Shown here one piece after another: positions 1-64,000 of a stretch of DNA of 64,000 nucleotides (within the stretch, counting starts at the first letter, position 1; the number at the start of each line of letters is the position of its first letter). The stretch is from Lepidodermella squamata (taxonomy: Eukaryota > Animalia > Gastrotricha). The notes beneath the pieces were generated by a model. The model saw only the letters and a program-made list of their open reading frames with translations, searched no databases and was not told where the DNA came from. The stretch lies in contig JBLDXI010000023.1 in NCBI GenBank assembly GCA_047495785.1, positions 372,001-436,000 of the forward strand. The letters are read 5' to 3'. Made by a program: the position numbers and the translations under genes.

Positions 1-759
1 ATTTAGGATCACTCGACTCTGTCAAATTAACGATAATTGATATCATTTTGATCATCGTGAAGTGTTTTCTGCTCGATCTAATGCTATGAGATATTAAACT
101 TGATCGAAATTGGGTGGATACCTCGTCTCGATGCTTATTTTATCCCGAAAAGTTCAGTAACTGAAGAATAAATATCAATGCTGTGTGTTATTTCAATTGA
201 AATATAATGCGCTTTGAAAGGCATGAAAATCAAGCACATGATTTACAAGCCTTCATAAAAAAGCGTGAATTAGGGTCTCAAAAATCCTTGTATTTCATGC
301 CCCCAAGTTAGGGCTCGATTTTTTTCCCCAAATTCATGTCGCGTGCTGAGATTCATGCCTTAGAAAACTGAATTCATGCCTTTTTTTTTCCTGTGTAGCC
401 ATTGGGCGATACACTTTTCCCGTGTTCACATAGCCATGACCAATTATTATCATTATTTCTGAGCGGTTCAGACAATTTATCTGTTAATTTTTTAATTTGT
501 TGAAGACTCCGAAAATCAAAATAATTTAGTACAGAGTACAGAGCCAGATTTAGCGAAATCGGCGCTAAATTTGGCTTACAGATCTGGCGCGTGCCGTATT
601 TTTTTGCTGATGATCAGCGGCGAAAGCAATAAAATCCATTCATTACTATCATTGCGACTACGGCATCACACCTGCCAGTTGTTTTTCTGTTTCGGTAGAC
701 AAGCAAGCTTTATTCAAATCCAGAAACACTAAAGGTCTACATGGTCACCTGGTGCTGTT

Positions 760-3042
760 TCAGCGGCGTAAGAAAGCCGGATACAGCCAAGTAGCTGATT
801 CTAACATCGAAAATATAAGAGCAGCATAGCTGATAGCTACGTCTTGGTTTATCGGATGATCTGCTAAAATAACAGCGATCAAAATACCAGCTGGTAGCAA
901 AGCAGCGCCAAATATTGCTGAGATACAAGCAGCAGAAAATTCTCGGCAATTCTTAGCGAGTCCTTTGATATGGTTCAAGTGAAAAGCTGCCATCAACGCC
1001 CCAATCAAAAACAGCAGTTGAATCGCTCCAAGAGCAGCAATCAAAGTAAAACCTTCAAGACTCATGGAACATCGTAAAAGCCAGGTTTCCTCCAACGTAT
1101 CGACAAGCTCAAAGTAAACTGGCTGGACAAAGGACTCCTCTCGGCATTTGATCCCATTTACCGCTAGCCATGCAGCAGAAATTCCGAAGCATGGCAGAAT
1201 AAGTAAACATCCCGCATAAACACTTTTTCGGTCGAATATTTTGCAGTAATTTTGAGGAAGTTGTAAAACAGGCTTCGTCCATATCGAAGTTGTTACCGAG
1301 GAGACGCGAGACCTGTGGGATGGAAATGGAGTCGCTGTAGACTTGCGATTGTCTATCAAACTTTCCCGGATGTTTTTTCGTACGAAAACTCTGATAACAT
1401 TCAAACGTGCTGTTATCAAACTACAAATCACGAGGAGTCCCAAACCAAGGCTAGCGAATGAGGCTGTTTCGATTTGCGTAGTTCTGTCTAACACGAAAAG
1501 CAAGCATGAAACGTTGAGGAGCAAACATCCGAACAGTCCCACTAGCTTCAACTTCCGGTAGTTCCAACAGGATGAAGGTTTGTCGAGTGCAATCGCGACA
1601 ATGCTCGAAATTTGCACTACAGACAACAGGGCATTGAATACGGAAATAATGTAAAAAGCAGGTCGATTGACCCTTAGAAAATTAATGTGAACTAAAGGTC
1701 GATCACGAGGTGGATATCCCAGAATCCAATTTGCTCTCGCAACCTTTTGTAGGGGAAAACTTCGAAGGTCAAATTCGCCGAAAGTTTTGTTCAAGCTCTG
1801 TTTTACCAGATAAATTGCATGCATACCATCTGATTGACTCCACTGGGTAACAGCAAAAATGTCACCTAACAGCTGGCCAGTTTTGCTGTAGGATGTTTTG
1901 CCAACCCTGACACCATCATACTCAAGAGCCAAAATCGCCTCATTCGCAATCTTCACCACAATTTCGGGCTGGCTGCTGTAGTCTCGCAACGACAGGCTGA
2001 ACTCATCTTTCAGCCTACGTTCTGTCTCATTCAAAGCCATAGCCAAGTTGGACAGAGTGTCGTGCACTAGATATGACGCAGTAAACTCATCTGGGGTCAA
2101 ATTCGTCTCTCGAATGATGTATTTCTCAAACTGTTCTGCAGTATCTCCCAAATCGGAGATGCGGCCGTAACTAACTGGCTTGGCTGCATTTCCGATGTAA
2201 AACGACTGTTTCGCTTGCTCCTTCAACACTTCAGCCGGACAACCTGGTGAAGGTGATAACCCGAAAGCGATAACGGTGACTACGAAGACATAACGCGGGC
2301 CAGTTATCCCAGCTTTATAGGCCTCGCATAGAAACTTTGGTACATAGACTGAGCTCGTAGCGGTTACCACGATAACTCGAAGTCCTGTTCGCTTTAGAAT
2401 GTCGATAAAATCAAGTGTTACATCGTTCATTATGTCAAAAAATGGAACTTCAATCCCGTTTAGAACGGCCTGGTCGTGAAAAAATAAAGCTGTAACGAAA
2501 TCGTTGGTATTAGTCGTAGTCGCAATGAGACCAACTTTCCGCCAAGAACCGATAGCTTTGACAAAACTCAACATAGCCATTGCTGAGTTTTTCGAGGTGG
2601 CGACTGAGAGACACAAATTAGGGTACTGCTTTCGGTCTGTCAAAAAGGGAGCGTTGCAAAATGATGACAGCGAAATAATGCTGAGGTGATGCAAGAATGG
2701 ACCAATTGCCTTACATCCAGTTGAAATTCCCGGCCCAGCGATTATTGGCGAAAGAAGGACATCTTGCTCTCTTTGGTAGCTGATCAACCGCTGGGCGCTT
2801 TGCGTTCCAAGGACCTCGTCTTTCATGTCGAATTCAATGTGATAATCCCGCAGAATGTCATCTCGCGAATTGATAATGTCTTCAACATAGCGTTGAGCTA
2901 CAACCCCAGCCTTAACCTGTTTCGGGTCGATTAGGTAAATAGGGATGAGATGCAAAACTCGGAGTCTGGTTTTGTTGCTGTCTTGGCTGATAGCAAGATT
3001 TATCATCAGAGCGATGGCTGTCGTGAAAATAAGGTTAGGCAT
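760..3042 (-). CDS. Orphan class C GPCR, GABA-B-like (signal peptide + Venus flytrap + 7TM), intronless; copy 1, the most divergent
   Basis: 760-aa ORF. Hydrophobic N-terminus; VFT-like motifs (DILRDYHI, IIAGPG, YPN, FLCEAYKAGITGPRYVF); PPRDRP linker with no cysteine-rich domain, as in GABA-B receptors; seven hydrophobic segments ending WLYP. Confidence 0.9.
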   Translation of the reverse strand: MPNLIFTTAIALMINLAISQDSNKTRLRVLHLIPIYLIDPKQVKAGVVAQRYVEDIINSRDDILRDYHIEFDMKDEVLGTQSAQRLISYQREQDVLLSPIIAGPGISTGCKAIGPFLHHLSIISLSSFCNAPFLTDRKQYPNLCLSVATSKNSAMAMLSFVKAIGSWRKVGLIATTTNTNDFVTALFFHDQAVLNGIEVPFFDIMNDVTLDFIDILKRTGLRVIVVTATSSVYVPKFLCEAYKAGITGPRYVFVVTVIAFGLSPSPGCPAEVLKEQAKQSFYIGNAAKPVSYGRISDLGDTAEQFEKYIIRETNLTPDEFTASYLVHDTLSNLAMALNETERRLKDEFSLSLRDYSSQPEIVVKIANEAILALEYDGVRVGKTSYSKTGQLLGDIFAVTQWSQSDGMHAIYLVKQSLNKTFGEFDLRSFPLQKVARANWILGYPPRDRPLVHINFLRVNRPAFYIISVFNALLSVVQISSIVAIALDKPSSCWNYRKLKLVGLFGCLLLNVSCLLFVLDRTTQIETASFASLGLGLLVICSLITARLNVIRVFVRKNIRESLIDNRKSTATPFPSHRSRVSSVTTSIWTKPVLQLPQNYCKIFDRKSVYAGCLLILPCFGISAAWLAVNGIKCREESFVQPVYFELVDTLEETWLLRCSMSLEGFTLIAALGAIQLLFLIGALMAAFHLNHIKGLAKNCREFSAACISAIFGAALLPAGILIAVILADHPINQDVAISYAALIFSMLESATWLYPAFLRR

Positions 3043-3397
3043 TATATTGAATATGATACATCGTTGAGTTTGCTTGTGCTTTATATATCCCTAGTTTGGG
3101 TACACTTGAAATATTTCCTGCAAGTCGCGGACTTCCTTGCACCACCAAACGCGGGTGTTTTCGTCAAGAGTTGAGATGGATTCTCAGCGGTCAAATTTCG
3201 CAAATAGCACGGTAGAACTGATCCTAAGCGATGTCCATCTCACATTTCTTGGTCTATTTAAGGTATCTAGTCTAGGTTAACATTCGTTTGAGTGGTTATA
3301 TAAAGCTTGAAAAAATCGAAATTCATAGCGTATCATAGAGCTGAAATCTTGGCAATTTGCTGTAAACTATTCTTCTACAGATTGCACGGTAAATCCG

Positions 3398-3704
3398 TTC
3401 AGAATGTTTAACTGCACTACACTCCATGCGTGGTTGATCGAAAGCCAGGCTATTAATAGTCCGAAGCGTAGTATCGAAATAATAGAACAGGCTGAGAGAA
3501 TGCTTTTACGATGACGAGTCTTTCGATACGTTGTCGGAAGTTGAAACATGTGTTTTGATAGAATATGTGAATGGTAAGACAGTTAGTAGGAGGCGTGGAG
3601 GCATACTTTTAGACAGCTCCTATCGTGATTAAGCCGAAGAACATTTAATAGAAGGTGGAAATTTATTTGAATACAGACGAGAGGAAATCTAGTTTGCGAA
3701 AAGT
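3398..3704. repeat. ~305-bp dispersed repeat, copy 1 (copy 2 at 11132-11439)
   Basis: TTCAGAATGTTTAACTGCACTACACTCC...GCGAAAAGT aligns by eye with 11132-11439. The first ~85 nt are identical and the rest is diverged. Confidence 0.9.
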
Positions 3705-4347
3705 CCACTGAGGAATTGATGAACTATTGATGAACTGATGCGCTAAACTAAGCGTAAGTAAAGGTCGTAATAATAAAACAGCCTGATGGCAATAACGGAG
3801 TACTTTCAGTACTTTAAACTGATCACTTTGCCAAATATCAGGTCATCGCTTATCGCTGGCAAGGAAAGGCGTCCGATCTGTAGATCTTTCGGTATAGACT
3901 GAGGAAGAACCGAAAGATAGCCTCTGCTCACAATCCCTACTCGGTTTGGTTGTAGCTGGCCCGTCACTGTGCTACGTCGCCTTGAATTCAGCTGTGCTCG
4001 AGGCGAACACGATGTACTCATCGCATTTATCAAAGCGCAAGGCGAGGAGCCGTATCGAATGAGTACTCAAATCGCGGTTAACGGCTCCTCAACAAATTCA
4101 GACGTGCGCACGCCAAATATCCTATGTCCATACATGATCGAAAATGAGATGCTTTCAGTTTCGATCTTAGGCTTTTCAAGCTAGTCAGCAAATTCAAAAT
4201 TTCTTTGTTCATACTTACTAAAACCAATTTTATAAAAAAATGGGCACATGAATCGAACTTAGTATTAATTTATTAATTAGGATAGCAAAAGCTCACTTTA
4301 ACAACAACCGTTACTAACATGAAGCTACTAACATGAAGTAGTTCATA

Positions 4348-4540
4348 AAGCTGATAGCTGACTGCTGATCGACCGGATTCGCAGATAGAGGCAGCTTACA
4401 GGTTAGAATCGCCTAAAGACAGAATCGCCTAAATCGAGGCCATGAATTCACGACATTCTTAGCAAGACCCAGTATTTACTTGAGTTTGAATACAACCAAC
4501 ATCGCGGCAATAAGAAGCAACATCTGATAGACCGTGAAAC
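4348..4540 (-). pseudogene. Degraded fragment of another GPCR paralog (TM5-TM7 region)
   Basis: CTGATAGCTGACTGCTGATCGACCGGATTC and CATGAATTCACGAC...CATCTGATAGACCGTGAAA match the 3' part of the neighbouring paralogs, with indels. Confidence 0.8.
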
Positions 4541-4616
4541 TCAGCGAGTCATTTTCGCGATGCCGGTACTGTTGTTGTGCCGGTGTTGTGCCTTCACATA
4601 TGACTCGCTGCGTTTG

Positions 4617-6886
4617 TTAAGTTGACCCTTTTTCATGGATGACTGCGGGATAAAGCCAGGAAGCCGACATCATCAGGGAAAAAGTAACAATTATTAAACT
4701 GATAGCTGACTGCTGATCAACCGGATTCTCAACAAGCGTATAGCCAATCAAGACACCTGCAGGCAGCATAGATGCGCTTATTAGCACAGAGACACACGAC
4801 GCCATAAATTCGCGGCAATTTTTTGACACACCTGGAATTTGCTTTAGTTTGAACGCAACCAGCAACGCGGCAATAAGAAGCGACATCTGATAGACCGTAA
4901 AAGCGCCCAATAGCGACCACATCGATTGGGTACATTTCACAAAGCAAGTTTCTTCGATTTCGTCCAATATTTCATCGTATTTGGGTCGGAAGTTGGTCTC
5001 TTCACGGCAATCAACGTCTTGCACAACCGCCCATGCTACTATGAGCCCTAAACTAGGAATAGAAAGGATGGCTGTGACCTTCGCAGTGAGCTCGTCGATA
5101 TTCGTGTAATGTTTTGAAGTTAGTTTAACTGTGCTTATCTGATCACGACTTGAGATGCTCCCGAATACCGACTCGGTCGTTAATCGGGTCGGTAATCTTC
5201 CAACCGACCGCAGCCTGAGGTCAGCTGTCCCTTGGCGACACAAGTCCTTCAAAACAGATCGCAGAACAAAAATTCTCGACGTAACACAGCTGCAGACGAT
5301 ACCTAGTCCTAAACCGAGCAGGAAATACGAGGCAATTTCGATGTTTTTGTCATTTTCCGCGGAGAATAGCGCAGAAGATATGGTTAGAAAAATACAGCCT
5401 GATATGCTAATTATCTTTGAGAATCGATAATGGTGAAAGCGCTTGTTGAGAATAATTGCGAAGATGCCAGAAGTTTCGAGGGCGAATGCTAACGTGATGG
5501 TAAACGAGCTCACAACTTTGAAAGCGAGCGAAACATGAAGGTGAACAATTCGAAGCAATGGTCGATCTCGGGGAGGTGAGCCGAGAATCCACTCAATCTT
5601 CAAACTGGTGGGTGTTAGCGTTACATTTTCGCCATGACTTTGCTGGGCAAAGAAGACCTGGCGTTTGCCTCTTGATTTCGACCATTGCATAACTGTTTGC
5701 AGACCGCCTACCAGCTGGCCGTTCTTGTCGTATGACGTCTTCCCAACCCTTAGCGTGTTGTACTCGAGCGATGAAACAGCGTTTCTAGCTGTTCTAGCTA
5801 CAATTTCAGGGTGAGTAGGGTAGTCGCGCAGAGATAAGTTGAACTCAGATTTCAGCCGGCGATCGGTTTCATTCAGAGCTAATAAGACATTACTCAAAGT
5901 CGAGTGGATAACGAAAGATGTGATATACTCCTCCGGTAACATGTCTGTCGCTTGCGTCATGTACCGCTCGAATTCTGCGACTGTATCGCCTAAATCACTG
6001 ACAGCGTCATTGCCAGACGTCTTAGGCAGATTTTCGATGTAAAACGACTGTCTGTTTTGCTCTTGCAAGACAGTTAAAGGGCAATCAGTGACAGGTGTGT
6101 ACGAAAAGAAAGCAGAAGCATGCAGAATGAAAACGAATCGAGGACCGGTGAGCCCAGCTTTGTAAGCCTCACACAGAAACCGACTCACTGTGCCAATGAC
6201 TCACTGTGCCAAATACCAATGAGGATAATTCGGATCCCAGACTGTTTCAACGAATCAACAAAATCGCGTGTGAACTCATTCATTGAATTGAAAAATGGAA
6301 CTTCGATCCCGTTAGAGATTGCCATGTCATGAAAGGCTAAAGCTGACGCGAAGTCGGTCGCATCGTTGGTCGTTGTTAGTATAGCCAACCTCTTCCAGTT
6401 TCCAACATTTTTCACGAAGCTGAACATTGTACGCACCGTTATTTCTGAGGTCGGCTGTGATAGAAACAAGTTCGAGTACGAGGCAGAAATCCTGCAGTAC
6501 GTTGAGATGGAAACCAAGTTGATATGGGGCAGTGCCGGGCGGAGTGATTTACAACTCGCCGCGATACCAGGTCCGATAATGATAGGTGCCTGCAGACCCT
6601 GCTCATCTCTTTGGAAACCAAAAAGTTCATTCACTGCTCGCATTCCCACCATTTCGTCGCGAACTACGAGTTCGATTTCATAGTCTCGCAGGATGTCGCC
6701 TCGAGCGTTGATGATTTCAGTCACGTACGGTCTAACGATGGCGCCAGCTCGTAAAATTTTAGGGTCGACGTAGGCAATAGGGGTCAAGTAGAGAATTCGG
6801 AGCCGCGTTTTGTTTTGCGCATCGCACGAGCGAAAGCAGCAGAATAGAGTGGCAACCACGAAAATTATCATTATTGGGCCTCTCAT
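4617..6886 (-). pseudogene. Class C GPCR copy 2, frameshifted
   Basis: ORFs 6185-6931 and 4617-6188 are the two halves of one paralog. The junction carries a 15-bp direct repeat GACTCACTGTGCCAA (6182-6196, 6198-6212), net +8 nt relative to paralogs. Likely ATG at 6886 (MRGPIMIIFVV). Confidence 0.85.
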
Positions 6887-7030
6887 GTCAATGTAGGAAA
6901 AGAATGAACTAGAATAACCGGTAATGCACAAAGTTGAAAGAAATTTGGATGTTCCGTAGCGCGTGAATTTTCCAGATCTTAAAATAGACTCTCGCGTATG
7001 TGGGGAAATAATACGCGAGCAATTATGATA

Positions 7031-7189
7031 CAGTGAGAACTTGTAGAACCGGACTAAAGTAGCGTCCGGTTTTCGGCAAGTCCGGTCTAAACGACCAAAT
7101 TTGTTCTATTAGCCTCTGAGAAAGCCACAAAATCGACCGGTTCACAGAAATTCCGGTGTAGACGACTCCGGTAAACAAAGCTTTCACCG
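7031..7189. mobile_element. Degenerate TA-flanked MITE (Tc1/mariner/pogo type)
   Basis: TA-CAGTGAGAACTTG...ACCGGA at the left end and TCCGGTAAACAAAGCTTTCACCG-TA at the right; imperfect TIRs and internal CCGG repeats. Confidence 0.55.
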
Positions 7190-7459
7190 TATATCAATAG
7201 TCTGCTGCTTTAACCTAACAAAACCGTCTCTCTAAATTTGCGTGAAAATAACAATTTCAGCTGCAATGGACTAACTTCGGCCTGTTCTATGTTTTCTCAG
7301 ATTTGGAAAATTCGATAATAAATATCGATAATAAATATAGAGCCCGTTTAGCAAATTTCAGCTTTTTGGGGATTTTGCTTAAAGGGCTCTGTATTTCCAC
7401 TAGAATTTAATTAGACTTTACTTATAGCTGGATTATTATAACTTATTTATCAGAATATT

Positions 7460-7713
7460 TTTTAGCGGAACCAAATTTGCATGTTGGGGAACCTAATTCT
7501 AGATATGCAAAACGAGCTTTTCGAATGATTATTTCTACCAAATTGAGGCATTGTATGAATTCCACAGTGAAGAATTCGTCTATACACAATTTAACGCTGA
7601 ATTTAAAGATGATATATTTTGAATTACACATGCTGATCAACCATGCAATACTTGAAAGTTTCAACAAGTGGTTTCAGGCTCATTGAAAATTCCAAAATTC
7701 GGTTCCGCTAAAA
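7460..7713. repeat. Inverted-repeat-bounded element (MITE-like)
   Basis: TTTTAGCGGAACCAAATTT at the left end and AAATTCGGTTCCGCTAAAA at the right. Confidence 0.55.
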
Positions 7714-8716
7714 GTAGGGCCCCTTATTGATGAGGGATTTTGATATGTTGCCTTGTGTATAGCCGAGGGTCTGAGCTTAGCAATAATAATGACGTGCGAT
7801 CAACATTCAGTATCATGTTAAAAACCAGGAAGAGGAAGGGGACTATCGAGTCGAGTCAAACATTGAGCACATTTTATAGAGGCATATGGGCGATTGAATT
7901 GGTTTGAAAGTATGCGTGATAAATTAACCACGCATTGTGGACACGACCTTGTATTGCGCTTGTATTGAAGAGGAGGGTAGGCTTCAGCAGATTCATCCTG
8001 TACCACCTAAACGTGATCGTTTTTATCGAGAGGACCGCGTCAATGCTTCGTCCATGGCATATCGGCTTTCGGAATAGAATCTAGGAGTCTCACGTTTAGC
8101 AACTCCTCTGAGTTCAATGTAGATCATTATCATGACGCAAAGCTGTGGTGTCACGCAAGGCAAGTGCAACTTAGTTGCGGAATGAGAGAGCTCATTAAAA
8201 TGGCAATGACCCTTTTCATCAGGCAAATGTGTTCATCCATCCGACAGTAGGTTTTGGGAAATGAGAAAAGTTCAAGAGGGGCTGGGGGCTCGGTTGCAGG
8301 ATATGAAATAATCCCGAAGTTGATATTGAACGAGCGAACGGTAATTTGATTTGGGTGTATTAGATCTCGAGACGAGACGAGAGTCATGCTTTTATATAAT
8401 ACCCATGCATTTCCTGGACGTCATTATGACGTAACGATGCTTTTAAACTTATTTAAAGTCGATTGGAGCTGGAGATCGAATCAAACTAACATAATTTGCT
8501 CTCCAATGGTGGCTTTTGAACCTTTTTCCATGCTTTTTCCATGCCATTTCCAGCGAATAAATATCACCTGAAAAACTGCCAGCGTCATCTTGGCCACTAA
8601 TCATGTCGGCTACTCATAAACGGCAATCTGAAACGTGCAGTTTCACCCAACTCAGGCAAACACGTGTGCTGTGGCGCGTAAAACTGTACAGCGTTGGAAA
8701 TGTTCGAACGGCATTA

Positions 8717-10609
8717 CAGTGCTCCCTCGTTAGTGGCACCCTCCTTAAAAGAACTCCCTCGTTTGTAGACCGTAATTTTGGACCCTGCTAAATAAATTAG
8801 TTGTAAATTTTTAATTAAACATAAAATAATTATTTGATGGATTAAACAAATTAAGCGTGAAAATTTAAAATAATAAAGCGTTCCTAGAAACCCAGCGGCG
8901 CGTTGTCGTGGTTTTGAGAGATCCAGTTATTTCAAGTTTAGTTCAGACGAGTTGAAAGATCATCAGTGCATTAAGCTGTTCTTGTGGCTTTGAAATGGTT
9001 GTGATTATGCAACAGAGTGTGTGGATTAGCTGCCACTCAGGTCGCGCTGCGAGTCGTCTTGCTTTTTTGTTAAACTTTTCCATCAGAAGTTACGCCAGTT
9101 TATCAGACAAAATCAGCAATTCTTTTCAATAACTATAAAAATTCCCGTCAATCTTCTATCTCCTTGATTCGCAGATTTTTCCTTAGGTCAATTGCTAATC
9201 AACCAATAGACTCATCTGAATTGCCCTGATTTTTCATTTATTAGCTTTTTCCCGGCCAGAAAATCTCTTGAAATTTACCAGCATGTTCAAATTAGGATAT
9301 AAATCGTCTTTTTTTAAGGAAACTGAAACTTGAGTTTTTCCCAATTTTGTTCCCGGCTGTGTTGCGTAATCATGAAGAATCACGTCCTTGTTTCAAGATT
9401 TATTTTAATTTCGATACATGGAATTATTCTCATAAAATTGGACCGATTTTATTCGTTCCAGTTGACCTGAGTTATCGGAATTATAAGTCGATTTTCGATA
9501 GTCGATAGGCCTGATCTAACATGAAACTGGCTGCCACTACTCTACGATTTCATTGCTCAACGCCTTGGCAATTTTACGGGTTTTTTCACAACTTTTAATC
9601 ATTCGATTTTTCTTTGAAAATCGCAACATCCCGAGGAGGGGCGGCGGGAGCTTCTGCCCGATTTTTTACCTTTCTCTGATCTTAATAGGCAATAGGCCAG
9701 TCGAATAAAATTCAGATCACGCCTGATAAGATACAAATTTATTCCATTCAATCAAAACACCTATCGAATCGTTCCCTCTCGACGGAACCACACGTCTTAT
9801 GCCTTGAAATCGGTCCGTGATTGCTCAATGACATTAATTCGATGAATTTGAAAAAGAAAAAGTCAGGTGAACCACGAAATAATTATCGAAATTACATATT
9901 TCATCTTAATTGTTTCAAATTTCATATTATTTTTACACACCTTGGATGCTTGGATTGAATTCTCTCTTGGATGCGCCCTAAGCCCACCCGTGGCCGGCGT
10001 TAATTTATATTACTATTTCGAAATAAAACACCCTGCTGCTTATTTTTAAATAATTCCACGATTTATAGGCGAAGCATGAGTTCTGAATTGAACACTGCAT
10101 TATCTTGAGAATGTTTGGCTGAATTTGCTGTTGATTAATTCAGAAGTATTGTGGTAAATCTTGACCAAGGTGATTGATTTTTTAAGCTGTTATTTCAAAT
10201 GAAATTTGTTTGCGAAATCGGACGAGCTGGGCATTTTTGAAGTAAATTGAACTAATGAGATTCCAGGTTTTTTTACTCTGAGTTAGTTAACCTCAGGCAG
10301 GACTTAAAATCAGAGTAAAAACACAAGACCAGCCAGTCAAATCAAAACCGCCCTGGCAAATAAGAATAAAAACTTGGCGACGAACTTATGATTCATAGTG
10401 TTATTGTTTCACAGCCTTTAGCGAGCGAAATTTGTAATGCCACGTAATCCGTGTCCGTCTCTTTCTGCGCGTTGGCATGGCAACTGTCTTAAGGCGTAGA
10501 AACGGTCTATTTTTAGCTTCTGCATTCAATTACAGCCCTCGTTATAGCTTTCCCTTGTTAAAAGACCGGGTCTGGCTCCCGACCCAGTGCTTTTATCGAG
10601 GGAGCACTG
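8717..10609. mobile_element. Non-autonomous pogo/Tigger-like DNA transposon (~1.9 kb)
   Basis: Perfect 13-bp TIR CAGTGCTCCCTCG at 8717 and 10597-10609, both flanked by TA. No transposase ORF inside. The same terminus recurs at ~54836-54848. Confidence 0.6.
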
Positions 10610-11131
10610 TATCTTGAAGAGGCCAAGGGTAATTTCAAAGCCATCAGCTATCGGTGACTTTAAACAGCGCGTTTCCACCTCGTCGGACAGAAAGTACCCG
10701 ACAACGCCCCGACTCTTGCCACCAAATTTGGCGATACAATTTCCACTGAACTGCGTTGTCGTCATCAGTATTAAGACGTCTGGCTGAAAAGACGAGGCGG
10801 TGGTAGTTGAGTACTTGAAGCGCATGTGGTGGCGGCGCCCAGGTAACAACTTAGCGAAAAGCCAGCATAATAATCGAGGGATGTGAATCTGCTGGTTGAG
10901 ATTTCCGGTATGTAGATCAACTGAAAGATGGAAGGTTCCTGCTCACCACTCAACCTCGACCACCAGGTGCACGACTGAGCGGCCAGTCATACGGTAGGCC
11001 GAGGCCTTGATTAACGATAATTCCACTCGGCTGAACGAACTTGCGGTCGAGCCTGCCCAGCCCGAAGCAACTGAAGGGCTTATCAAGCGCAGCCATCCAA
11101 TCGAGACTGCTACTTATTATTTTACTTCCAT

Positions 11132-11439
11132 TTCAGAATGTTTAACTGCACTACACTCCATGCGTGGTTGATCGAAAGCCAGGCTATTAATAGTCCGAAG
11201 CGTAGTATCGAAATAATGGAACAAGCTGACAGGATGCTTTTACGATCAAGAGTCTTTGGATACGTTGTCGGAACTTGATAATTGTGTTTTGATAGAAAAT
11301 TTGAACGGTGCGACAGTTAGTAGGAGGCGTGGACTTTTAGACAGCTCCCATCGTGTTAACGCCGAAGAAAACTTAATAGAAGGCAGACATTTAGTTGTAT
11401 ACAGACGAGACGTTTTTGGAAATCCAGTTTGCGAAAAGT
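11132..11439. repeat. ~305-bp dispersed repeat, copy 2; overlaps the 96-aa ORF 11256-11546
   Basis: Aligns with 3398-3704. Confidence 0.9.
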
Positions 11440-11970
11440 GCAGACATGTGCATACACGTGCTTGGTTTCTTTCGGCAACTGCTCTGAAAAATCCACATTC
11501 TGGCGGGAAAGCAGTATACATATTTACCAAAGATCCCCCTCCCTAATCCACCCGTTCTTCGAACACCTCTTTTTCCCAGCCTCTTTTAATACCTAATCAA
11601 GAGCCAGAAGTTTTTAAATCAGCTTAATCATGAAGAAGGATTCGCTTTATTCCACATCTTGTTCCAAATCAGTGTGCGAAGTACGGGGGGACCTCAAGAA
11701 ATCACAGGGAAGAAATTCCCAAAAATACCACAGGTTCAAATGAGCTAAAATTGCTCGTGTTGGTCTCTGCAGTGCCGTGTCGTCATGCCGACTGGTCATA
11801 TTCATATTCAGACACCAGGCGTTGAATATTAAGTAAGTGGTTCCTTAGCGTTAAAACATTCGACACGCGACACTCAGTCCAAACACATTATGAAAGCAAA
11901 GAAAATCAATCCTTAATCCAATTAATTCTTATAAAGACAGGTGTTCAAGATAGTTCCTTTGGGGTTGTCT

Positions 11971-14181
11971 CTATTTTTTACGAATTACTGCCGGATAAAA
12001 CCAGGTCGACGACATCATCAGGGAAAAAACAACAACCATCAAGCTGATAGCTGACTGCTGATCGACCGGATTCTCAGCAAGTGTGTAGCCTATCAACACC
12101 CCTGCAGGCAGCACAGACGCGCATATTAGCACAGAGACACAGGATGCCGCGAATTCACGACAATTTTTTGACACACCTGGAATTTGCTTGAGTTTAAATG
12201 CAACCATTAATCCGGCAATGAGAAGCGCCATCTGATAGGTGGCAAAAGCGCTTAATATTGACCAAGCCGATTGGGTACATTTGACAAACCAAGATTCCTC
12301 TTGCTCGTCCAATATTTCATCATATTTCGGCCGGAAGTTGGTCTCTTCACGACAGTCAATGTCTTGAACAGCTGCCCATGCTATCGCAAGTCCAAAACTA
12401 GGGATAGAGAGTATGGCTCCGAATTTTGCTGAGAGCCTGTCGATATTCATGTAATTTTTTGAATTGAGTTTAATCGCTTTTGCATGATCACGACTTGAGA
12501 TGCTAGACATTACAGATCGTACTGTGAGATCAGCTGTTCCTTGGCGACCCAAATCTTTCAAAACAGACCGGATAACAAATATTCGCGATGTAACGCAGCT
12601 GCAGATGATACCTAATCCGAAACCTAGCAGGCAATAAGAGCCAATTTCATTGTTTCTCTCCTTCTCCGCGGCGGAAAACGCGGAAGACGTGGTTAGAATA
12701 ATGCAGCCGATTAGACTAATTACTTTCGAGAATCGATAGCGGTAAACGCGCCTTTTGAGAATTATGGCGAAGATGCCAGAAATCTCGATGAAAAACGCAA
12801 TAGCGATGATAAACGACACAGCTACTTTAAACGCGAGCGACACATGAACGTGAATTAGTCGAAGCAATGGTCGATCTCGGGGAGGTGAGCCTAGAATCCA
12901 CTCAATTTTCGAACCGGTTGATTGAAGCGATACATTTCCACTAAGACCTTGTTGTGAGAAGAAAAGCTGGCGTCTCCCAGATGATTTCGTCCATTGCATA
13001 ACTGCTTGTAGACCGCCTACCAGTTGGCCGTTATCGTCATAAAACGTCTTCCCAACCCTGAGCGTTTTGTACTCCAGTGATAAAACAGCGTTCCTAGCTG
13101 TTCTAGCTATAATTTGAGGTTGATTAGGGTAGTCACGCAAGGATAGGTTGAATTCAGCTTTCAGCCGACACTCAGTTTCATTCAGAGCTAAAAGAACAAT
13201 ACTCAAAGCTGAATGAATGGCGAATGACGAGCTATACTCCTCCGGTAGCATATTTGTAGCTCGCGTCATGTACCGCTCGAATTCGGCGACCGTATCGCCT
13301 AAATCACTGACTGAGTCTATGCTTGTCGATTTGGGCAGAGTTTCGATGTAAAACGACTGTCTGGTTTGCTCCAGCAGGATATCCGAGGGGCAATTTGGCA
13401 GAGTTGTTAATGAAAATGCAGAAGCAACCAAGATGAAAACGAACCGAGGTCCGGTGATTCCAACTTTGTAAGCCTCGCAAAGCAGACGGCTCACTGGGTC
13501 TGGAAGAGTCATCATAATGACAATAATTCTGAGCCCGGATTTTTTCAACGATTCAGCAAATTCGGTTGTCACCTCGTTCATTGCATTGAAAAATGGGATT
13601 TCGATTCCGTTTGAGATTGCTCGGCCATGAAAGGCCAAAGCTGATGCGAAATCGCTCGAATCTGTGGTTGTCGTCACTAGACCCAGTCTACCCCATTTGC
13701 CAACATTTTTCACAAAACTGAGCATTGTAAGCACCGTTGTTTCCGAGGAAGCTTGTGACAGTAACAAGTTTGGGTACGAGGCAGGAATTCTGCAGAACGT
13801 TGAGATTGAAACAAAGTGGATATGGGGCATAGCCGGACCGAGTGATTTACAGCTCGAAGCAATGCCAGGTCCGATAATGATGGGCGACTGGAGATTCTTG
13901 CCATTTCTTACGAATTGGAATAGTTCATTTACCGCTCGCGTTCCCACCATTTCGTCGCGAACATCGTATTCGATTTCATAGTCCGGCAGAATGTCGCCCC
14001 GAGTGTTGATGATTTCAGTTACGTAAGGTCTAACAAGGGTCCCAGCTCTTAAAACTTTAGGGTCGACGTAGGCAATAGGCGTCAAGTAGAGAATTCTAAG
14101 CCGTGTTTTGTTTTGCGCATCGCAGAAGCAAAAGTAGTAGGATGAAGTCGCAAACAGGAAAAAAATCATTTTGATTCTCAT
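11971..14181 (-). CDS. Orphan class C GPCR, GABA-B-like, intronless; copy 3, intact
   Basis: 736-aa ORF with signal peptide (MRIKMIFFLFATSSYYFCFCDA), VFT, PPRDRP linker, 7 TM helices and a very short C-tail. Confidence 0.92.
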   Translation of the reverse strand: MRIKMIFFLFATSSYYFCFCDAQNKTRLRILYLTPIAYVDPKVLRAGTLVRPYVTEIINTRGDILPDYEIEYDVRDEMVGTRAVNELFQFVRNGKNLQSPIIIGPGIASSCKSLGPAMPHIHFVSISTFCRIPASYPNLLLSQASSETTVLTMLSFVKNVGKWGRLGLVTTTTDSSDFASALAFHGRAISNGIEIPFFNAMNEVTTEFAESLKKSGLRIIVIMMTLPDPVSRLLCEAYKVGITGPRFVFILVASAFSLTTLPNCPSDILLEQTRQSFYIETLPKSTSIDSVSDLGDTVAEFERYMTRATNMLPEEYSSSFAIHSALSIVLLALNETECRLKAEFNLSLRDYPNQPQIIARTARNAVLSLEYKTLRVGKTFYDDNGQLVGGLQAVMQWTKSSGRRQLFFSQQGLSGNVSLQSTGSKIEWILGSPPRDRPLLRLIHVHVSLAFKVAVSFIIAIAFFIEISGIFAIILKRRVYRYRFSKVISLIGCIILTTSSAFSAAEKERNNEIGSYCLLGFGLGIICSCVTSRIFVIRSVLKDLGRQGTADLTVRSVMSSISSRDHAKAIKLNSKNYMNIDRLSAKFGAILSIPSFGLAIAWAAVQDIDCREETNFRPKYDEILDEQEESWFVKCTQSAWSILSAFATYQMALLIAGLMVAFKLKQIPGVSKNCREFAASCVSVLICASVLPAGVLIGYTLAENPVDQQSAISLMVVVFSLMMSSTWFYPAVIRKK

Positions 14182-14689
14182 ATCAATTTTAGTAAAGAAT
14201 GAAGTAGTCTATATCGATAATGAATGGAGTGATGAAAAACGATGACAGCGTGTGATTTTGTGTGTGTTCCGCAGTATGAAAGGCAAAGGCGTAATCAACG
14301 GGGAAAGCCACGAAAAGGACGGTGAATACCTTGCACAAATAATTATGTCTGTGCTTCGCTGCTTTCAAGTTGAGTCACTTCCAGCCCGTTTTATAGATGC
14401 GTGTGCCTTTGCATCACATCGAAGTTATGATCGATAAAGTAACCCCGCGTTATTATCTACGCCACATGCACGTTAAGGAAACTAAGTAACGCTAATATGA
14501 AGGAAAACAGCACGACACAAAAGAAGAATCCTCTGCCTACCAGGCCTGATACCTGATCATGTTCACCGAGAGAATGTCGTGAATGAGAACGCAGTAAATT
14601 GGCTAAGAAATTTCTTATCAGACAAACAAGTTCCACACGATTACAGGAAACAAGCGTAGTTCTGCGCGGCGAATTATTTTGACCGCATA

Positions 14690-14995
14690 CCGCTGGGTTG
14701 GCGGTTTACCGCGAGGCAAGCACCAACTCGGGTCGACCGATTTCCAATGATATATGGCATTCGTGAGACTTCCTGCGTCATACTCATATTGGCGAATAAT
14801 GTGACCGAAGTATTTCAAACGATGCTTTTCAATTATTTTACTTAATTCCAAAACGTCACAGATCAATCTAATATCGATGTTAGGTATATAGTCTGTTCTG
14901 AAAAATCCCATAATGGTTCTAAGCCAGCGCATGAAAGTGACATTCAACCTTTGCTCTTGCGTCGTAGTTAGGTTCCAGGTTTCACAGGCGTAGGT
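14690..14995 (-). mobile_element. RTE-clade LINE fragment (post-RT C-terminus)
   Basis: Translates to YACETWNLTTTQEQRLNV..MRWLRTIMG...RLKYFGHIIR...PRGKP, typical RTE ORF motifs. Confidence 0.8.
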
Positions 14996-15239
14996 AATTT
15001 TTTTGTTATTTGATATGCTTAATCTGTGACCGATAATTCAAGCTCAATTACCAGCTGAACTCCAGAGAATTAGTTCAAACTTTGTCTGACGGCTTTTTTG
15101 CTCCGAAAGCCTTCATCCTTTAAGTAAGATTTGAATATCAATACCAATTCAAAGAATCGATAGCATGTCAGCAACAAACATTGAATTTCTCGGGGTTATC
15201 TTTTCTCTATATCGCGAACTTTTTCGAACGCCTATTCTA

Positions 15240-15500
15240 GATTAGACTTCGTGCTTTGTTATAGCTTGATGTTGCTTGACGTGGTCCGTCTCGAGGTCGT
15301 GTTATCGCGCGACTTAATGGTCTTCTTGGGTGCATGGCGGTCGATAGCACTCTTGAAGATGGCTCGGAAGGCGCACCAGAGTTCCTCGCCGCCGCGACAG
15401 CCCCTGTTGTAGAATACTTTCTACCAGTCGATCGATTTGAGATTTGAGTTGTTGGCGACAGCCTTCTTTGTTGAGCTTGGCTCAAATTTCGATCAATCTG
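15240..15500 (-). mobile_element. CR1/L2-type LINE fragment (endonuclease-RT linker)
   Basis: An alternative minus frame reads NLKSIDW*KVF...ELWCAFRAIFKSAIDRHAPKKTIK, matching the IDW...ID.HAP linker of CR1/L2 ORF2; contains stops. Confidence 0.65.
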
Positions 15501-15752
15501 AAATACCTTCAATCTGAAGCTTTAGATTAAGATTATTTTTAATAGCGTCCTAATTCTGCGTAAGCTTTTTTTACTTTTTCGACTGGACGTTCTGCATAAA
15601 AGCCCACTGCAACCGTAAAACAAATAAGAAAAACAAAATTTGTGTATCTGCTCTATATTATTATTGAATGTGAAGCTGAATTCAACAGAACAGCAACACT
15701 AAACGACTAATTTTCCCAATGCCGACAAAAGAATCAGTTGTTGAGCCTTGGT

Positions 15753-17990
15753 TCATTTAGTCGACCTGTTGGTGTGAATTACTGCCGGATAAAGCAAGGT
15801 AGCCGACAACATCAGAGAAAAAACAACAGTTATCAAGCTGATAGCGGACTGAAGATCAACCGGATTTTCAGAAAGAGTGTAGTTAATGAGGAACCCGGCT
15901 GCCTGCACAGAGGCGCATATTAGCACAGAAACACTTGATGCCACGAATTCACGACAATTTTTAGCAACACCTGGAATTTGCTTCAGTTTGAATGCAACCA
16001 TCAACGCAGCAATGAGAACCATCATTTGATAAACCGTAAAAGCGCCCAATATTGACCAAGCCGATTGGGTACATTTCACAAACCAAGTTTCTTCGATTTC
16101 GTCCAATATTTCATCGTATTTAGGCCGGAAGTCGGTCTCTTCACGGCAATCGACATCTTGAACAACTGCCCAAGCTACGACAAGTCCAAAACTAGGAATA
16201 GAAAGTATGGTTCCAAATTTCGCCGTGAGCCTGTCGATTTTCCTATAGAATTTCGAATCCAGTATGATCGCGATTTTATGAACAGGACATGGCATGATGG
16301 CTATTCTTGACCGGACTCTAGGGATAGCTGCCACTAGGCTATGGCGCCTATAATTATTCAATACAGATCGCAAAACGATAATTCGTGACGTAACACAGCT
16401 GTAGATGAGACCTAGTCCGAAACATAACAGGCTATACGAGGTGATTTCCTTGTTTTTCTCCTTCTCCGCAGCAAAAATCGCTGAAGACGTGGTTAGAATG
16501 ATACATCCGATTAGGCTAATAAATTTCGACAATCGATAGCGGTGAAGGCGCTTTTTGAAAACTATGGTGACGATACCAGCAATTGCGATGGAATACGCGA
16601 TAGCGATGATAAACGAGACTGCAACTTTGAAAGCTACTTTAAACGCGAGCGAAACACGAACATGAATTAGTCGAAGCAAAGGTCGATCTCGGGGAGGTGT
16701 GCCGAGAATCCACTCAATTTTCGAAGCAGTTAGCTTCAGTGTTACGTTACCGCTCAGACTTTCCTGGGCAAGAAAAATATTTCGTCTGCCTGCCGATTTC
16801 GTCCATTGCATAACTGTTTGGAGACCGCCTACGAGCTGACCGTTCTTGTCGTATGATGTCTTCCCTACCCTGAGCGTCTTGTATTCGAGTGATAAAACAG
16901 CGTTTCTCGCGGTTCTAGCAACAATGTCAGGCTGCTTAGGGTAGTCGCGCAAAGATAGGTTGAATTCAGATTTCAGCCGCCGATCAGTTTCATTCAAAGC
17001 TAATAGAACATTGCTAAAAGCCGAGTGAATGACAAAAGACGACAAATAGTCCTCAGGTAGCATGTTCGTAGCTCGCGTCATGTACCGCTCGAATTCTGCG
17101 ACTGTATCACCTAAATCACTGACTGAGTCGTTGTTAGTTGTCTTTGGGAGAATTTCGATGTAAAACGATTGCCTGGTTTGGTCTTGTAAAACAGCCAATG
17201 GACAATCAGGGGTAGGAGTCAAAGAAAATGCCGATGCAAACATTATAAATACGAACCGAGGGCCGGTAATACCAGCTTTGTGAGCCTCGCAAAGTAATCG
17301 ACTTACTGAGTGAGGAAGAGTTATACTAATGACAACAACTCTGAGCCCGGACTGTTTCAACGAATCGACAAAATCAGGCGTGACCTCGTTCATTGAATTG
17401 AAAAATGGAACCTCGATCCCGTTTGAGATTGCTCTGTCATGAAAGGACAAAGCTGTAGAAAAGTCGTTAGAATCACTGGTTGTAACAAGAGCCAACCTCG
17501 TCCATTTGCCAACATTTGTCACAAAGCTGAACATGGTTTGTACCGAGGTTTCCGAGGACGACTGTGACAGAAAAAAGTTCGAGTACGAGGCAGAAATTCT
17601 GCAGAAGGTAGAGATAGAAACCAAGTTGAGATGGTGCAGAGCCGGACCGATTGATTTACAACTCGGCGCAATACCAGGTCCTATGATTATAGGTGCCCGA
17701 AGGCCTTGCTCATCTCTTAGGAATTCGAATAGTCCGTTCACTGCTCGCATTCCCAGCATTTCATCGTGAAATTCGTATTCAATTTCGTAGTCCCGCAGGA
17801 TGTCGCCCCGAGAGTTGATGATGTTAGTAACGTACGGTCCAACAATGGCCCCAGCTCGTACAAGTTTCGTGTCAATGTAGGCTACGGGGTTCATGTAGAG
17901 AATTCGAAGCCGTGTTTTGTCGTGCACTTCGTAAGAGCGCAAGCCGTTGAATTCCACGATAACTACGATAATCAGTGCTGGGCTTGGCAT
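15753..17990 (-). CDS. Orphan class C GPCR, GABA-B-like, intronless; copy 4, intact
   Basis: Inside the 782-aa ORF; the first ATG at 17990 (MPSPALIIVV) aligns with paralog starts. Same VFT+7TM layout, with a 4-aa duplication AFKVAFKV in TM1. Confidence 0.88.
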   Translation of the reverse strand: MPSPALIIVVIVEFNGLRSYEVHDKTRLRILYMNPVAYIDTKLVRAGAIVGPYVTNIINSRGDILRDYEIEYEFHDEMLGMRAVNGLFEFLRDEQGLRAPIIIGPGIAPSCKSIGPALHHLNLVSISTFCRISASYSNFFLSQSSSETSVQTMFSFVTNVGKWTRLALVTTSDSNDFSTALSFHDRAISNGIEVPFFNSMNEVTPDFVDSLKQSGLRVVVISITLPHSVSRLLCEAHKAGITGPRFVFIMFASAFSLTPTPDCPLAVLQDQTRQSFYIEILPKTTNNDSVSDLGDTVAEFERYMTRATNMLPEDYLSSFVIHSAFSNVLLALNETDRRLKSEFNLSLRDYPKQPDIVARTARNAVLSLEYKTLRVGKTSYDKNGQLVGGLQTVMQWTKSAGRRNIFLAQESLSGNVTLKLTASKIEWILGTPPRDRPLLRLIHVRVSLAFKVAFKVAVSFIIAIAYSIAIAGIVTIVFKKRLHRYRLSKFISLIGCIILTTSSAIFAAEKEKNKEITSYSLLCFGLGLIYSCVTSRIIVLRSVLNNYRRHSLVAAIPRVRSRIAIMPCPVHKIAIILDSKFYRKIDRLTAKFGTILSIPSFGLVVAWAVVQDVDCREETDFRPKYDEILDEIEETWFVKCTQSAWSILGAFTVYQMMVLIAALMVAFKLKQIPGVAKNCREFVASSVSVLICASVQAAGFLINYTLSENPVDLQSAISLITVVFSLMLSATLLYPAVIHTNRSTK

Positions 17991-19404
17991 TTCACTGTTA
18001 GATAACAATACCGTTGAAGAGAACTGGTAGTATGGTAGCAAACTTTGATTCGTTATCGTGGTCAAGAAAATTGCAAAAACTAACACGCAACAAACAAACA
18101 AGAGTTAACTTAACGAAATAGAATGCGATCAAAGCGAGCCGATTTTTCGGCGATATGCCTCTCAAAATGCGAAAGAACGAGCATCTCGAAGCTGGTTTTT
18201 TCGGAATAGGTCTGATTTTAGGTCATTTTAGGTACCAAATGCGAGTTATAATGGAAGTTACCTGTCTTCAACAAAAATTGAAAAGGTAGGATGTCTCTAA
18301 ACGTCGATTTGGGACCCCCAGTCAATCTGAATACATCTCGACTTGAAATTTTTACCAGGAGCAACTGACACCATGAACTCTCGACTGGCAACAAAAAGTT
18401 GACCTTTGTCTACGGGAATTCGGTACATGTGACCTTAAAGTTTAGCCCTAACGTGGGGTAATTTTGGACATAATAAATGCGTTGAGCTCAAAGCAGCGGG
18501 AAAACAATTTGAATCGAGTTTGGATGACGTAATCAGTTTCTTGGCACCACGTGCGCATTTTTTTCGGAATTTAAATGAAAGCTTCAAGTTCTGCGATCAT
18601 CTTGACGATTATGAATATGCTAATGAGGTGTCCAAATTTAGCCTAACCACGCACCGCTTTTTTATAAAATCAAGGTAACATGGAAAAATTACCAAATTTT
18701 GCACAGATATGTGAAGTCTGCCCTGAAGTCCCCCTCATGCCCTGAAATTTTCACGTGTGCATTTTTTTTCCTGATTTTCTAGAGCTGAAAATCATGTTTT
18801 TGTCCAAAATAACTAAACTTACGGTAGCGAGTCAAACACATAAAAATGTATATGGACGGCTTCTTTTATAAAATCGGTCCATCTGAAACGGATTATTTCT
18901 GTGTGTTGGACACGCCGTCTTAAACTAGATCGAAGACGGATTTTTATTTCAGATACATGTATTAAATATCGATGAAACCTGCTATATATTTAAAATTCGT
19001 AAGCTTGTGTTGCCTTGTCTAGTCGTTATTCAGAGTTGGCGCCTCGAGGCTCACGTAATATTATTTTTCGCATTCTGGCTGATGAGAAGCCTGAGCGTTG
19101 GAATAACTAAGGTCCCGCGCAGTATTCACCACGCGTTTCTCAATCTAATTAGCGCTAGACAGACAGCTAACGTCTGAGATGAGCCGTGTTTATCGACCAT
19201 CAAGACAGTCGGGTTTCCTTGCCACTAACATATCGGGTTTCTGAAGAACGTTGATCACGCAGGCTGGACTTGGCGGAGAATGAGTTCAAACTGTGCTGCT
19301 CCTGAAGCCTTCTTCGTTTCAAACGCAAAATGTTAAAACCAATTCATAACTTTTATTTTTTCAAAGGCGATAGCGAAGATGATGATGATTAAAACTGTTG
19401 CGTT

Positions 19405-22400
19405 TCAAATGTGAGATAGAGCTGGTAGGCCGAGAATGTTGATGCATGACCCGAGTAGGCTGCGAGTGGCGCGGAACAGCACGAGCCGCGGCTGAGCTTG
19501 AACGGCATCACGGTGTTTCATGTGCAGATGAGCGTCCGAGGCACACGCGTTGGCCAGTTTTGCGAGCTGCAGCGAATAACGCACGAATTGGCTTGGTTCG
19601 AAGTTGTCCACGCAGTCGTGAACGACGTCCTGGAAATGCATCATGTGCCCGATGACGTTGCAAGCGTGAGCTGAGCGTAGCAAGTCGCTCTCGATGCCTA
19701 CGATAGTAAAACAATCAATGATATGAATAAATGCAATGAATTATTATGGATCCCAAACGAATTAACACTTGGATGGACTTAACGACGACTAAATGGGTAA
19801 CTGACCATACCGAAACTACTGAAAGGGACATCGACATTCGACATTCGATTTATTATTATAATAACAACAATAATCAATAAATAAGTTGAAAACCAATACC
19901 TTGCACCATATCAGCATGGCTATCAGCCACAAAACCAACCTGCGCCTCGATTGCGCAAAGTCGAGCGTGGGCGAACTGCAGCGTGACACCAGAATCTGGC
20001 CCCAAGTCCAGCGCGGCCTCCCAACTGAAGCTATGCTTTCCCAAACGCGAACGCTTCAGGTCATTCACTATTACAGCGCTAAGAGCCAGTTTTTCAGCGA
20101 TTGTCTCCTCCTCAGCCTTGTCCATTGGAGGGCGGTGCAGGACGGCGTGTTGTTGTCGGAGCATGGCAACGCAGCGCCGTTTCGCTTCGTCGAGCAGGTC
20201 TTCAAGCAGCACATCGGAAATGTTCGAAACGCGGCTGTAGGGTATGTGAAGTACGGCTGAATCATCGAGACGCTCGCTGTGCTGCGGCTTCAACGCTCGT
20301 ACAATCTATTAAATATCGAATCCGCAACATAAGTTTACGAGGAAAAGAATAAAATTTTGAAATGTTTTAATTAGGCAATCGTTGGTCAGCAATATCCATT
20401 CGCCAAAGCGAGCTAAAGAATAAAGCTTTGCTTCTTGTTCGGTTTCCAATCTAGGAATCTAGGCGGTATGCCTATTACTCCTCGGCGACCGTGAGAAATG
20501 GCGCGGAAACAGGTCGCGAGGGCCAAGAAACTTAATCCAGAGCGAGCCGTGAGAACAAAATGTGTCGCTAGACGTTACAGAACAAAGTTAGAAATCTCCA
20601 CACAAAGCAGGCAGGTAGTCAGACGGCGCTGAGCGAGACTGAAGAAAATACTTTGTGCGACTACCTTTTGAAACTAGCTAATCGAGGGTTCCCGCTCGAT
20701 GAAATTAATGTTCGTGCTCTTCTCAGAAGGTTCCTTATCAAGCGCGGCATAGTTGTCAAATGTTTCAATGAGGGAAAATTACCCGGGCGCGACTGGTATG
20801 TGCCGTTTATGAAAAGGAGCAGAGATCGAAGGCAAAAATCACGGCCAACCTGAATTTTTCTCTCGAATCCGTAAGCTGGTGTCTGTCTGTATGTTACATT
20901 ATTGACTTTTGTTTATCAGTGTGAAGTGGGAAATAATTTATTTGGTCGCTATTTCTCGTCCCCTATTATTTACAGGTGCACACTAGCTATTCACGGCACA
21001 ATGCCCAACTAACAACTTCAATGAAGAAGGGCAAAGTAGGGCTAACACGTCTCTTGGATTCGTCGAGGAAAATCCTGCAAATCAAAGTGAAGATCTGGAA
21101 ATCGATAGGACTAATGCTGGAGAAGAAATGCCGGCAAAAGCGGTATATTCAATATACAGGCTTCATCCAGACAACGATTCGGTCGTAATAGCAACAAAGT
21201 TGAGTTAGTTTGCCGCAGACCCAGGCAAACAGTTGGCTGTCTTGCGCAAGTTGGGCGAGCAGCGAGGTTTGGATGCAGTTCGTGCTAATATATAGCGTGT
21301 AGCGTGAATATTACTCAAGAATAAAGCTTCCCAAGGCTACTTCAGATAATCAGATAATTAGAGTCCGCATCAGATGGGCCACTCAGCTCTAATGCTCACA
21401 TTTGCTCAAATATCCCAATTGTATACGACATATTCGTTTTGAGGCTCACGTCAAAGCGCCGAGAGCCGAGAGTTCCGAGAGGTCAAAGCCACGCCTCGTC
21501 AAAAATCAGTTTGCTGGTGAAAATTTCAGTTAAATGTCGGTTATTTTACAAAATGTGAACTAGTAAATTTTATCGTAGTTCTCTTTTTATAGGGTTCCCA
21601 TTCCGATAAGCGATATGCAATCAAAGTTCTTTACCCAAAAACTTTTTCAAGCTTTAGCAAACCTTTCTAACAGCTTCGAGATGGCCGGATTGAGTATTTT
21701 CAACAATGTAGTGAATGGCATCGAAGTGCTTCGTGAAATTACGCTGTTCAACACGCTTCATCAGCGCAGACACGTCACGCGACAGATAAGCGCTGGAACC
21801 GCCCGGCCGCAAGAACACACGCTGATTGCCTGTTTTAGCAGCACCATCGTCGCGATTCTCATTGCTGTTGCCTTGAACACCATGAATGTTATTGGCTTGA
21901 CGGAAATCGTGATCTGAAACGGGTTGATCTGAATCGGCTTCGATGGACACATGACACTCGTCATTGCCAGCATGCGCCTTGAATCCTGGAATAATAATCG
22001 ATAATCAATTTTTCGAAAAATTGCCTATAGCATGAAAATTCGCACAGCGAAACTAAAACAGTGAGAAAATGCCTCCATCTTATTTCGTGACCCATTTTGG
22101 CCTAAAGAATTCCAAACCGCATGAAATCTGAAAAATCACAAATCTACGAATCTACTACGTCATAGCCCTAACAATCGTCGAAGGGGCATAGTGCGAGATC
22201 CGCGCCAGATACTGGCTTTCTTCATCAACAAACTGATTCAACTCATGTTGCTTCTGCGCAAAAAACTACCCGATGAAGATCATGATCGCCACTGACGAGA
22301 CTGCAGTTTGGCTCAATTCGAATCCGAACGTAACTATTGAAAGACCAGTCGCGAAAGAAGTACTTTCCTATATCGATCGAATCGTCACAGCGCTGTGTCG

Positions 22401-24795
22401 CTAAACTGGAACCTCGAAAACCTCTTCCACTTTGGCAAGATGCACAATTTTTTCCAGATTTCGAAAAATATGAACTTCTAATTTTAGGCTACAATTGGGG
22501 CCGGCGTGCGTTGGGACTAGATGCAGAAAACAAATGTTACAAGGACACGACCCTTCGAAATTGCACTGAAGAAGATATCGTTATCTTTCGAAACAAGCAC
22601 AAGGTTATCCCGCGAAAGCCAGGGTGGCCGAAAGCTTTAAATTTTCTACTTTTCTACTTTACAATTTCTATTCTTTCTATTACAATTTCAACTTTTTGAT
22701 TGCCAAATTCTTGTCAATAAAAAATCTCGAATGTATCATTAATTTGACTTTTGAAAATTGAAATTCCGGCGAATCCGTCTCGGACTACTCATGCCGTAAA
22801 ATCGGACACAGAAATCAGGCTTTCAATAAATTTCGTTGCCCAACATATAAAATAAAAAATGAATTCACCTTTCGGAAGTGAGAAATCAGGCTGAGTCAGC
22901 TGTTTGCCCAGCTCTCGGGCGTGTTCGATGTAGTCGGATTCGAACTCGGTCTGGTCGAATTTGATGCCGAGCCGGCGGTACAGCGCCTCCAAGTTCTGCA
23001 GACAATGGCCCCGCATCGAGTGCCAAATGCGCCTCGTCCGCTCGTCGCTTCGCTCCAAATCAGCCTGCCACTTGTGAAGGCGAGCTTCGTCGAGTTCACG
23101 CTTCTTTTGCTGATGATGATTGTTCATGCGTGACGGTAATGCTGATTCATCTGAGTACTTTTTCCACAGCCATTGAAGCGTTTCACGAGATGTTGCCGAA
23201 CAGCCGGTTTTAGCACCCAGCAGCCGCTCGACTTCTTCTTCGGACAAAGCTGTGCCTGAAATTGAGAACAAAATTGCCGTTATTAGGCGCAACATTCATG
23301 CCGCAGACTAATCTGAAGTTACAACGATTTTGAGAATTTGTTTGAATTTTAACAAGATAAAATTGGAATATTTAGCAGTAAGTATTCAATTTGGCCAGGA
23401 TAAACTTTTGAAATTGAGCCTAAATTTTCTGTAAAATTAATTACTGTATATCTACTCATTTTCGGTGTTCATAATGGAGATTTTGGCCCTGTACATTAAA
23501 TTTCGGTGGATTTGAATTCGGTTTTAGGTTGGCCGCTGAGTAAAAAATTGATTTATTTTAATTAGAATTAATATTCGGTGGTTTTAATTTCGGTATTTTT
23601 GCAAAACACCGAATTCAAAGATCAAACCGAAAATTAATTACCACCGAAAATTAGTAGATATACAGTAATTGAAGAATGTGAATAAAAGTCTAATAATATG
23701 AGAATTTAAAAAATTTAAAAATTTAAATTTAGAGAATTAAAAAAGATCGACTTTTTCAGAAAACCCGCGTTAATTAGTGACGATGTTTTTGGAACCCTTA
23801 ACCAGGCTAATAAAACAAGCCTGGAATTCAATGCTCAGTCATAGGAAAAATTCACATTTCGAATATTAAAAACCAATCATGAATTTTGAAGTTTGGACCT
23901 AAAATCGAGTTCGGAGCCCAATTTCAAAACTTGGAACCAATCTTGCAACAATGACAACAATTTTAGCTTCACAAGCCAGACATTTTTTAGACTGGACTTG
24001 GCCAGCAAGAGGCTTAAACATCAGGAATTGCACAAACGTTTGAAAACTGTATAAAAATGGGGAAATTTCGGAATAAAATCTCAGAAAAATTTATTTTCGA
24101 AAATTTAAATATTTCAACCACATTTCAGTCTGATAAATAAATTCGAAAAACTCATCTCTGACAATTAAAAAAATTTTGATAAATTAATTTTCGAATTTTC
24201 AAGCAAGAAAGTATTATTTCAATCAAATTGAAATTTAATGCAATATAAAAAAAATATTATTACCTATCCATGCGAAGTGCATGTTGCAGTCGCCGATGTA
24301 ATTAAGCCTGACGACGCCGTGCCCAGCCGCGCAGAATAAATTCGCCAGGACATTGCCAATAATAGTCGACCTCAAATTACTCGCGTGAAGCGGCTTGGCC
24401 AAATTCGGCGAGCTGTACTCCATGAGGATGAGGCGCCTCTGCTTCGGCGGCGCCACCAGCGGGTGCCGGGCGCGAGCTGATTCGTCAAACTGCATCAGGT
24501 ACAGCTTCTCGAGCAAATCCCTCACTAATTCAGGCGAAATCAGGCCGGAATTCGGCAGCAATTGGCGCGGTTCTTGGAGAGAGTGGCGGCGGAAGTCGAT
24601 GTTGGAAAATTGTGTTGAGGTGGCGCTTGTTGTAGCGAAAACCCGGCGATTTGGCGTTAGCGAATTGTGGCCGGTTGTGAAGTCGTCGAAGTAACGAAGT
24701 AACGAGGTGGCTAAATTTGACCGGCGGTTCATCGACCGAGACCGGCGGAGGGCCTTGAACGGCACGCCTAGTATGACTTTTCTTAAAAATGGCAT
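19405..24795 (-). CDS. Mitochondrial-type arginyl-tRNA synthetase homolog (RARS2-like) with degenerate catalytic motifs; 5 coding exons, 646 aa
   Basis: Exons 24795-24264, 23255-22869, 21985-21663, 20305-19900 and 19697-19405; all GT-AG and phase-compatible, total 1941 nt. Motifs EYSSPNLAKPLHASNLRSTIIGN, YRRLGIKFD..EFES, YLSRD, LQFAHARL and a DALR anticodon-binding domain. Arg-rich presequence-like N-terminus. Confidence 0.9.
20498..20853 (+). mobile_element. pogo/Tc5-family transposase remnant (CENP-B-type HTH) in intron 3 of the ArgRS-like gene
   Basis: LSETEENTLCDYLLKLANRGFPL...FNEGKLPGRDWYVPFMKR matches the pogo HTH pattern; truncated. Confidence 0.75.
22150..22345 (+). mobile_element. 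pogo-family DDE transposase remnant in intron 2
   Basis: One frame reads MIATDETAVWLNSNPNVTIE, resembling the first catalytic DET motif of pogo transposases. Confidence 0.55.
23444..23665. mobile_element. MITE, TA TSD
   Basis: TIRs CTGTATATCTACTCATTTTCGGTG and CACCGAAAATTAGTAGATATACAG, flanked by TA; internal AATTTCGGT repeats. Confidence 0.85.
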
Positions 24796-25143
24796 CCTAT
24801 ACGAAAAATGAAAACATCAAGGCAAGGATTGATTAAAGAAAGGCAACATTTCGAATTTAAATTTAAATTTTAAAAATTTAAAAATTTAAATAAGTACCAG
24901 AATTTTTCAAATAAAAAATTCTGAACTCTAAAGAAAAACATCGCACCAAATAAAGTTTATTTTTCAAATACTTATTGACCTCAGGTAAAATCGTACCCGG
25001 ACTACTTTGAATTTGATCATCCGAAATTTGAAAATTTCATAATTAAATTTAAACAATTTTCAAAAATTTAATTTTGTTGTAGAGATTCCGCGAGATTTAG
25101 TTATTGTGAACCGCGAAGCTTCAAACCACTTTTCTAGAAAATA

Positions 25144-25938
25144 CCGTAAGGCGGTCTTACTTCGGACAAAAACGTGTTTTTGGGGCTTAGTTTTTCGAGG
25201 TGCACGAATTTTTTGACGGGCTTTATGTCAAAAGATGCGCCTTGAAAAACTGCATATTCTAGTATCAACTCCGGAAAAAAATTAATTTTTCCCGTAAAGG
25301 TATTAAAGGAAAACTGGTCCGGCTAACTTCGGACACAACTGGGGTAACTTCGGACAGCTCAATGTGAATATTTAGATTGGGGTCAAAGTTCACATTAAAG
25401 CGAGATAAAATTTGTGAGCAGATTTAAGAAAAAAACTAAAAAAAAACCAAAATGCATGATGAGGGATTCGAACCCTCAATATTGAATTGTGCTCCCAACG
25501 TAGCTTAGTGCTGTTCTCAATAAAATATGGAGTTTAAAAAATGTCAAGGTCAATTGACATCCCGTAGTTTGAAGCTGTCCGAACTTACCCGGGACAAAAT
25601 TTGTTTTCTAAAGTATTTCCTGATCAAAATTGTCGTTAAAAATTGGTTTGAACATGACAGCATTACTAAGTCGATGGTGCTCTATCTTTTCCGCTTCTCT
25701 CCAGCAAAAAATACCTACCTGGTGAAAAGTTAGAAATTTTGGGTCGCGGGACATGACTGCCAAGAAGTTGGACTATTCTTCGCATACTTATCTGTTTTCA
25801 ATGTCATTTGAAAGCCAAGACTCAGGGCTATCTTTTGCAATTTGAACGGTCTCTATATTCACCGGGGTTGAGGAGAAATCCCAGTTCAAAGTCAAAAGTG
25901 TCCGAAGTTACCTTGTCCGAAGTAAGACCGCCTTACGG
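25144..25938. mobile_element. Non-autonomous DNA transposon (Tc1/mariner superfamily, CCGTA ends), TA TSD
   Basis: Perfect ~26-bp TIR CCGTAAGGCGGTCTTACTTCGGACAA at both ends with TA flanks; internal AACTTCGGACA repeats. Confidence 0.9.
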
Positions 25939-26667
25939 TATGCTTCGAATTTTCAAAAACTGAAAATTTAATAAGTTGAAAAATCAAAACAATGAAGCAA
26001 TCAGGAAAGATATTCGAAGGTAGATACAAGGATAGAAAATAAATTAACAAAAAATGAGGCCCACATCGAATCTCAGGTGATATAAAAGTGAAGTCGTTGA
26101 TGCTGAGCAGCAGTTGTGATGTACATACAATTGATGCTTTCGAAAGATAATTTTGAAAAGTGAACAATTTTTGTTTCGCATTGAGCTGAAAAGCGTCATC
26201 TGTTTGATGTGTGGCGCGTGCTCGCTGGTCTTCATTCATAACATATTCTGATTTTCTCGTTTTGAAAAAAGTCTCAAGAGTGACAAAAATTGGGAGAAAT
26301 AGGGATAAAATGATAGTTAATAAATCCTAAAAATTTTCGAAGTTTAGCCAAAGCTTCACAATTTTGCCATAATTCTTTTACCAAACTTGATGATGCTACA
26401 AAATTAGAAAATTAAAAAAAAATGTGACCTTAGAAAATATTTTTACAATTTTTCGAATAATAAAAAAATCACACTTTTACACGCATCGATTGAAAACCTC
26501 GAACCGAATGGTCAAAATCAATATCAATTAAAAAAAACCTATAAAACAAACAAAAATCAATTTTTCTATTTTATAATTTTTATAGTTACAATATGCGATG
26601 AAACTCATATTTTACTGAAAAAATTGCACAAATTATTCTTTGACAAAAATTAAGTTTCGATTTTGAT

Positions 26668-27016
26668 TTATTCGCTGATTTTTCGCGAATTTCTGCGGCG
26701 CTTTTCATCGATATCGCTCTTATCCAATGATTGCTCCAATTTCCGCCCTTCATTCATCTTCATCTCAGCGCCATCGATTCGCTTGCGAACAGCTCTAGCC
26801 AGTTGTTCCTTGTCGTGTTGGCGTTTCAGCTCGTTTGGCGGCGAGCCAGAATTGGAGCCGGCCGACGAACTCGAACTCTCGTGATCGTCACCTGCCGGCA
26901 TAGCATACTCGGCTTTGATGGCCTGCTGCTGTCGTTGTTTCTTCTCGACAATGCGCTTCAATCGCGTGAACGATCGCGTCGGAGTTCGACAAGACGAGGA
27001 CATGATGTGAATATTC
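26668..27016 (-). CDS. Probable terminal exon or small gene encoding a charged, coiled-coil-like protein of unknown function
   Basis: GC-rich open stretch within AT-rich DNA, preceded by an acceptor-like TTTTCACTCGAAATTGGGCAG; ATG at 27003; K/R/E-rich translation. No family recognised. Confidence 0.45.
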
Positions 27017-28246
27017 TGCCCAATTTCGAGTGAAAAAAGTGAGAAAAGGATTAACATGAAAATTGCGTCCTTAAGAGTGGTATGTGCGCGATTGTTGCGC
27101 AACAATCAAACGCCGCGTGCCTTCAAATAGTGTCATTTTTAATAGACCCCATTGATACCTTAGCAATTTTATTAAATTGATAAAGTAGATATTAATCGGC
27201 GAGGGCATTTTCTTGAATTATAAAAGAAATTATGGCTCTTCATAATTACACAGCTGCGCAACAGTTTTTTCAACCTTTCCAACTTTTTTCTGGGAAATTT
27301 AAAAAAAATCAACCTCACGAGAGAAAACCTATGGAATGTGCCGATGGTTCGATTTACTGTGTTTTTGCAGTTTCCCCAACTCCAGTTTGCCATTGACAAG
27401 AGACCTACTTGTTATTCTCATGGAATTTTGAATTTATTCAGCTTGATATGAAGTATAACTGAAAATATATGATTCCTCAGATGTTAGAGTAGCAGAAATA
27501 TATATTTGCATGACTAGCATCAATTTCCAAAATGTCAAAATTTCAATTTGTAGTCAGATTCAATTGAGATTTTTTTATTTTTTATTCAGATTTTTCGTTT
27601 TAATCATTAGACGTGGGATTGTGTACCACCCTTCGGAATTGCCGTTTCGCTTTTGACTGATATAACAGGCATGTTCACGCCGACTGTTACAGAAATTTAA
27701 CCAAAGAAACATAATAAAATCGGTGAAATAGCGGCTGTCGAACAGCGTCGCGTCAAAGGAGCAATGCGAATTTTCAAAGCATAAGCATGCGATGTCAATA
27801 TCGCATTCCTAATGTCACAGCCCCAAAAATGCACCTCAAATTTGCTTTCTAGACTCGGGATGTCATGGTCACGGTCAACCGTGATTCCAATTTGTCGAAA
27901 TCATATGGGAAAGAAAAACTCTGAAAATGTACACGAGGCCCAGCCAACGAGGTCAAGGTCATTAGCCACGCAACATTTTATTTGAACACATTTGACGTCA
28001 AACGATTCCCCATGTTTCAACGGCCTATTCCTCCAAGATGAATCCAATTTCAATGAAAAATGACTGGACAGCGGCGTTTTAACAAATTTGGCTACCATGG
28101 CCAGGGTTGACTTTTCCTGATGTACACTTGCCAGCGGTAAAATTGTTCCTCGATTCTCGACGAGTGGGTTGAAATACTTCAAGCAGTCTTTAATGTACCT
28201 TTTGTTTAATCCAGAACTAAAATTTTTCTTAATCAGTCAGAGGTTA

Positions 28247-28684
28247 CCGTAAACTACAGTATAGAGGCCGCGGCGATTAATTTTCCTGATTTTTCAGAAA
28301 GGGGTGAAAGATGCGGCGATTATTAAGGTGCGGCGATTATTCGAGTGCGGCCTTTATTTTCTTGAATTTTCAGCCGTCACGCTGAACTAGCAGTTTATTC
28401 ACTACTAACGGGTGTAACAGGTGCGCGAGAGGCCGGTTTTCACTGTAAGCAAGATCTGCAGCTAGCGCGATGAGTTTACATATTTGCTAAGAAGTGCGGA
28501 TAATCCGTCTACTCGGAGTCACCCCAGGTGTTTCATTGAGGGTGACTGCTAATCGCTGTTAAGTGCGGCGATTATTCGCGCGCGGCCTTTATTATTGCCA
28601 AACTGTTGAAAATGGGGTGTTTTTGCGGCGATTATTCGGGTGCGGCCTTTATTCAGGATGCGGCCTTTATACTGTAGTTTACGG
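28247..28684. mobile_element. MITE (CCGTA-ended, TA TSD) with GCGGCGATTATTC subterminal repeats
   Basis: TIR CCGTAAACTACAGTATA(G/A)AGGCCGC with TA flanks; related to 48727-48897. Confidence 0.9.
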
Positions 28685-28782
28685 TATATGTGTTGCTGTT
28701 TAGTCATCAGTTGATCCAAGGGAGTAATTTGAGAAACATCGAAAAATAACGCGCATCAACGCAATGGGCATCCAGCCCTTTA

Positions 28783-31657
28783 TCAGTACGTGGTATAATC
28801 ACTGCCATTTTCATCTGCTTCAGTTGTCATGCTGCCAGCCTGAGTATCGTCAGTAGTGGCTTCATTATAGTTATAGCCATCAGTTGCTGTTGGCTGTTGT
28901 CAAAAACAACACCGGAGGTTTAGCTGTAACAGCTCCAGCTTTTCGCAGCACATTTGCAACAGCCGAATTTTGGAAAAGCAGCGCCATGTCAAGTGGGCTA
29001 TAGCCATCCTCATTGAGGGCATTCATGTTTGATCCAGCTTCAATCGACTCTTGAAAATTGTTCGAGGTCCCCCGAGCTGCGAGAATGTGCAGTACAGTAT
29101 CCCTTCTACCCAGTTTCCGATTGATATAGTAACCTTTCTAGACGAGAAACTTGGCAAAACCGTTGAACACAAAGCTATTCCGAATAAGGGTGAGGCACAT
29201 ATCGTTTTTTTTTGTTGCGTGAATTCACGTTCACTCGTGTGACGTTTGCGAATCTTCTTGCCTGCGTGAAAGTATTGTCGTCGTTTTTACAAGCCAGCAA
29301 AAAGGCGGTGTTGCCATCTTTATCAACAGCCCTTACATCCGCGCCAGAATCGACGAGAAGATCGACGATGGTTTGGGCATTTGAACTGGAAGCTGCGATC
29401 ATCAGCGGGGCCTTCCCAGTTGATTCGCGGCCTTCAAGGCCGACTCTAGCAGTTTTGACAAGGAATCTAGCCAATTCCAAGTTACCGACACGAGCACCTA
29501 GATGTAGCAATGAATAATTACGGTACTTCGTCGAACTGATCATAGTTTGAACGTCGGCTCCTTTTGACAGTAGATACTCGTAGACTTGAACTCGATCTGG
29601 CGATTGCAAGTACATGGCTGCAGCTGCAAGCGGATTCCTGCCTTCGGTATCCTTGTCGGAAACAGCATTACCAGCCTCCTCGATTGCGAACCTCACCATG
29701 GGAAGAGCAGGCATTGAGGAGATTCGGCATGCCTCGAAAATGGTTTGATCCACGTATTTCGAAGCTCCTTGCGAAATGAGGAATTTCACGATTTCAAGAT
29801 TCTTGGCCGCAGCGTCAAGTATCGCCGTTCTTCCGTTAGATTCCAAATCAACATCAGCTCCGTAGTTCACGAGCAGTTGAACCAGATCAAGACGACCTTG
29901 TTCCGCGGCAAGCATTAGAGCTGATTTCTTTAGCTCTGGATGAATCGCATTTGCGTCGCCTTCGTTTTCCAATAGAATTTGGAGCATTTCAAGCGACGTG
30001 TTGTTGGCGACTAGAGCAGCAGCCACCGCTGGGATAGGTTGCTCCCAATCCAAGAAGGCGCAAGCCGAAGCGTCATAATCGCCTTGACGTTCCATTAAAA
30101 TAGCGTCACCACGGGCTTGATTTAGTCGAATCATTTCGCGAACAGCAGTAACGTTCCCAGATTTTACGTAGGCAACGAATTTCTGCAAAAAAGGAAACTC
30201 AGAAAATCTTGCTGAATTAACGCTGAATTAACATACCGAGTTCAGCTCATCTTGCGTTTCACTCCGTTCAATTTTCTTGGCCGATCGTGTAGTAGCAGTG
30301 GACTTTGTCGCTGCAGTTGATCTTGCCTTGAAAATAGCTCCAACAATCGGCTGCAGACCCGCATCGATTGCCTTGTTGCTAGGCGTTAATGGCCTAATAT
30401 TGGTAGCAGTGATGGTTGTCGACTTTCTCGACAGTGAAGATGGAAGCGTTGATCCCGGAGGTGAGCGACTGGTGGACGATACTCTAACTAACTCGCTACC
30501 GTAAGCAGCACCTCGTCTTCTCAAATGGGCCATGCTGATTCTATTATCCCACGATGTTGCAATGTCCAAAGCTGTCTGACCCCGGTCATCCGTCGCATTC
30601 ACATTAGCGCCTAAATCGATCAGGGCCACAAGAGTTCGCTCATTAGCAGTCGAACTTGATGCAAACATTAGCGGGGAAGGGTCGTCTTTAACGCTGAAAT
30701 TATAGCCTTTGCTAGCTAGATACCGCAAAATTTCGACAAGATCCCATTTATAGGCTTCCGAATCTCTGATGAGGTGAAGGGGGCAGGATGCACCCGCTGC
30801 CGCACATCGTTGCCGCCTACTTCAATTGCGAACTTTATAAAGGGCAAGTAGCCCAACTCAGTACTATAGATTCGACAAGCTTGAAGCAACATGTTTTCAT
30901 AGTCGTTGTTCCTCGCCTGCGGATCAGCTTCTTGATCCATCAAGTACTGGAGTAGAGCGATGGAATAGCCAGATCTTACCGCGATCAGCAACGGCGTGTT
31001 ACCATCTTTGTCTCTCCCATTAACATCTATTTTGAACTGCTCCACAAGCAATTTGGCAAAAGGTACTGGATCTGTCGTCGTGACTCGGCTAAGTAAATGA
31101 AGAGCAGTTTGTCCATCGTTGTTTCTGGAATCATGAAGGGCAGAACCATGCCTGTTTCTGGAATCAGGCGATTCGAATGGTAACAAGTAGTAAACAAGGC
31201 GAAGATAGTCTTGGGTGATCGGGCCATCAAAGGAGACCATTAACGCCGTCTGATTTTTCGGGTCTCGAACATCAGTTTTAACTTTGAACTTTTCAACGAG
31301 AAGTCTTGCTAGATCCAGCCTGCCAACCCTTGCAGCCCAGAGGAATGGAGTTTTCGCCTCGTAGTCATAATTCTTCGCTTCAACATTCGCGCCGTTCGAA
31401 AGTAAGAATTCAACCATTTCGTAGCTTTGATTTGTTTTAACTGCAATCGCGATAGCTGCTCCTGCGTCATCTATTCGATAACTCGATGAAGAATTTGCGG
31501 TAACAAGGCCGGAATTCAACATTTGCCGAGCCGTTGCCAATTGGCCGGATGCAACTGCTTGGTTGAAAGCCTAAATGGAAAATAGAAGACTTCGGTTTGA
31601 ATTAAATAAATTGCGAGGTCTTACGCTGTCGTAGTCGATCTGCCTGGCATAGATTAT
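28783..31657 (-). pseudogene. Secreted two-module ankyrin-repeat family, copy A (disrupted)
   Basis: Exon-1 remnant ...ARQIDYDS, intron 31624-31571, module 1, intron 30236-30183, module 2. The signal peptide is replaced by unrelated sequence above ~31660. Frameshifts near 30805 and 29210 and an in-frame TAG near 29140. Confidence 0.85.
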
Positions 31658-32149
31658 AACCGCCGGTGTTTCCTCCACGCGCGCACTCCTATTGGTTGGT
31701 TAAATTTACGCGTAACCGCACGTCGCGCGCATTTATTGCGCAACAAATAATTGCTTTCTACGCGCACGCTGCAAAATCACAAGAAAATCACAAGTCAGCT
31801 ACCCCGAACTGAACAAGTCAAGTATATCATGTGAAGCGCGCGCATCGAGAGTACATTTTTCAGTTAGTAACAAGTTTCAAAAATTGCAAATTTTTAGAAT
31901 ATATGCCAGAAATAATGATGCCTTACAATCGACAGGGCGCTCAGGAAATATTTCCAAGCAAAATAAAATCGCGCCACCATGGTTCATCATGGTATTATGT
32001 CGCTTTTATGAAATCGCAATTTTTCTACATTTTTAGAAGCGCATGAGTTTTGATTCACCGTAAATAGCTCGTGCCATCGGTGCGCGCTTTCGCAGTTTGT
32101 AAGGTAAAATTTGAATTTTGCGGGAAAACCATTTCCTATTTAATCGATA

Positions 32150-33262
32150 GGTAAATAAGGGACCGTGCCGAAATAGGCGCATTTTCGGCAGTCGGCGGCA
32201 GCAAGTAGCAGCGGATAACAGGCAGCAACATGCGCGAGCAGTAGGTGGAAATCGATGATGGCAAGCTCCCGAAAACCAAAGGAAAAGGCGGCCGCGGCTA
32301 GGGCCTTTCGGCAAGTTCTGTAAATAAAAAACTTCGTAATATTATCTCAAAATATCTACATTGCTTCTATGCTAACGCTCGTAGTGTCAAGAATAAAACT
32401 CATCTGCTTAGACGTGTTCTTGAAAAATCACTCTATGACATAATTGTTATTTGGTAAAGTCAATTCCATCAGGGACCTAGGGGTCCTGATTGACGATCGT
32501 CTCTCTTTTTGTGACCATATTGACTCTATAGTAAAGAAATCGATGCAACGTATCAACCTTATCTTTCGTGCCTTCAAATCTCGCGATAAAGCTACGTTAG
32601 TTCGCGCCTACTGTGTATACGTGCGACCTCTTCTTGACTATGCGTCCCCAATCTGGTCTCCCTACACGAAAACGTTAATTAATAAAATCGAAAAAGTTCA
32701 ATCTTACTTCACTCGTCGCCTATTCTGTAGAAAAATATCTGATCCACGACCCTCATACTCTTTACGACTACAACAGCTCCATATTCCATCTCTTGAACTG
32801 CGACGCTTGAGAGCTGACCTGGTCTTACTGTTCAAAATTATAAAAAATGAAGTTCGCTGTAATCTTTCTGACAAGCTAAAATTTAATTCTAACGTCACTC
32901 GTTCTAATCATTCCTTCAAACTAGTTATACAAACTTGTAGAACTGACCAATATCGCTTCTCATTTGTAAACCGACTAGCTGCGATCTGGAATAAATTGTC
33001 AAACGATATAGTATCTTCTAATAATTCTGTTATTTTCAAACATAAGCTTATGACTTGTGATCTTTCTAGTCATCTTCGCAGCTCAATACTGTAAACATTA
33101 TCCACTTTGCGCGCTATGAAAATATGTTATAATGTAGGTACATGTAAGTGGCAGAACTTGCCCTTTGTATTCTAATCCATTTTCCTCAATGATTGTTAAC
33201 CTTAAATTCTGTAATTATTTTGATTGAATTTGGAAAATAAAATACAATACAATACAATACAA
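32150..33262 (+). mobile_element. Internally deleted CR1-like LINE with (AATAC)n tail
   Basis: CFYANARSVKNK...YDII (APE endonuclease start, ~32362-32446) abuts IRDLGV.ID..LSF..HI...YVRPLLDYASPIWSPY...LELRRLRADL (post-RT C-terminus). Tail AATAAAATACAATACAATACAATAC at ~33236-33260. The 5' boundary is approximate. Confidence 0.85.
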
Positions 33263-33548
33263 AAAGCGAAATCAATTTTTAAGGTACGTACGTTATTTGA
33301 CGTAGGTCGGTATAATATGCTAATGTCGAAGAAATGCTGTTCTATCGATAAGCACGATCATGTCTAGAAGAAGAGGATGCATCATCTGCAGCCTACAGCG
33401 TTCTCCTTCATAGCAGGCGCTAATTAGTATCCATATCACACCATATCATCACCTTCACTGCGAGTTAATCGCTTATGCCTCTAGAAAATACTCCATTTCA
33501 TCAATTCATTCCTATATACCGATATATTCTAGTTTATCCAAAATTAAA

Positions 33549-35751
33549 ATGAGAAGCTTAATGCCAATTTTCGTGGCTGCCATGATAATGTGCTGCTTTT
33601 GCGATACGCAGAACAAGACGCGACTAAGAATTCTCTACTTGACCCCTATAGCCTACGTCGATCCTAAAATTGTGCATGCCGGTGCCATCGTTAGACCATA
33701 CGTAACCGAAATCATAAACTCTCGAGGCGATATTTTGCAGGACTATCAAATCCAATTGGAAGTTCGCGACGAAATGGTGGGAATGCGAGCAGTGAATGAG
33801 CTGTTTGCTTTCCAAAGAGATGAGCAGGGTCTGCAGTCGCCTATCATTATCGGACCTGGTATTGCGTCGAGCTGTAAATCAATCGGCCCAGCACTGCACC
33901 ACCTCAACTTGGTTTCCGTCTCAACGTTCTGCAAAATTTCTGCCTCATATCGGAACATGTTTCTATCACAGGCGACATCCGAAGCTACAGAGAGGACAAT
34001 GCTCAGTTTCGTGAAAAATGTTGGCAACTGGACGAGGTTGGCTCTAATTACGAGCAGTGATTCAAACGACTTTACATCGGCTTTATCTTTTCATGACAGT
34101 GCAATCTTAAACGGGATCGAAGTCCCATTTTTCAATTTAATGAATGATGTGACTCAGGATTTCATTGACTCGTTGAAACAGTCCGGGCTTAGAATTATCG
34201 TCATCAGTATAGCACTCCCTGACCTGGTCAGTCGTTTACTTTGCGAGGCTTACAAAGCTGGGCTCACAGGCCCTCGATTCGTTTTCATGCTGGTTGCTTC
34301 AGCGTTTTCATTAACGCCCACTCCATCATGTCCTTTAGCTGTATTGCTAGAGCAAACCAGGCAGTCTTTTTACATCGAAAATTTGCCGAAGGCGGGTAGC
34401 AACGACTCAGTCAGTGATTTGGGCGATACAGTTGCAGAATTCGAGCGGTACATGACGCAGGCTACAAAAATGTTACCGGAAGAGTATCTCACATCTTTCG
34501 TCATTCATTCCACTTTGAGTAATGTCTTGTTAGCGCTGAATGAAACTGACCGTCGGCTGAAAGCTGAGTTTAACCTATCTCTGCGCGACTACCCTAATCA
34601 GCCTGAAATTGTAGCTAGGACAGCGAGAAATGCCGTATTATCACTCGAGTACAACACGCTCAGGGTTGGAAAGACGTCATACGACAAAAACGGCCAGCTC
34701 CTAGGTGGTATTCAAACAGTTATGCAATGGACGAAATCAAGAGGCAGACGAAATGTTTTTCTTGCCCAACAAGGTCTTAGTGGCAATGTATCGCTGAAAC
34801 CCACCGGCTGGAAAATTGACTGGATTAACGGCTCACCTCCCCGAGATCGACCATTGCTCCGTAAATTGAACGCTCGAGTTTCGCTCGCTTTCAAAGTTGT
34901 CGTGTCGTTATTTATCGCCTCAGCGTTATCCATCGAAATTTCTGGCATCGTTGTTATCACGCTGAAGAAATTCATTCGCTATCGATTGTCGAAAATAATT
35001 AGCCTATTCGGATGTATTATTCTTACCACGTCCTCCTCTCTGTTCGCCGCGGAGAAGGAGAGAAACAGGGATCGCCTCGTATTACCTGTTAGGTTTCGGT
35101 CTAAGTATCGTCTGCAGCTGCTTTACGTCACGATTTCTTGTCTTACGATCTGTTTTGAAAAATTTAGGCAAGGGGATAGTTTATCTCAGAGCACAGTCGG
35201 TGATGTCCAGCATATCAAGCCGTGATCAGATAAACGCGATTCAACTCGATTCTAAAATGTACATGAAAATCGACAGGCTCACAGCGAAATCCGGAGCAAT
35301 ACTCGCTATTCCTAGTTTTGGACTAGTGATAGCATGGGCGACTGTTCAAAACGTTGATTGCCGCGAAGAGACGATTTCCCGGAGATACGACGAAGTATTG
35401 GACGAAAAAGAAGAAACTTGGTTTGTTAAATGTACCCAATCGACTTGGCCAATATTGGCCGCTTTTACCGCCTATCAGATGTCGCTTCTCATCGCCGGAA
35501 TAATGGTTGCATTTAAACTCAAGCAAATATCTGGTGTTGCTAAAAATTGTCGCGAATTTATGACATCTGTCGTTTCGGTGCTAATAAGCGCGTCTATGCT
35601 GCCTGTAGGGGTCCTCATTGGTTATACGTTAGCTGCGAATCCGGTTGATCAGCAGTCAGCTATCAGCCTGTTGGTTGTGATGTTTTCCTTGGCGTTGTCG
35701 GCGATCTGTCTTCATCCAGCCGTCACTCGTAAAAAATTAGGAATTATTTAG
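33549..35751 (+). pseudogene. Class C GPCR copy 5, frameshifted, opposite orientation to copies 1-4
   Basis: ORFs 33549-35225 and 35155-35751 are two parts of one paralog. A 2-nt deletion near 35070 (AAC AGG G ATC GCC TCG TAT versus N-K-E-I-T-S-Y in copy 4) shifts the frame; it could be a sequencing error. Confidence 0.85.
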
Positions 35752-36489
35752 GTAATCCAGAATTGTATTGGACACAAGAGTATACTGTCCGTTACTATTC
35801 GGGATAATGAAACGCTGGTTGTTGCCGTTAAAGTTGACTCTAAAAAATGGTACGATTAATAATATGTTTGCTTTAAGTATGTAATTTGAATATTATGAAT
35901 TATGAATCAGAATTTAGAATTTCAGCTCGAATTCTTATTTATCCACAGCGCCGGGGCAACCTATATGAATTACCAGATTCAACGTTACCTGATAATATCC
36001 GTGATTATCCGTACTCAAATCAGTCACCAGGAAAACAAAAAATTAAAACTTTCGCCTGGAAAAACCACTACAGAAAATAATGACTGGCTGAAAAATTCCA
36101 TGCAGAATCTTTACACGTGGTATGCAAAATGCAAATGACTGGCTGAAAGATTCCATGCAGAATCTTCACACGTGGTATGCAAATGCATGGCATAAAGATT
36201 CCTGGTTATTTTGTTCGCTTACGTTGGCTTACAGTTTGCCTTGAAGATGTCGCTAAACACTTCTATTCCGATCTCTGTTCGCCTCCCACTCTTCGTAAAT
36301 TTTCCAGTACTAAAATGGCTTACGCGGTCCCATACGATTCTTTAAGGGATGCGCCAACACGCTTTCGATATAAAGTGAGGCTTAAAACAGCTAATATGCG
36401 TGTAGTTTATTTCTCTGACTTGGAAAAAGTCTCCCATCAAAGAAAAAATATGAACGAAATAGTGAGAACAAAAAACAGTTGCCTTCTTT

Positions 36490-36550
36490 GTTGCTTTGTG
36501 GTAAAAATCGCTCAGTGATAGACAGGCGACCAAGGTTCGAACCCCATCTC
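36490..36550 (+). repeat. tRNA-derived (SINE-like) head
   Basis: A-box-like TTTGTGGTAAA and B-box GGTTCGAACCCC; no complete cloverleaf. Confidence 0.45.
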
Positions 36551-36755
36551 ATTAAATTTTTTTCCAGCCCGAAACAACAGACCTCTTACAACGTTGGTTT
36601 ACTAGAAATAATAACAAATACAAAAACATTCGAGTTTGTGAACGTTTAAAAATGAAATTGTAATAATAAATAAAGCTGTGCGGATTTCTTTGTGTTATGC
36701 GCAATGAAATGACTGTTTGTGCGCACTCTTTAAGACTTGGAAGCAGTCATTAATA

Positions 36756-37608
36756 CAGTGTAACCCGGATTCTCCGACCCTCGATTTCCCGTCTTGTGGG
36801 ATTTCCCGCCAGGTTTTTCGTGGAACCAGACGATGTCCATGCAAAATATCGAAAAATGGCGGAGATTTCCCGTCAGTTATTTCCCGTCAATTTCGGATTT
36901 GTTAAGTATTTCAAATAAGCTAGGCCATAAAAGGGGTCAGGAATCCACACGGGTCTTACATGTTACTTGAAAGTGAAAGATCTAGTGTCAGAATGGCGCT
37001 TTCTTGAAACGGTTTTGTCTGATTCCGCTACGCTTGGCCGACTACTTGGCCCTTGGCCATTTTACGAAAAATTTCGGTTACTAATGGACAGAGCCCTGTC
37101 TCTCAAGGGAGCGATTTTCGGTCCCCGTTATAAAACTCGAGAAAGGGAGTCGTCGCCCCCCTTGAAGTTCACGTCTCATACAAACCAGATGCCAAATTAG
37201 ATATCAAAAAAATTATCTTTAAATGGGCGTTACTTCGCGATTTGGTGATATCCCTTAGAAACATTTTGCAATTTTATAATTAATTATGCAAATGAGTTTC
37301 GAAAATGAAAGAAACAAGATTTTTTCCTCGAACCTTTTGCTGGTAAATTGTTCTTGTTTCCTGTTTTTCTCAAACTCATTTGCATAATTAATTATAAAAG
37401 TGCAAAATGTTTCTACGGGATTGACAGATAATAAAGGCGAAAGGTGTCTCGGAATACTTGGAATACTGATTTATCGTCGAAAATGCTTCAAAAACGTTGA
37501 AAATCAACTCGTAACTCTAAAAATACGCTAAATTTATTTCACGTCGATTTGGATTTCCCGCCAGGATTTTCGTGGAACCAAAAAAGACGGAGAATCGGGG
37601 TTACACTG
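36756..37608. mobile_element. Non-autonomous TA-flanked DNA transposon containing a ~170-bp internal hairpin (37251-37420)
   Basis: TIR CAGTGTAACCC(G/C)GATTCTCCG with TA flanks; internal inverted repeat TAGAAACATTTTGCA.TTTTATAATTAATTATGCAAATGAGTTT. Confidence 0.85.
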
Positions 37609-37610
37609 TA

Positions 37611-37706
37611 ATGATTTCCCGAATATAAGCCCAGGCGGCACTACAAAGAACGTCAAAGTGCCGACAAAGAGGTGCCGCCTGGGCTTGTATTTGGGAATTC
37701 ATGGTA
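37611..37706. mobile_element. Short hairpin MITE
   Basis: ATGATTTCCCGAATATAAGCCCAGGCGGCAC at the left and GTGCCGCCTGGGCTTGTATTTGGGAATTCAT at the right. Confidence 0.7.
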
Positions 37707-37974
37707 TTCAATATTTCATGAAGACCTCGCACAATTTGCGCAACATTTAGGCTGTGATAAAAAACAGATCACACCTGTTCAAGTGGAGCAGGCATAGCCT
37801 TTTAGTTATATTAATATCCAGGCTTTCTTTCTCAACTAATAGTGGGCGACGGACAGCAACGCTTAAAACAAACAAACATAGGGCCTAGCAACACGTCGCG
37901 ATTCTTATCGAAATAACCTTTACGCCGAAATCGCTGAAATACAGAGTGTTACATTCTGCTCGCGCAATAAAATC

Positions 37975-39594
37975 ATGAAGATTCTCCCAGTTTTCTTCAC
38001 TCTCTACGTCACGTTGTTCGTAAGCCTGACTCTTCAACGTAAGTTCATACCTTTTAAATCTATGCACAAGTAGCTGAATTTTCTTGTAGAATGCTCTCCG
38101 CCGTGCGAGGAAAGAGGAGGACTTTGCAGCTCAGCCAACACATGTCAATGTCTAGCTAGATTTAGTGGAGATAATTGTTCCCAGGGTAGGTCTCATTCAA
38201 TAATCATCTGCAAAGTCTCCTATTTTATGTTTTACCTCGACTTGAAGTGATCGCGCCAATAGTGGCTCCGGCAAGCTACATCTCCAAGTACTCCTACGTT
38301 GGCGATGGATATTTTAGTAAGAAATTGTATCCCTTCAACCGAGAGAGAACTATCGATATAATTGTTACAGATGCGAACTGGCGTTACACCTGCAACAAAA
38401 ATTTTACAGTTCTCGGGTCCGCAAATGACATTTATCTCGTTTCGACTGGTCAATCGACATTTGCTTCATTCATTAATAAAAACGTGAATTGTCATAATTT
38501 TTGAACAATTAAGGCTCATTCCCCTGCTATGCCAGTATTTTGATCTGACTGATTTCTCGATCAATGTGACAATGCAGCTCGACGCGCCTGTCGGCAGAAA
38601 CACTGACTTTTACACAATCAGCGTTCTGTCGAATTCAACGATGACATACGCTACACCGCCAACAGTATCCAACATGTTCAACAGTTCGAACTACGCCGGA
38701 TTCCTGTTTCGAGTTGCGGGTTACATGGCGTCGTATCAAGTTATCTCATCGCCAACAGCGACCACGGTTGATATGTCCAACTTCGTTACGATGCCGAAAG
38801 CTTCGTTGAGTCTTAATAACATCAGAGGCCGCCACCACGTCGGCATTGTTGTTAGGGGTAGCAAAATATGGGTGGACATGTGTACGAATTCTTCTTGCAC
38901 AGCGGTGTTCAACGCTCAATCATTGCCTGGTGTCTTATTTCCGATTGCGGACGCTACCATGGAACGGCCTGTCATCGCTGTGACTGCGGTTAATAACGGC
39001 TGCTATGATCCTGTCAGACTCTACGATTTGCGGGTCTATAATCTAGGTAAATTTCTCGTCTGGATTATGAGGAGGCTCGATAAATTGAGGAGGCTTGGAA
39101 TTTCTTCAACATTTTGAGCTCTAATTTTAGGTTAAAAACTCATGTTTCAATTTTTTTTTTCGTACCAGCTACGATAAACTGCAATCCTGGTTGTGCGAAG
39201 GGAATTTGCATTGGTATCAATATCTGTTCATGCAATAGAGGTTGGACTGGCCCGCTCTGTGATAGACGTAAGTATTAATTAATTAATTAATTGACACAAA
39301 TTGCTCCATCTAAATATGCCTCGAATTTATCACTAGAAACTTGTGGCTCTACAATTTGTTCGCGCGACGCTTATTGCAAATCGGCGGGCAAATGTGAATG
39401 CTTCAACAAGTGGAGAACTGGCCCCGATTGTTCTCAAGGTAGGAGACAGCCAGCTTTCATCTAGATTTGGGTAATGTTGTCACTGGATAGGTCTTTGTGA
39501 TTGTAATAACTCGAAGCGATGTTTTGCGATGCTTTGCGACTGCGATGATGGATTGCAGCGTCGCGACTGCAACGATAAATTGGCAGTGTATTGA
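37975..39594 (+). CDS. Secreted protein: signal peptide + EGF + LamG/ConA-like beta-sandwich + 3 EGF-like repeats; 7 exons, 403 aa
   Basis: Exons 37975-38038, 38090-38185, 38248-38483, 38536-39046, 39169-39267, 39337-39438 and 39491-39594 (GT-AG, 1212 nt, open). Signal MKILPVFFTLYVTLFVSLTLQ; EGFs CSPPCEERGGLCSSANTCQCLARFSGDNC and CNPGCAKGICIGINICSCNRGWTGPLC; HHVGIVVRGSKIWVD...LYDLRVYN resembles LamG. Confidence 0.82.
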
Positions 39595-40127
39595 CATTCC
39601 CTTTTATATCAGCTTCCAGCTTCCTGATCATCGCTGAGGATGCTGAGACTCCTTATCTAAAATTTGAGTTTTCTATTTCGTTCTTCATAACTGATGAAAA
39701 TCCTATCCATTGTGATTTAACTCTGGCGAGACTCCCGTCACAACGATTCTTGATTAACACTTAACCCTCAATAGGAAAGACAGGAAAGACTTGATAATGA
39801 AATTAGCATCAGTCTCTAAAGATGAATTAACATCTTTTGTGGTATAATACGCAGCGAAAATTTCGTAACGTGTAAATAAATTTGAATGCGATTTTTTTGT
39901 GACGACACATCAAGTTTTTAAATGAGTGCAGACGTGCGCCCGCCATATTTCAGCAAGCCGAGTCATTGATGGTGAATGAAAAATTTAGCAACAAATCGCA
40001 CTGAGAATACTTGCTCCATTGACGTGATCGCCTGAGCTATGACATGAAAGGCTTTGGAGACAAAAAATAAATTAGATTTTCGTCTTACAAAATAGCGAGG
40101 AAATAATATCAGGCTGTATATCTAGCC

Positions 40128-43100
40128 ATGACAAGTGGAGGTGTGAACAGCAACAAGTTGGGCCCACGGCTTTCAGTCGAGCCTTTCAACACGCGTCAAA
40201 GGACATACGACGCCATGATACCCGCTACAGTTGACCACTTTCTAGTTGAAAAAATAGCCGAGATAAAATCGACCGAGAGCAACAACCAGCCAATGTTCAC
40301 GTTCCAGGTCAACAACGCGCCTGTGGATTCGCGGAAAAATCAATCGAAAATCAAACACTCGCCTGAGTTGATCGATCGGATTTTGAAATCGATTCAGCTC
40401 ATATGTCGCGACGACGAGGCGGAGCGGAAAGCTGGGTTATTGGTGATAACCGGCGATGAAGGCGTTGGCAAAACGTCGTTGCTAGCGAAATTGGTGAATG
40501 ATACGGCGAATCATACGTTCTTCTTCTACGATTGTAAACTTCAAGCGACCGAGTGGTTCAATTGCTATCAATGGCGGAACTACCAGAGCTTGACGTCTGG
40601 TGACACTAAACTGTCGTTGAAAGGTTGGTAAATCTACTTAAATTGCTAAACTTTGAATTCTAATTCCCAAACATTTTACCTGGAAAAAGAATTTCCGGAG
40701 AAATGATGCGGAAAAATCTCAAAAGTTCACATGAATTGCAATAAACCTTGTTTCGCCTCATTGTGGAAATTTTGGCTTTTTAAACTTCGAAACATCTAAA
40801 TTTCGCTCCTCTGAATTTCAAGGTGAAATATCGGCTCCGGGTAAGTGATTATAGGCTATCGAATCTCTATGAATTGTAGTATTTAGCCATCCCTGTTTCC
40901 TTACAACCTTTAATGAATCTCATATGTCTCAGCCTTATCAAATAGTCACTGAACAGCAGCTTGCAGCACTTCGATAGATGTAGCTCTTTAAAGCTTGAAA
41001 CCGAATTTTAACAAGCTAATTCGAACAATGCACACTTTTTCAGAACAAGAAGATGGTTTCAAGGCAGCTTTGGCAAACTTGACGAAATCTGGAGTGAAAA
41101 CTGAACATCACGAACGCGTCTCCACGTTATACATTTTCGACGATGTTTACCACTTGTCTCTTATCGAATTGATCAAACGGAAAATCGTGGACGACCTGCT
41201 CATGCCCTGCGTTGTGCTGGTCAGGTCCCAAGACGCCAGAGCTATGCAACTGATCCCTAAATGGAACCGCCTGATCACGAAAATGGAAGAGCTGCCCCGT
41301 TTCACGAATATCCAACTTGCGCAAATGTTGTTGGCTAGCAAGAAATTTTCGTTCGAACGGCAAGATACTTCGCTGCTGCGAGAGCTTGTCAACGAATGCG
41401 ACGGCTTGCCAAGGCCTCCGTCGGCTTTGATCGCGAAACGATCTTCTCGACCGCCGAAGCAGGCGGTTGATTTGTCTCAACGTCAGAATCGAACACCGTC
41501 AGTTGATACAGCAATTCTGAGTGGGAACTTTCTGAATCGGCAGGATGGTGATATGAACGCGTTTTCTCCCCGCCTTCATGGGTTGGGGTCGATTTTTGTC
41601 ACGCAGGCGATTGGGCTGAATGCGGTGAATCGCGGCTATACGGACATTGCGGCGACTGCCTCTTCTTCGACCCGAGCTACACGTCAGGGAACAACGCCGC
41701 AGTTGGAACTGAGGTAACATTTAAAAAAATTCCCACATATGGTTTACCGGATGTTATTCAGGCTGCTCAATGTTCCGGAGTATCAGTTCCAAGGAGCTGC
41801 TTACTACCCACGCCAAGCCGAGGAAGAACGCGTACTTCAAGCTATTCGCCGAGCTTGCTCCATCTTAAGCCCCTCAGATCCAGGCGAGGATCATTCGTTG
41901 GGACACGCCGTAACCGCCGTCTCAATCAACGGCCCCAGTGGAGTCGGCAAGTCAACCCTAGTTTCCCACATTCTCAACGACCATAGATATCAAGCTAACG
42001 TGCTGCAAAAGTACTGCAAGCTTGATACAGTCATATGGTTAAACTGTGGTCCCGATGATTCATTAGCCGCTATTCTAGAGGCCTTTGAAGAGCTTATGAA
42101 ACAATTAGCCGAAACGATTCGTGGCCAATCAGCCGAGTCACTTTCTTCAAAATCAAATTTTCGAACGTCGAAGAAGCAACGGCTGCTCTTCACAATTGAC
42201 GATTTCCCTCATACAAATATAGACCAAGATCAATTGGTCAGCAATTTGAAGCCGCTAGCCGAGAAAAACAGCTGTGTCTGCGCGGTTATTCTGATAAATT
42301 CAGCTTTGGAGAAGGCTCGTCCACCTGCGATTTCATCTTCGGGCTACGCCATCTCGATCGATCGAATGTCGGACTGGCAGCTTGTTGATATGTTCGAGAC
42401 GGTTTACTCGCTGAAGGACAAACTTCACGCCACGCATCACCTTCTCAACTTGGCTAATCAAAAAATCTGCGGTGGCTTGCCTATCATCGCTAGTTTGATA
42501 TCTAGCATACTGAAGCACCACAGTTGCGACCTGAAAATTTACAAAAATATCGCGAAATTGGGCGTAGCGACCGCGGGTGCCTCGAAACAAGCTAAAATTA
42601 GCTCTATCATTACGAAATTATTTGAAATGGCAATGTCATGCCTTGCAGATCGGGATTCATCGCTTGAGAACACGTTCAATACCTTCATTATGTTCGAGGC
42701 CGGTGAATCGATAAGCGTCGAAGTCGACCTTGCCTTTTTATGGCAGAAATCAGTGGAGGAGGCTGATGTTATTTGCCATATTTTCGAGTCTTTGGGCCTT
42801 TTGACGAGATACGAAATCAATAATGGGGAACACCAGCCGAGGCATGTCTTCGTCCAAGTTCATCCGCTGATTTTCCCGGCAGTTTACGAACGGCATATTC
42901 AGCTAGCGACGACGTTTGCCTCGATTTCAATGTCACGAGCTCGGCTGAATATTCTGTTGAATCTATTGCACGATCGAGGGTTGACATTCACACAATACAT
43001 CGACCTGGGTTTGAAGTCGAATCAGCGAAATCTGATTGATAAGATTTTGCAGCTGCTATCGCCGAGGGATATTCACGACATCGTGATTGCATCGAAAATT

Positions 43101-44902
43101 CCACCTGCCTTGCAGCCGCAAAGTGATTTCAACTCGCTCGATATAGCGACTGATGTTCAGGGCTGGACTGGGATCATGCTGACGGCGAAATACGGCCATC
43201 TTGAGCTGTTGAGGCAGCAAATCATGGCTTTCAATGACAATCTAGCAGTTCTGAGAAAACGTAAGTTAGCTTGACTTATCTCTCGCTTAGAAGGAAGAGC
43301 AATAGAAACGAAGGCTCAACTAATCCTAGGTGCATAGTCCAAAATCATAGTCCAAATTCCCACATTTTCGGTTCCGCGCTTCTATCCCCTCCGCCCCCAC
43401 CTGTAACCTCCCTAACCAGTATCCCTTTTTATTCCTAACCTCCCTTCCTTTCACCCCTTCCTTCACTATGATTCCGGCTTTTTCTGATTTCCTACTTTTT
43501 ACTTACTCTTTCATTCTTCTTTCGTTGGATCTCTAACTTAAAGTTTTGAGCTTTATCCTCACCATTTGAGTTTCGCTTGATTTATCTACATTTTAATATA
43601 TTTTTATTGTATTTGACAGTTGTTGCTAATCAAGAGAACGAACACGGAATGTCTGCCTTGATGATGGCAGTCAAAAACAATCAGTTCGACACAGCTCGAT
43701 TTCTTCTCTCTTTTGACTACGACCCAGAAGACGACTTGAAGCCAACAGCCAGCTCATTACTAAGAGCACAAAACGTATTAGGCGAAACTCCTCTCATGGT
43801 CGCAATAAACCAAATCGGCAACAAACTGGTGTCGAATCAAAGCCTTGAAATGATTAGATTGCTGATAAACAAGAGTTCCGACCCTGAAATTCTGAAGCAG
43901 GTCGATGGTAACGGAGACAGTGTTCTTGCATTGACAGCTGCCTACAACAACATGACCGCCCTGAAAATCATAACATCAAGTCCTGGATTCACCGACGATT
44001 CGCATCTCGTGATGACGATTCAAAACCTTGTCGGAGAAACTGCGTTGATGAAGGCGCTTCAAGTTAAGGACAAACCAGTTAGCATGGACCTCATTCGATG
44101 GATGTGTGAGACCTGCTCGGACGTGCTTCGTTACGCCGATTACCAACATCGTTACCCTCTTCACGTCGCGAACAACATCCAAGCTGTGAGCTACCTCTAC
44201 GAAAAATGGCCCGAGGCTATGACAATGAAGGATAAGAAGGGCCGGACCCCTCTTATGTCCGCGATTTTGAATCACGAGAACTACGACAAAACTTGGTTTG
44301 AGATCATCCGATTCTTCATTAGCCACTCGACGTTGGGGGATTTGATGCTGTGTTCGGCTAATTCAGGTCGAACTGCGTTAATGTTCGCCGTGGATATGCG
44401 GCAATTAAACACGGTCCAGTTTATGCTTCAAACAGCCTCGAAATTACCGAATGGGGTTAATTCTTTACTGAAGCAGAAAGATTCAGATGCGAAATCAGTT
44501 GTCGAACGAGCGATCGAGAACTACTGCCTGGAAGAATGTTCGCATTCCTGTCAAATTAATCACCAGAATCAAATCGCGATTTTGAAAGAATTGTTTGAAG
44601 CGTTCGTTACGAATGGGGACAAGGAGAGTGGCGAGGCTTTGAAGGTAAAATTGGGGGAAATTGTTCATGCCAAGTTGGAAGAGTTTGGCGGGAAACATGA
44701 ACGTGATTCCGGCCATCATTCGAAGCTGAACCACAGTCACATGGCATTTTTGGAACAACTGGCTAAACTGTTCGTCTCCACGCCGAATTTGGCAGCTACC
44801 ACAGAGACGCAAACTGTTGTCGAGCCGGAGAATCTAGAGACGCATCCTGCTTTTGAGCAACAGCCGTCGATACCAGTTGAACCGCCAAAGCCGGAACATT
44901 GA
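40128..44902 (+). CDS. NLR-like STAND NTPase: two tandem NB-ARC domains + winged helix + ankyrin repeats; ~1291 aa
   Basis: Proposed exons 40128-40533, 40823-40840, 41044-41713, 41762-43260 and 43620-44902 (3876 nt, open). NB-ARC1: ITGDEGVGKTSL, LYIFDDV, CDGLP. NB-ARC2: INGPSGVGKSTL, LFTIDDF, CGGLPII, LAFLW, VQVHPLI. ANK: GWTGIMLTA, GMSALMMAV, GETPLMVAI, GRTPLMSAI, GRTALMFAV. The exon 1-2 junction is the least certain part. Confidence 0.85.
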
Positions 44903-45089
44903 AACTGGCCGTTTTATTGATTACCCGAGTGAATTTCTTAGATTTCGAAAGTAAAAGGCGATAGACACTGAAGACTGAAGACAAATGTTGATCATGCAAA
45001 AATAGATGAATTTTTTTAATGCTAAATTTTATTCAAATTTGAATATCAAGCTTCTTCACTGCTTTCATGGAGTCAGATGGCTTTGCACT

Positions 45090-45501
45090 CAGTGCTTTGG
45101 ATTTGATTTGATTTATACCATATTTTCACTGATTTAGATTTGAAATGATTGATTTATGGGGAAAGCGTTTTAATTTGATTGATTTTGATTTGATTGAGGG
45201 TTCAATCGAAAAACGTGATATCGGGAAGCTAGGATCTTTCCCCTATTTTGAGGGAAACTCGCTTCAGAAAGGTACAGTAGTTTCATATTAGCGTTATTTT
45301 ATCCATTTCTTGACATTTCGAAGCACCAAACTTCATGAAAATCTAGATGTTTCGCGATTTATTGTGATTTATAGGTGCCAATGATTTGATTTGATTTGAT
45401 TGATTTTGTCCTGGAAAATTGGGAAAATGATTGATTTTGATTGATTGAAGAAGGTCTGTGATTTAAGCTGTAAATCTAATCAAATCAAATCCAAAGCTCT
45501 G
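45090..45501. mobile_element. hAT-like MITE with (GATTT)n subterminal repeats
   Basis: TIR CAG(T/A)GCTTTGGATTTGATTTGATT; imperfect 8-bp flanks TTTGCACT and TTTTTACT. Confidence 0.75.
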
Positions 45502-45817
45502 TTTTTACTTTTCCCCGTTTTGAAAATTAGACGAAAATTAGGAAATTACAAAATGAATTTCGAAAATTAGACTTGAAACCTCGTAGCAAATTATGTTAAT
45601 TCTTCCCCTCAACGACTGAAATGCTATTCGCAAACTATCGACTGATAGTGACTGATTAGAACTTTAGGAAACGTTCAACGCGATATAGATTGTATTGCAT
45701 TTGCTCAGTTAGTCAACAACTTCTGTCGTATTGAGCGGACGAATTCTCAAATATGATCTCCATGGCAAATTTCTTGGTAAACGTGATGCAGTGGTGCGGG
45801 GATGTATGGCATGTGTA

Positions 45818-45992
45818 AAGCACGCATTGCCGTGCGTTGCAGGTAATTTGATTTTTCATCTCAAGGAATTTTTTCTGTAATATTTCATGGCACGCTACGC
45901 TATTGTATAAATTTTAGTACAGAAACAAATTCCTTAAGATAAAAAACCCTATTACCTGTAGAAGGGCTAACAACGCACGGCAATGCGTGCTT
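45818..45992. repeat. Inverted-repeat element ~100 bp upstream of ankyrin copy B
   Basis: Perfect 22-bp inverted repeat AAGCACGCATTGCCGTGCGTTG / CAACGCACGGCAATGCGTGCTT. Confidence 0.75.
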
Positions 45993-46091
45993 CTAATTTT
46001 TTATTGCTTAATGATACCTTGAAATGTTTACAGTCAGTGTTGCTTCAAGTGAATTTCACTAATTTCAACAATCTCCATGTGTAAAAACACA

Positions 46092-49000
46092 ATGAGTGAT
46101 CTGATGAAATTCCTATACATACTACTTTTCGGGATTTTCATGGTTTCAGTACTTGACGCCAGAAAGATCAACTATGAAAGCGTAATACCTTTCGATCTTT
46201 CCATCTATTCCCACAGTCAAGTCTTCATTTGTTCAGGCTTTTAGCAGAGCGATTGCAACAGGCCAAATTGCGACCGTTCGACTTTTGTTGAATTCGGGCC
46301 TGGTAAACGCAAATATCTCGACCAATATAACAGATTCTCCTTGGTATCGCGAAGAGGTTATCTTGACTGCTGTTCGAAAAAATCAAAGCTACGAAATGGT
46401 TGACTTGCTACTTGAGAACGGTGCAAATGTTGAGGCGAGAAGCGAGTTAACCGATAAACTTCTGTATCAAACTCCATTTCTCTGGGCTGCAAGATTTGGA
46501 AGGCTGGATCTAGCGAGACTCCTCGTCGAAAAGTACAAAGCTAAAACTGATGTTCGAGACTATAAAGATCAAACTGCGTTAATGGTTGCCTTTGACTGGC
46601 GAGTTACTACAGACTATCTTCGATTAGCTTACTACTTGTTACCATTCGAATCGCCTAATTCCAGAAACATAGAAGGACAAACTGCTCTTCATATACTTTG
46701 CCGAGTCACAACTACCGATCCGGTACCATTTGCTAAATTGCTGGTGGAACAGTTCAAAATGGATGTAAATGCGAGAGATTACCGTGGCAACACACCGTTG
46801 CTGTACGCGGCTATAAGTGGCTATTCCATCGCTCTACTCCAGTACTTGATTGACCAAGGAGCTGATCCACAGGCAAGGAATAACGACGGCGATAACATGT
46901 TGCTGAAAGCTTGTCAAATCGATAAGCCCGCGTTGACCCATTTAGACTTCATCAAATTTGCGATTGAAGTAGGCGGCAATGACGTTAATTCGAGGAGTAT
47001 TCTTGGGGGGTGCGACTATTTTCTTCAATGGGGAATCGGTGGGGTGCAGATTGACGACTCGGACCTCATCGAAATCCTACAGTACTTGGCTAGTTTGGGC
47101 TACGATTTCGACGGACAGTATGATTCGGCCATGATTGCCTTAACTTCGGCAGCAATGGCTAATCGAAGGAATATTTTGATGGCCCTTATGGATTTGGGTG
47201 CTGATGTAAATGCAACGAATGGCCTTGGCCTGACTGCTTTGGATTATGCACAGAATAATGGAGATATAAATAACGTGGCGAATTTAAGAAGACGGGGCGC
47301 TGCCTTTGGCATGGAAGTGGTCAAATCACAGACCAAGCGCATGACCAGGAGCTCATCGATTCCAGCGACAATGTCGACTAAGACGATGACAAGTAGTCCA
47401 ACAAACATTTTCCCATTAACGCCTAGCGACGCGGCGATCGATCCGAGTTTGCAGGCGATCGTTGGTGGGGCTATGTTCAAGACAAGAGCAACTGCAGTGA
47501 CCAAGGCAAGTACTACAACGAAACCAGCCAGGAAAATTGAACGAAACGAAACTCAAGATGAGCTGAACTCGGTGGGTTGCCGTTTCTTTAATGCAATACG
47601 CTTAACTTAGTTCGAGAATGCTCGAGACTTTGAGACGTTGAATGGTCGAGTGGTTGTAATGCGTCATCAGACCTTGTGTGATCTGATGAGCGACGGTTAG
47701 ATTCCTCGTAGAGTAGCATTTTTGCGCCGCTTTTAATTTTTTAATTTTTTTTGTTAATTTTCCATTTTAATTTTTGGTCGTCGCTAGCTGCACCCGCGCG
47801 CTGGGTGCACAGAATTTGCTCGCTACACCCGAGGGTGCAGGATTATAGCTAGTTACACCCGGAAGGTGCGCGAAAATAGCTGCGTGCACCCGCATCTGGG
47901 TGCGACCATTTTGCTACGTACACCCAATACATTTGATTGGACGGTAATGAAATCACGGGTGCAGAGAGAAAAACCGCTACACCCACTTGACCGCGCGCGG
48001 CGGCTAGAGAGCCATTCATTGCGCGCCAAGGAGTTAATAATCTGTCCGGTGCCGCTGATCAATGCCATCAGTTCTAGAGTCGAGGCCTTGAAGATAGGGC
48101 TGAAAGCGCAGGCCGATTTCCAGTGTGCAAACCGAAAGCAACATCAATAGGATTAAGACGGTCGCGAGTTGGGCGCTATACCACCGCCGCTACCTTTCGC
48201 TCGCGTTCATTAACACCACTAATCAATATTCTCGAGCCGGTCTTCAATAACCTATTACCGCCCGGCTTCCTGCCTTGAACTCGTGCACCCATTGCTTGAT
48301 TTTCACCTGGAGATCAGTGTTTCCCTCGTGACCCGCAGAATGCACCATGATGGCTATGCACCCGCTGCGCCACAGTCGGAGCGGCTGCTTGTTTCCAACT
48401 GGGGTGACTGTAGGCAGTGGGGTCACTTTGACACTTGGAGGAATAGTAATTCCTAATTCCTATTCCCTATTCCCTATTCCCTCAATTCCTATACTCTTTA
48501 TTCCTATTCCTACAATTCCTATTTTCTATTCCTGTAGGCTTTGACATGCCAAAATAGGGTGACCTTGGCATGCCAAAAATCGAATATGGTAAGGTAAAGA
48601 CCTCGCGAAAGGAGTACCGTGTTGGATCGCCTGGAGAATGGGCAATATAATAATGACATATGATTTCATATTCAATTAGTCGGTTTCGGTTTAGCCGTCA
48701 CCGAAGTTTCAATTAATATTAATATACCGTATTTTTTCGAATAAGGGCCGCGGCGACTATTTTCCTGATTTTTTGAAAAAGGCCTAAAAACGCGGCGATT
48801 ATTCGGGTGCGTGTGGTCTTTATTTCGCTAGGTTTTCCGGTAAAGCTACAATTTTGCGGCGTTTAATCGGGTGCGGCCCTTATTCGAAAAAATACGGTAG
48901 AAATTGAAAAAATGCCGCGACTTCACATATTATGTCCTCTCCTAAAATGGGTTGTTATGATGCGCATTGTGCACATCCAGGCTGGCCTTTCCTTGGGCTA

Positions 49001-51554
49001 TCCAACAGTACCCCACTCACTAGGTCTTCACCTTACCATATTCGATTTTTGGCATGCCAAAGTCACCCATTCTGGCAAGTCAAAGTGACCCTATTGTGCA
49101 AAGTGCGCTAATAAGTCACCCCAGGTACGTAATTTCGCTAGCTCGCATTTTACCTTGTTTAATTACTTCTGTACACCTTGCCGCACCGACAGCCGGCTTT
49201 TTCCTAATTCCTGATTGTTTGTATAGGGTGTAGCGAGTCAAATCGTCGCACCCACACTAACGCGCGGTATAGGGTGTAGCGAGCAAAATAGTTGCACCCT
49301 TAGGGTGTAGCTAGCAAATCGGATGCACCCGCGTGTGGGTGCAAATAGCACACTCGTTAATTTTTTTAAATTGGTTTCTCCGTTATTTTCGTAATTTTAC
49401 TGTTGAGTAAATTTTAAAACGTATCCCGAACAAAAACTGCCTGGGATACGTGGCAATAATTAAACATAATTAAAATGGAAAATTAACAAAGTCAAAAGCG
49501 ACTTCACATATTATGTCCTCTCCTAAAATGGGTTGTTATGATGCGCATTGTGCACATCCAGGCTGGCCTTTCCTTGGGCTATCCAACAGTACCCCACTCA
49601 CTAGGTCTTCACCTTACCATATTCGATTTTTGGCATGCCAAAGTCACCCATTCTGGCAAGTCAAAGTGACCCTATTGTGCAAAGTGCGCTAATAAGTCAC
49701 CCCAGGTACGTAATTTCGCTAGCTCGCATTTTACCTTGTTTAATTACTTCTGTACACCTTGCCGCACCGACAGCCGGCTTTTTCCTAATTCCTGATTGTT
49801 TGTATAGGGTGTAGCGAGTCAAATCGTCGCACCCACACTAACGCGCGGTATAGGGTGTAGCGAGCAAAATAGTTGCACCCTTAGGGTGTAGCTAGCAAAT
49901 CGGATGCACCCGCGTGTGGGTGCAAATAGCACACTCGTTAATTTTTTTAAATTGGTTTCTCCGTTATTTTCGTAATTTTACTGTTGAGTAAATTTTAAAA
50001 CGTATCCCGAACAAAAACTGCCTGGGATACGTGGCAATAATTAAACATAATTAAAAATGGAAAATTAACAAAGTCAAAAGCGACGCAAAAATGCTACTCT
50101 ATGCGGAATCAAACCGTTGCTCATCAGATCACACAAGTTTTGATGATGCATTACAACCACTCGACCATTCAACCCTCACAATCACTGATTAGTGAAACCC
50201 ATTATAAGGGCAAGGGTGGCCTATTCGGAGCTTCCTATAAAATCGGAATCAGGACCCTCTGAAACGTGTAAAAATGTGTGTAAAAAACAGGGGGGTCATT
50301 TTTTCCCCGTGGCCATGTTGCTCCAATTTACGGTTCAAACAAATCAATGAGGTCATTAGAAATATGTGTGGTTCAGAACAATTTACATTCAAAATTGCTA
50401 GGCGGCAACTTCGCTGGTACGGGCACGTCGCTCGCATGGACCCCGTAAGGCTGGCAAGCCAGATGCGGTACTGGCAGCCGCCGGATGATACTTGGAGTAG
50501 ACCTCGAGGGCGACCAAAATTAAGGTGGATTGATTGCATCAAAAAACATTTGAACAAAATAGGGATTAACAATTTTGAGGAGGCCGACGCCCTGGCCCAG
50601 GATAGAACTACTTGGAGACAAAAAATTCATAGTTATTTTGGTGAAATTGAAATATCAGAGTAAGGATGAGTTTTTGAGGTTGACGATCAGGATAGGTAGC
50701 TTGCTACCGGTCCTCCTCCGACACTCGGTTCGCTTGGCGTGAACAAAATTTACATCACGCCCGGCGAATTGGGTACACCGGAGTGCAGGACGCCATTTTT
50801 AGTCGCGGCTATGTACTTGAAATCGCCAGATCGCGTTCAAGTCTACGAATATCTGCTATCGAAAGGAGCGGATGCTACAGTTAAATTTAATTCAACCGCA
50901 TATAAATACAAAAATTATACGTTGCTCCACCATGCCGCACGTGTAAATGACTCCGTATTGGCAATATGTCTCATCGAAACTGCTGGCATCGGCCTTGAAG
51001 ACCGGGAATCGACTGGCAAAACTCCGTTGATGATTGCAGCTAGTTACAACGCGAGTAAGATTGTCGATCTACTCATCAGTTCGGGTGCAGATGTAAGGGC
51101 TGTTGATAAGGATGGCAACAACGCCTTTTTGCTGGCTTGTAAAAGCAGTAACGAGACTCTGACGCTGGCAAGACGGTTCGCGAACATCCCAGGTGTGGAC
51201 GTTACTTCGCAGAGTAACAACAACGACACGTGTCTCACCCTGATACCGAAAACGTATGCGTTCAACGGTTTTGCCAAGCTTCTTGTCCAGAAGGGTTACG
51301 ATGTCAATCGAAAACTGCGGAGAGGCGATACTGTGTTGCACAGCATCGCAGCTCAGGGGACCGCGAACAATACTCAAGAATTGATTGAAGCTGGATCTAA
51401 CATGAATGAGCTGAATGAAGATGGCTATACGCCACTTGATATGGCGCTGCTTTTCCAAAATTCGGCTGCTGCAAATGCGCTGAGAAAAGCCGGGGCTGAC
51501 ACAGCTAAGCCGGCTGGTTCCATCGCAGCAACCACCAGGAGAGCTGATGGATAA
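46092..51554 (+). CDS. Secreted ankyrin family, copy B: exons 1-2 intact, 5' half of exon 3 lost and replaced by TE debris (truncated gene or pseudogene)
   Basis: Exon 1 46092-46181 (MSDLMKFLYILLFGIFMVSVLDARKINYES), intron 46182-46236, exon 2 46237-47571 (reads through to a stop at 47610 if unspliced). Module-2 remnant ~50790-51554 lacks about 180 N-terminal codons relative to copy C. Confidence 0.8.
48399..49124. mobile_element. Nested inverted-repeat element with (TTCCTA)n-like tract
   Basis: Ends CTGGGGTGACT and AGTCACCCCAG; inner ~60-bp inverted repeat TTGGCATGCCAAAAATCGAATATGGTAAGGT; simple repeat at 48450-48535. Confidence 0.7.
48727..48897. mobile_element. MITE (CCGTA-ended, TA TSD)
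   Basis: Perfect 25-bp TIR CCGTATTTTTTCGAATAAGGGCCGC with TA flanks. Confidence 0.9.
48917..50084. repeat. Near-perfect tandem duplication (581/582-bp unit)
   Basis: Units start at 48917 and 49498 and appear to differ only by one A in a homopolymer; GCGAC occurs at all three boundaries. Confidence 0.95.
50340..50663 (+). mobile_element. RTE-clade LINE 3' fragment
   Basis: RRQLRWYGHVARM...RPRGRPKLRWID...AQDRTTWR, the RTE C-terminal signature. Confidence 0.85.
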
Positions 51555-52075
51555 GATTATTATCCGGATAATTAAGACCAATACTACGTTTTCCGATATG
51601 GATTAGATGCCGAATATCGAATATCTAATAAATCTACACTATCATTCGTTATGTACTAATATTTCTCGTGAAAACAACACTCTTTTCCGTAAAAACCTTA
51701 CAACTGACAAAAAATACGAATATATCTGGACTATTAATTGTATCATATCCTCGTGTAAAACAGTTAACGACTTGTTATCTCTGGGGCAGTTGATCGTACG
51801 TTCTTTACAATAACGTATGTTATCCTAATTATAATTTATTTACTATAATTTTTACTAAGGTAGCCGAAATTATTATAACGTGGGGCTAATTTTCAGATGA
51901 GTTAGTTAAAGTTAATTTAAATTTAAATTTATCGATGTCTGCAATTTATCAGTAATAGGCAATTGCGCAAATTGCTATGTAAATTACGTCACAATCACAA
52001 GATGGGACGTCATTGTTCCAATGTTTTGAATTTGAAGCTCGAAATTGCTGATTTCTTCATCATCAGCCAGTCGAA

Positions 52076-53208
52076 ATGCCTGTTTTCAATCAGGAACGCG
52101 TCATCCGTGACCGTTCCAATCCTTTCACGGCTTTCAGCGAAAATCAGTTTTTTCTACGCTATCGTTTTACAAAGAAGTCAGTTAAGAAGATTCACAGGCT
52201 CATTAAACGGGATTTGGTACGTCGCCGGACTAACCGGGATAAATCAATTTCGACAATGCTTCAGGTACTGATCACACTGCGATTTTTCGCTACTGGTGGT
52301 TTCCAACGTGTGATAGGTATGATATCCCTATTCGGCGAAATTTTAATTGTCTCTGATGAATAGGAGATATTCACGGTGTTGATCATACTAGTGTCTGCAA
52401 AATTGTTCATCTTGTGGCTGAGGCACTTGCCAGGAAGCTGGACAAATTCGTAGTTATGCCTCGAAACAATCAAGAAGTGCGTGAAATAGCTGCGAGTTTC
52501 TACGAATATGGTGGCTTCCCGAATTGTCTGGGCGCAGTTGATTGCTCCTTGATCAAAATTCAAAAACAGTCGCATCTCCCTGACCCCGATGTTTTTTGGT
52601 GTAGAAAAAGTATTTCTTTAATTACTGAAATCGAAATGTTTCTAGGCATTTTTGTTTCAGAATATTACGCTCTCAATGTCCAAGTAGTCTGCGATTTCGA
52701 GGGCCGGATTAGGGACATAGTTGCCCGTTGGCCGGGCAGTGTTCATGACTCGACGATTTACAAGTCTTCGCAGGTGAAAAAGAAACTGCAATGTGCGCCA
52801 CGCTTCAATGGATACCACCTTATAGCCGACAAGGGTTATCAAGTCGCTCCCGAGCTGCTGACCCCTCTCAGAAATCCTACAACTGACGCAGAGTTGGACT
52901 ACAACCGATCGCTAAGTCGTTGTCGTGCTGTTATTGAACGTCTTTTCGGCATTTTGAAGAGCCGTTTTCGCTGTCTACAAAGCGTAGACAATCGCCTCAG
53001 ATTTCGAGCCGATCGCTGTGCTAATGTCATCCTCGCATGCGCTGTCTTACACAACATTGCAATCAATCTGCGCGAACCGCCGATCCTTGGCGATAATGAA
53101 ATGGAAGATGAAGTTGAGGCGCCGGAAGCTCATGATCAAGGCGAATACCTGGCTATGACACTGGGAGAACGAATTCGCCGCAGTATTATTGATCGATACT
53201 TCACGTGA
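52076..53208 (+). CDS. PIF/Harbinger DDE transposase (HARBI1-like), 3 exons, 344 aa
   Basis: Exons 52076-52316, 52364-52609 and 52661-53208. Motifs LRFFATG, GFPNCLGAVDCS (D), RKKYYALNVQ, WPGSVHDS, LIADKGY (D), VIERLFGILKSRFRCL (E), ACAVLHN. Confidence 0.93.
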
Positions 53209-53390
53209 CTATTAATGCTTTTTTGGATCGAAAATAAGCTTGCAAGAATTGATAATGGTTTATTTCAAATTCGGCTTGCCTAGCTACTAAAACTGGTCGA
53301 TCTTCTAGTTTTATCACATCTAATGTATCATGAAAAAGTGAAAAATAAGAAAGTCATTGTTCGTTGAATGTCAATCTGATTCATTCATGT

Positions 53391-54219
53391 TCAATCGTAC
53401 TTTTCGAACGGGTTCTGTTCGGAAGAGTTGAGTGAAGAAGCAAGCAGGGTGGAGGTTGATCCAGTCGCCTTCTTGTGCTTGAGCTCCTCCAGTTGTTCTC
53501 GAAGAATCGCATTTTCGAGTTCAGCTTTTTCGACGGCGAGCGACTGGAGCTTAGCTTTCTTCTCAGCAACAGTTTCGCGGCGACTCTTAGCCGATGAGGC
53601 ATGGCCGCTGGTGCCGGCAACATCGGACCCATTGTCGTCGTCATCGCCATCGGGATCTGAACCGTCGAATTCGTCAGCATCTTCCTCCGAGAGGTCGAAC
53701 TCGCCGCCATCATCTTCTTCATCGCTCAGTTCCAGGGCATCGGAATCGCGAATACCTGTGACAAGAATATTTAAAAAAGAATGCTTATATTATCAGCACT
53801 TAACCTCGCAGGCCTCGTAGTCCAGTCGGTGAAATGCGCTTGACATCGTTCAGAATTAGATATTCGTAGGTTTCGTAAGGGTGCGGCAAGGCATCATCCA
53901 ACGATTCCTCGCGGATCTTCTCGCGAATCTTGACCACGATTCGACTCCACAAGTTTTTTAGCTCATCCAGAGTGTGCAGCGGCTGGCGGTTGCCGCGCTT
54001 CTTCGCATATTCGCGCGCAATTGTCTTCCAAGCACTTTGCTTTGCCAATGCCGTCTCGTTAGATGAGTTTTTGTCTTCAAGAGTATCGAAGTGTTTCTTC
54101 GCCAGGCTTACCAGCCGCTCCTTGTCGGCCAAGGAGAAACTCGCCCGGGGTTTTCGAGCGCGCTTTGCTGTTCGGCGACGCCCGGCGGCTTTTCGGGCCA
54201 AAGCCAATGTTCTCGCCAT
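53391..54219 (-). CDS. Harbinger Myb/SANT-like DNA-binding protein, 2 exons, 259 aa
   Basis: Exons 54219-53805 and 53755-53391 (49-nt intron). FSLADKERLVSL...KQSAWKTIAREY...ELKNLW (Myb/SANT-like), acidic middle region, coiled-coil C-terminus. Confidence 0.88.
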
Positions 54220-54927
54220 TGATTGAAAATCGGATAGCAATAAAAATGATGATGATGAAGTGGATGAAAATCAATTCACGGCGTAGGTATATATACCCTT
54301 CTTCTCGGTACTAAAAACGTGTTACGCCATGGGGTATCGACTCAACAATCAGTCGTAACATATAATTTGTGCAATAATATATAGCTTTTTCGTAATAAGG
54401 GTGTGCAAATTATGCAGCAAAAATTACGATAAATGGTGTTTTTTATCATATTTCTGTGGGAACTTATGATAAATATTTGGCGGTGCAAGATAATTAAAAA
54501 ATGAGGAGATAACAGTAAATGACCTTCGATCAACTGCCCCTCTGTCTTTCCGACACCACCTGAAAAACTACACATACACTAAATCGACAAGCTCGGACTA
54601 ACTACTGTATAGCTAATGACATGGCACGATGCTATTCTCAATTACTATGTTAAAATAAGCTGAATAAGGAAATAATTTGTGTACACCCTACTCTCTTACT
54701 GTATTGTCCAAAAACTAAAACAAGTGATGACTTCATCCTAATTTTTTCTCTTGGATGCGCCCTAAGCCCACCCGTCGCCGGTGCTAATATATATTGCGTG
54801 TTGATAGGGTGTGTTGATAGCGGGGGTGCAGTTATCGAGGGAGCACTGTATTTCGAAATAAAACATTTACACACTATCATTCGTTCTTTCACCAGTTTTT
54901 TTACATTGAATCATTATAAATGTAGGA

Positions 54928-55048
54928 AATACGGCTGTTAACTGTGATATACACGAGCTACAGCGAGTTTATAAGGTCGCCAGCTTTGTTTGCTGGCGAC
55001 CTTATGAATGAGCTATCGCTCGTTTTTATTACACTTAACAGCCGTATT
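54928..55048. repeat. Palindromic (foldback) element
   Basis: AATACGGCTGTTAA...ATAAGGTCGCCAGC-loop-GCTGGCGACCTTAT...TTAACAGCCGTATT. Confidence 0.8.
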
Positions 55049-55478
55049 AGCTATTTATGCGTTGCACTCGGTCTTTTCTTCTGAAAAAATTAAATGAAAA
55101 TGAAAGTGATTTTAACATTTAGCAGTTTAATCATCGGATGTGATCATAAATTAATAGTGGAAATGAATCGTTTCGAATCCCGTATATCAGGGGAATTCTG
55201 AAGAAATTAACAACAGAGCCATTTACAGCACTATGAAAATGCTGCGATTGGCGATACCAAATTTTTACGAGACGGGAACAACGCTTTTCTTGGCGGAAAA
55301 CTTATGAATTTGATGTGTTGAAACAAATCCCATCATTGGTAATAGGTAATCTACATTCTAAATAATAATAGTAATTGTAGCAGTTAGAAAACATAGCAAA
55401 GAGCAGCTGGGACAGTTTAATTTAGTTTACAGGAAAAACACTCTTAAACCACTATAGCAGTGTGTGTATTATGGCTGT

Positions 55479-55540
55479 GGCCGTGGTCTTGTTGGTTAGA
55501 TCGCAGCTGTCCAACGCAAGGACGCGGGTTCAACTCTCAG
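55479..55540 (+). repeat. tRNA-derived (SINE-like) head
   Basis: GTGGTCTTGTTGGTTAG (A box-like) and GGGTTCAACTCT (B box-like); the acceptor stem does not close. Confidence 0.5.
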
Positions 55541-55989
55541 TAAGAACTTTCATTTAATGATTTCCGGTGGTACAAAAATTATCGATACAATAACAATGTT
55601 ATTGTACCGGCCAAAATACAAATAACAGACGTTTAAGGTGGATTTTTTTAATTTTATTTGTCAAATTGCCTAACTCGACCACTCGCCCCCTGACTGAACT
55701 AGCTAAAAGAACACGCATTTTTCTTATTTCTTAACTAGTTTTGTTATAATAAATAAGGAAGATCCCGGTTTTTTTGCTCTAAGAGATGCAAATCATTATC
55801 GCAGTATCATTACTTTATTGAAATTTTCAAAATTTTCAAAACGTATGGCATCGTGGCAAAGGTCCGTAGGAGGGCGGAACTGAAAGAGGGTGATGAAGTC
55901 GTCCCTATTTCCGTTCGACTCAGCTACTAGCTTGTATTGTTGATTGCTCGCGTTGGCTCCAAAGGCTGCTCCATCTCCGAACTATAAGA

Positions 55990-56420
55990 GAGCATGGGCG
56001 AGGCTGCTCCTCCAGCTTCAAGATTCGGTAATTGAAAAGAGCATTCATTTACGCATCGCCCTTTCTGGTATTACTTCATTGGGCATCAACTAGTCCACCA
56101 GGTACATTTCCGCACGCAGTGGCCAGAGAGAATCTTCTTAATCCCGGCTTTCGACACTGTGTTCTTCACCAAAGCGTCGATGGAATGCTCGCCCAATCCT
56201 CTTGTAGAGCGCTCTTTTGATCCTATTCGCAGTTCGGAATTGAACTTCTTCCAAAAAAACCGATTGTTAGGCGCGGACAGCGTTGTAGTCCAGCAGCAAG
56301 ACCAGCAAAAAGACACAATCGACTGCCTGGAACAGCGTACGCTCTTGGTCCGCTTCTTCTTCTTCTTCTTCAGCTTCGAAGCCACGGGTTCCAATGAGGC
56401 GGGGCGTCCAATATAAGCAA
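55990..56420 (-). mobile_element. Possible Crypton-like tyrosine recombinase remnant
   Basis: GLGEHSIDALVKNTVSKAGIKKILSGHCVRK resembles the ..AG....S/T.HS.R box; a downstream frameshifted ALFNYRILKLEEQ resembles the catalytic Tyr box. Lies between 13-bp inverted repeats CGGTGGTACAAAA (55565 and 56588-56600). Confidence 0.45.
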
Positions 56421-56634
56421 TTTTCCGTGAAAGCAACCGCAAAAATGATGCGTGAATTAAATCGCGGTATCGAAAAATGAATAAATAGCAATGATTTTTG
56501 CAAAACGTTAGTGAAAATATTAGGATGGATTTTTTTAATTTTAGAAATTCACCCTTGCTGTCTAGCTATCCTACCCGGTCCGGCTCGTTTTGTACCACCG
56601 AACGATAAAATGACTAGTTATTTTCACTCAAAAG

Positions 56635-56949
56635 CGAGCGAAGCGAGAAAATTTTGAAGATTTTCCACTGAAACACGCTCCAAAACCTCTCAAAATTAAC
56701 GAAACAATGGGATAAATTCTTGTTTTGTTGTCTGGACCGGCCTAGCTGGGGGGATGATCCCCCCATCCCCCCTGAAAGTCGCACACTGTTTCGGCAAAAC
56801 ACCGAGCGAAGCAAGAAAATTCTGAAGATTTTCCACTTCATGCTCCAGAAAATTAACAAAAGGGTTGGATAAATTCTGTTTTCGTCTTCTGGCCCGGCCG
56901 AGCTGAAGGGAATGATCCTCCCATCCCCCTGTAAGTCGCACACTGTTTG
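56635..56949. repeat. Two diverged tandem copies of a ~168-bp unit
   Basis: CGAGCGAAGC.AGAAAATT.TGAAGATTTTCCACT...AAGTCGCACACTGTTT at 56635 and 56803. Confidence 0.8.
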
Positions 56950-57343
56950 AGAGTAAAATCACAAGTCATGTTAAGAAAGTTGAGAAATGCGGACAACTTT
57001 TCCAACCCCTAAGTTCCGTGATCGCACCAAGATCATTAAACATGAATAATTGTTGAGAAATGTTGTCGCCCTCCCTCCATGGTATGACGTAAACGTTGCA
57101 TTACACGTTATTTTTTGCCTTCGTCTGGCACTTGACTTGCTTATCATTGAAGCAATTTGTATGAGATGGCGTTAACGTGAGTTAACGGAACAACATTCCT
57201 CAAGCTGAAAAAATTCACATTTATGCCTAATAGCAATGTTGTGCTTTCATAGCTTAAAAAACTTACTGCCAGTATTTTTTCAAGTGAGTTTATTGTTTCA
57301 TCAATTGCAAACCTCTCTTTCATCGAAGTAGTTTTGAAGCGCG

Positions 57344-60300
57344 ATGAAATCTATTTTTCTATTATTACTACATATATATTTTACGGCTGCAAAGAATCCA
57401 TCGAGGATTAATGACGGCCCGCATGATGTCGACTACGACAGCGTAAGACCTTGAAGTTTCTAAATTCTCAACCAAGTCTTTTGAGCAGGCTTTCAACCGA
57501 GCAGTTGAGACGGGACAAATTGCGATAGTTCGCCAAATGCTAGATTCCGGTCTTGTTTACGCAAATTCAACCTTCTTCTTTTACCCGGAACACCAGCCAT
57601 TTATCGTGAATGCAGTTAGGACGAATCAGAGCTACGAAATGGTCGAGCTGCTACTGCAAAACGGCGCACAAGTAGAAGCCAAGAGTTGGCGTTACAATGA
57701 TTCGAGAACCCCATTTCTCTGGGCTGCAAGAGTAGGCAGGCTGGATCTAGTGAGACTTCTCGTTGAAAAGTACAAAGCTAAAACAGACGTTCGAGATACG
57801 AAAAGTCAAACAGCGTTGATGGTTGCCTTTGACGGCCCAATCACCCAAGACTATCTTCGACTAGTTTACTATCTGTTACCATTCGAGTCGCCTGCTTATA
57901 GAAACAGGGACTGGCAAAGTGCTCTTCATATACTATGCCGAGTAACAACAACTGATCTATTACCTTTTGCGAAATTGCTGGTCGAGCAGTTTAAAATGGA
58001 TGTAAATGCAAGAGATAACAATGGAAACACGCCGTTGCTATTCGCGGCCAGAGCTGGCGCTTCCACGGCATTTCTTCAGTACTTGATTGACCGAGGCGCT
58101 GATCCGCAGGCGAAGAATAACGAAGGCGAAAACATGTTGCTTCAAGCTTGTCGTACCGATAGTGGTGAGTTGGGTCACTTCGCCGTGATCAAGTTCGCGA
58201 TTGAAGTTGGCGGTAATGACGTGAATTCGATGGCGAAATCGGCAAGCTGCCTTTATCACCTCATGTGGCGTTATTGGCCTTATGGATTGAGTGAAGGGGA
58301 ACTCCGTGAAATTATGCGTTACTTGGCTAGCAAAGGCTACGATTTCAATGCTAAGGAAGGATTTTCGGGTGATACGCCTCTAACGTCTGCGATCAAATTC
58401 TCGTACACTCAAGGCGATAAATATATGGCCTTGCTCGACGTAGGTGTTGATGTGAATGCAACGAATGACGAGGGCGAGACTGCTTTGGACATAGCGACAG
58501 CGAAGAGGGGAACAGTCATGATCGGGAATTTGAGAATGAGAGGCGCTGCTTTTAGCAGCGAATTAGCCAATGGATCATCGGTAAGTCGCGTAACGCAAGC
58601 GATATCAACGGGTCCAGCATCCAGCTTGCCGACGACATCTACAGTTATTAATGTTACCAATAAGTTTCCGTTAACGCCGAGTGATGAGGCGATCGATGCT
58701 GGTTTGCAGCCAATTGTTGGGGCGATTGTCAGGGCGAGAGCTACTTTGGCTACGAAGGCGACTACCACAAGCCATCCTGCAGTAAAGCTCAGACAGACAC
58801 TAGCGCGGAACGCATCTCAAAATGAGCTTAACGCGGTAGGCTGCTTTGTATATATCGCTAGCGACGTTGAATAACTCGGATTTAGGCTTGTTTACATCCG
58901 TTTCAAAGTGAGAGGAGACAAGTAAAAAGTCTATTGTTTTGTGTCTCCATTCCCGTTAAAAAATGCCGCTTTTTACTTGTCACTCGTCGCCTTGAAACGG
59001 ATGTAAACAAACCTAAATCCGAGTTATTCAACGTAATTCAAATCCATGGCTTGGATAATCCATGCCCGTGGCCAAGCGTCAGAGTTATTTATTTATTTAT
59101 TTATTTAATGAGCATGATATCCAGGAAGGAAGCTCGATAGTGAAAAAAAGAAAGTGCAGCCGCAGTAGAGTAGTCAGAGTGCCATGATAGTATCAGTTCC
59201 GTTCAGGTATCCGGTGAATTATTTTATGATTTTTGAATTATTAGAAAAAGCAAATGGTTTTTTCAGCAGTTCCAGGTAAGTTTGTTGGCGGCAGCTATTA
59301 GCCGAGATAGCACTTTGTGCATCCGTAGACAGATTGTTGAATAGTATCGCCCCTCGATACGCCAAAGTCTTTTGACCCTGTGCCGATGTTAAATTAGGGA
59401 CAACGAGCGCTTGTGTGAACTGACTACGCATCATTTTTTGCGTAGGGTCAAACATCTTGCGAGAGAACAGATTCACAAGACTTTCTGGGGCTTCGCCATT
59501 CACACATCGCCACACCAATGTCGCCAGGTGCACATCGCGTTTGCCTCGCATGGGTAACCAATTCAGTTTTTTCCTTAACTCATCTGCATCAGCGTTCTTC
59601 GGAGCCTTCATTATTGTTCGAACAGCCATATCTTGAATGCGTTGGATCGGTATCAGGTTCGAGTCGGCAGACTGCGCAATGACATTGTCGGCATAGCATA
59701 GTTAACAACAGACAGTGGGATTACTCCTAGGCTTATGCCCATGCTTTCCATAGCGCAGCACAATAGGTCAGAAAGATTGACATTTTGCCCCTCCGACGCC
59801 TTCGATTTAGTAATGAACAGATCTTTTTGAGAGAATAACTTCACCCTGTTGGTTTCTTCTTCCAATTTCTTGAACTTCATGTGAATGTTCTAGGAAAAGC
59901 ATCTAGCGGGTTGGTTGTTCAAGCTGTGAGAATGACAATCACAGCCATGATGTGCATCGGAGTCCTGCTATGACTTTGTATAGATAGCCCGTCGAGAATA
60001 TATAGATGGATCATGATGCGAGATGATTAAATTTCTTTTTTTTTACACTTTTTCACAGAGATTGTTTGGTTATGTAAAATCTGGTAACGTAACTGCCGTT
60101 CGCGAAATGATTCGGCTCAATCAAGCCCGCGGAAATGCTCTCCTGATGCAATATCGTCATTACGATTATTTCGACGGTTGCCGCGACCTTGCTTACGACC
60201 AACCCATCCCAGCGCTGGCTGCTGCTCTAGGCGTCAATAACACATCGCTGGAAATGCTCGAAATTCTTCTGGAAAACGAAGGCGACGCAAATGCGATTCA

Positions 60301-61414
60301 TCCCAATCTTGAGAAATCTGCTCTAAGGCTTGCCGTGGAACAAAATCGCCTTGATCTGGTTCAATTGCTCGTCAAATATGGCGCAGATGTTGATTTGGAA
60401 TCTAATGGAAGAACGGCGATACTCGAGGCTGCATCCAAGAATCTTGAGATTGTTAGATTCCTATTTTCACAGGGTGCTTCTAAATACGTTGATCGAATCA
60501 TTTTCGAGGCTTGCCGGATCTCCGATATGCCTGCTCTCCCAATGGTGAAATTTGCAATCGAGGAAGCTGGAAATTCCGTTTCTGACAAGGAAACTGAAGG
60601 ATGGGCCCCTCTAGTAGTCGCGGCTATTTACTTGAAATCGCCAGATCGCGTTAAAGTCTACGAATATCTGCTATCGAAAGGAGCGGCTGCGACAGCTAAA
60701 TTTAATTCAACCGCATATAAATACAAAAATTATACGTTGCTCCACCATGCCGCACGTGTAAATGACTCCGTATTGGCAATATGTCTGATCGAAACTGCTG
60801 GCATCGGCCTTGAAGACCGGGAATCGACTGGCAAAACTCCGTTGATGATTGCAGCTCGTAACAACGCGCAAAATATTGTCGATCTACTCATTGGTTCGGG
60901 TGCAGATGTTACAGCGTTAGATAACGACGGAAATGACGCCTTCTTGTTTGCTTGCTCGAATGATGACATGAGCCTACTGCTAGCCTGGCGATTCATCAAC
61001 TTCACTGGATTGGACGTCAATCGGCAGAACGAAAACAACGATACTTGCCTGAGTCTGATTTTGAGGAATGCTTATTACAATATCAGGATAGGATGGATCA
61101 GATACGAGTTGAACGGTATCGCGAAACTGCTTGTTCAAAAAGGGTACTGCATCAACCGGAAATTGCAAAACGGAGATACTGTATTGCATATCCTTGCTGC
61201 TACCCATGATTTATCAAAGAACGCTCAAGAATTAACTGAAGCCGGATCCGAGGTTAACGCACTGAATGACGATGGCTATACTCCGTTAGATTTGGCACTG
61301 CTATTTCGAAATTCGCGCACTGCAGATGTGCTGAGAAATGCTGGAGCTGTTACAGCTAAACCAGCGATGTTGTTTTTGACTACAACACGGGTGAATGATT
61401 TAGAAGACGATTAG
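57344..61414 (+). CDS. Secreted two-module ankyrin-repeat protein, copy C; intact, 3 exons, 933 aa
   Basis: Exons 57344-57442 (MKSIFLLLLHIYFTAAKNPSRINDGPHDVDYDS), 57489-58835 and 60059-61414; both introns phase 0 GT-AG; 2802 nt open. Many TP(L/F)L..AA...G...LV..LL..GA.VN repeats, an S/T-rich linker and numerous N-X-S/T sequons. Confidence 0.9.
58864..59034. mobile_element. Hairpin MITE in intron 2 of copy C
   Basis: ~43-bp inverted repeat ACGTTGAATAACTCGGATTTAGG.TTGTTTACATCCGTTTCAA. Confidence 0.85.
59085..59880 (-). mobile_element. L2/CR1-group LINE remnant with (TAAA)n tail
   Basis: IQRIQDMAVRTI...LNWLP...LATLVWRCVNGEAP...GQKTLAYRGAILFNNL (ORF2 C-terminus); TTATTTATTTATTTATTTATTTA at ~59085-59107; 59653-59880 weakly resembles ORF1. 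Confidence 0.8.
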
Positions 61415-63380
61415 ATGCCGAACGCCGACTACGTAATAAGCACGCGTTATTCTCATTTCTTTTTCTTTTGTGTTGTTCCAGATTATTCTGTCAGATGAAT
61501 AAACAGTTCGCAAACTTAACAATAAACTTAGCTAGAGCTCATTAAGCGTGGAATATTATCGGACTCGGATCTCGGATCGCTTGTTGGTATTTCCTTCTAG
61601 CAATATAAAAGTTTAGGCATGGTGGCTTCAATAACTCACAACGAAAATGGACCAAATGTTCAACGCAATTTCAAGTGTTGAAGAATAACCAGAAAAACAG
61701 AGGGAATTCCTCAACAACTAGTAAATAACAGGCGCCCGCTAAGCGGGCGCCAATGTATACTCACTGTGGAATTTCTCAAATTTCGGATCACTGGTAACCG
61801 CGTCGACTACACTGATGGGTTCTAAAATCTCAACTAAAGACACGTCCCTGAGGTTAGCGCACGTAAGATTCGTCATCAACACGGTCGATTTGATTAGAAA
61901 GCCCAGATAGAAATGTGAATATATGAAAGGGTTAGCATATCTGATTCATGCACAGGCAAGAACACTTGTAACATGGTTAAGTCGAATTAGTTCAGTCCTT
62001 GAGGTGATGGGTTACTCCCCGAAGGTTTTACTGTTGTTTTTCTTACTCAGCATAGTTAATTCATTAATCAAATGATCTTGGTAGATGCTCTACAGACCTG
62101 AGCCAGTCTCAGAAGATCTTGCAATGGATGAGTGAGGTTAAACCTAAAAGGGATGCGTAACATGAACATCCAACATCTTGCAAAGGACGTTCATGAGATG
62201 TGAAAACACTAATTAACCATCTATTTCTACGAAATCAACAAATCTAAGTAAGAAAAGCAGTAGTAAAAGCTTTTAAAAGTCGCCATTCGCCCTCAAGGAG
62301 TAACATCTAGAGCGTCTTCCCTCATGGTACCTGTGAATAGTGACGACAATGCATGAGATCAGCATAATTAATTTTTTTTCGATTTATTTGCTTTTCTCAT
62401 GCTGTAGTTATCAATTCGACCATGCTGAGCACGAATTTACCATGCCCCGACCCCGTGGACGTGTCCTTGGTTGAGATAATGGAACCCCAAAGGTCAGGCG
62501 ACGCGGCGCCCGGCGACCGGAATTTTTGAATTTCCCCGCAAACGCGTCGCCATGGAAAATATTTAAATTTTAATTAATAAGAATTTGATTTAGTAATTAA
62601 CTAAGAGTTTAAAAATGTTTTCGTATTTTAAATTAAATTGCGTTCAAAATCAGAAAGCGCTCTATTTGTTTTTTGGCATTTTTGACACTGCGGATTTGAC
62701 GTATTCGAAATCTGGCATTTTTCGCTCGAGTAGTTTTTTATTCTCTATCTAATGACACTAAGCACTTGGCTACCCAGTGAGTAGAAGTATACTTTTTAAG
62801 CATGCCGCCGAATACAAAGGAAAATTCAAATTTAGCCGTTGAGGACCTTCGTCGTTTAGTAATATAGATGGTTCTCGAATTGGGAATCCAAGCTCCTTAA
62901 TCGATTTCATTGAAGGCATTTTAATTTTCTCCGTTATTGAGAAGTCCTATCGCCCATTTCAGCAGGCAAGTGGGAAATCTCAATTATCACAGAGGTGAGG
63001 GGGACCCTTTAGTCATATAATTGAAGCCCGAGAATACCCCATAGTTCGAGGATCCTACTTCGCGCATTGTTCCTTCCTTTGTGTCTGAATATAGATGGTC
63101 TGTTGAGATCCTCTTTTCTGTAATGATTGTACAGCTAAACACGAACATGCGAATACAATAGCGTAGGTAATGCTTGCGTAATGTGAGTTGACATATTACT
63201 GAATAAATTCCTCACGATAAAAAAACTAGTTGGCGTGCCTGTTGGCTAACCACGCACGACAAAGCCGTGTTAGAATCGCGTTATTTATTGCTCCTTGCTG
63301 ATATCTGGAAAATTTTACAGTCGGCTTTGTTTCGAGTGAATTTCAGCAATTTCAAACCTCTCTGTGTGCTCTGGTTAACT

Positions 63381-64000
63381 ATGAAATTGATATTTCTACT
63401 TTTTGTGGAAATATGTTTCATGGGTACGTTAATTGCTGCTAGGCAAATCGACTACGACAGCGTAAGACCTGAATACTCCTTAACTCATCCAAAATCAGTT
63501 TTTCGTTCAGGCTTTCAACCAAGCAATTGTATCGGGTCAAATTGCGACGGTTCGGCAAATGTTAAATTCCGGCCTGGCTACCGCGAATTCTGCGACCAGT
63601 CGATGGAGTTTTCGATGGGGATACTCAGGCCCAGCTATCGTGGCTGCTGTTCGAACAAATCAAAGCTACGAAATGGTTGAATTGTTACTTGAAAGCGGCG
63701 CAAATACTGAGGCGAAAGATGATGGTTACGATTTTAGCTCATTGAAAACCCCATTCCTATGGGCTGCGAGACTTGGCAGGCTGGATCTAGTGAGACTTCT
63801 CGTCGAAAAGTACAAAGCTAAAACTGATACTCGAGATAACATAAGGCAGACGGCGTTGATGGTTGCCTTGGACGGCCCGATCACCCAAGACTATCTTCGA
63901 CTAATCTACTATTTGTTACCATTCGAATCGCCTAATTCCAGAAACAGTGACGGACAAACCGCCCTTCATATACTATGCCGAGTCACAACAACGGATCCAC
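63381..64000 (+). CDS. Secreted ankyrin family, copy D (5' part; runs off the window)
   Basis: Exon 1 63381-63461 (MKLIFLLFVEICFMGTLIAARQIDYDS), intron 63462-63510, exon 2 open from 63511 to the window end (AFNQAIVSGQIATVRQMLNSG...KTPFLWAARLGRLDL...). Confidence 0.9.

Follow-up and report, generated by a model that had tools for sequence, protein, structure and literature searches.

Does one animal protein carry two Apaf-1-type nucleotide-binding modules in series and, if so, what could the first of them do in a family without an effector domain? Among bilaterian animals, a switch of the Apaf-1 type is usually a single-copy adaptor in apoptosis. The question is raised by a locus in a 64-kb window (the whole 64,000-nt stretch of DNA analysed here) that encodes, in order, a shortened extra Apaf-1-type P-loop module, a complete module and an ankyrin-repeat tail.

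Locus organization and protein family

The gene locus is intact and comprises four + strand exons (40128-40623, 41044-41713, 41762-43260 and 43620-44902). The three introns between them (420, 48 and 359 nt, the second putative) are all GT-AG and all frame-keeping. The parts of the locus are as follows:

40128-40623, + strand: exon 1, with the start ATG, about 60 aa without predicted structure, the module 1 Walker A and the beta-2 motif
40624-41043, + strand: intron 1 (420 nt, GTTGGT...TTTTTCAG, phase 1, GT-AG)
41044-41411, + strand: module 1 part of exon 2, with Walker B, the VVLVRS strand and CDGLP
41412-41713, + strand: linker part of exon 2, ~100 aa, rich in R, S, A, T and P
41714-41761, + strand: putative 48-nt intron (GTAACA...TTATTCAG)
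41762-43160, + strand: complete NB-ARC (module 2) in exon 3, from the head motif to the winged helix, then a helical domain
43161-44521, + strand: ankyrin array, from the end of exon 3 across intron 3 into exon 4 (from 43620)
43261-43619, + strand: intron 3 (359 nt, GTAAGT...TTTGACAG, phase 1, GT-AG)
44522-44902, + strand: C-terminal tail of ~125 aa without a family match, with a TGA stop at its end

Domain content, the order of the parts and the intact frames are established, as is the coding signature: in-frame codon-usage scores were positive in all four exons, linker included, and negative in every frame of introns 1 and 3. The start ATG of exon 1 (40128) has a TAG acceptor 2 nt before it. 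The initial annotation had claimed two full motif sets, and all of the motifs that it quoted are present where it placed them, in a single frame on the + strand. We lean towards reading the locus as a single gene of four exons that encodes a protein of ~1,316 residues, ordered as N-terminus, module 1, linker, module 2, ankyrin repeats and tail, with module 2 as the switch, and belonging to a rare animal-lineage NB-ARC-ankyrin family. All searches were run exon by exon, with module 1 as two separate exon queries; tblastn with the exons as queries found no further NB-ARC copy in the 64-kb window. The + strand ORFs upstream of the locus are EGF-like and part of another gene.

The family relations are equally firm. 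Four relatives were found among 1.84 billion representative proteins, each on a metagenome contig, and at least one of these contigs is animal. Each has a single NB-ARC, a head of 7-24 residues and no effector domain, with a Pfam preference for NB-ARC (1e-11 to 7e-12), and a tandem module is absent from all four. A word-index protein search with exon 3 gave no match, and two scans of metagenome contigs (with family alignment A1 and with exon 3) returned pattern matches and zero confirmed relatives. The family is rare and of animal lineage, and couples the switch to ankyrin repeats without a death-fold head. The build seen here, in which an extra half-switch, a complete switch and an ankyrin tail occur at one locus, is real and rare. 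The locus is a member of a very sparsely sampled animal family, and raises the question of how headless receptors signal.

A complete and a truncated NB-ARC module

Module 2 is a complete Apaf-1-type NB-ARC, with nucleotide-binding domain (NBD), helical domain and winged helix. Its motifs are all in exon 3:

41763-41777, + strand: LLNVP head motif
41931-41954, + strand: Walker A, GPSGVGKS
42033-42047, + strand: IWLNC
42183-42206, + strand: Walker B, LLFTIDDF
42468-42482, + strand: CGGLP
~42684-42875, + strand: winged helix, followed by the helical domain
42858-42866, + strand: VHP at the MHD position, within the winged helix

In the family alignment, the columns of GPSGVGKS and LLFTIDDF are invariant or conserved, and CGGLPIIA provides the ARC1 GLPL motif. 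Against Pfam, exon 3 matched NACHT (35.4 bits, 1.2e-8, cut-off 26.7) and NB-ARC (33.1 bits, 4.5e-8, cut-off 23.5), and Atlas features pointed to NB-ARC clusters (0.97). When exon 3 alone was compared with the PDB by phmmer, only DARPins were recovered, via the terminal ankyrin repeat; reaching Apaf-1 needed the family profile, which aligned with Apaf-1 (1z6t) from the NBD to the winged helix (Apaf-1 145-464, E 1.5e-13) and with CED-4 (E 2.7e-4). Foldseek with the exon 3 model, which is of low confidence (pLDDT 53.9), ranked Apaf-1 (1e-10), CED-4, Dark and plant NLRs top. In the same low-confidence model, a beta hairpin at 347-366 directly precedes VHP (366-368).

The profile alignment places the family's vH(P/E) on the LHD of Apaf-1, which bears out the earlier description of VHP as MHD-like. 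That description had been accompanied by a remark that substitutions of the MHD Asp often make plant NLRs autoactive, which finds no support here: the Asp is Pro in module 2, but across the family the His of this position is conserved and the next residue is P, E or R, so VHP is the family norm rather than an autoactivating lesion.

Module 1 is split between exons 1 and 2, and carries these motifs:

40308-40322, + strand, exon 1: VNNAP
40452-40475, + strand, exon 1: Walker A, GDEGVGKT
40551-40565, + strand, exon 1: beta-2 motif, EWFNC
41127-41147, + strand, exon 2: Walker B, LYIFDDV
41211-41228, + strand, exon 2: VVLVRS strand
41397-41411, + strand, exon 2: GLP motif, CDGLP

As judged by sequence, module 1 is a true paralogue that corresponds to the nucleotide-binding domain of the family and the beginning of ARC1. 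Both Walker motifs are present (A, GDEGVGKT; B, LYIFDDV). Exon 1 resembles exon 3 by BLASTP (E 1e-6) and aligns with columns 21-91 of the family profile (hhalign E 1e-12); for exon 2, the BLASTP comparison with exon 3 was not significant (E 0.33) and the match to columns 131-225 was weak (hhalign E 4.4e-4), covering profile positions 128-217 from Walker B to GLP. With a profile built from the outside relatives only, exon 1 scored 49.4 bits and exon 2 a weak 4.5 bits, where 500 shuffles reached at most 2.2; exons 1 and 2 matched in collinear order. A hidden exon inside intron 1 was ruled out, exons 1 and 2 together spanning family profile positions 22-217 without a gap. General libraries recognised little of this module: exon 1 reached 13.4 bits against Pfam NB-ARC (cut-off 23.5), its top Pfam matches, AAA_22 (1.5e-5) and nSTAND3 (4.8e-5), were both below their own cut-offs, exon 2 searched singly had no Pfam match, and NCBIfam gave only generic P-loop noise on exons 1-3. 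The AF2 model of exon 1 (pLDDT 46.2) was too poor for a fold search.

Homology in module 1 ends with the GLP helix, at CDGLP plus a few residues, and no winged helix, MHD or complete ARC1 was found in it. Beyond profile position ~220, module 2 was the sole match in all + frames of 38000-45300, and neither the linker nor the introns held a winged-helix remnant in any + frame. The ~100-aa linker matched no family profile positions, and its hydrophobic fraction is 0.23, vs 0.39 in the domain part. The view in the initial annotation that there are two STAND P-loop modules of NB-ARC type, the first truncated and the second complete, with a winged helix in the second only, agrees with these profile results.

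The truncation in ARC1 could also mean that exons 1 and 2 are the decaying remains of a tandem copy, part of which was deleted; they would be untranslated or functionless, and only the unit from 41739 would matter. The failure of Pfam to recognise exon 2 and the weakly positive in-frame score of the linker (only +0.07 bits per codon) would fit such decay. We nevertheless find this explanation hardly credible, since Walker A and Walker B are intact, ~389 codons stay open across a frame-keeping GT-AG intron and the in-frame codon usage of exons 1 and 2 (+0.18 to +0.20) equals that of exons 3 and 4. Moreover, module 1 has only ~30% identity to every relative, and a divergence as old as this would imply many stops in a relic.

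The junction between the modules

Whether the modules belong to one protein depends on the junction at 41714-41761. The initial annotation had described a 48-nt in-frame interval between the modules, and a GT..AG interval of that length is indeed present, its splicing being putative. The length is a multiple of 3 and the interval contains an in-frame TAA (41715-41717); it starts one base before the position expected from the TAA, with its GT donor overlapping the stop codon (G|GTAA). The acceptor, TTATTCAG, is at the first AG after the donor, in frame, and is similar to the acceptors of introns 1 and 3. Other ORF-joining introns in the window measure 47-55 nt, placing the 48-nt interval in the same size class. 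We infer that both modules probably lie on one transcript, and the 48-nt intron is presumably spliced, which would yield a single protein.

A serious though less probable reading is that of two adjacent genes, transcribed separately or as an operon: an upstream NBD-only gene of ~389 aa ending at the TAA at 41715, and a downstream single-module NB-ARC-ankyrin gene starting from the ATG at 41739, with the GT..AG coincidental. This ATG (41739-41741) lies inside the 48-nt interval, 21 nt after the stop codon and 10 codons before the NVP motif, in the same place as the starts of all four relatives (P0001, P0002, P0004 and the L003 gene), which are all single-module. In addition, modules 1 and 2 (D1 and D2) are at least as distant from one another as from outside relatives, as expected for old neighbouring paralogous genes. 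However, 21 nt is too short for a 3′ end and a promoter together. Between the stop (41715) and the ATG (41739) the sequence contains no AG, and neither AATAAA nor ATTAAA occurs in 41600-41800; the junction is therefore without an operon-type acceptor or a polyadenylation hexamer. Furthermore, the upstream ORF remains open for ~100 codons past the GLP homology, through the linker and right up to the 41713/41714 donor (chance ~0.005 in random sequence of this composition), and by a rough estimate an in-frame 48-nt GT...TTATTCAG ending at the first AG would arise by chance in 1 in 50 to 1 in 200 cases. If there were two genes, the finding would shrink to a tandem pair of the ordinary kind, one gene of which is truncated.

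The overlap of stop and donor allows a further reading, in which both forms are made: the spliced transcript would give the two-module protein, while retention of the 48-nt intron would give a free NBD-only protein via the TAA, so that the intron would act as a switch between tethered and free module 1. Retention would truncate the protein exactly at the exon end, and the donor, GTAACA, is weaker than that of intron 3 (GTAAGT). Yet any GTAA or GTGA intron after a phase-2 exon end behaves alike, so the feature is not specific, and we regard this arrangement as very unlikely.

Ankyrin sensor, N-terminal head and possible mechanism

On the single-transcript reading, which we prefer, the protein would carry module 1 behind an N-terminus of ~60 aa and end with the ankyrin array and tail. 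There are ~8-9 ankyrin repeats, several with long inserts; the first (43161-43187) shares exon 3 with the NB-ARC, and the array runs on into exon 4, where the match to Pfam Ank_2 (3.7e-26) upholds the earlier assignment of ankyrin repeats after module 2. A C-terminal repeat sensor is joined to the NOD, which is an NLR-type feature. At the other end, residues 1-95 of exon 1 had no significant Pfam match, and the exon 1 model contains no secondary structure before residue 56 (pLDDT 30-37, low confidence). We discarded the idea of a death-fold or TIR head: Pfam gave no signal, the ~60 free residues are not enough to accommodate either domain, and the relatives are also headless. The absence of a recognisable death-fold effector noted initially thus holds for Pfam and the exon 1 model; no trace of an N-terminal effector domain (CARD, PYD, DD, TIR or CC) was found, and the low-confidence model leaves room for a small novel fold.

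It had been proposed that the first NB-ARC replaces the effector domain. Because each of the four relatives has one NB-ARC, a short head and no effector at all, absence of an effector is the family ground state, and there is therefore nothing for module 1 to replace. What module 1 may do instead can be framed by what is established for other STAND ATPases, among them Apaf-1, CED-4 and plant NLRs. Module 2 would act as an ADP/ATP switch, held shut by the ankyrin array until ligand binding, and nucleotide exchange in it would lead to oligomerisation. Module 1, being without a winged helix, would be unable to lock itself and would serve as an accessory P-loop module carried by the linker. Most likely, we conjecture, it would do one of two things: cap the module 2 oligomerisation face in cis (autoinhibition), or cluster on activation and so recruit single-module family members. 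That a winged-helix-less ATPase copy now does the work at the N-terminus in an effector-less animal NB-ARC family, either as a tethered pseudo-protomer that blocks the oligomerisation face of the switch until ligand binding or as a bait that nucleates free single-module members into a mixed ring, seems to us rather unlikely. If true, it would be an NBD-as-effector or NBD-as-inhibitor design independent of plant tandem-NBD receptors. An immune role for the locus is purely conjectural. Should the tandem be confirmed on one protein, it would parallel, in an animal, the tandem-NBD receptors of plants, for example WTN1, the mechanism of which is only now under study, and would be a natural test case for an isolated NBD with intact Walker A and B beside a full switch.

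The locus shares with Apaf-1, CED-4 and Dark (animal AP-ATPases, the NB-ARC clade of STAND) the order of NBD, helical domain and winged helix in module 2 and the His at the MHD (LHD) position, but differs from them in having no CARD, ankyrin repeats instead of WD40 propellers and an extra truncated NBD upstream at the locus. Sequence identity to Apaf-1 is only ~13-16%, and any link to caspases would be conjectural. Among early-branching animals, Trichoplax sp. H2 has an expanded repertoire of 39 NB-ARC genes (PMC6321704). The likeness to our family lies in a lineage-specific expansion of Apaf-1-like NB-ARC genes whose repeat sensors are not LRRs. The placozoan genes are reported to differ in the type of their C-terminal repeats and in often having a death-like head, and tandem modules and ankyrin sensors are not among the features reported for them (PMC6321704). 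Tandem NB-ARCs occur in plants, in wheat WTN1 (CC-NBD I-NBD II-LRR; bioRxiv 10.1101/2024.08.30.610185) and the rice NLR Pib (PMC4917536), which resemble the locus in having two NB-ARC-type modules in series before a repeat sensor, although their presence on one polypeptide is putative here. In the plant proteins the N-terminal coiled-coil effector is retained and the sensor consists of LRRs, whereas the locus is effector-less with an ankyrin sensor, a module 1 without a winged helix and a ~100-aa low-hydrophobicity linker between the modules. Its origin, in an animal-lineage family, is independent of theirs.

Gene model and the junction between the modules

Given GT-AG introns, four plus-strand open stretches align into one frame-consistent model of about 1,316 codons. 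Exons 1 and 2 carry a truncated P-loop/NB-ARC unit (module 1), and exon 3 carries a complete one (module 2). The features are as follows:

40128-40623, plus strand, exon 1
40624-41043, plus strand, intron 1 (420 nt, GTTGGT..TTTTTCAG)
41044-41713, plus strand, exon 2
41714-41761, plus strand, putative intron 2 (48 nt, GTAACA..TTATTCAG)
41762-43260, plus strand, exon 3
43261-43619, plus strand, intron 3 (359 nt, GTAAGT..TTTGACAG)
43620-44902, plus strand, exon 4

Every motif quoted in the initial annotation is found in the sequence. A codon-usage score trained on the other long ORFs of the window is above zero in frame for all four exons, N-terminus and linker included, and below zero in every frame for introns 1 and 3. 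That exons 1 and 2 are a dead relic is very improbable, since their codon usage and intact motifs speak against it. All searches and folds were run per exon, and module 1 was tested as exon 1 and exon 2 separately. The ATG at 40128 follows the sequence tatatcTAG/cc (window 40100-40130), whose unpaired TAG acceptor lies 2 nt before the start codon. Opposite exon 2 and the linker lie antisense ORFs of 117, 81, and 73 aa (window 41127-41720, minus strand), probably a by-product of sense-strand codon composition.

We consider it fairly likely that 41714-41761 is spliced as an intron, placing modules 1 and 2 on one transcript and in one protein. The interval starts with a GT made with the stop codon and ends at the first AG past the donor, which is in frame; its acceptor (TTATTCAG) is similar to those of introns 1 and 3, and its 48 nt fall within the size range (47-55 nt) of other introns that join ORFs in the window. 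Past the end of homology, about 100 further codons of the upstream ORF are free of stops, right up to the donor at 41714. There is no AG between the stop and the ATG at 41739, and no AATAAA or ATTAAA within 41600-41800. On the other side, this ATG stands 10 codons ahead of NVP, the same spot as the starts of the four metagenome relatives of the exon 3 protein, all of which are single-module. These points favor separate upstream and downstream genes, an arrangement that we regard as rather unlikely.

Two NB-ARC modules of unequal extent

Module 2 has all the parts of an Apaf-1-type NB-ARC. Exon 3 lies above the Pfam gathering scores for both NACHT and NB-ARC, and its language-model features fall among NB-ARC clusters (0.97). 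A profile built from five sequences (exon 3 and the four relatives) matches Apaf-1 (1z6t, residues 145-464; E 1.5e-13) across the NBD, helical domain, and winged helix, aligning the conserved family v-H-(P/E) on the LHD of Apaf-1; the next matches are CED-4 (2.7e-4) and a plant resistance protein (2.4e-3). The AlphaFold model, for which the alignment was shallow, is of poor overall quality, with a pLDDT of 53.9 that rises to 70-86 across the winged-helix region. In this low-confidence model the order of strands and helices is correct, and Foldseek places Apaf-1, CED-4, Dark, and plant NLRs at the top (1e-10 to 1e-6). The VHP at 42858-42866 comes after the winged-helix hairpin, the same placement as the MHD motif. 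Because the His is kept in four of the five family members and the residue after it is variable, VHP is the norm for the family, not a lesion.

Sequence comparison identifies module 1 as a truncated paralogue of this NB-ARC unit. Around the P-loop, exon 1 aligns with exon 3 (1e-6 by BLASTP), and it matches columns 21-91 of the family profile at E 1e-12. Exon 2 matches columns 131-225 (E 4.4e-4), a span that opens at Walker B and closes with the GLP motif; at the level of sequence profiles, these matches support STAND identity for the first P-loop region. To avoid circularity, a second profile was made from the four outside relatives only, against which exon 1 scored 49.4 bits (positions 22-88) and exon 2 scored 4.5 bits (positions 128-217), the maximum among 500 shuffles being 2.2. 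The exon 1 and exon 2 matches are collinear, with no gap requiring a further exon. VNNAP is a counterpart of the family N-terminal (I/V)xNVP motif, and module 1 retains intact Walker A (GDEGVGKT) and Walker B (IFDD) motifs. Homology stops a few residues past CDGLP; in none of the plus-strand frames across 38000-45300 was there any trace of what module 1 lacks, namely the remainder of ARC1, the winged helix, and the MHD. The initial annotation was thus right that the first NB-ARC is truncated and that only the second has a winged helix. A linker of about 100 residues follows, rich in R/S/A/T/P and poor in hydrophobic residues. In the P-loop block, module 1 shares 20/66 identities with module 2, and 24/67 and 22/64 with metagenome relatives. 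Since the modules are no closer to each other than to these relatives, either the duplication is an old one or the modules come from different paralogues that became joined.

Head, ankyrin array, and relatives

The roughly 60 residues before VNNAP have no Pfam match and were modeled without secondary structure (low confidence, pLDDT 30-37). A death fold or TIR head would need more residues than this, in keeping with the earlier observation that no death-fold effector is recognizable. After the second NB-ARC, ankyrin repeats follow as described, the array beginning within exon 3 (43161) and comprising about 8-9 repeats, of which several contain long inserts, before a tail of about 125 residues.

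An exhaustive search of 1.84 billion representatives returned only four relatives of exon 3 (E 1e-11 to 2e-4, identity 28-33%), all from ENA metagenome contigs and all with Pfam matches to NB-ARC and/or ankyrin; no protein of the same species was found in the databases searched. Their heads have 7-24 residues before NVP, and on two of the contigs (L003 and L004) the upstream flank is occupied by other genes, with no P-loop module among them. The effectorless state is therefore the ground state of the family, which undercuts the proposal that the truncated NB-ARC replaces an effector. L003 is an animal contig, as its Cys-loop receptor and Sushi-domain genes show. In its relative, P0003, the NVP-motif head occupies a small exon of its own (ORF 9758-9988) before an exon starting at the P-loop (L003:9758-10001), so P0003 as called was cut N-terminally by a prokaryote-style gene call. 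In P0002 (L004:1821-3851), the ARC1 C.G.P helix segment is repeated (residues ~205-245 and ~305-345), so partial internal NB-ARC duplication is a recurrent feature of this small family.

Among plants, known receptors with tandem NB-ARC domains include wheat WTN1, with a CC-NBD I-NBD II-LRR layout (bioRxiv 10.1101/2024.08.30.610185), and rice Pib (PMC4917536). Early-branching animals are known to have enlarged NB-ARC repertoires in which the repeats are of non-LRR types (PMC6321704). Particular to the present locus are a family without a head domain and an extra module in front of the full one, with intact catalytic motifs yet without a winged helix.

Possible mechanism and surroundings

By analogy with the established behavior of Apaf-1, CED-4, and plant NLRs, module 2 would be an ADP/ATP switch in which the winged-helix His touches the bound nucleotide. 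Sensing of a ligand or partner by the ankyrin array would release the switch, and nucleotide exchange could then lead to ring or filament assembly. Module 1 can probably bind nucleotide but lacks a winged helix to lock it. Most plausibly, on its flexible tether, it would either fill the NBD-NBD interface of module 2 in cis, causing autoinhibition, or, clustered upon activation, recruit free family members. An immune role for the gene is conjecture.

The window has a G+C content of ~42-46%, with which the 43% of the published Lepidodermella squamata assembly (PMC11660948) is compatible. Animal genes in the window encode ankyrin proteins, EGF-like pieces, and class C GPCR-like receptors. Genes of the last type number at least four (ANF_receptor and 7tm_3), at 760-18101 (minus strand) and 33549-35751 (plus strand), and are interrupted by very short introns, 47-55 nt long (e.g., 6204-6158 and 35222-35276). 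Directly upstream of the gene, at 38566-39464 (plus strand), are ORF pieces, two of them EGF-like and Cys-rich (EGF_Teneurin, 1e-4), which probably belong to another gene, one for a secreted protein; an ORF of 183 aa in this stretch (38566-39117) matches no Pfam family. The downstream spacer (45040-45470) contains many short repeats of the gatttgatttgattga type, and a hairpin-like pair of arms, …gcacgcattgccgtgcgttg… and …caacgcacggcaatgcgtgc…, is present at ~45820-45990.

What the first reader, a model, noticed from the sequence alone, without database searches (positions are those of the whole stretch)
46092..64000. Family of secreted ankyrin-repeat proteins with hypervariable, aromatic-rich loops on a constant scaffold (natural DARPin-like recognition system?)
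Seen: four paralogs (A 28783-31657, B, C, D) share a hidden first exon ending [DN]Y[DE]S followed by a 46-55 nt intron; in B, C and D it encodes a classical signal peptide. Then come ankyrin module 1, an S/T/P-rich linker and ankyrin module 2, with many N-glycosylation sequons (NQS, NVT, NNT, NST, NYT, NAT) and no TM segment. Helical frameworks are nearly invariant (NQSYEMV.LLL.NGA, TPFLWAAR.GRLDL.RLLVEK, YLRL.YYLLPFESP). The loops between them differ in both length and sequence and are rich in Y/W/F/D. Loop 1: SSYRIDDAGA / TNITDSPWYREE / TFFFYPEHQP / ATSRWSFRWGYSGP. Loop 2: KNYDYEAK / RSELTDKLLYQ / KSWRYNDSR / KDDGYDFSSLK. Module 2: ERQGDYDASACAFLDWEQ versus QYRHYDYFDGCRDLAYDQ, and PKTYAF versus LRNAYYNIRIGWIRYEL. 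Established: animal ankyrin repeats are almost always intracellular, and the beta-hairpin/helix-1 face is their binding surface, the one randomised in engineered DARPins. Inference: a diversifying repertoire of extracellular two-headed binders (immune recognition, symbiont control or toxin/effector).
Basis: partly seen in the sequence, partly recalled or inferred. Interest (0 to 1): 0.9.

Follow-up and report, generated by a model that had tools for sequence, protein, structure and literature searches.

The report
Signal-peptide ankyrin gene family cluster
A small tandem family of animal genes encodes ankyrin-repeat proteins that, unusually, begin with a secretion signal and differ mostly in aromatic-rich finger loops; this fits secreted binding proteins, but two of the four copies are broken, and neither secretion nor diversifying selection is shown.

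Summary
The window has four paralogs. A (minus strand) and B are broken. C looks intact. D is cut by the window end. B, C and D start with a 27-33-codon exon that has the n/h/c layout of a signal peptide. It ends in [DN]Y[DE]S and is followed by a 46-55 nt GT-AG intron. Copy C reads 33+449+451 codons: about 10 ankyrin repeats, an 88-residue disordered linker (33% S/T/P), then about 12 more repeats. There is no TM segment.

Hairpin tips differ at 65% of columns against 34% elsewhere (p=7.5e-7). The first two hairpins are lengthened and hold 21% F/W/Y against 8% in the scaffold (p=0.001). Their DNA is no more alike than shuffled sequence, while intron 1 keeps 64-67% identity.

Diversifying selection is not shown. 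Loop dN matches or exceeds scaffold dS, but loop dN/dS is at or below about 1, and the loops are saturated and carry indels. A 240-nt gene-conversion tract (97% identity) shows that part of the "constant scaffold" is concerted evolution.

No specific relatives turned up in any library. Secreted ankyrin effectors are known in oomycetes; none was found described for animals. Interest is about 0.6.

The parts
28883..31649 (-). Copy A, a broken gene given as one part. It holds the tail of exon 1, a 54-nt intron 1, module 1, the linker, a 54-nt intron 2 and module 2. It has no start codon or signal part, two frameshifts, one in-frame stop and one 11-codon duplication.
46092..51554 (+). Copy B, a broken gene given as one part. 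Exon 1 (signal-type) is 46092-46181, intron 1 is 55 nt, and exon 2 (module 1 plus linker) runs 46237-47571 with its donor kept. Inserted repeats follow, then a 5'-truncated module 2 remnant that is still an open frame. Breaks: one insertion/deletion complex that removes the acceptor and about 180 codons.
47637..50173 (.). Inserted element inside copy B. It is bounded by 113-140-nt inverted repeats and contains an internal 581-nt tandem duplication (48917-50084).
57344..57442 (+). Copy C exon 1: 33 codons with signal-peptide layout, ending in DYDS.
57443..57488 (+). Copy C intron 1: 46 nt, GT...AG.
57489..58835 (+). Copy C exon 2: 449 codons. Ankyrin module 1 is residues 1-361 (about 10 repeats). 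An 88-residue S/T/P-rich disordered linker follows.
57567..57599 (+). Hypervariable hairpin 1 of copy C module 1. It varies in length among copies, is aromatic-rich and has low pLDDT.
57684..57707 (+). Hypervariable hairpin 2 of copy C module 1.
58836..60058 (+). Copy C intron 2: 1223 nt, GT...AG, phase 0. It holds a 66-nt-arm inverted repeat at 58864-59034. The same intron is 54 nt in copy A.
60059..61414 (+). Copy C exon 3: 451 codons plus stop. This is ankyrin module 2 (about 12 repeats), with variable loops near 60149-60205 and 61070-61114.
60626..60865 (+). Gene-conversion tract shared with copy B (50811-51050). Identity is 232/240, against about 65-70% in the flanks.
63381..64000 (+). 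Copy D. Exon 1 (27 codons, signal-type) is 63381-63461, intron 1 (49 nt) is 63462-63510, and exon 2 starts at 63511. The frame stays open to the window end, where the copy is cut off.

Best explanation
This is a lineage-specific tandem gene family in an animal genome that I could not place.

Product of an intact gene (model: copy C). Two introns are removed. The first lies right after the signal exon. The second lies between the linker and module 2. The 933-residue product would enter the ER through a 16-23-residue cleavable signal peptide. It would be exported as a soluble, probably glycosylated protein: two ankyrin solenoids of about 10 and about 12 repeats, joined by a flexible tether of about 85 residues rich in S/T/P.

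Binding surface. I infer that ligand specificity sits in the hairpin fingers, above all the first two of module 1. These are 2-7 residues longer than the usual 14 and are rich in W, S, Y, F and D. Similar loops occur in module 2.

Evolution. The family changes by tandem duplication, by gene conversion that homogenises framework stretches and moves hairpin variants between copies, by small duplications and indels inside hairpins, and by decay through frameshifts and repeat insertion.

What is shown and what is inferred. Shown: gene structure, domain content, the pattern of variability, the conversion tract and the broken copies. Inferred: splicing, secretion, glycosylation and the binding role.

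Biological role. My split, given that the proteins are secreted binders, is roughly 0.4 recognition of microbes or other non-self, 0.3 an effector or venom-like protein aimed at another organism, and 0.3 something else such as matrix, adhesion or reproduction.
For: - Four paralogs and only ankyrin domains.
- Conserved GT-AG introns of 46-55 nt. Read-through meets a stop near the intron or leaves the ankyrin frame. Exon 2 lacks its own start and is constrained from its first codon.
- Exon 1 keeps a hydrophobic core and small -1/-3 residues in B, C and D despite low sequence identity. It resembles the N-termini of the neighbouring class C receptor-like genes.
- No TM segment and no KDEL-type end.
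- Linker is 33-39% S/T/P with pLDDT below 50.
- Sequon excess in module 2 (p 0.02-0.05), with several sequons at matching places in more than one copy.
- Scaffold dN/dS is 0.13-0.28.
- Hairpin tips are variable at 65% of columns against 34% elsewhere, p=7.5e-7; the segment after helix 2 is variable at only 12%.
- Loop DNA is at the identity of shuffled sequence in most pairs, while intron 1 keeps 64-67%.
- Loop F/W/Y is 21% against 8% in the scaffold, p=0.001.
- Conversion tract of 232/240 identical bases.
- Both modules are predicted as ankyrin solenoids, with DARPins, ankyrin-R/B and espin as nearest folds.
Against: - There is no transcript, protein or population data.
- No dedicated signal-peptide predictor was available, so the call is heuristic.
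- The h-region of D holds a Glu, and -3 is L or I in B and D.
- Only one copy is demonstrably complete, and two are broken, so the family may be decaying.
- Within-loop pN/pS is at or below about 1 where estimable (one pair, C-D, is nominally 1.25 on 23 codons). The synonymous rate is also raised in the variable patches. This fits unconstrained loops plus misalignment as well as it fits selection.
- Non-consensus hairpin positions vary in every ankyrin family.
- Cysteines are few and not arranged as in typical extracellular domains.
- Module 1 shows no significant sequon excess.
Confidence: 0.55

Rival explanations
1. Relaxed constraint rather than diversification. The family is an ordinary, partly decaying tandem cluster. 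The frameworks look constant because purifying selection keeps the fold and gene conversion homogenises them. The loops look hypervariable because they are structurally free, collect indels and become unalignable. No selection for new specificities is involved.
For: - Within-loop pN/pS is at or below about 1, above 1 in one pair only, with saturation.
- pS rises together with pN in the variable patches.
- There is a clear conversion tract, and pS is mosaic between regions.
- Two of the four copies are broken.
- For the most distant pair, scaffold dS of about 0.9 already predicts near-random loop DNA.
Against: - Loop composition is not what drift predicts. F/W/Y is twice the scaffold level and about twice the level I estimated from base composition, with W, S, Y and D enriched.
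- Loops stay in frame and free of stops in B, C and D.
- Loop pN is at or above scaffold pS in 6 of 6 pairs, including the closest pair, and significantly so in 3.
- Loops are less alike than the intron.
Confidence: 0.3
2. The proteins are not exported. The hydrophobic first exon acts as an uncleaved membrane anchor or an organelle-targeting segment, or it is skipped in the main transcript. The ankyrin modules then work inside the cell or in an internal compartment.
For: - Ankyrin repeats are overwhelmingly cytosolic in animals (general knowledge).
- The D core is 18 residues, close to anchor length.
- Few cysteines, and no sequon excess in module 1.
- C, A and D have a Met at codon 17 of exon 2 that could start a shorter product.
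Against: - B has no such Met, and the 16 codons before it are constrained.
- The cores of B and C are 14-15 residues with small -1/-3 residues, which is typical of cleaved signals.
- Even an N-in anchor would put the ankyrin part on the luminal or outside face.
- The S/T/P tether and the module 2 sequon excess fit the secretory route.
Confidence: 0.12
3. The family descends from a bacterial Sec-secreted ankyrin protein acquired by horizontal transfer and later fitted with introns. Its odd secretory architecture would then be inherited rather than invented.
For: The best word-based hits include bacterial ankyrin proteins. The top hit, P0001, has a signal-like N-terminus followed directly by an ankyrin cap, which is the same layout.
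Against: - Identity is only 26-30% and is generic to ankyrin repeats.
- Two spliceosomal introns sit at conserved places in the copies that retain them.
- G+C is like the neighbouring genes.
- No bacterial relative stands out in 1.84 billion representatives.
Confidence: 0.05

Closest known systems
Designed ankyrin repeat proteins (DARPins) and natural ankyrin binding domains (ankyrin-R/B, espin)
   Same: They have the same fold and are the nearest structures (Foldseek E about 1e-15). Variability sits on the hairpin tips and the helix1-helix2 turn, the surface that is randomised in DARPins (the DARPin design is from general knowledge).
   Different: These are natural genes with a signal-type exon. 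They have two solenoids on a tether, and hairpins that vary in length as well as sequence. DARPins keep loop length fixed and are made in the cytoplasm.
Secreted ankyrin-repeat effectors of oomycetes (P. sojae ANK family, PMC11139960)
   Same: A signal peptide followed by ankyrin repeats, in an expanded, fast-evolving gene family.
   Different: No specific sequence relationship was found. The host here is an animal, judging by its transposon relatives and receptor genes. The two-module architecture with a tether is not described there.
Latrotoxins of widow spiders
   Same: They are extracellular animal proteins with long ankyrin arrays. A latrocrustotoxin is the best PDB sequence hit (E 2e-33).
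   Different: The similarity is confined to generic ankyrin repeats. The family here has no domain ahead of the repeats: they begin right after the signal exon. The repeats form two arrays of about 10 and 12 rather than one long array.
Variable lymphocyte receptors of jawless fish (LRR-based), as a functional analogue only
   Same: A repeat-protein scaffold that is extracellular, with variation concentrated on the binding face (general knowledge).
   Different: The fold is different. There is no sign of incomplete germline genes flanked by cassettes or of somatic assembly. The copies here are whole paralogs or ordinary pseudogenes.
Sec- or type IV-secreted ankyrin proteins of bacteria and of symbiont phages
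   Same: A signal-like N-terminus directly followed by an ankyrin cap, as in hit P0001.
   Different: The genes here have spliceosomal introns and lie among animal-type genes. Identity is at most 30%.

Membership tests
Ankyrin-repeat superfamily | Matches to Pfam ankyrin models above the curated cut-offs | tested here: met
   Ank_2 E 1e-21 to 9e-38 for six of the seven pieces scanned, including both modules of A and C. The short second piece of A's module 1 passes only Ank_4 and Ank (Ank_2 is below its cut-off). No other domain was found.
Ankyrin-repeat superfamily | Stacked helix-turn-helix solenoid | tested here: met
   AlphaFold gives pLDDT 72 and 71, with 21 and 27 helices in pairs. The nearest folds are DARPins, AnkB/AnkR and espin.
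Classical secretory proteins | N-terminal n/h/c signal peptide with small -1/-3 residues | tested here: met
   B, C and D have a charged start, a 14-18-residue core (KD 2.2-2.9) and A at -1, with L, T or I at -3. This is a heuristic call only.
Classical secretory proteins | Positive call by a trained predictor on the spliced protein | not testable with these tools
   No SignalP or DeepTMHMM was available. The joined model has no reference and was not submitted.
Classical secretory proteins | No membrane span or ER-retention end | tested here: met
   The maximum 19-residue KD is below 1.5. The C-termini are not KDEL-like.
Diversifying recognition repertoire (DARPin-like in nature) | Variation concentrated on the binding face | tested here: met
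   Hairpin tips 65% and helix1-helix2 turn 57% variable, against helix 2 at 34% and the post-helix 2 segment at 12%.
Diversifying recognition repertoire (DARPin-like in nature) | Excess of nonsynonymous change (dN/dS above 1) at those sites | tested here: inconclusive
   Loop pN is at or above scaffold pS in 6/6 pairs, with p<0.05 in 3. Within-loop pN/pS is at or below about 1 where it could be estimated, and the loops are saturated and carry indels.
Diversifying recognition repertoire (DARPin-like in nature) | Many intact, expressed members | tested here: not met
   In this window there is one apparently intact copy, one cut by the window end and two broken. The genome-wide count is not available.
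Oomycete secreted ANK effectors | Sequence relationship to that family, in an oomycete genome | tested here: not met
   No specific hit in 5.8 billion clusters or 1.84 billion representatives. The transposase relatives are all from animals.
Latrotoxins | N-terminal non-ankyrin domains ahead of one long ankyrin array | tested here: not met
   The repeats start immediately after the signal exon. There are two arrays split by a linker. Similarity is limited to the repeats.
Cassette-assembled receptors (VLR-like) | Incomplete germline gene with flanking donor cassettes and somatic assembly | not testable with these tools
   Only germline sequence of one window is available. The copies are full paralogs or pseudogenes. 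One germline conversion tract was seen.

The most novel reading that the evidence does not exclude
The cluster is part of a germline-diversified, extracellular, ankyrin-based recognition system. That would be a third repeat or domain scaffold, after immunoglobulin and LRR, used by an animal for variable binding proteins. Specificities would be carried by extended aromatic hairpins, and broken copies would serve as reservoirs from which gene conversion moves hairpin variants into the working genes.
Probability: 0.12. Interest if true: 0.9.

Novelty: new variant of a known kind. Interest (0 to 1): 0.6.

Why it matters
Ankyrin repeats are among the commonest binding modules, but in animals they work almost entirely inside the cell. 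A family with a secretion signal, a mucin-like tether and antibody-like loop chemistry would show that nature has used the DARPin principle outside the cell. It would also offer natural examples of length-variable ankyrin paratopes. The cluster shows how such a family turns over in 35 kb: duplication, conversion, hairpin indels and transposon-driven decay. If secretion or selection fails the test, it is simply one more fast-evolving, lineage-specific ankyrin cluster.

Tried and rejected
- Word-based homology search with module 1 of C gave only generic ankyrin proteins at 30% identity or less.
- Exhaustive phmmer search. The top 150 were all giant multi-repeat ankyrin proteins, at most 41% identity over short stretches. 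Inspection of four hits from the two homology searches (P0128, P0147, P0158; P0001) showed none with the family's architecture.
- Exact look-ups of six window proteins and one contig look-up returned nothing, so the source genome is not in those collections.
- Search with a neighbouring receptor-like protein to place the organism found nothing. I set the threshold at 1e-10, which was too strict and wasted one capped search.
- The transposase search says 'animal' but no more than that.
- Two metagenome scans. The first found nothing. The second gave 35 loci that match the short TPFLWAAR-type pattern. I opened only the best one (L001), which is a generic NACHT-type ankyrin protein.
- Rfam found nothing in the window.
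- Literature searches found the oomycete family, bacterial effectors and latrotoxin, and no animal family of this kind.
- My first helix-versus-loop count for module 2 was invalid, because partial rows were counted as differences. I replaced it with pairwise sliding windows and with a category count on module 1.
- An ungapped identity count for the conversion tract used wrong offsets. I replaced it with an aligned count.
- Latrotoxin membership was considered and rejected: no N-terminal domains, and two short arrays.
- Horizontal transfer from bacteria was considered and judged unlikely.
- The joined spliced model (exons 1+2+3) was not searched or folded. Exons were handled one by one by reference, and the pieces of the broken copies were kept apart.
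Full report
**Setting.** The window is eukaryotic, with 37-46% G+C.
- It holds five intronless paralogs of a class C receptor-like gene (ANF_receptor plus 7tm_3).
- It also holds exons of an arginyl-tRNA synthetase and NACHT/STAND NTPase and ankyrin ORFs at 40128-44902.
- It carries transposon remains. A DDE_Tnp_4 ORF has named relatives that are all animal 'HARBI1-like' proteins, at 33-43% identity.
- I take the source to be an animal but could not place it further. Six window proteins are absent from the exact look-up, one gene has no record in the contig index, and a receptor-based search found nothing.

**The copies.** Self-comparison and tblastn with copy C find four copies of the ankyrin family and no further fragments.
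- A lies on the minus strand (about 28883-31649).
- B spans 46092-51554, C spans 57344-61414, and D runs from 63381 to the window end.
- DNA identity between copies is 69-78%.
- Every coding piece matches only Pfam ankyrin models.

**Gene structure.**
- In B, C and D an ATG opens a short exon of 30, 33 and 27 codons that ends in [DN]Y[DE]S.
- A GT...AG intron of 55, 46 and 49 nt follows. A keeps only the last codons of that exon and a 54-nt intron.
- Reading through the intron meets a stop within a few codons of it in A, B and C, and shifts out of the ankyrin frame in D.
- Exon 2 has no in-frame ATG at its start, and B has none for about 50 codons.
- The first 26 codons of exon 2 show pN 0.10-0.19 against pS 0.30-0.71. 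They are therefore translated and need an upstream exon.
- A second phase-0 intron follows the linker. It is 54 nt in A. In C it is 1223 nt and contains a 66-nt-arm inverted repeat. In B only the donor survives.
- Copy C therefore reads 33+449+451 codons.
Each was used by reference on its own.

**State of the copies.**
- C has open exons and intact splice signals.
- D is open as far as the window goes.
- A lacks a start codon and the hydrophobic part of exon 1. It also has two frameshifts, one in-frame stop and an 11-codon duplication.
- B has lost the acceptor and about 180 codons of module 2. In their place are an element with 113-140-nt inverted ends and a stretch that, from memory only, looks like the tail of a non-LTR retrotransposon ORF. 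No Pfam match confirmed this.
- The pieces of A and B were always compared apart.

**Secretory features.**
- Exon 1 of B, C and D has a charged start, a 14-18-residue hydrophobic core (mean Kyte-Doolittle 2.2-2.9 over 11 residues) and Ala at -1 with L, T or I at -3.
- This is the same layout as the N-termini of the neighbouring receptor-like genes, whose ligand-binding domains must be extracellular.
- The three exons differ widely in sequence but keep this character.
- No 19-residue window in the mature parts exceeds KD 1.5, and the ends are not retention motifs.
- The linker is 83-88 residues, 33-39% S/T/P against 12-14% in the body. It is predicted disordered (pLDDT below 50) and has a conserved central motif under purifying selection.
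- N-glycosylation sequons exceed shuffled expectation in module 2: C 8 against 3.5, B 7 against 2.9, A 5 against 2.2 (p 0.02-0.05). They do not in module 1. Several sit at matching places in more than one copy.
- These features fit export but do not prove it.

**Fold.** AlphaFold models, built with only the paralogs as alignment, give ankyrin solenoids for residues 1-361 of exon 2 (pLDDT 72) and for exon 3 (pLDDT 71). The low-confidence stretches fall exactly at the variable loops. The nearest solved folds are DARPins, ankyrin-B/R, espin and RNase L. The best PDB sequence hit is the ankyrin part of a latrocrustotoxin, followed by ankyrins and NOMPC, which is generic repeat similarity.

**Variability.**
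- In module 1 (B against C), hairpin-tip columns differ at 65% and the helix1-helix2 turn at 57%. Helix 1 differs at 39%, helix 2 at 34%, and the six residues after helix 2 at 12%. Hairpin against the rest gives p=7.5e-7.
- The first two inter-repeat loops are 17 residues in C, against 14-15 for the others, and they vary in length among copies.
- Their residues are 21% F/W/Y against 8% in the scaffold (p=0.001), with W, S, Y, F and D enriched.
- Their DNA aligns no better than shuffled sequence in most pairs, while intron 1 keeps 64-67% identity in all pairs.
- Small internal repeats in the loop DNA of C and D point to slippage or duplication.
- Toward the C-terminal repeats of module 1, whole repeats including helices diverge. 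The 'constant scaffold' description fits the first half best.

**Selection.**
- Nei-Gojobori counts give scaffold dS 0.45-0.91 and dN/dS 0.13-0.28 for all six pairs, so the fold is under purifying selection.
- Loop pN (0.40-0.63) is at or above scaffold pS (0.34-0.53) in six of six pairs, significantly in three.
- Within the loops, pS is raised as well and pN/pS is at or below about 1 where it could be estimated. It exceeds 1 only in pair C-D, on 23 codons. The same holds for the large loop of module 2 (pN 0.38, pS 0.54), although its N:S ratio differs from the rest (20:7 against 35:56, p=0.002).
- With saturation, indels and only four sequences, faster-than-neutral change is suggested but not shown.

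**Concerted evolution.**
- Synonymous divergence is mosaic along the genes.
- B and C share a 240-nt tract that is 232/240 identical, inside flanks of about 65-70% identity. The tract covers a long hairpin of module 2.
- Gene conversion therefore helps keep frameworks alike and can carry a hairpin variant from one copy to another, here between a broken copy and the intact one.

**Relatives and literature.**
- Two large protein searches and two metagenome scans found only generic ankyrin proteins.
- The open literature searched has a secreted ankyrin effector family in oomycetes (PMC11139960), bacterial ankyrin effectors and latrotoxins. It has no signal-peptide ankyrin family in an animal.

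**Verdict.** The most likely reading is a lineage-specific family of exported two-headed ankyrin binders that evolves by duplication, conversion, hairpin indels and decay. The claim of a diversifying recognition repertoire remains a hypothesis. I rate it a new variant of a known kind, with interest 0.6.

Noticed in passing
window 760-3042(-), 4617-6931(-), 11971-14181(-), 15753-18101(-), 33517-35751(+): Five intronless paralogs of a class C receptor-like gene (ANF_receptor plus 7tm_3), 77-79% identical in DNA among four of them. Two copies (4617-6931 and 33517-35751) are split into two overlapping or adjacent ORFs and so may be broken. A word-based search found no relative at E<=1e-10.
   Followed up: partly
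window 40128-44902(+): ORFs with NACHT/NB-ARC/STAND NTPase matches (40128-40631, 41739-43274), followed by an ankyrin-repeat ORF (43577-44902). This is an NLR-like gene or genes lying just upstream of copy B. Its ankyrin part is not a member of the signal-peptide family.
   Followed up: partly
window 52414-53208(+) and 53800-54240(-): A DDE_Tnp_4 (Harbinger/PIF-type) transposase ORF and a Myb_DNA-bind_5 ORF sit side by side between copies B and C. The named relatives of the transposase are all from animals, at 33-43% identity. Its integrity was not assessed.
   Followed up: partly
window 47637-50173: An element with 113-140-nt inverted ends and many 31-33-nt subrepeats. It includes a 581-nt internal tandem duplication that is 99.8% identical (48917-50084), so the duplication is very recent or an assembly effect.
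   Followed up: partly
window 50274-50663(+): A 129-codon ORF next to the remnant of module 2 in copy B. From memory it resembles the C-terminal tail of non-LTR retrotransposon ORF2 proteins. No Pfam family matched.
   Followed up: no
window 22789-24795(-): Exons of an arginyl-tRNA synthetase (tRNA-synt_1d; PDB hits to yeast, human and bacterial enzymes). This is the only clearly housekeeping gene seen in the window.
   Followed up: partly
window 58864-59034: A near-perfect inverted repeat with 66-nt arms (89% complementary, 39-nt spacer) inside the enlarged intron 2 of copy C. It is possibly a miniature inverted-repeat element that helps explain why this intron is 1223 nt instead of about 54.
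   Followed up: no
window 45924-46092 and 63202-63381: Copies B and D share about 170 nt of similar sequence upstream of their start codons. The upstream sequence of C is different, and A has unrelated G+C-rich sequence there. The duplication unit therefore included the promoter region for B and D.
   Followed up: no
window 3398-3707 and 11132-11442; 56635-56948: A 310-nt repeat, 87% identical, lies in the spacers between receptor-like genes. A roughly 160-nt tandem duplication lies upstream of copy C. Neither has an explanation.
   Followed up: no
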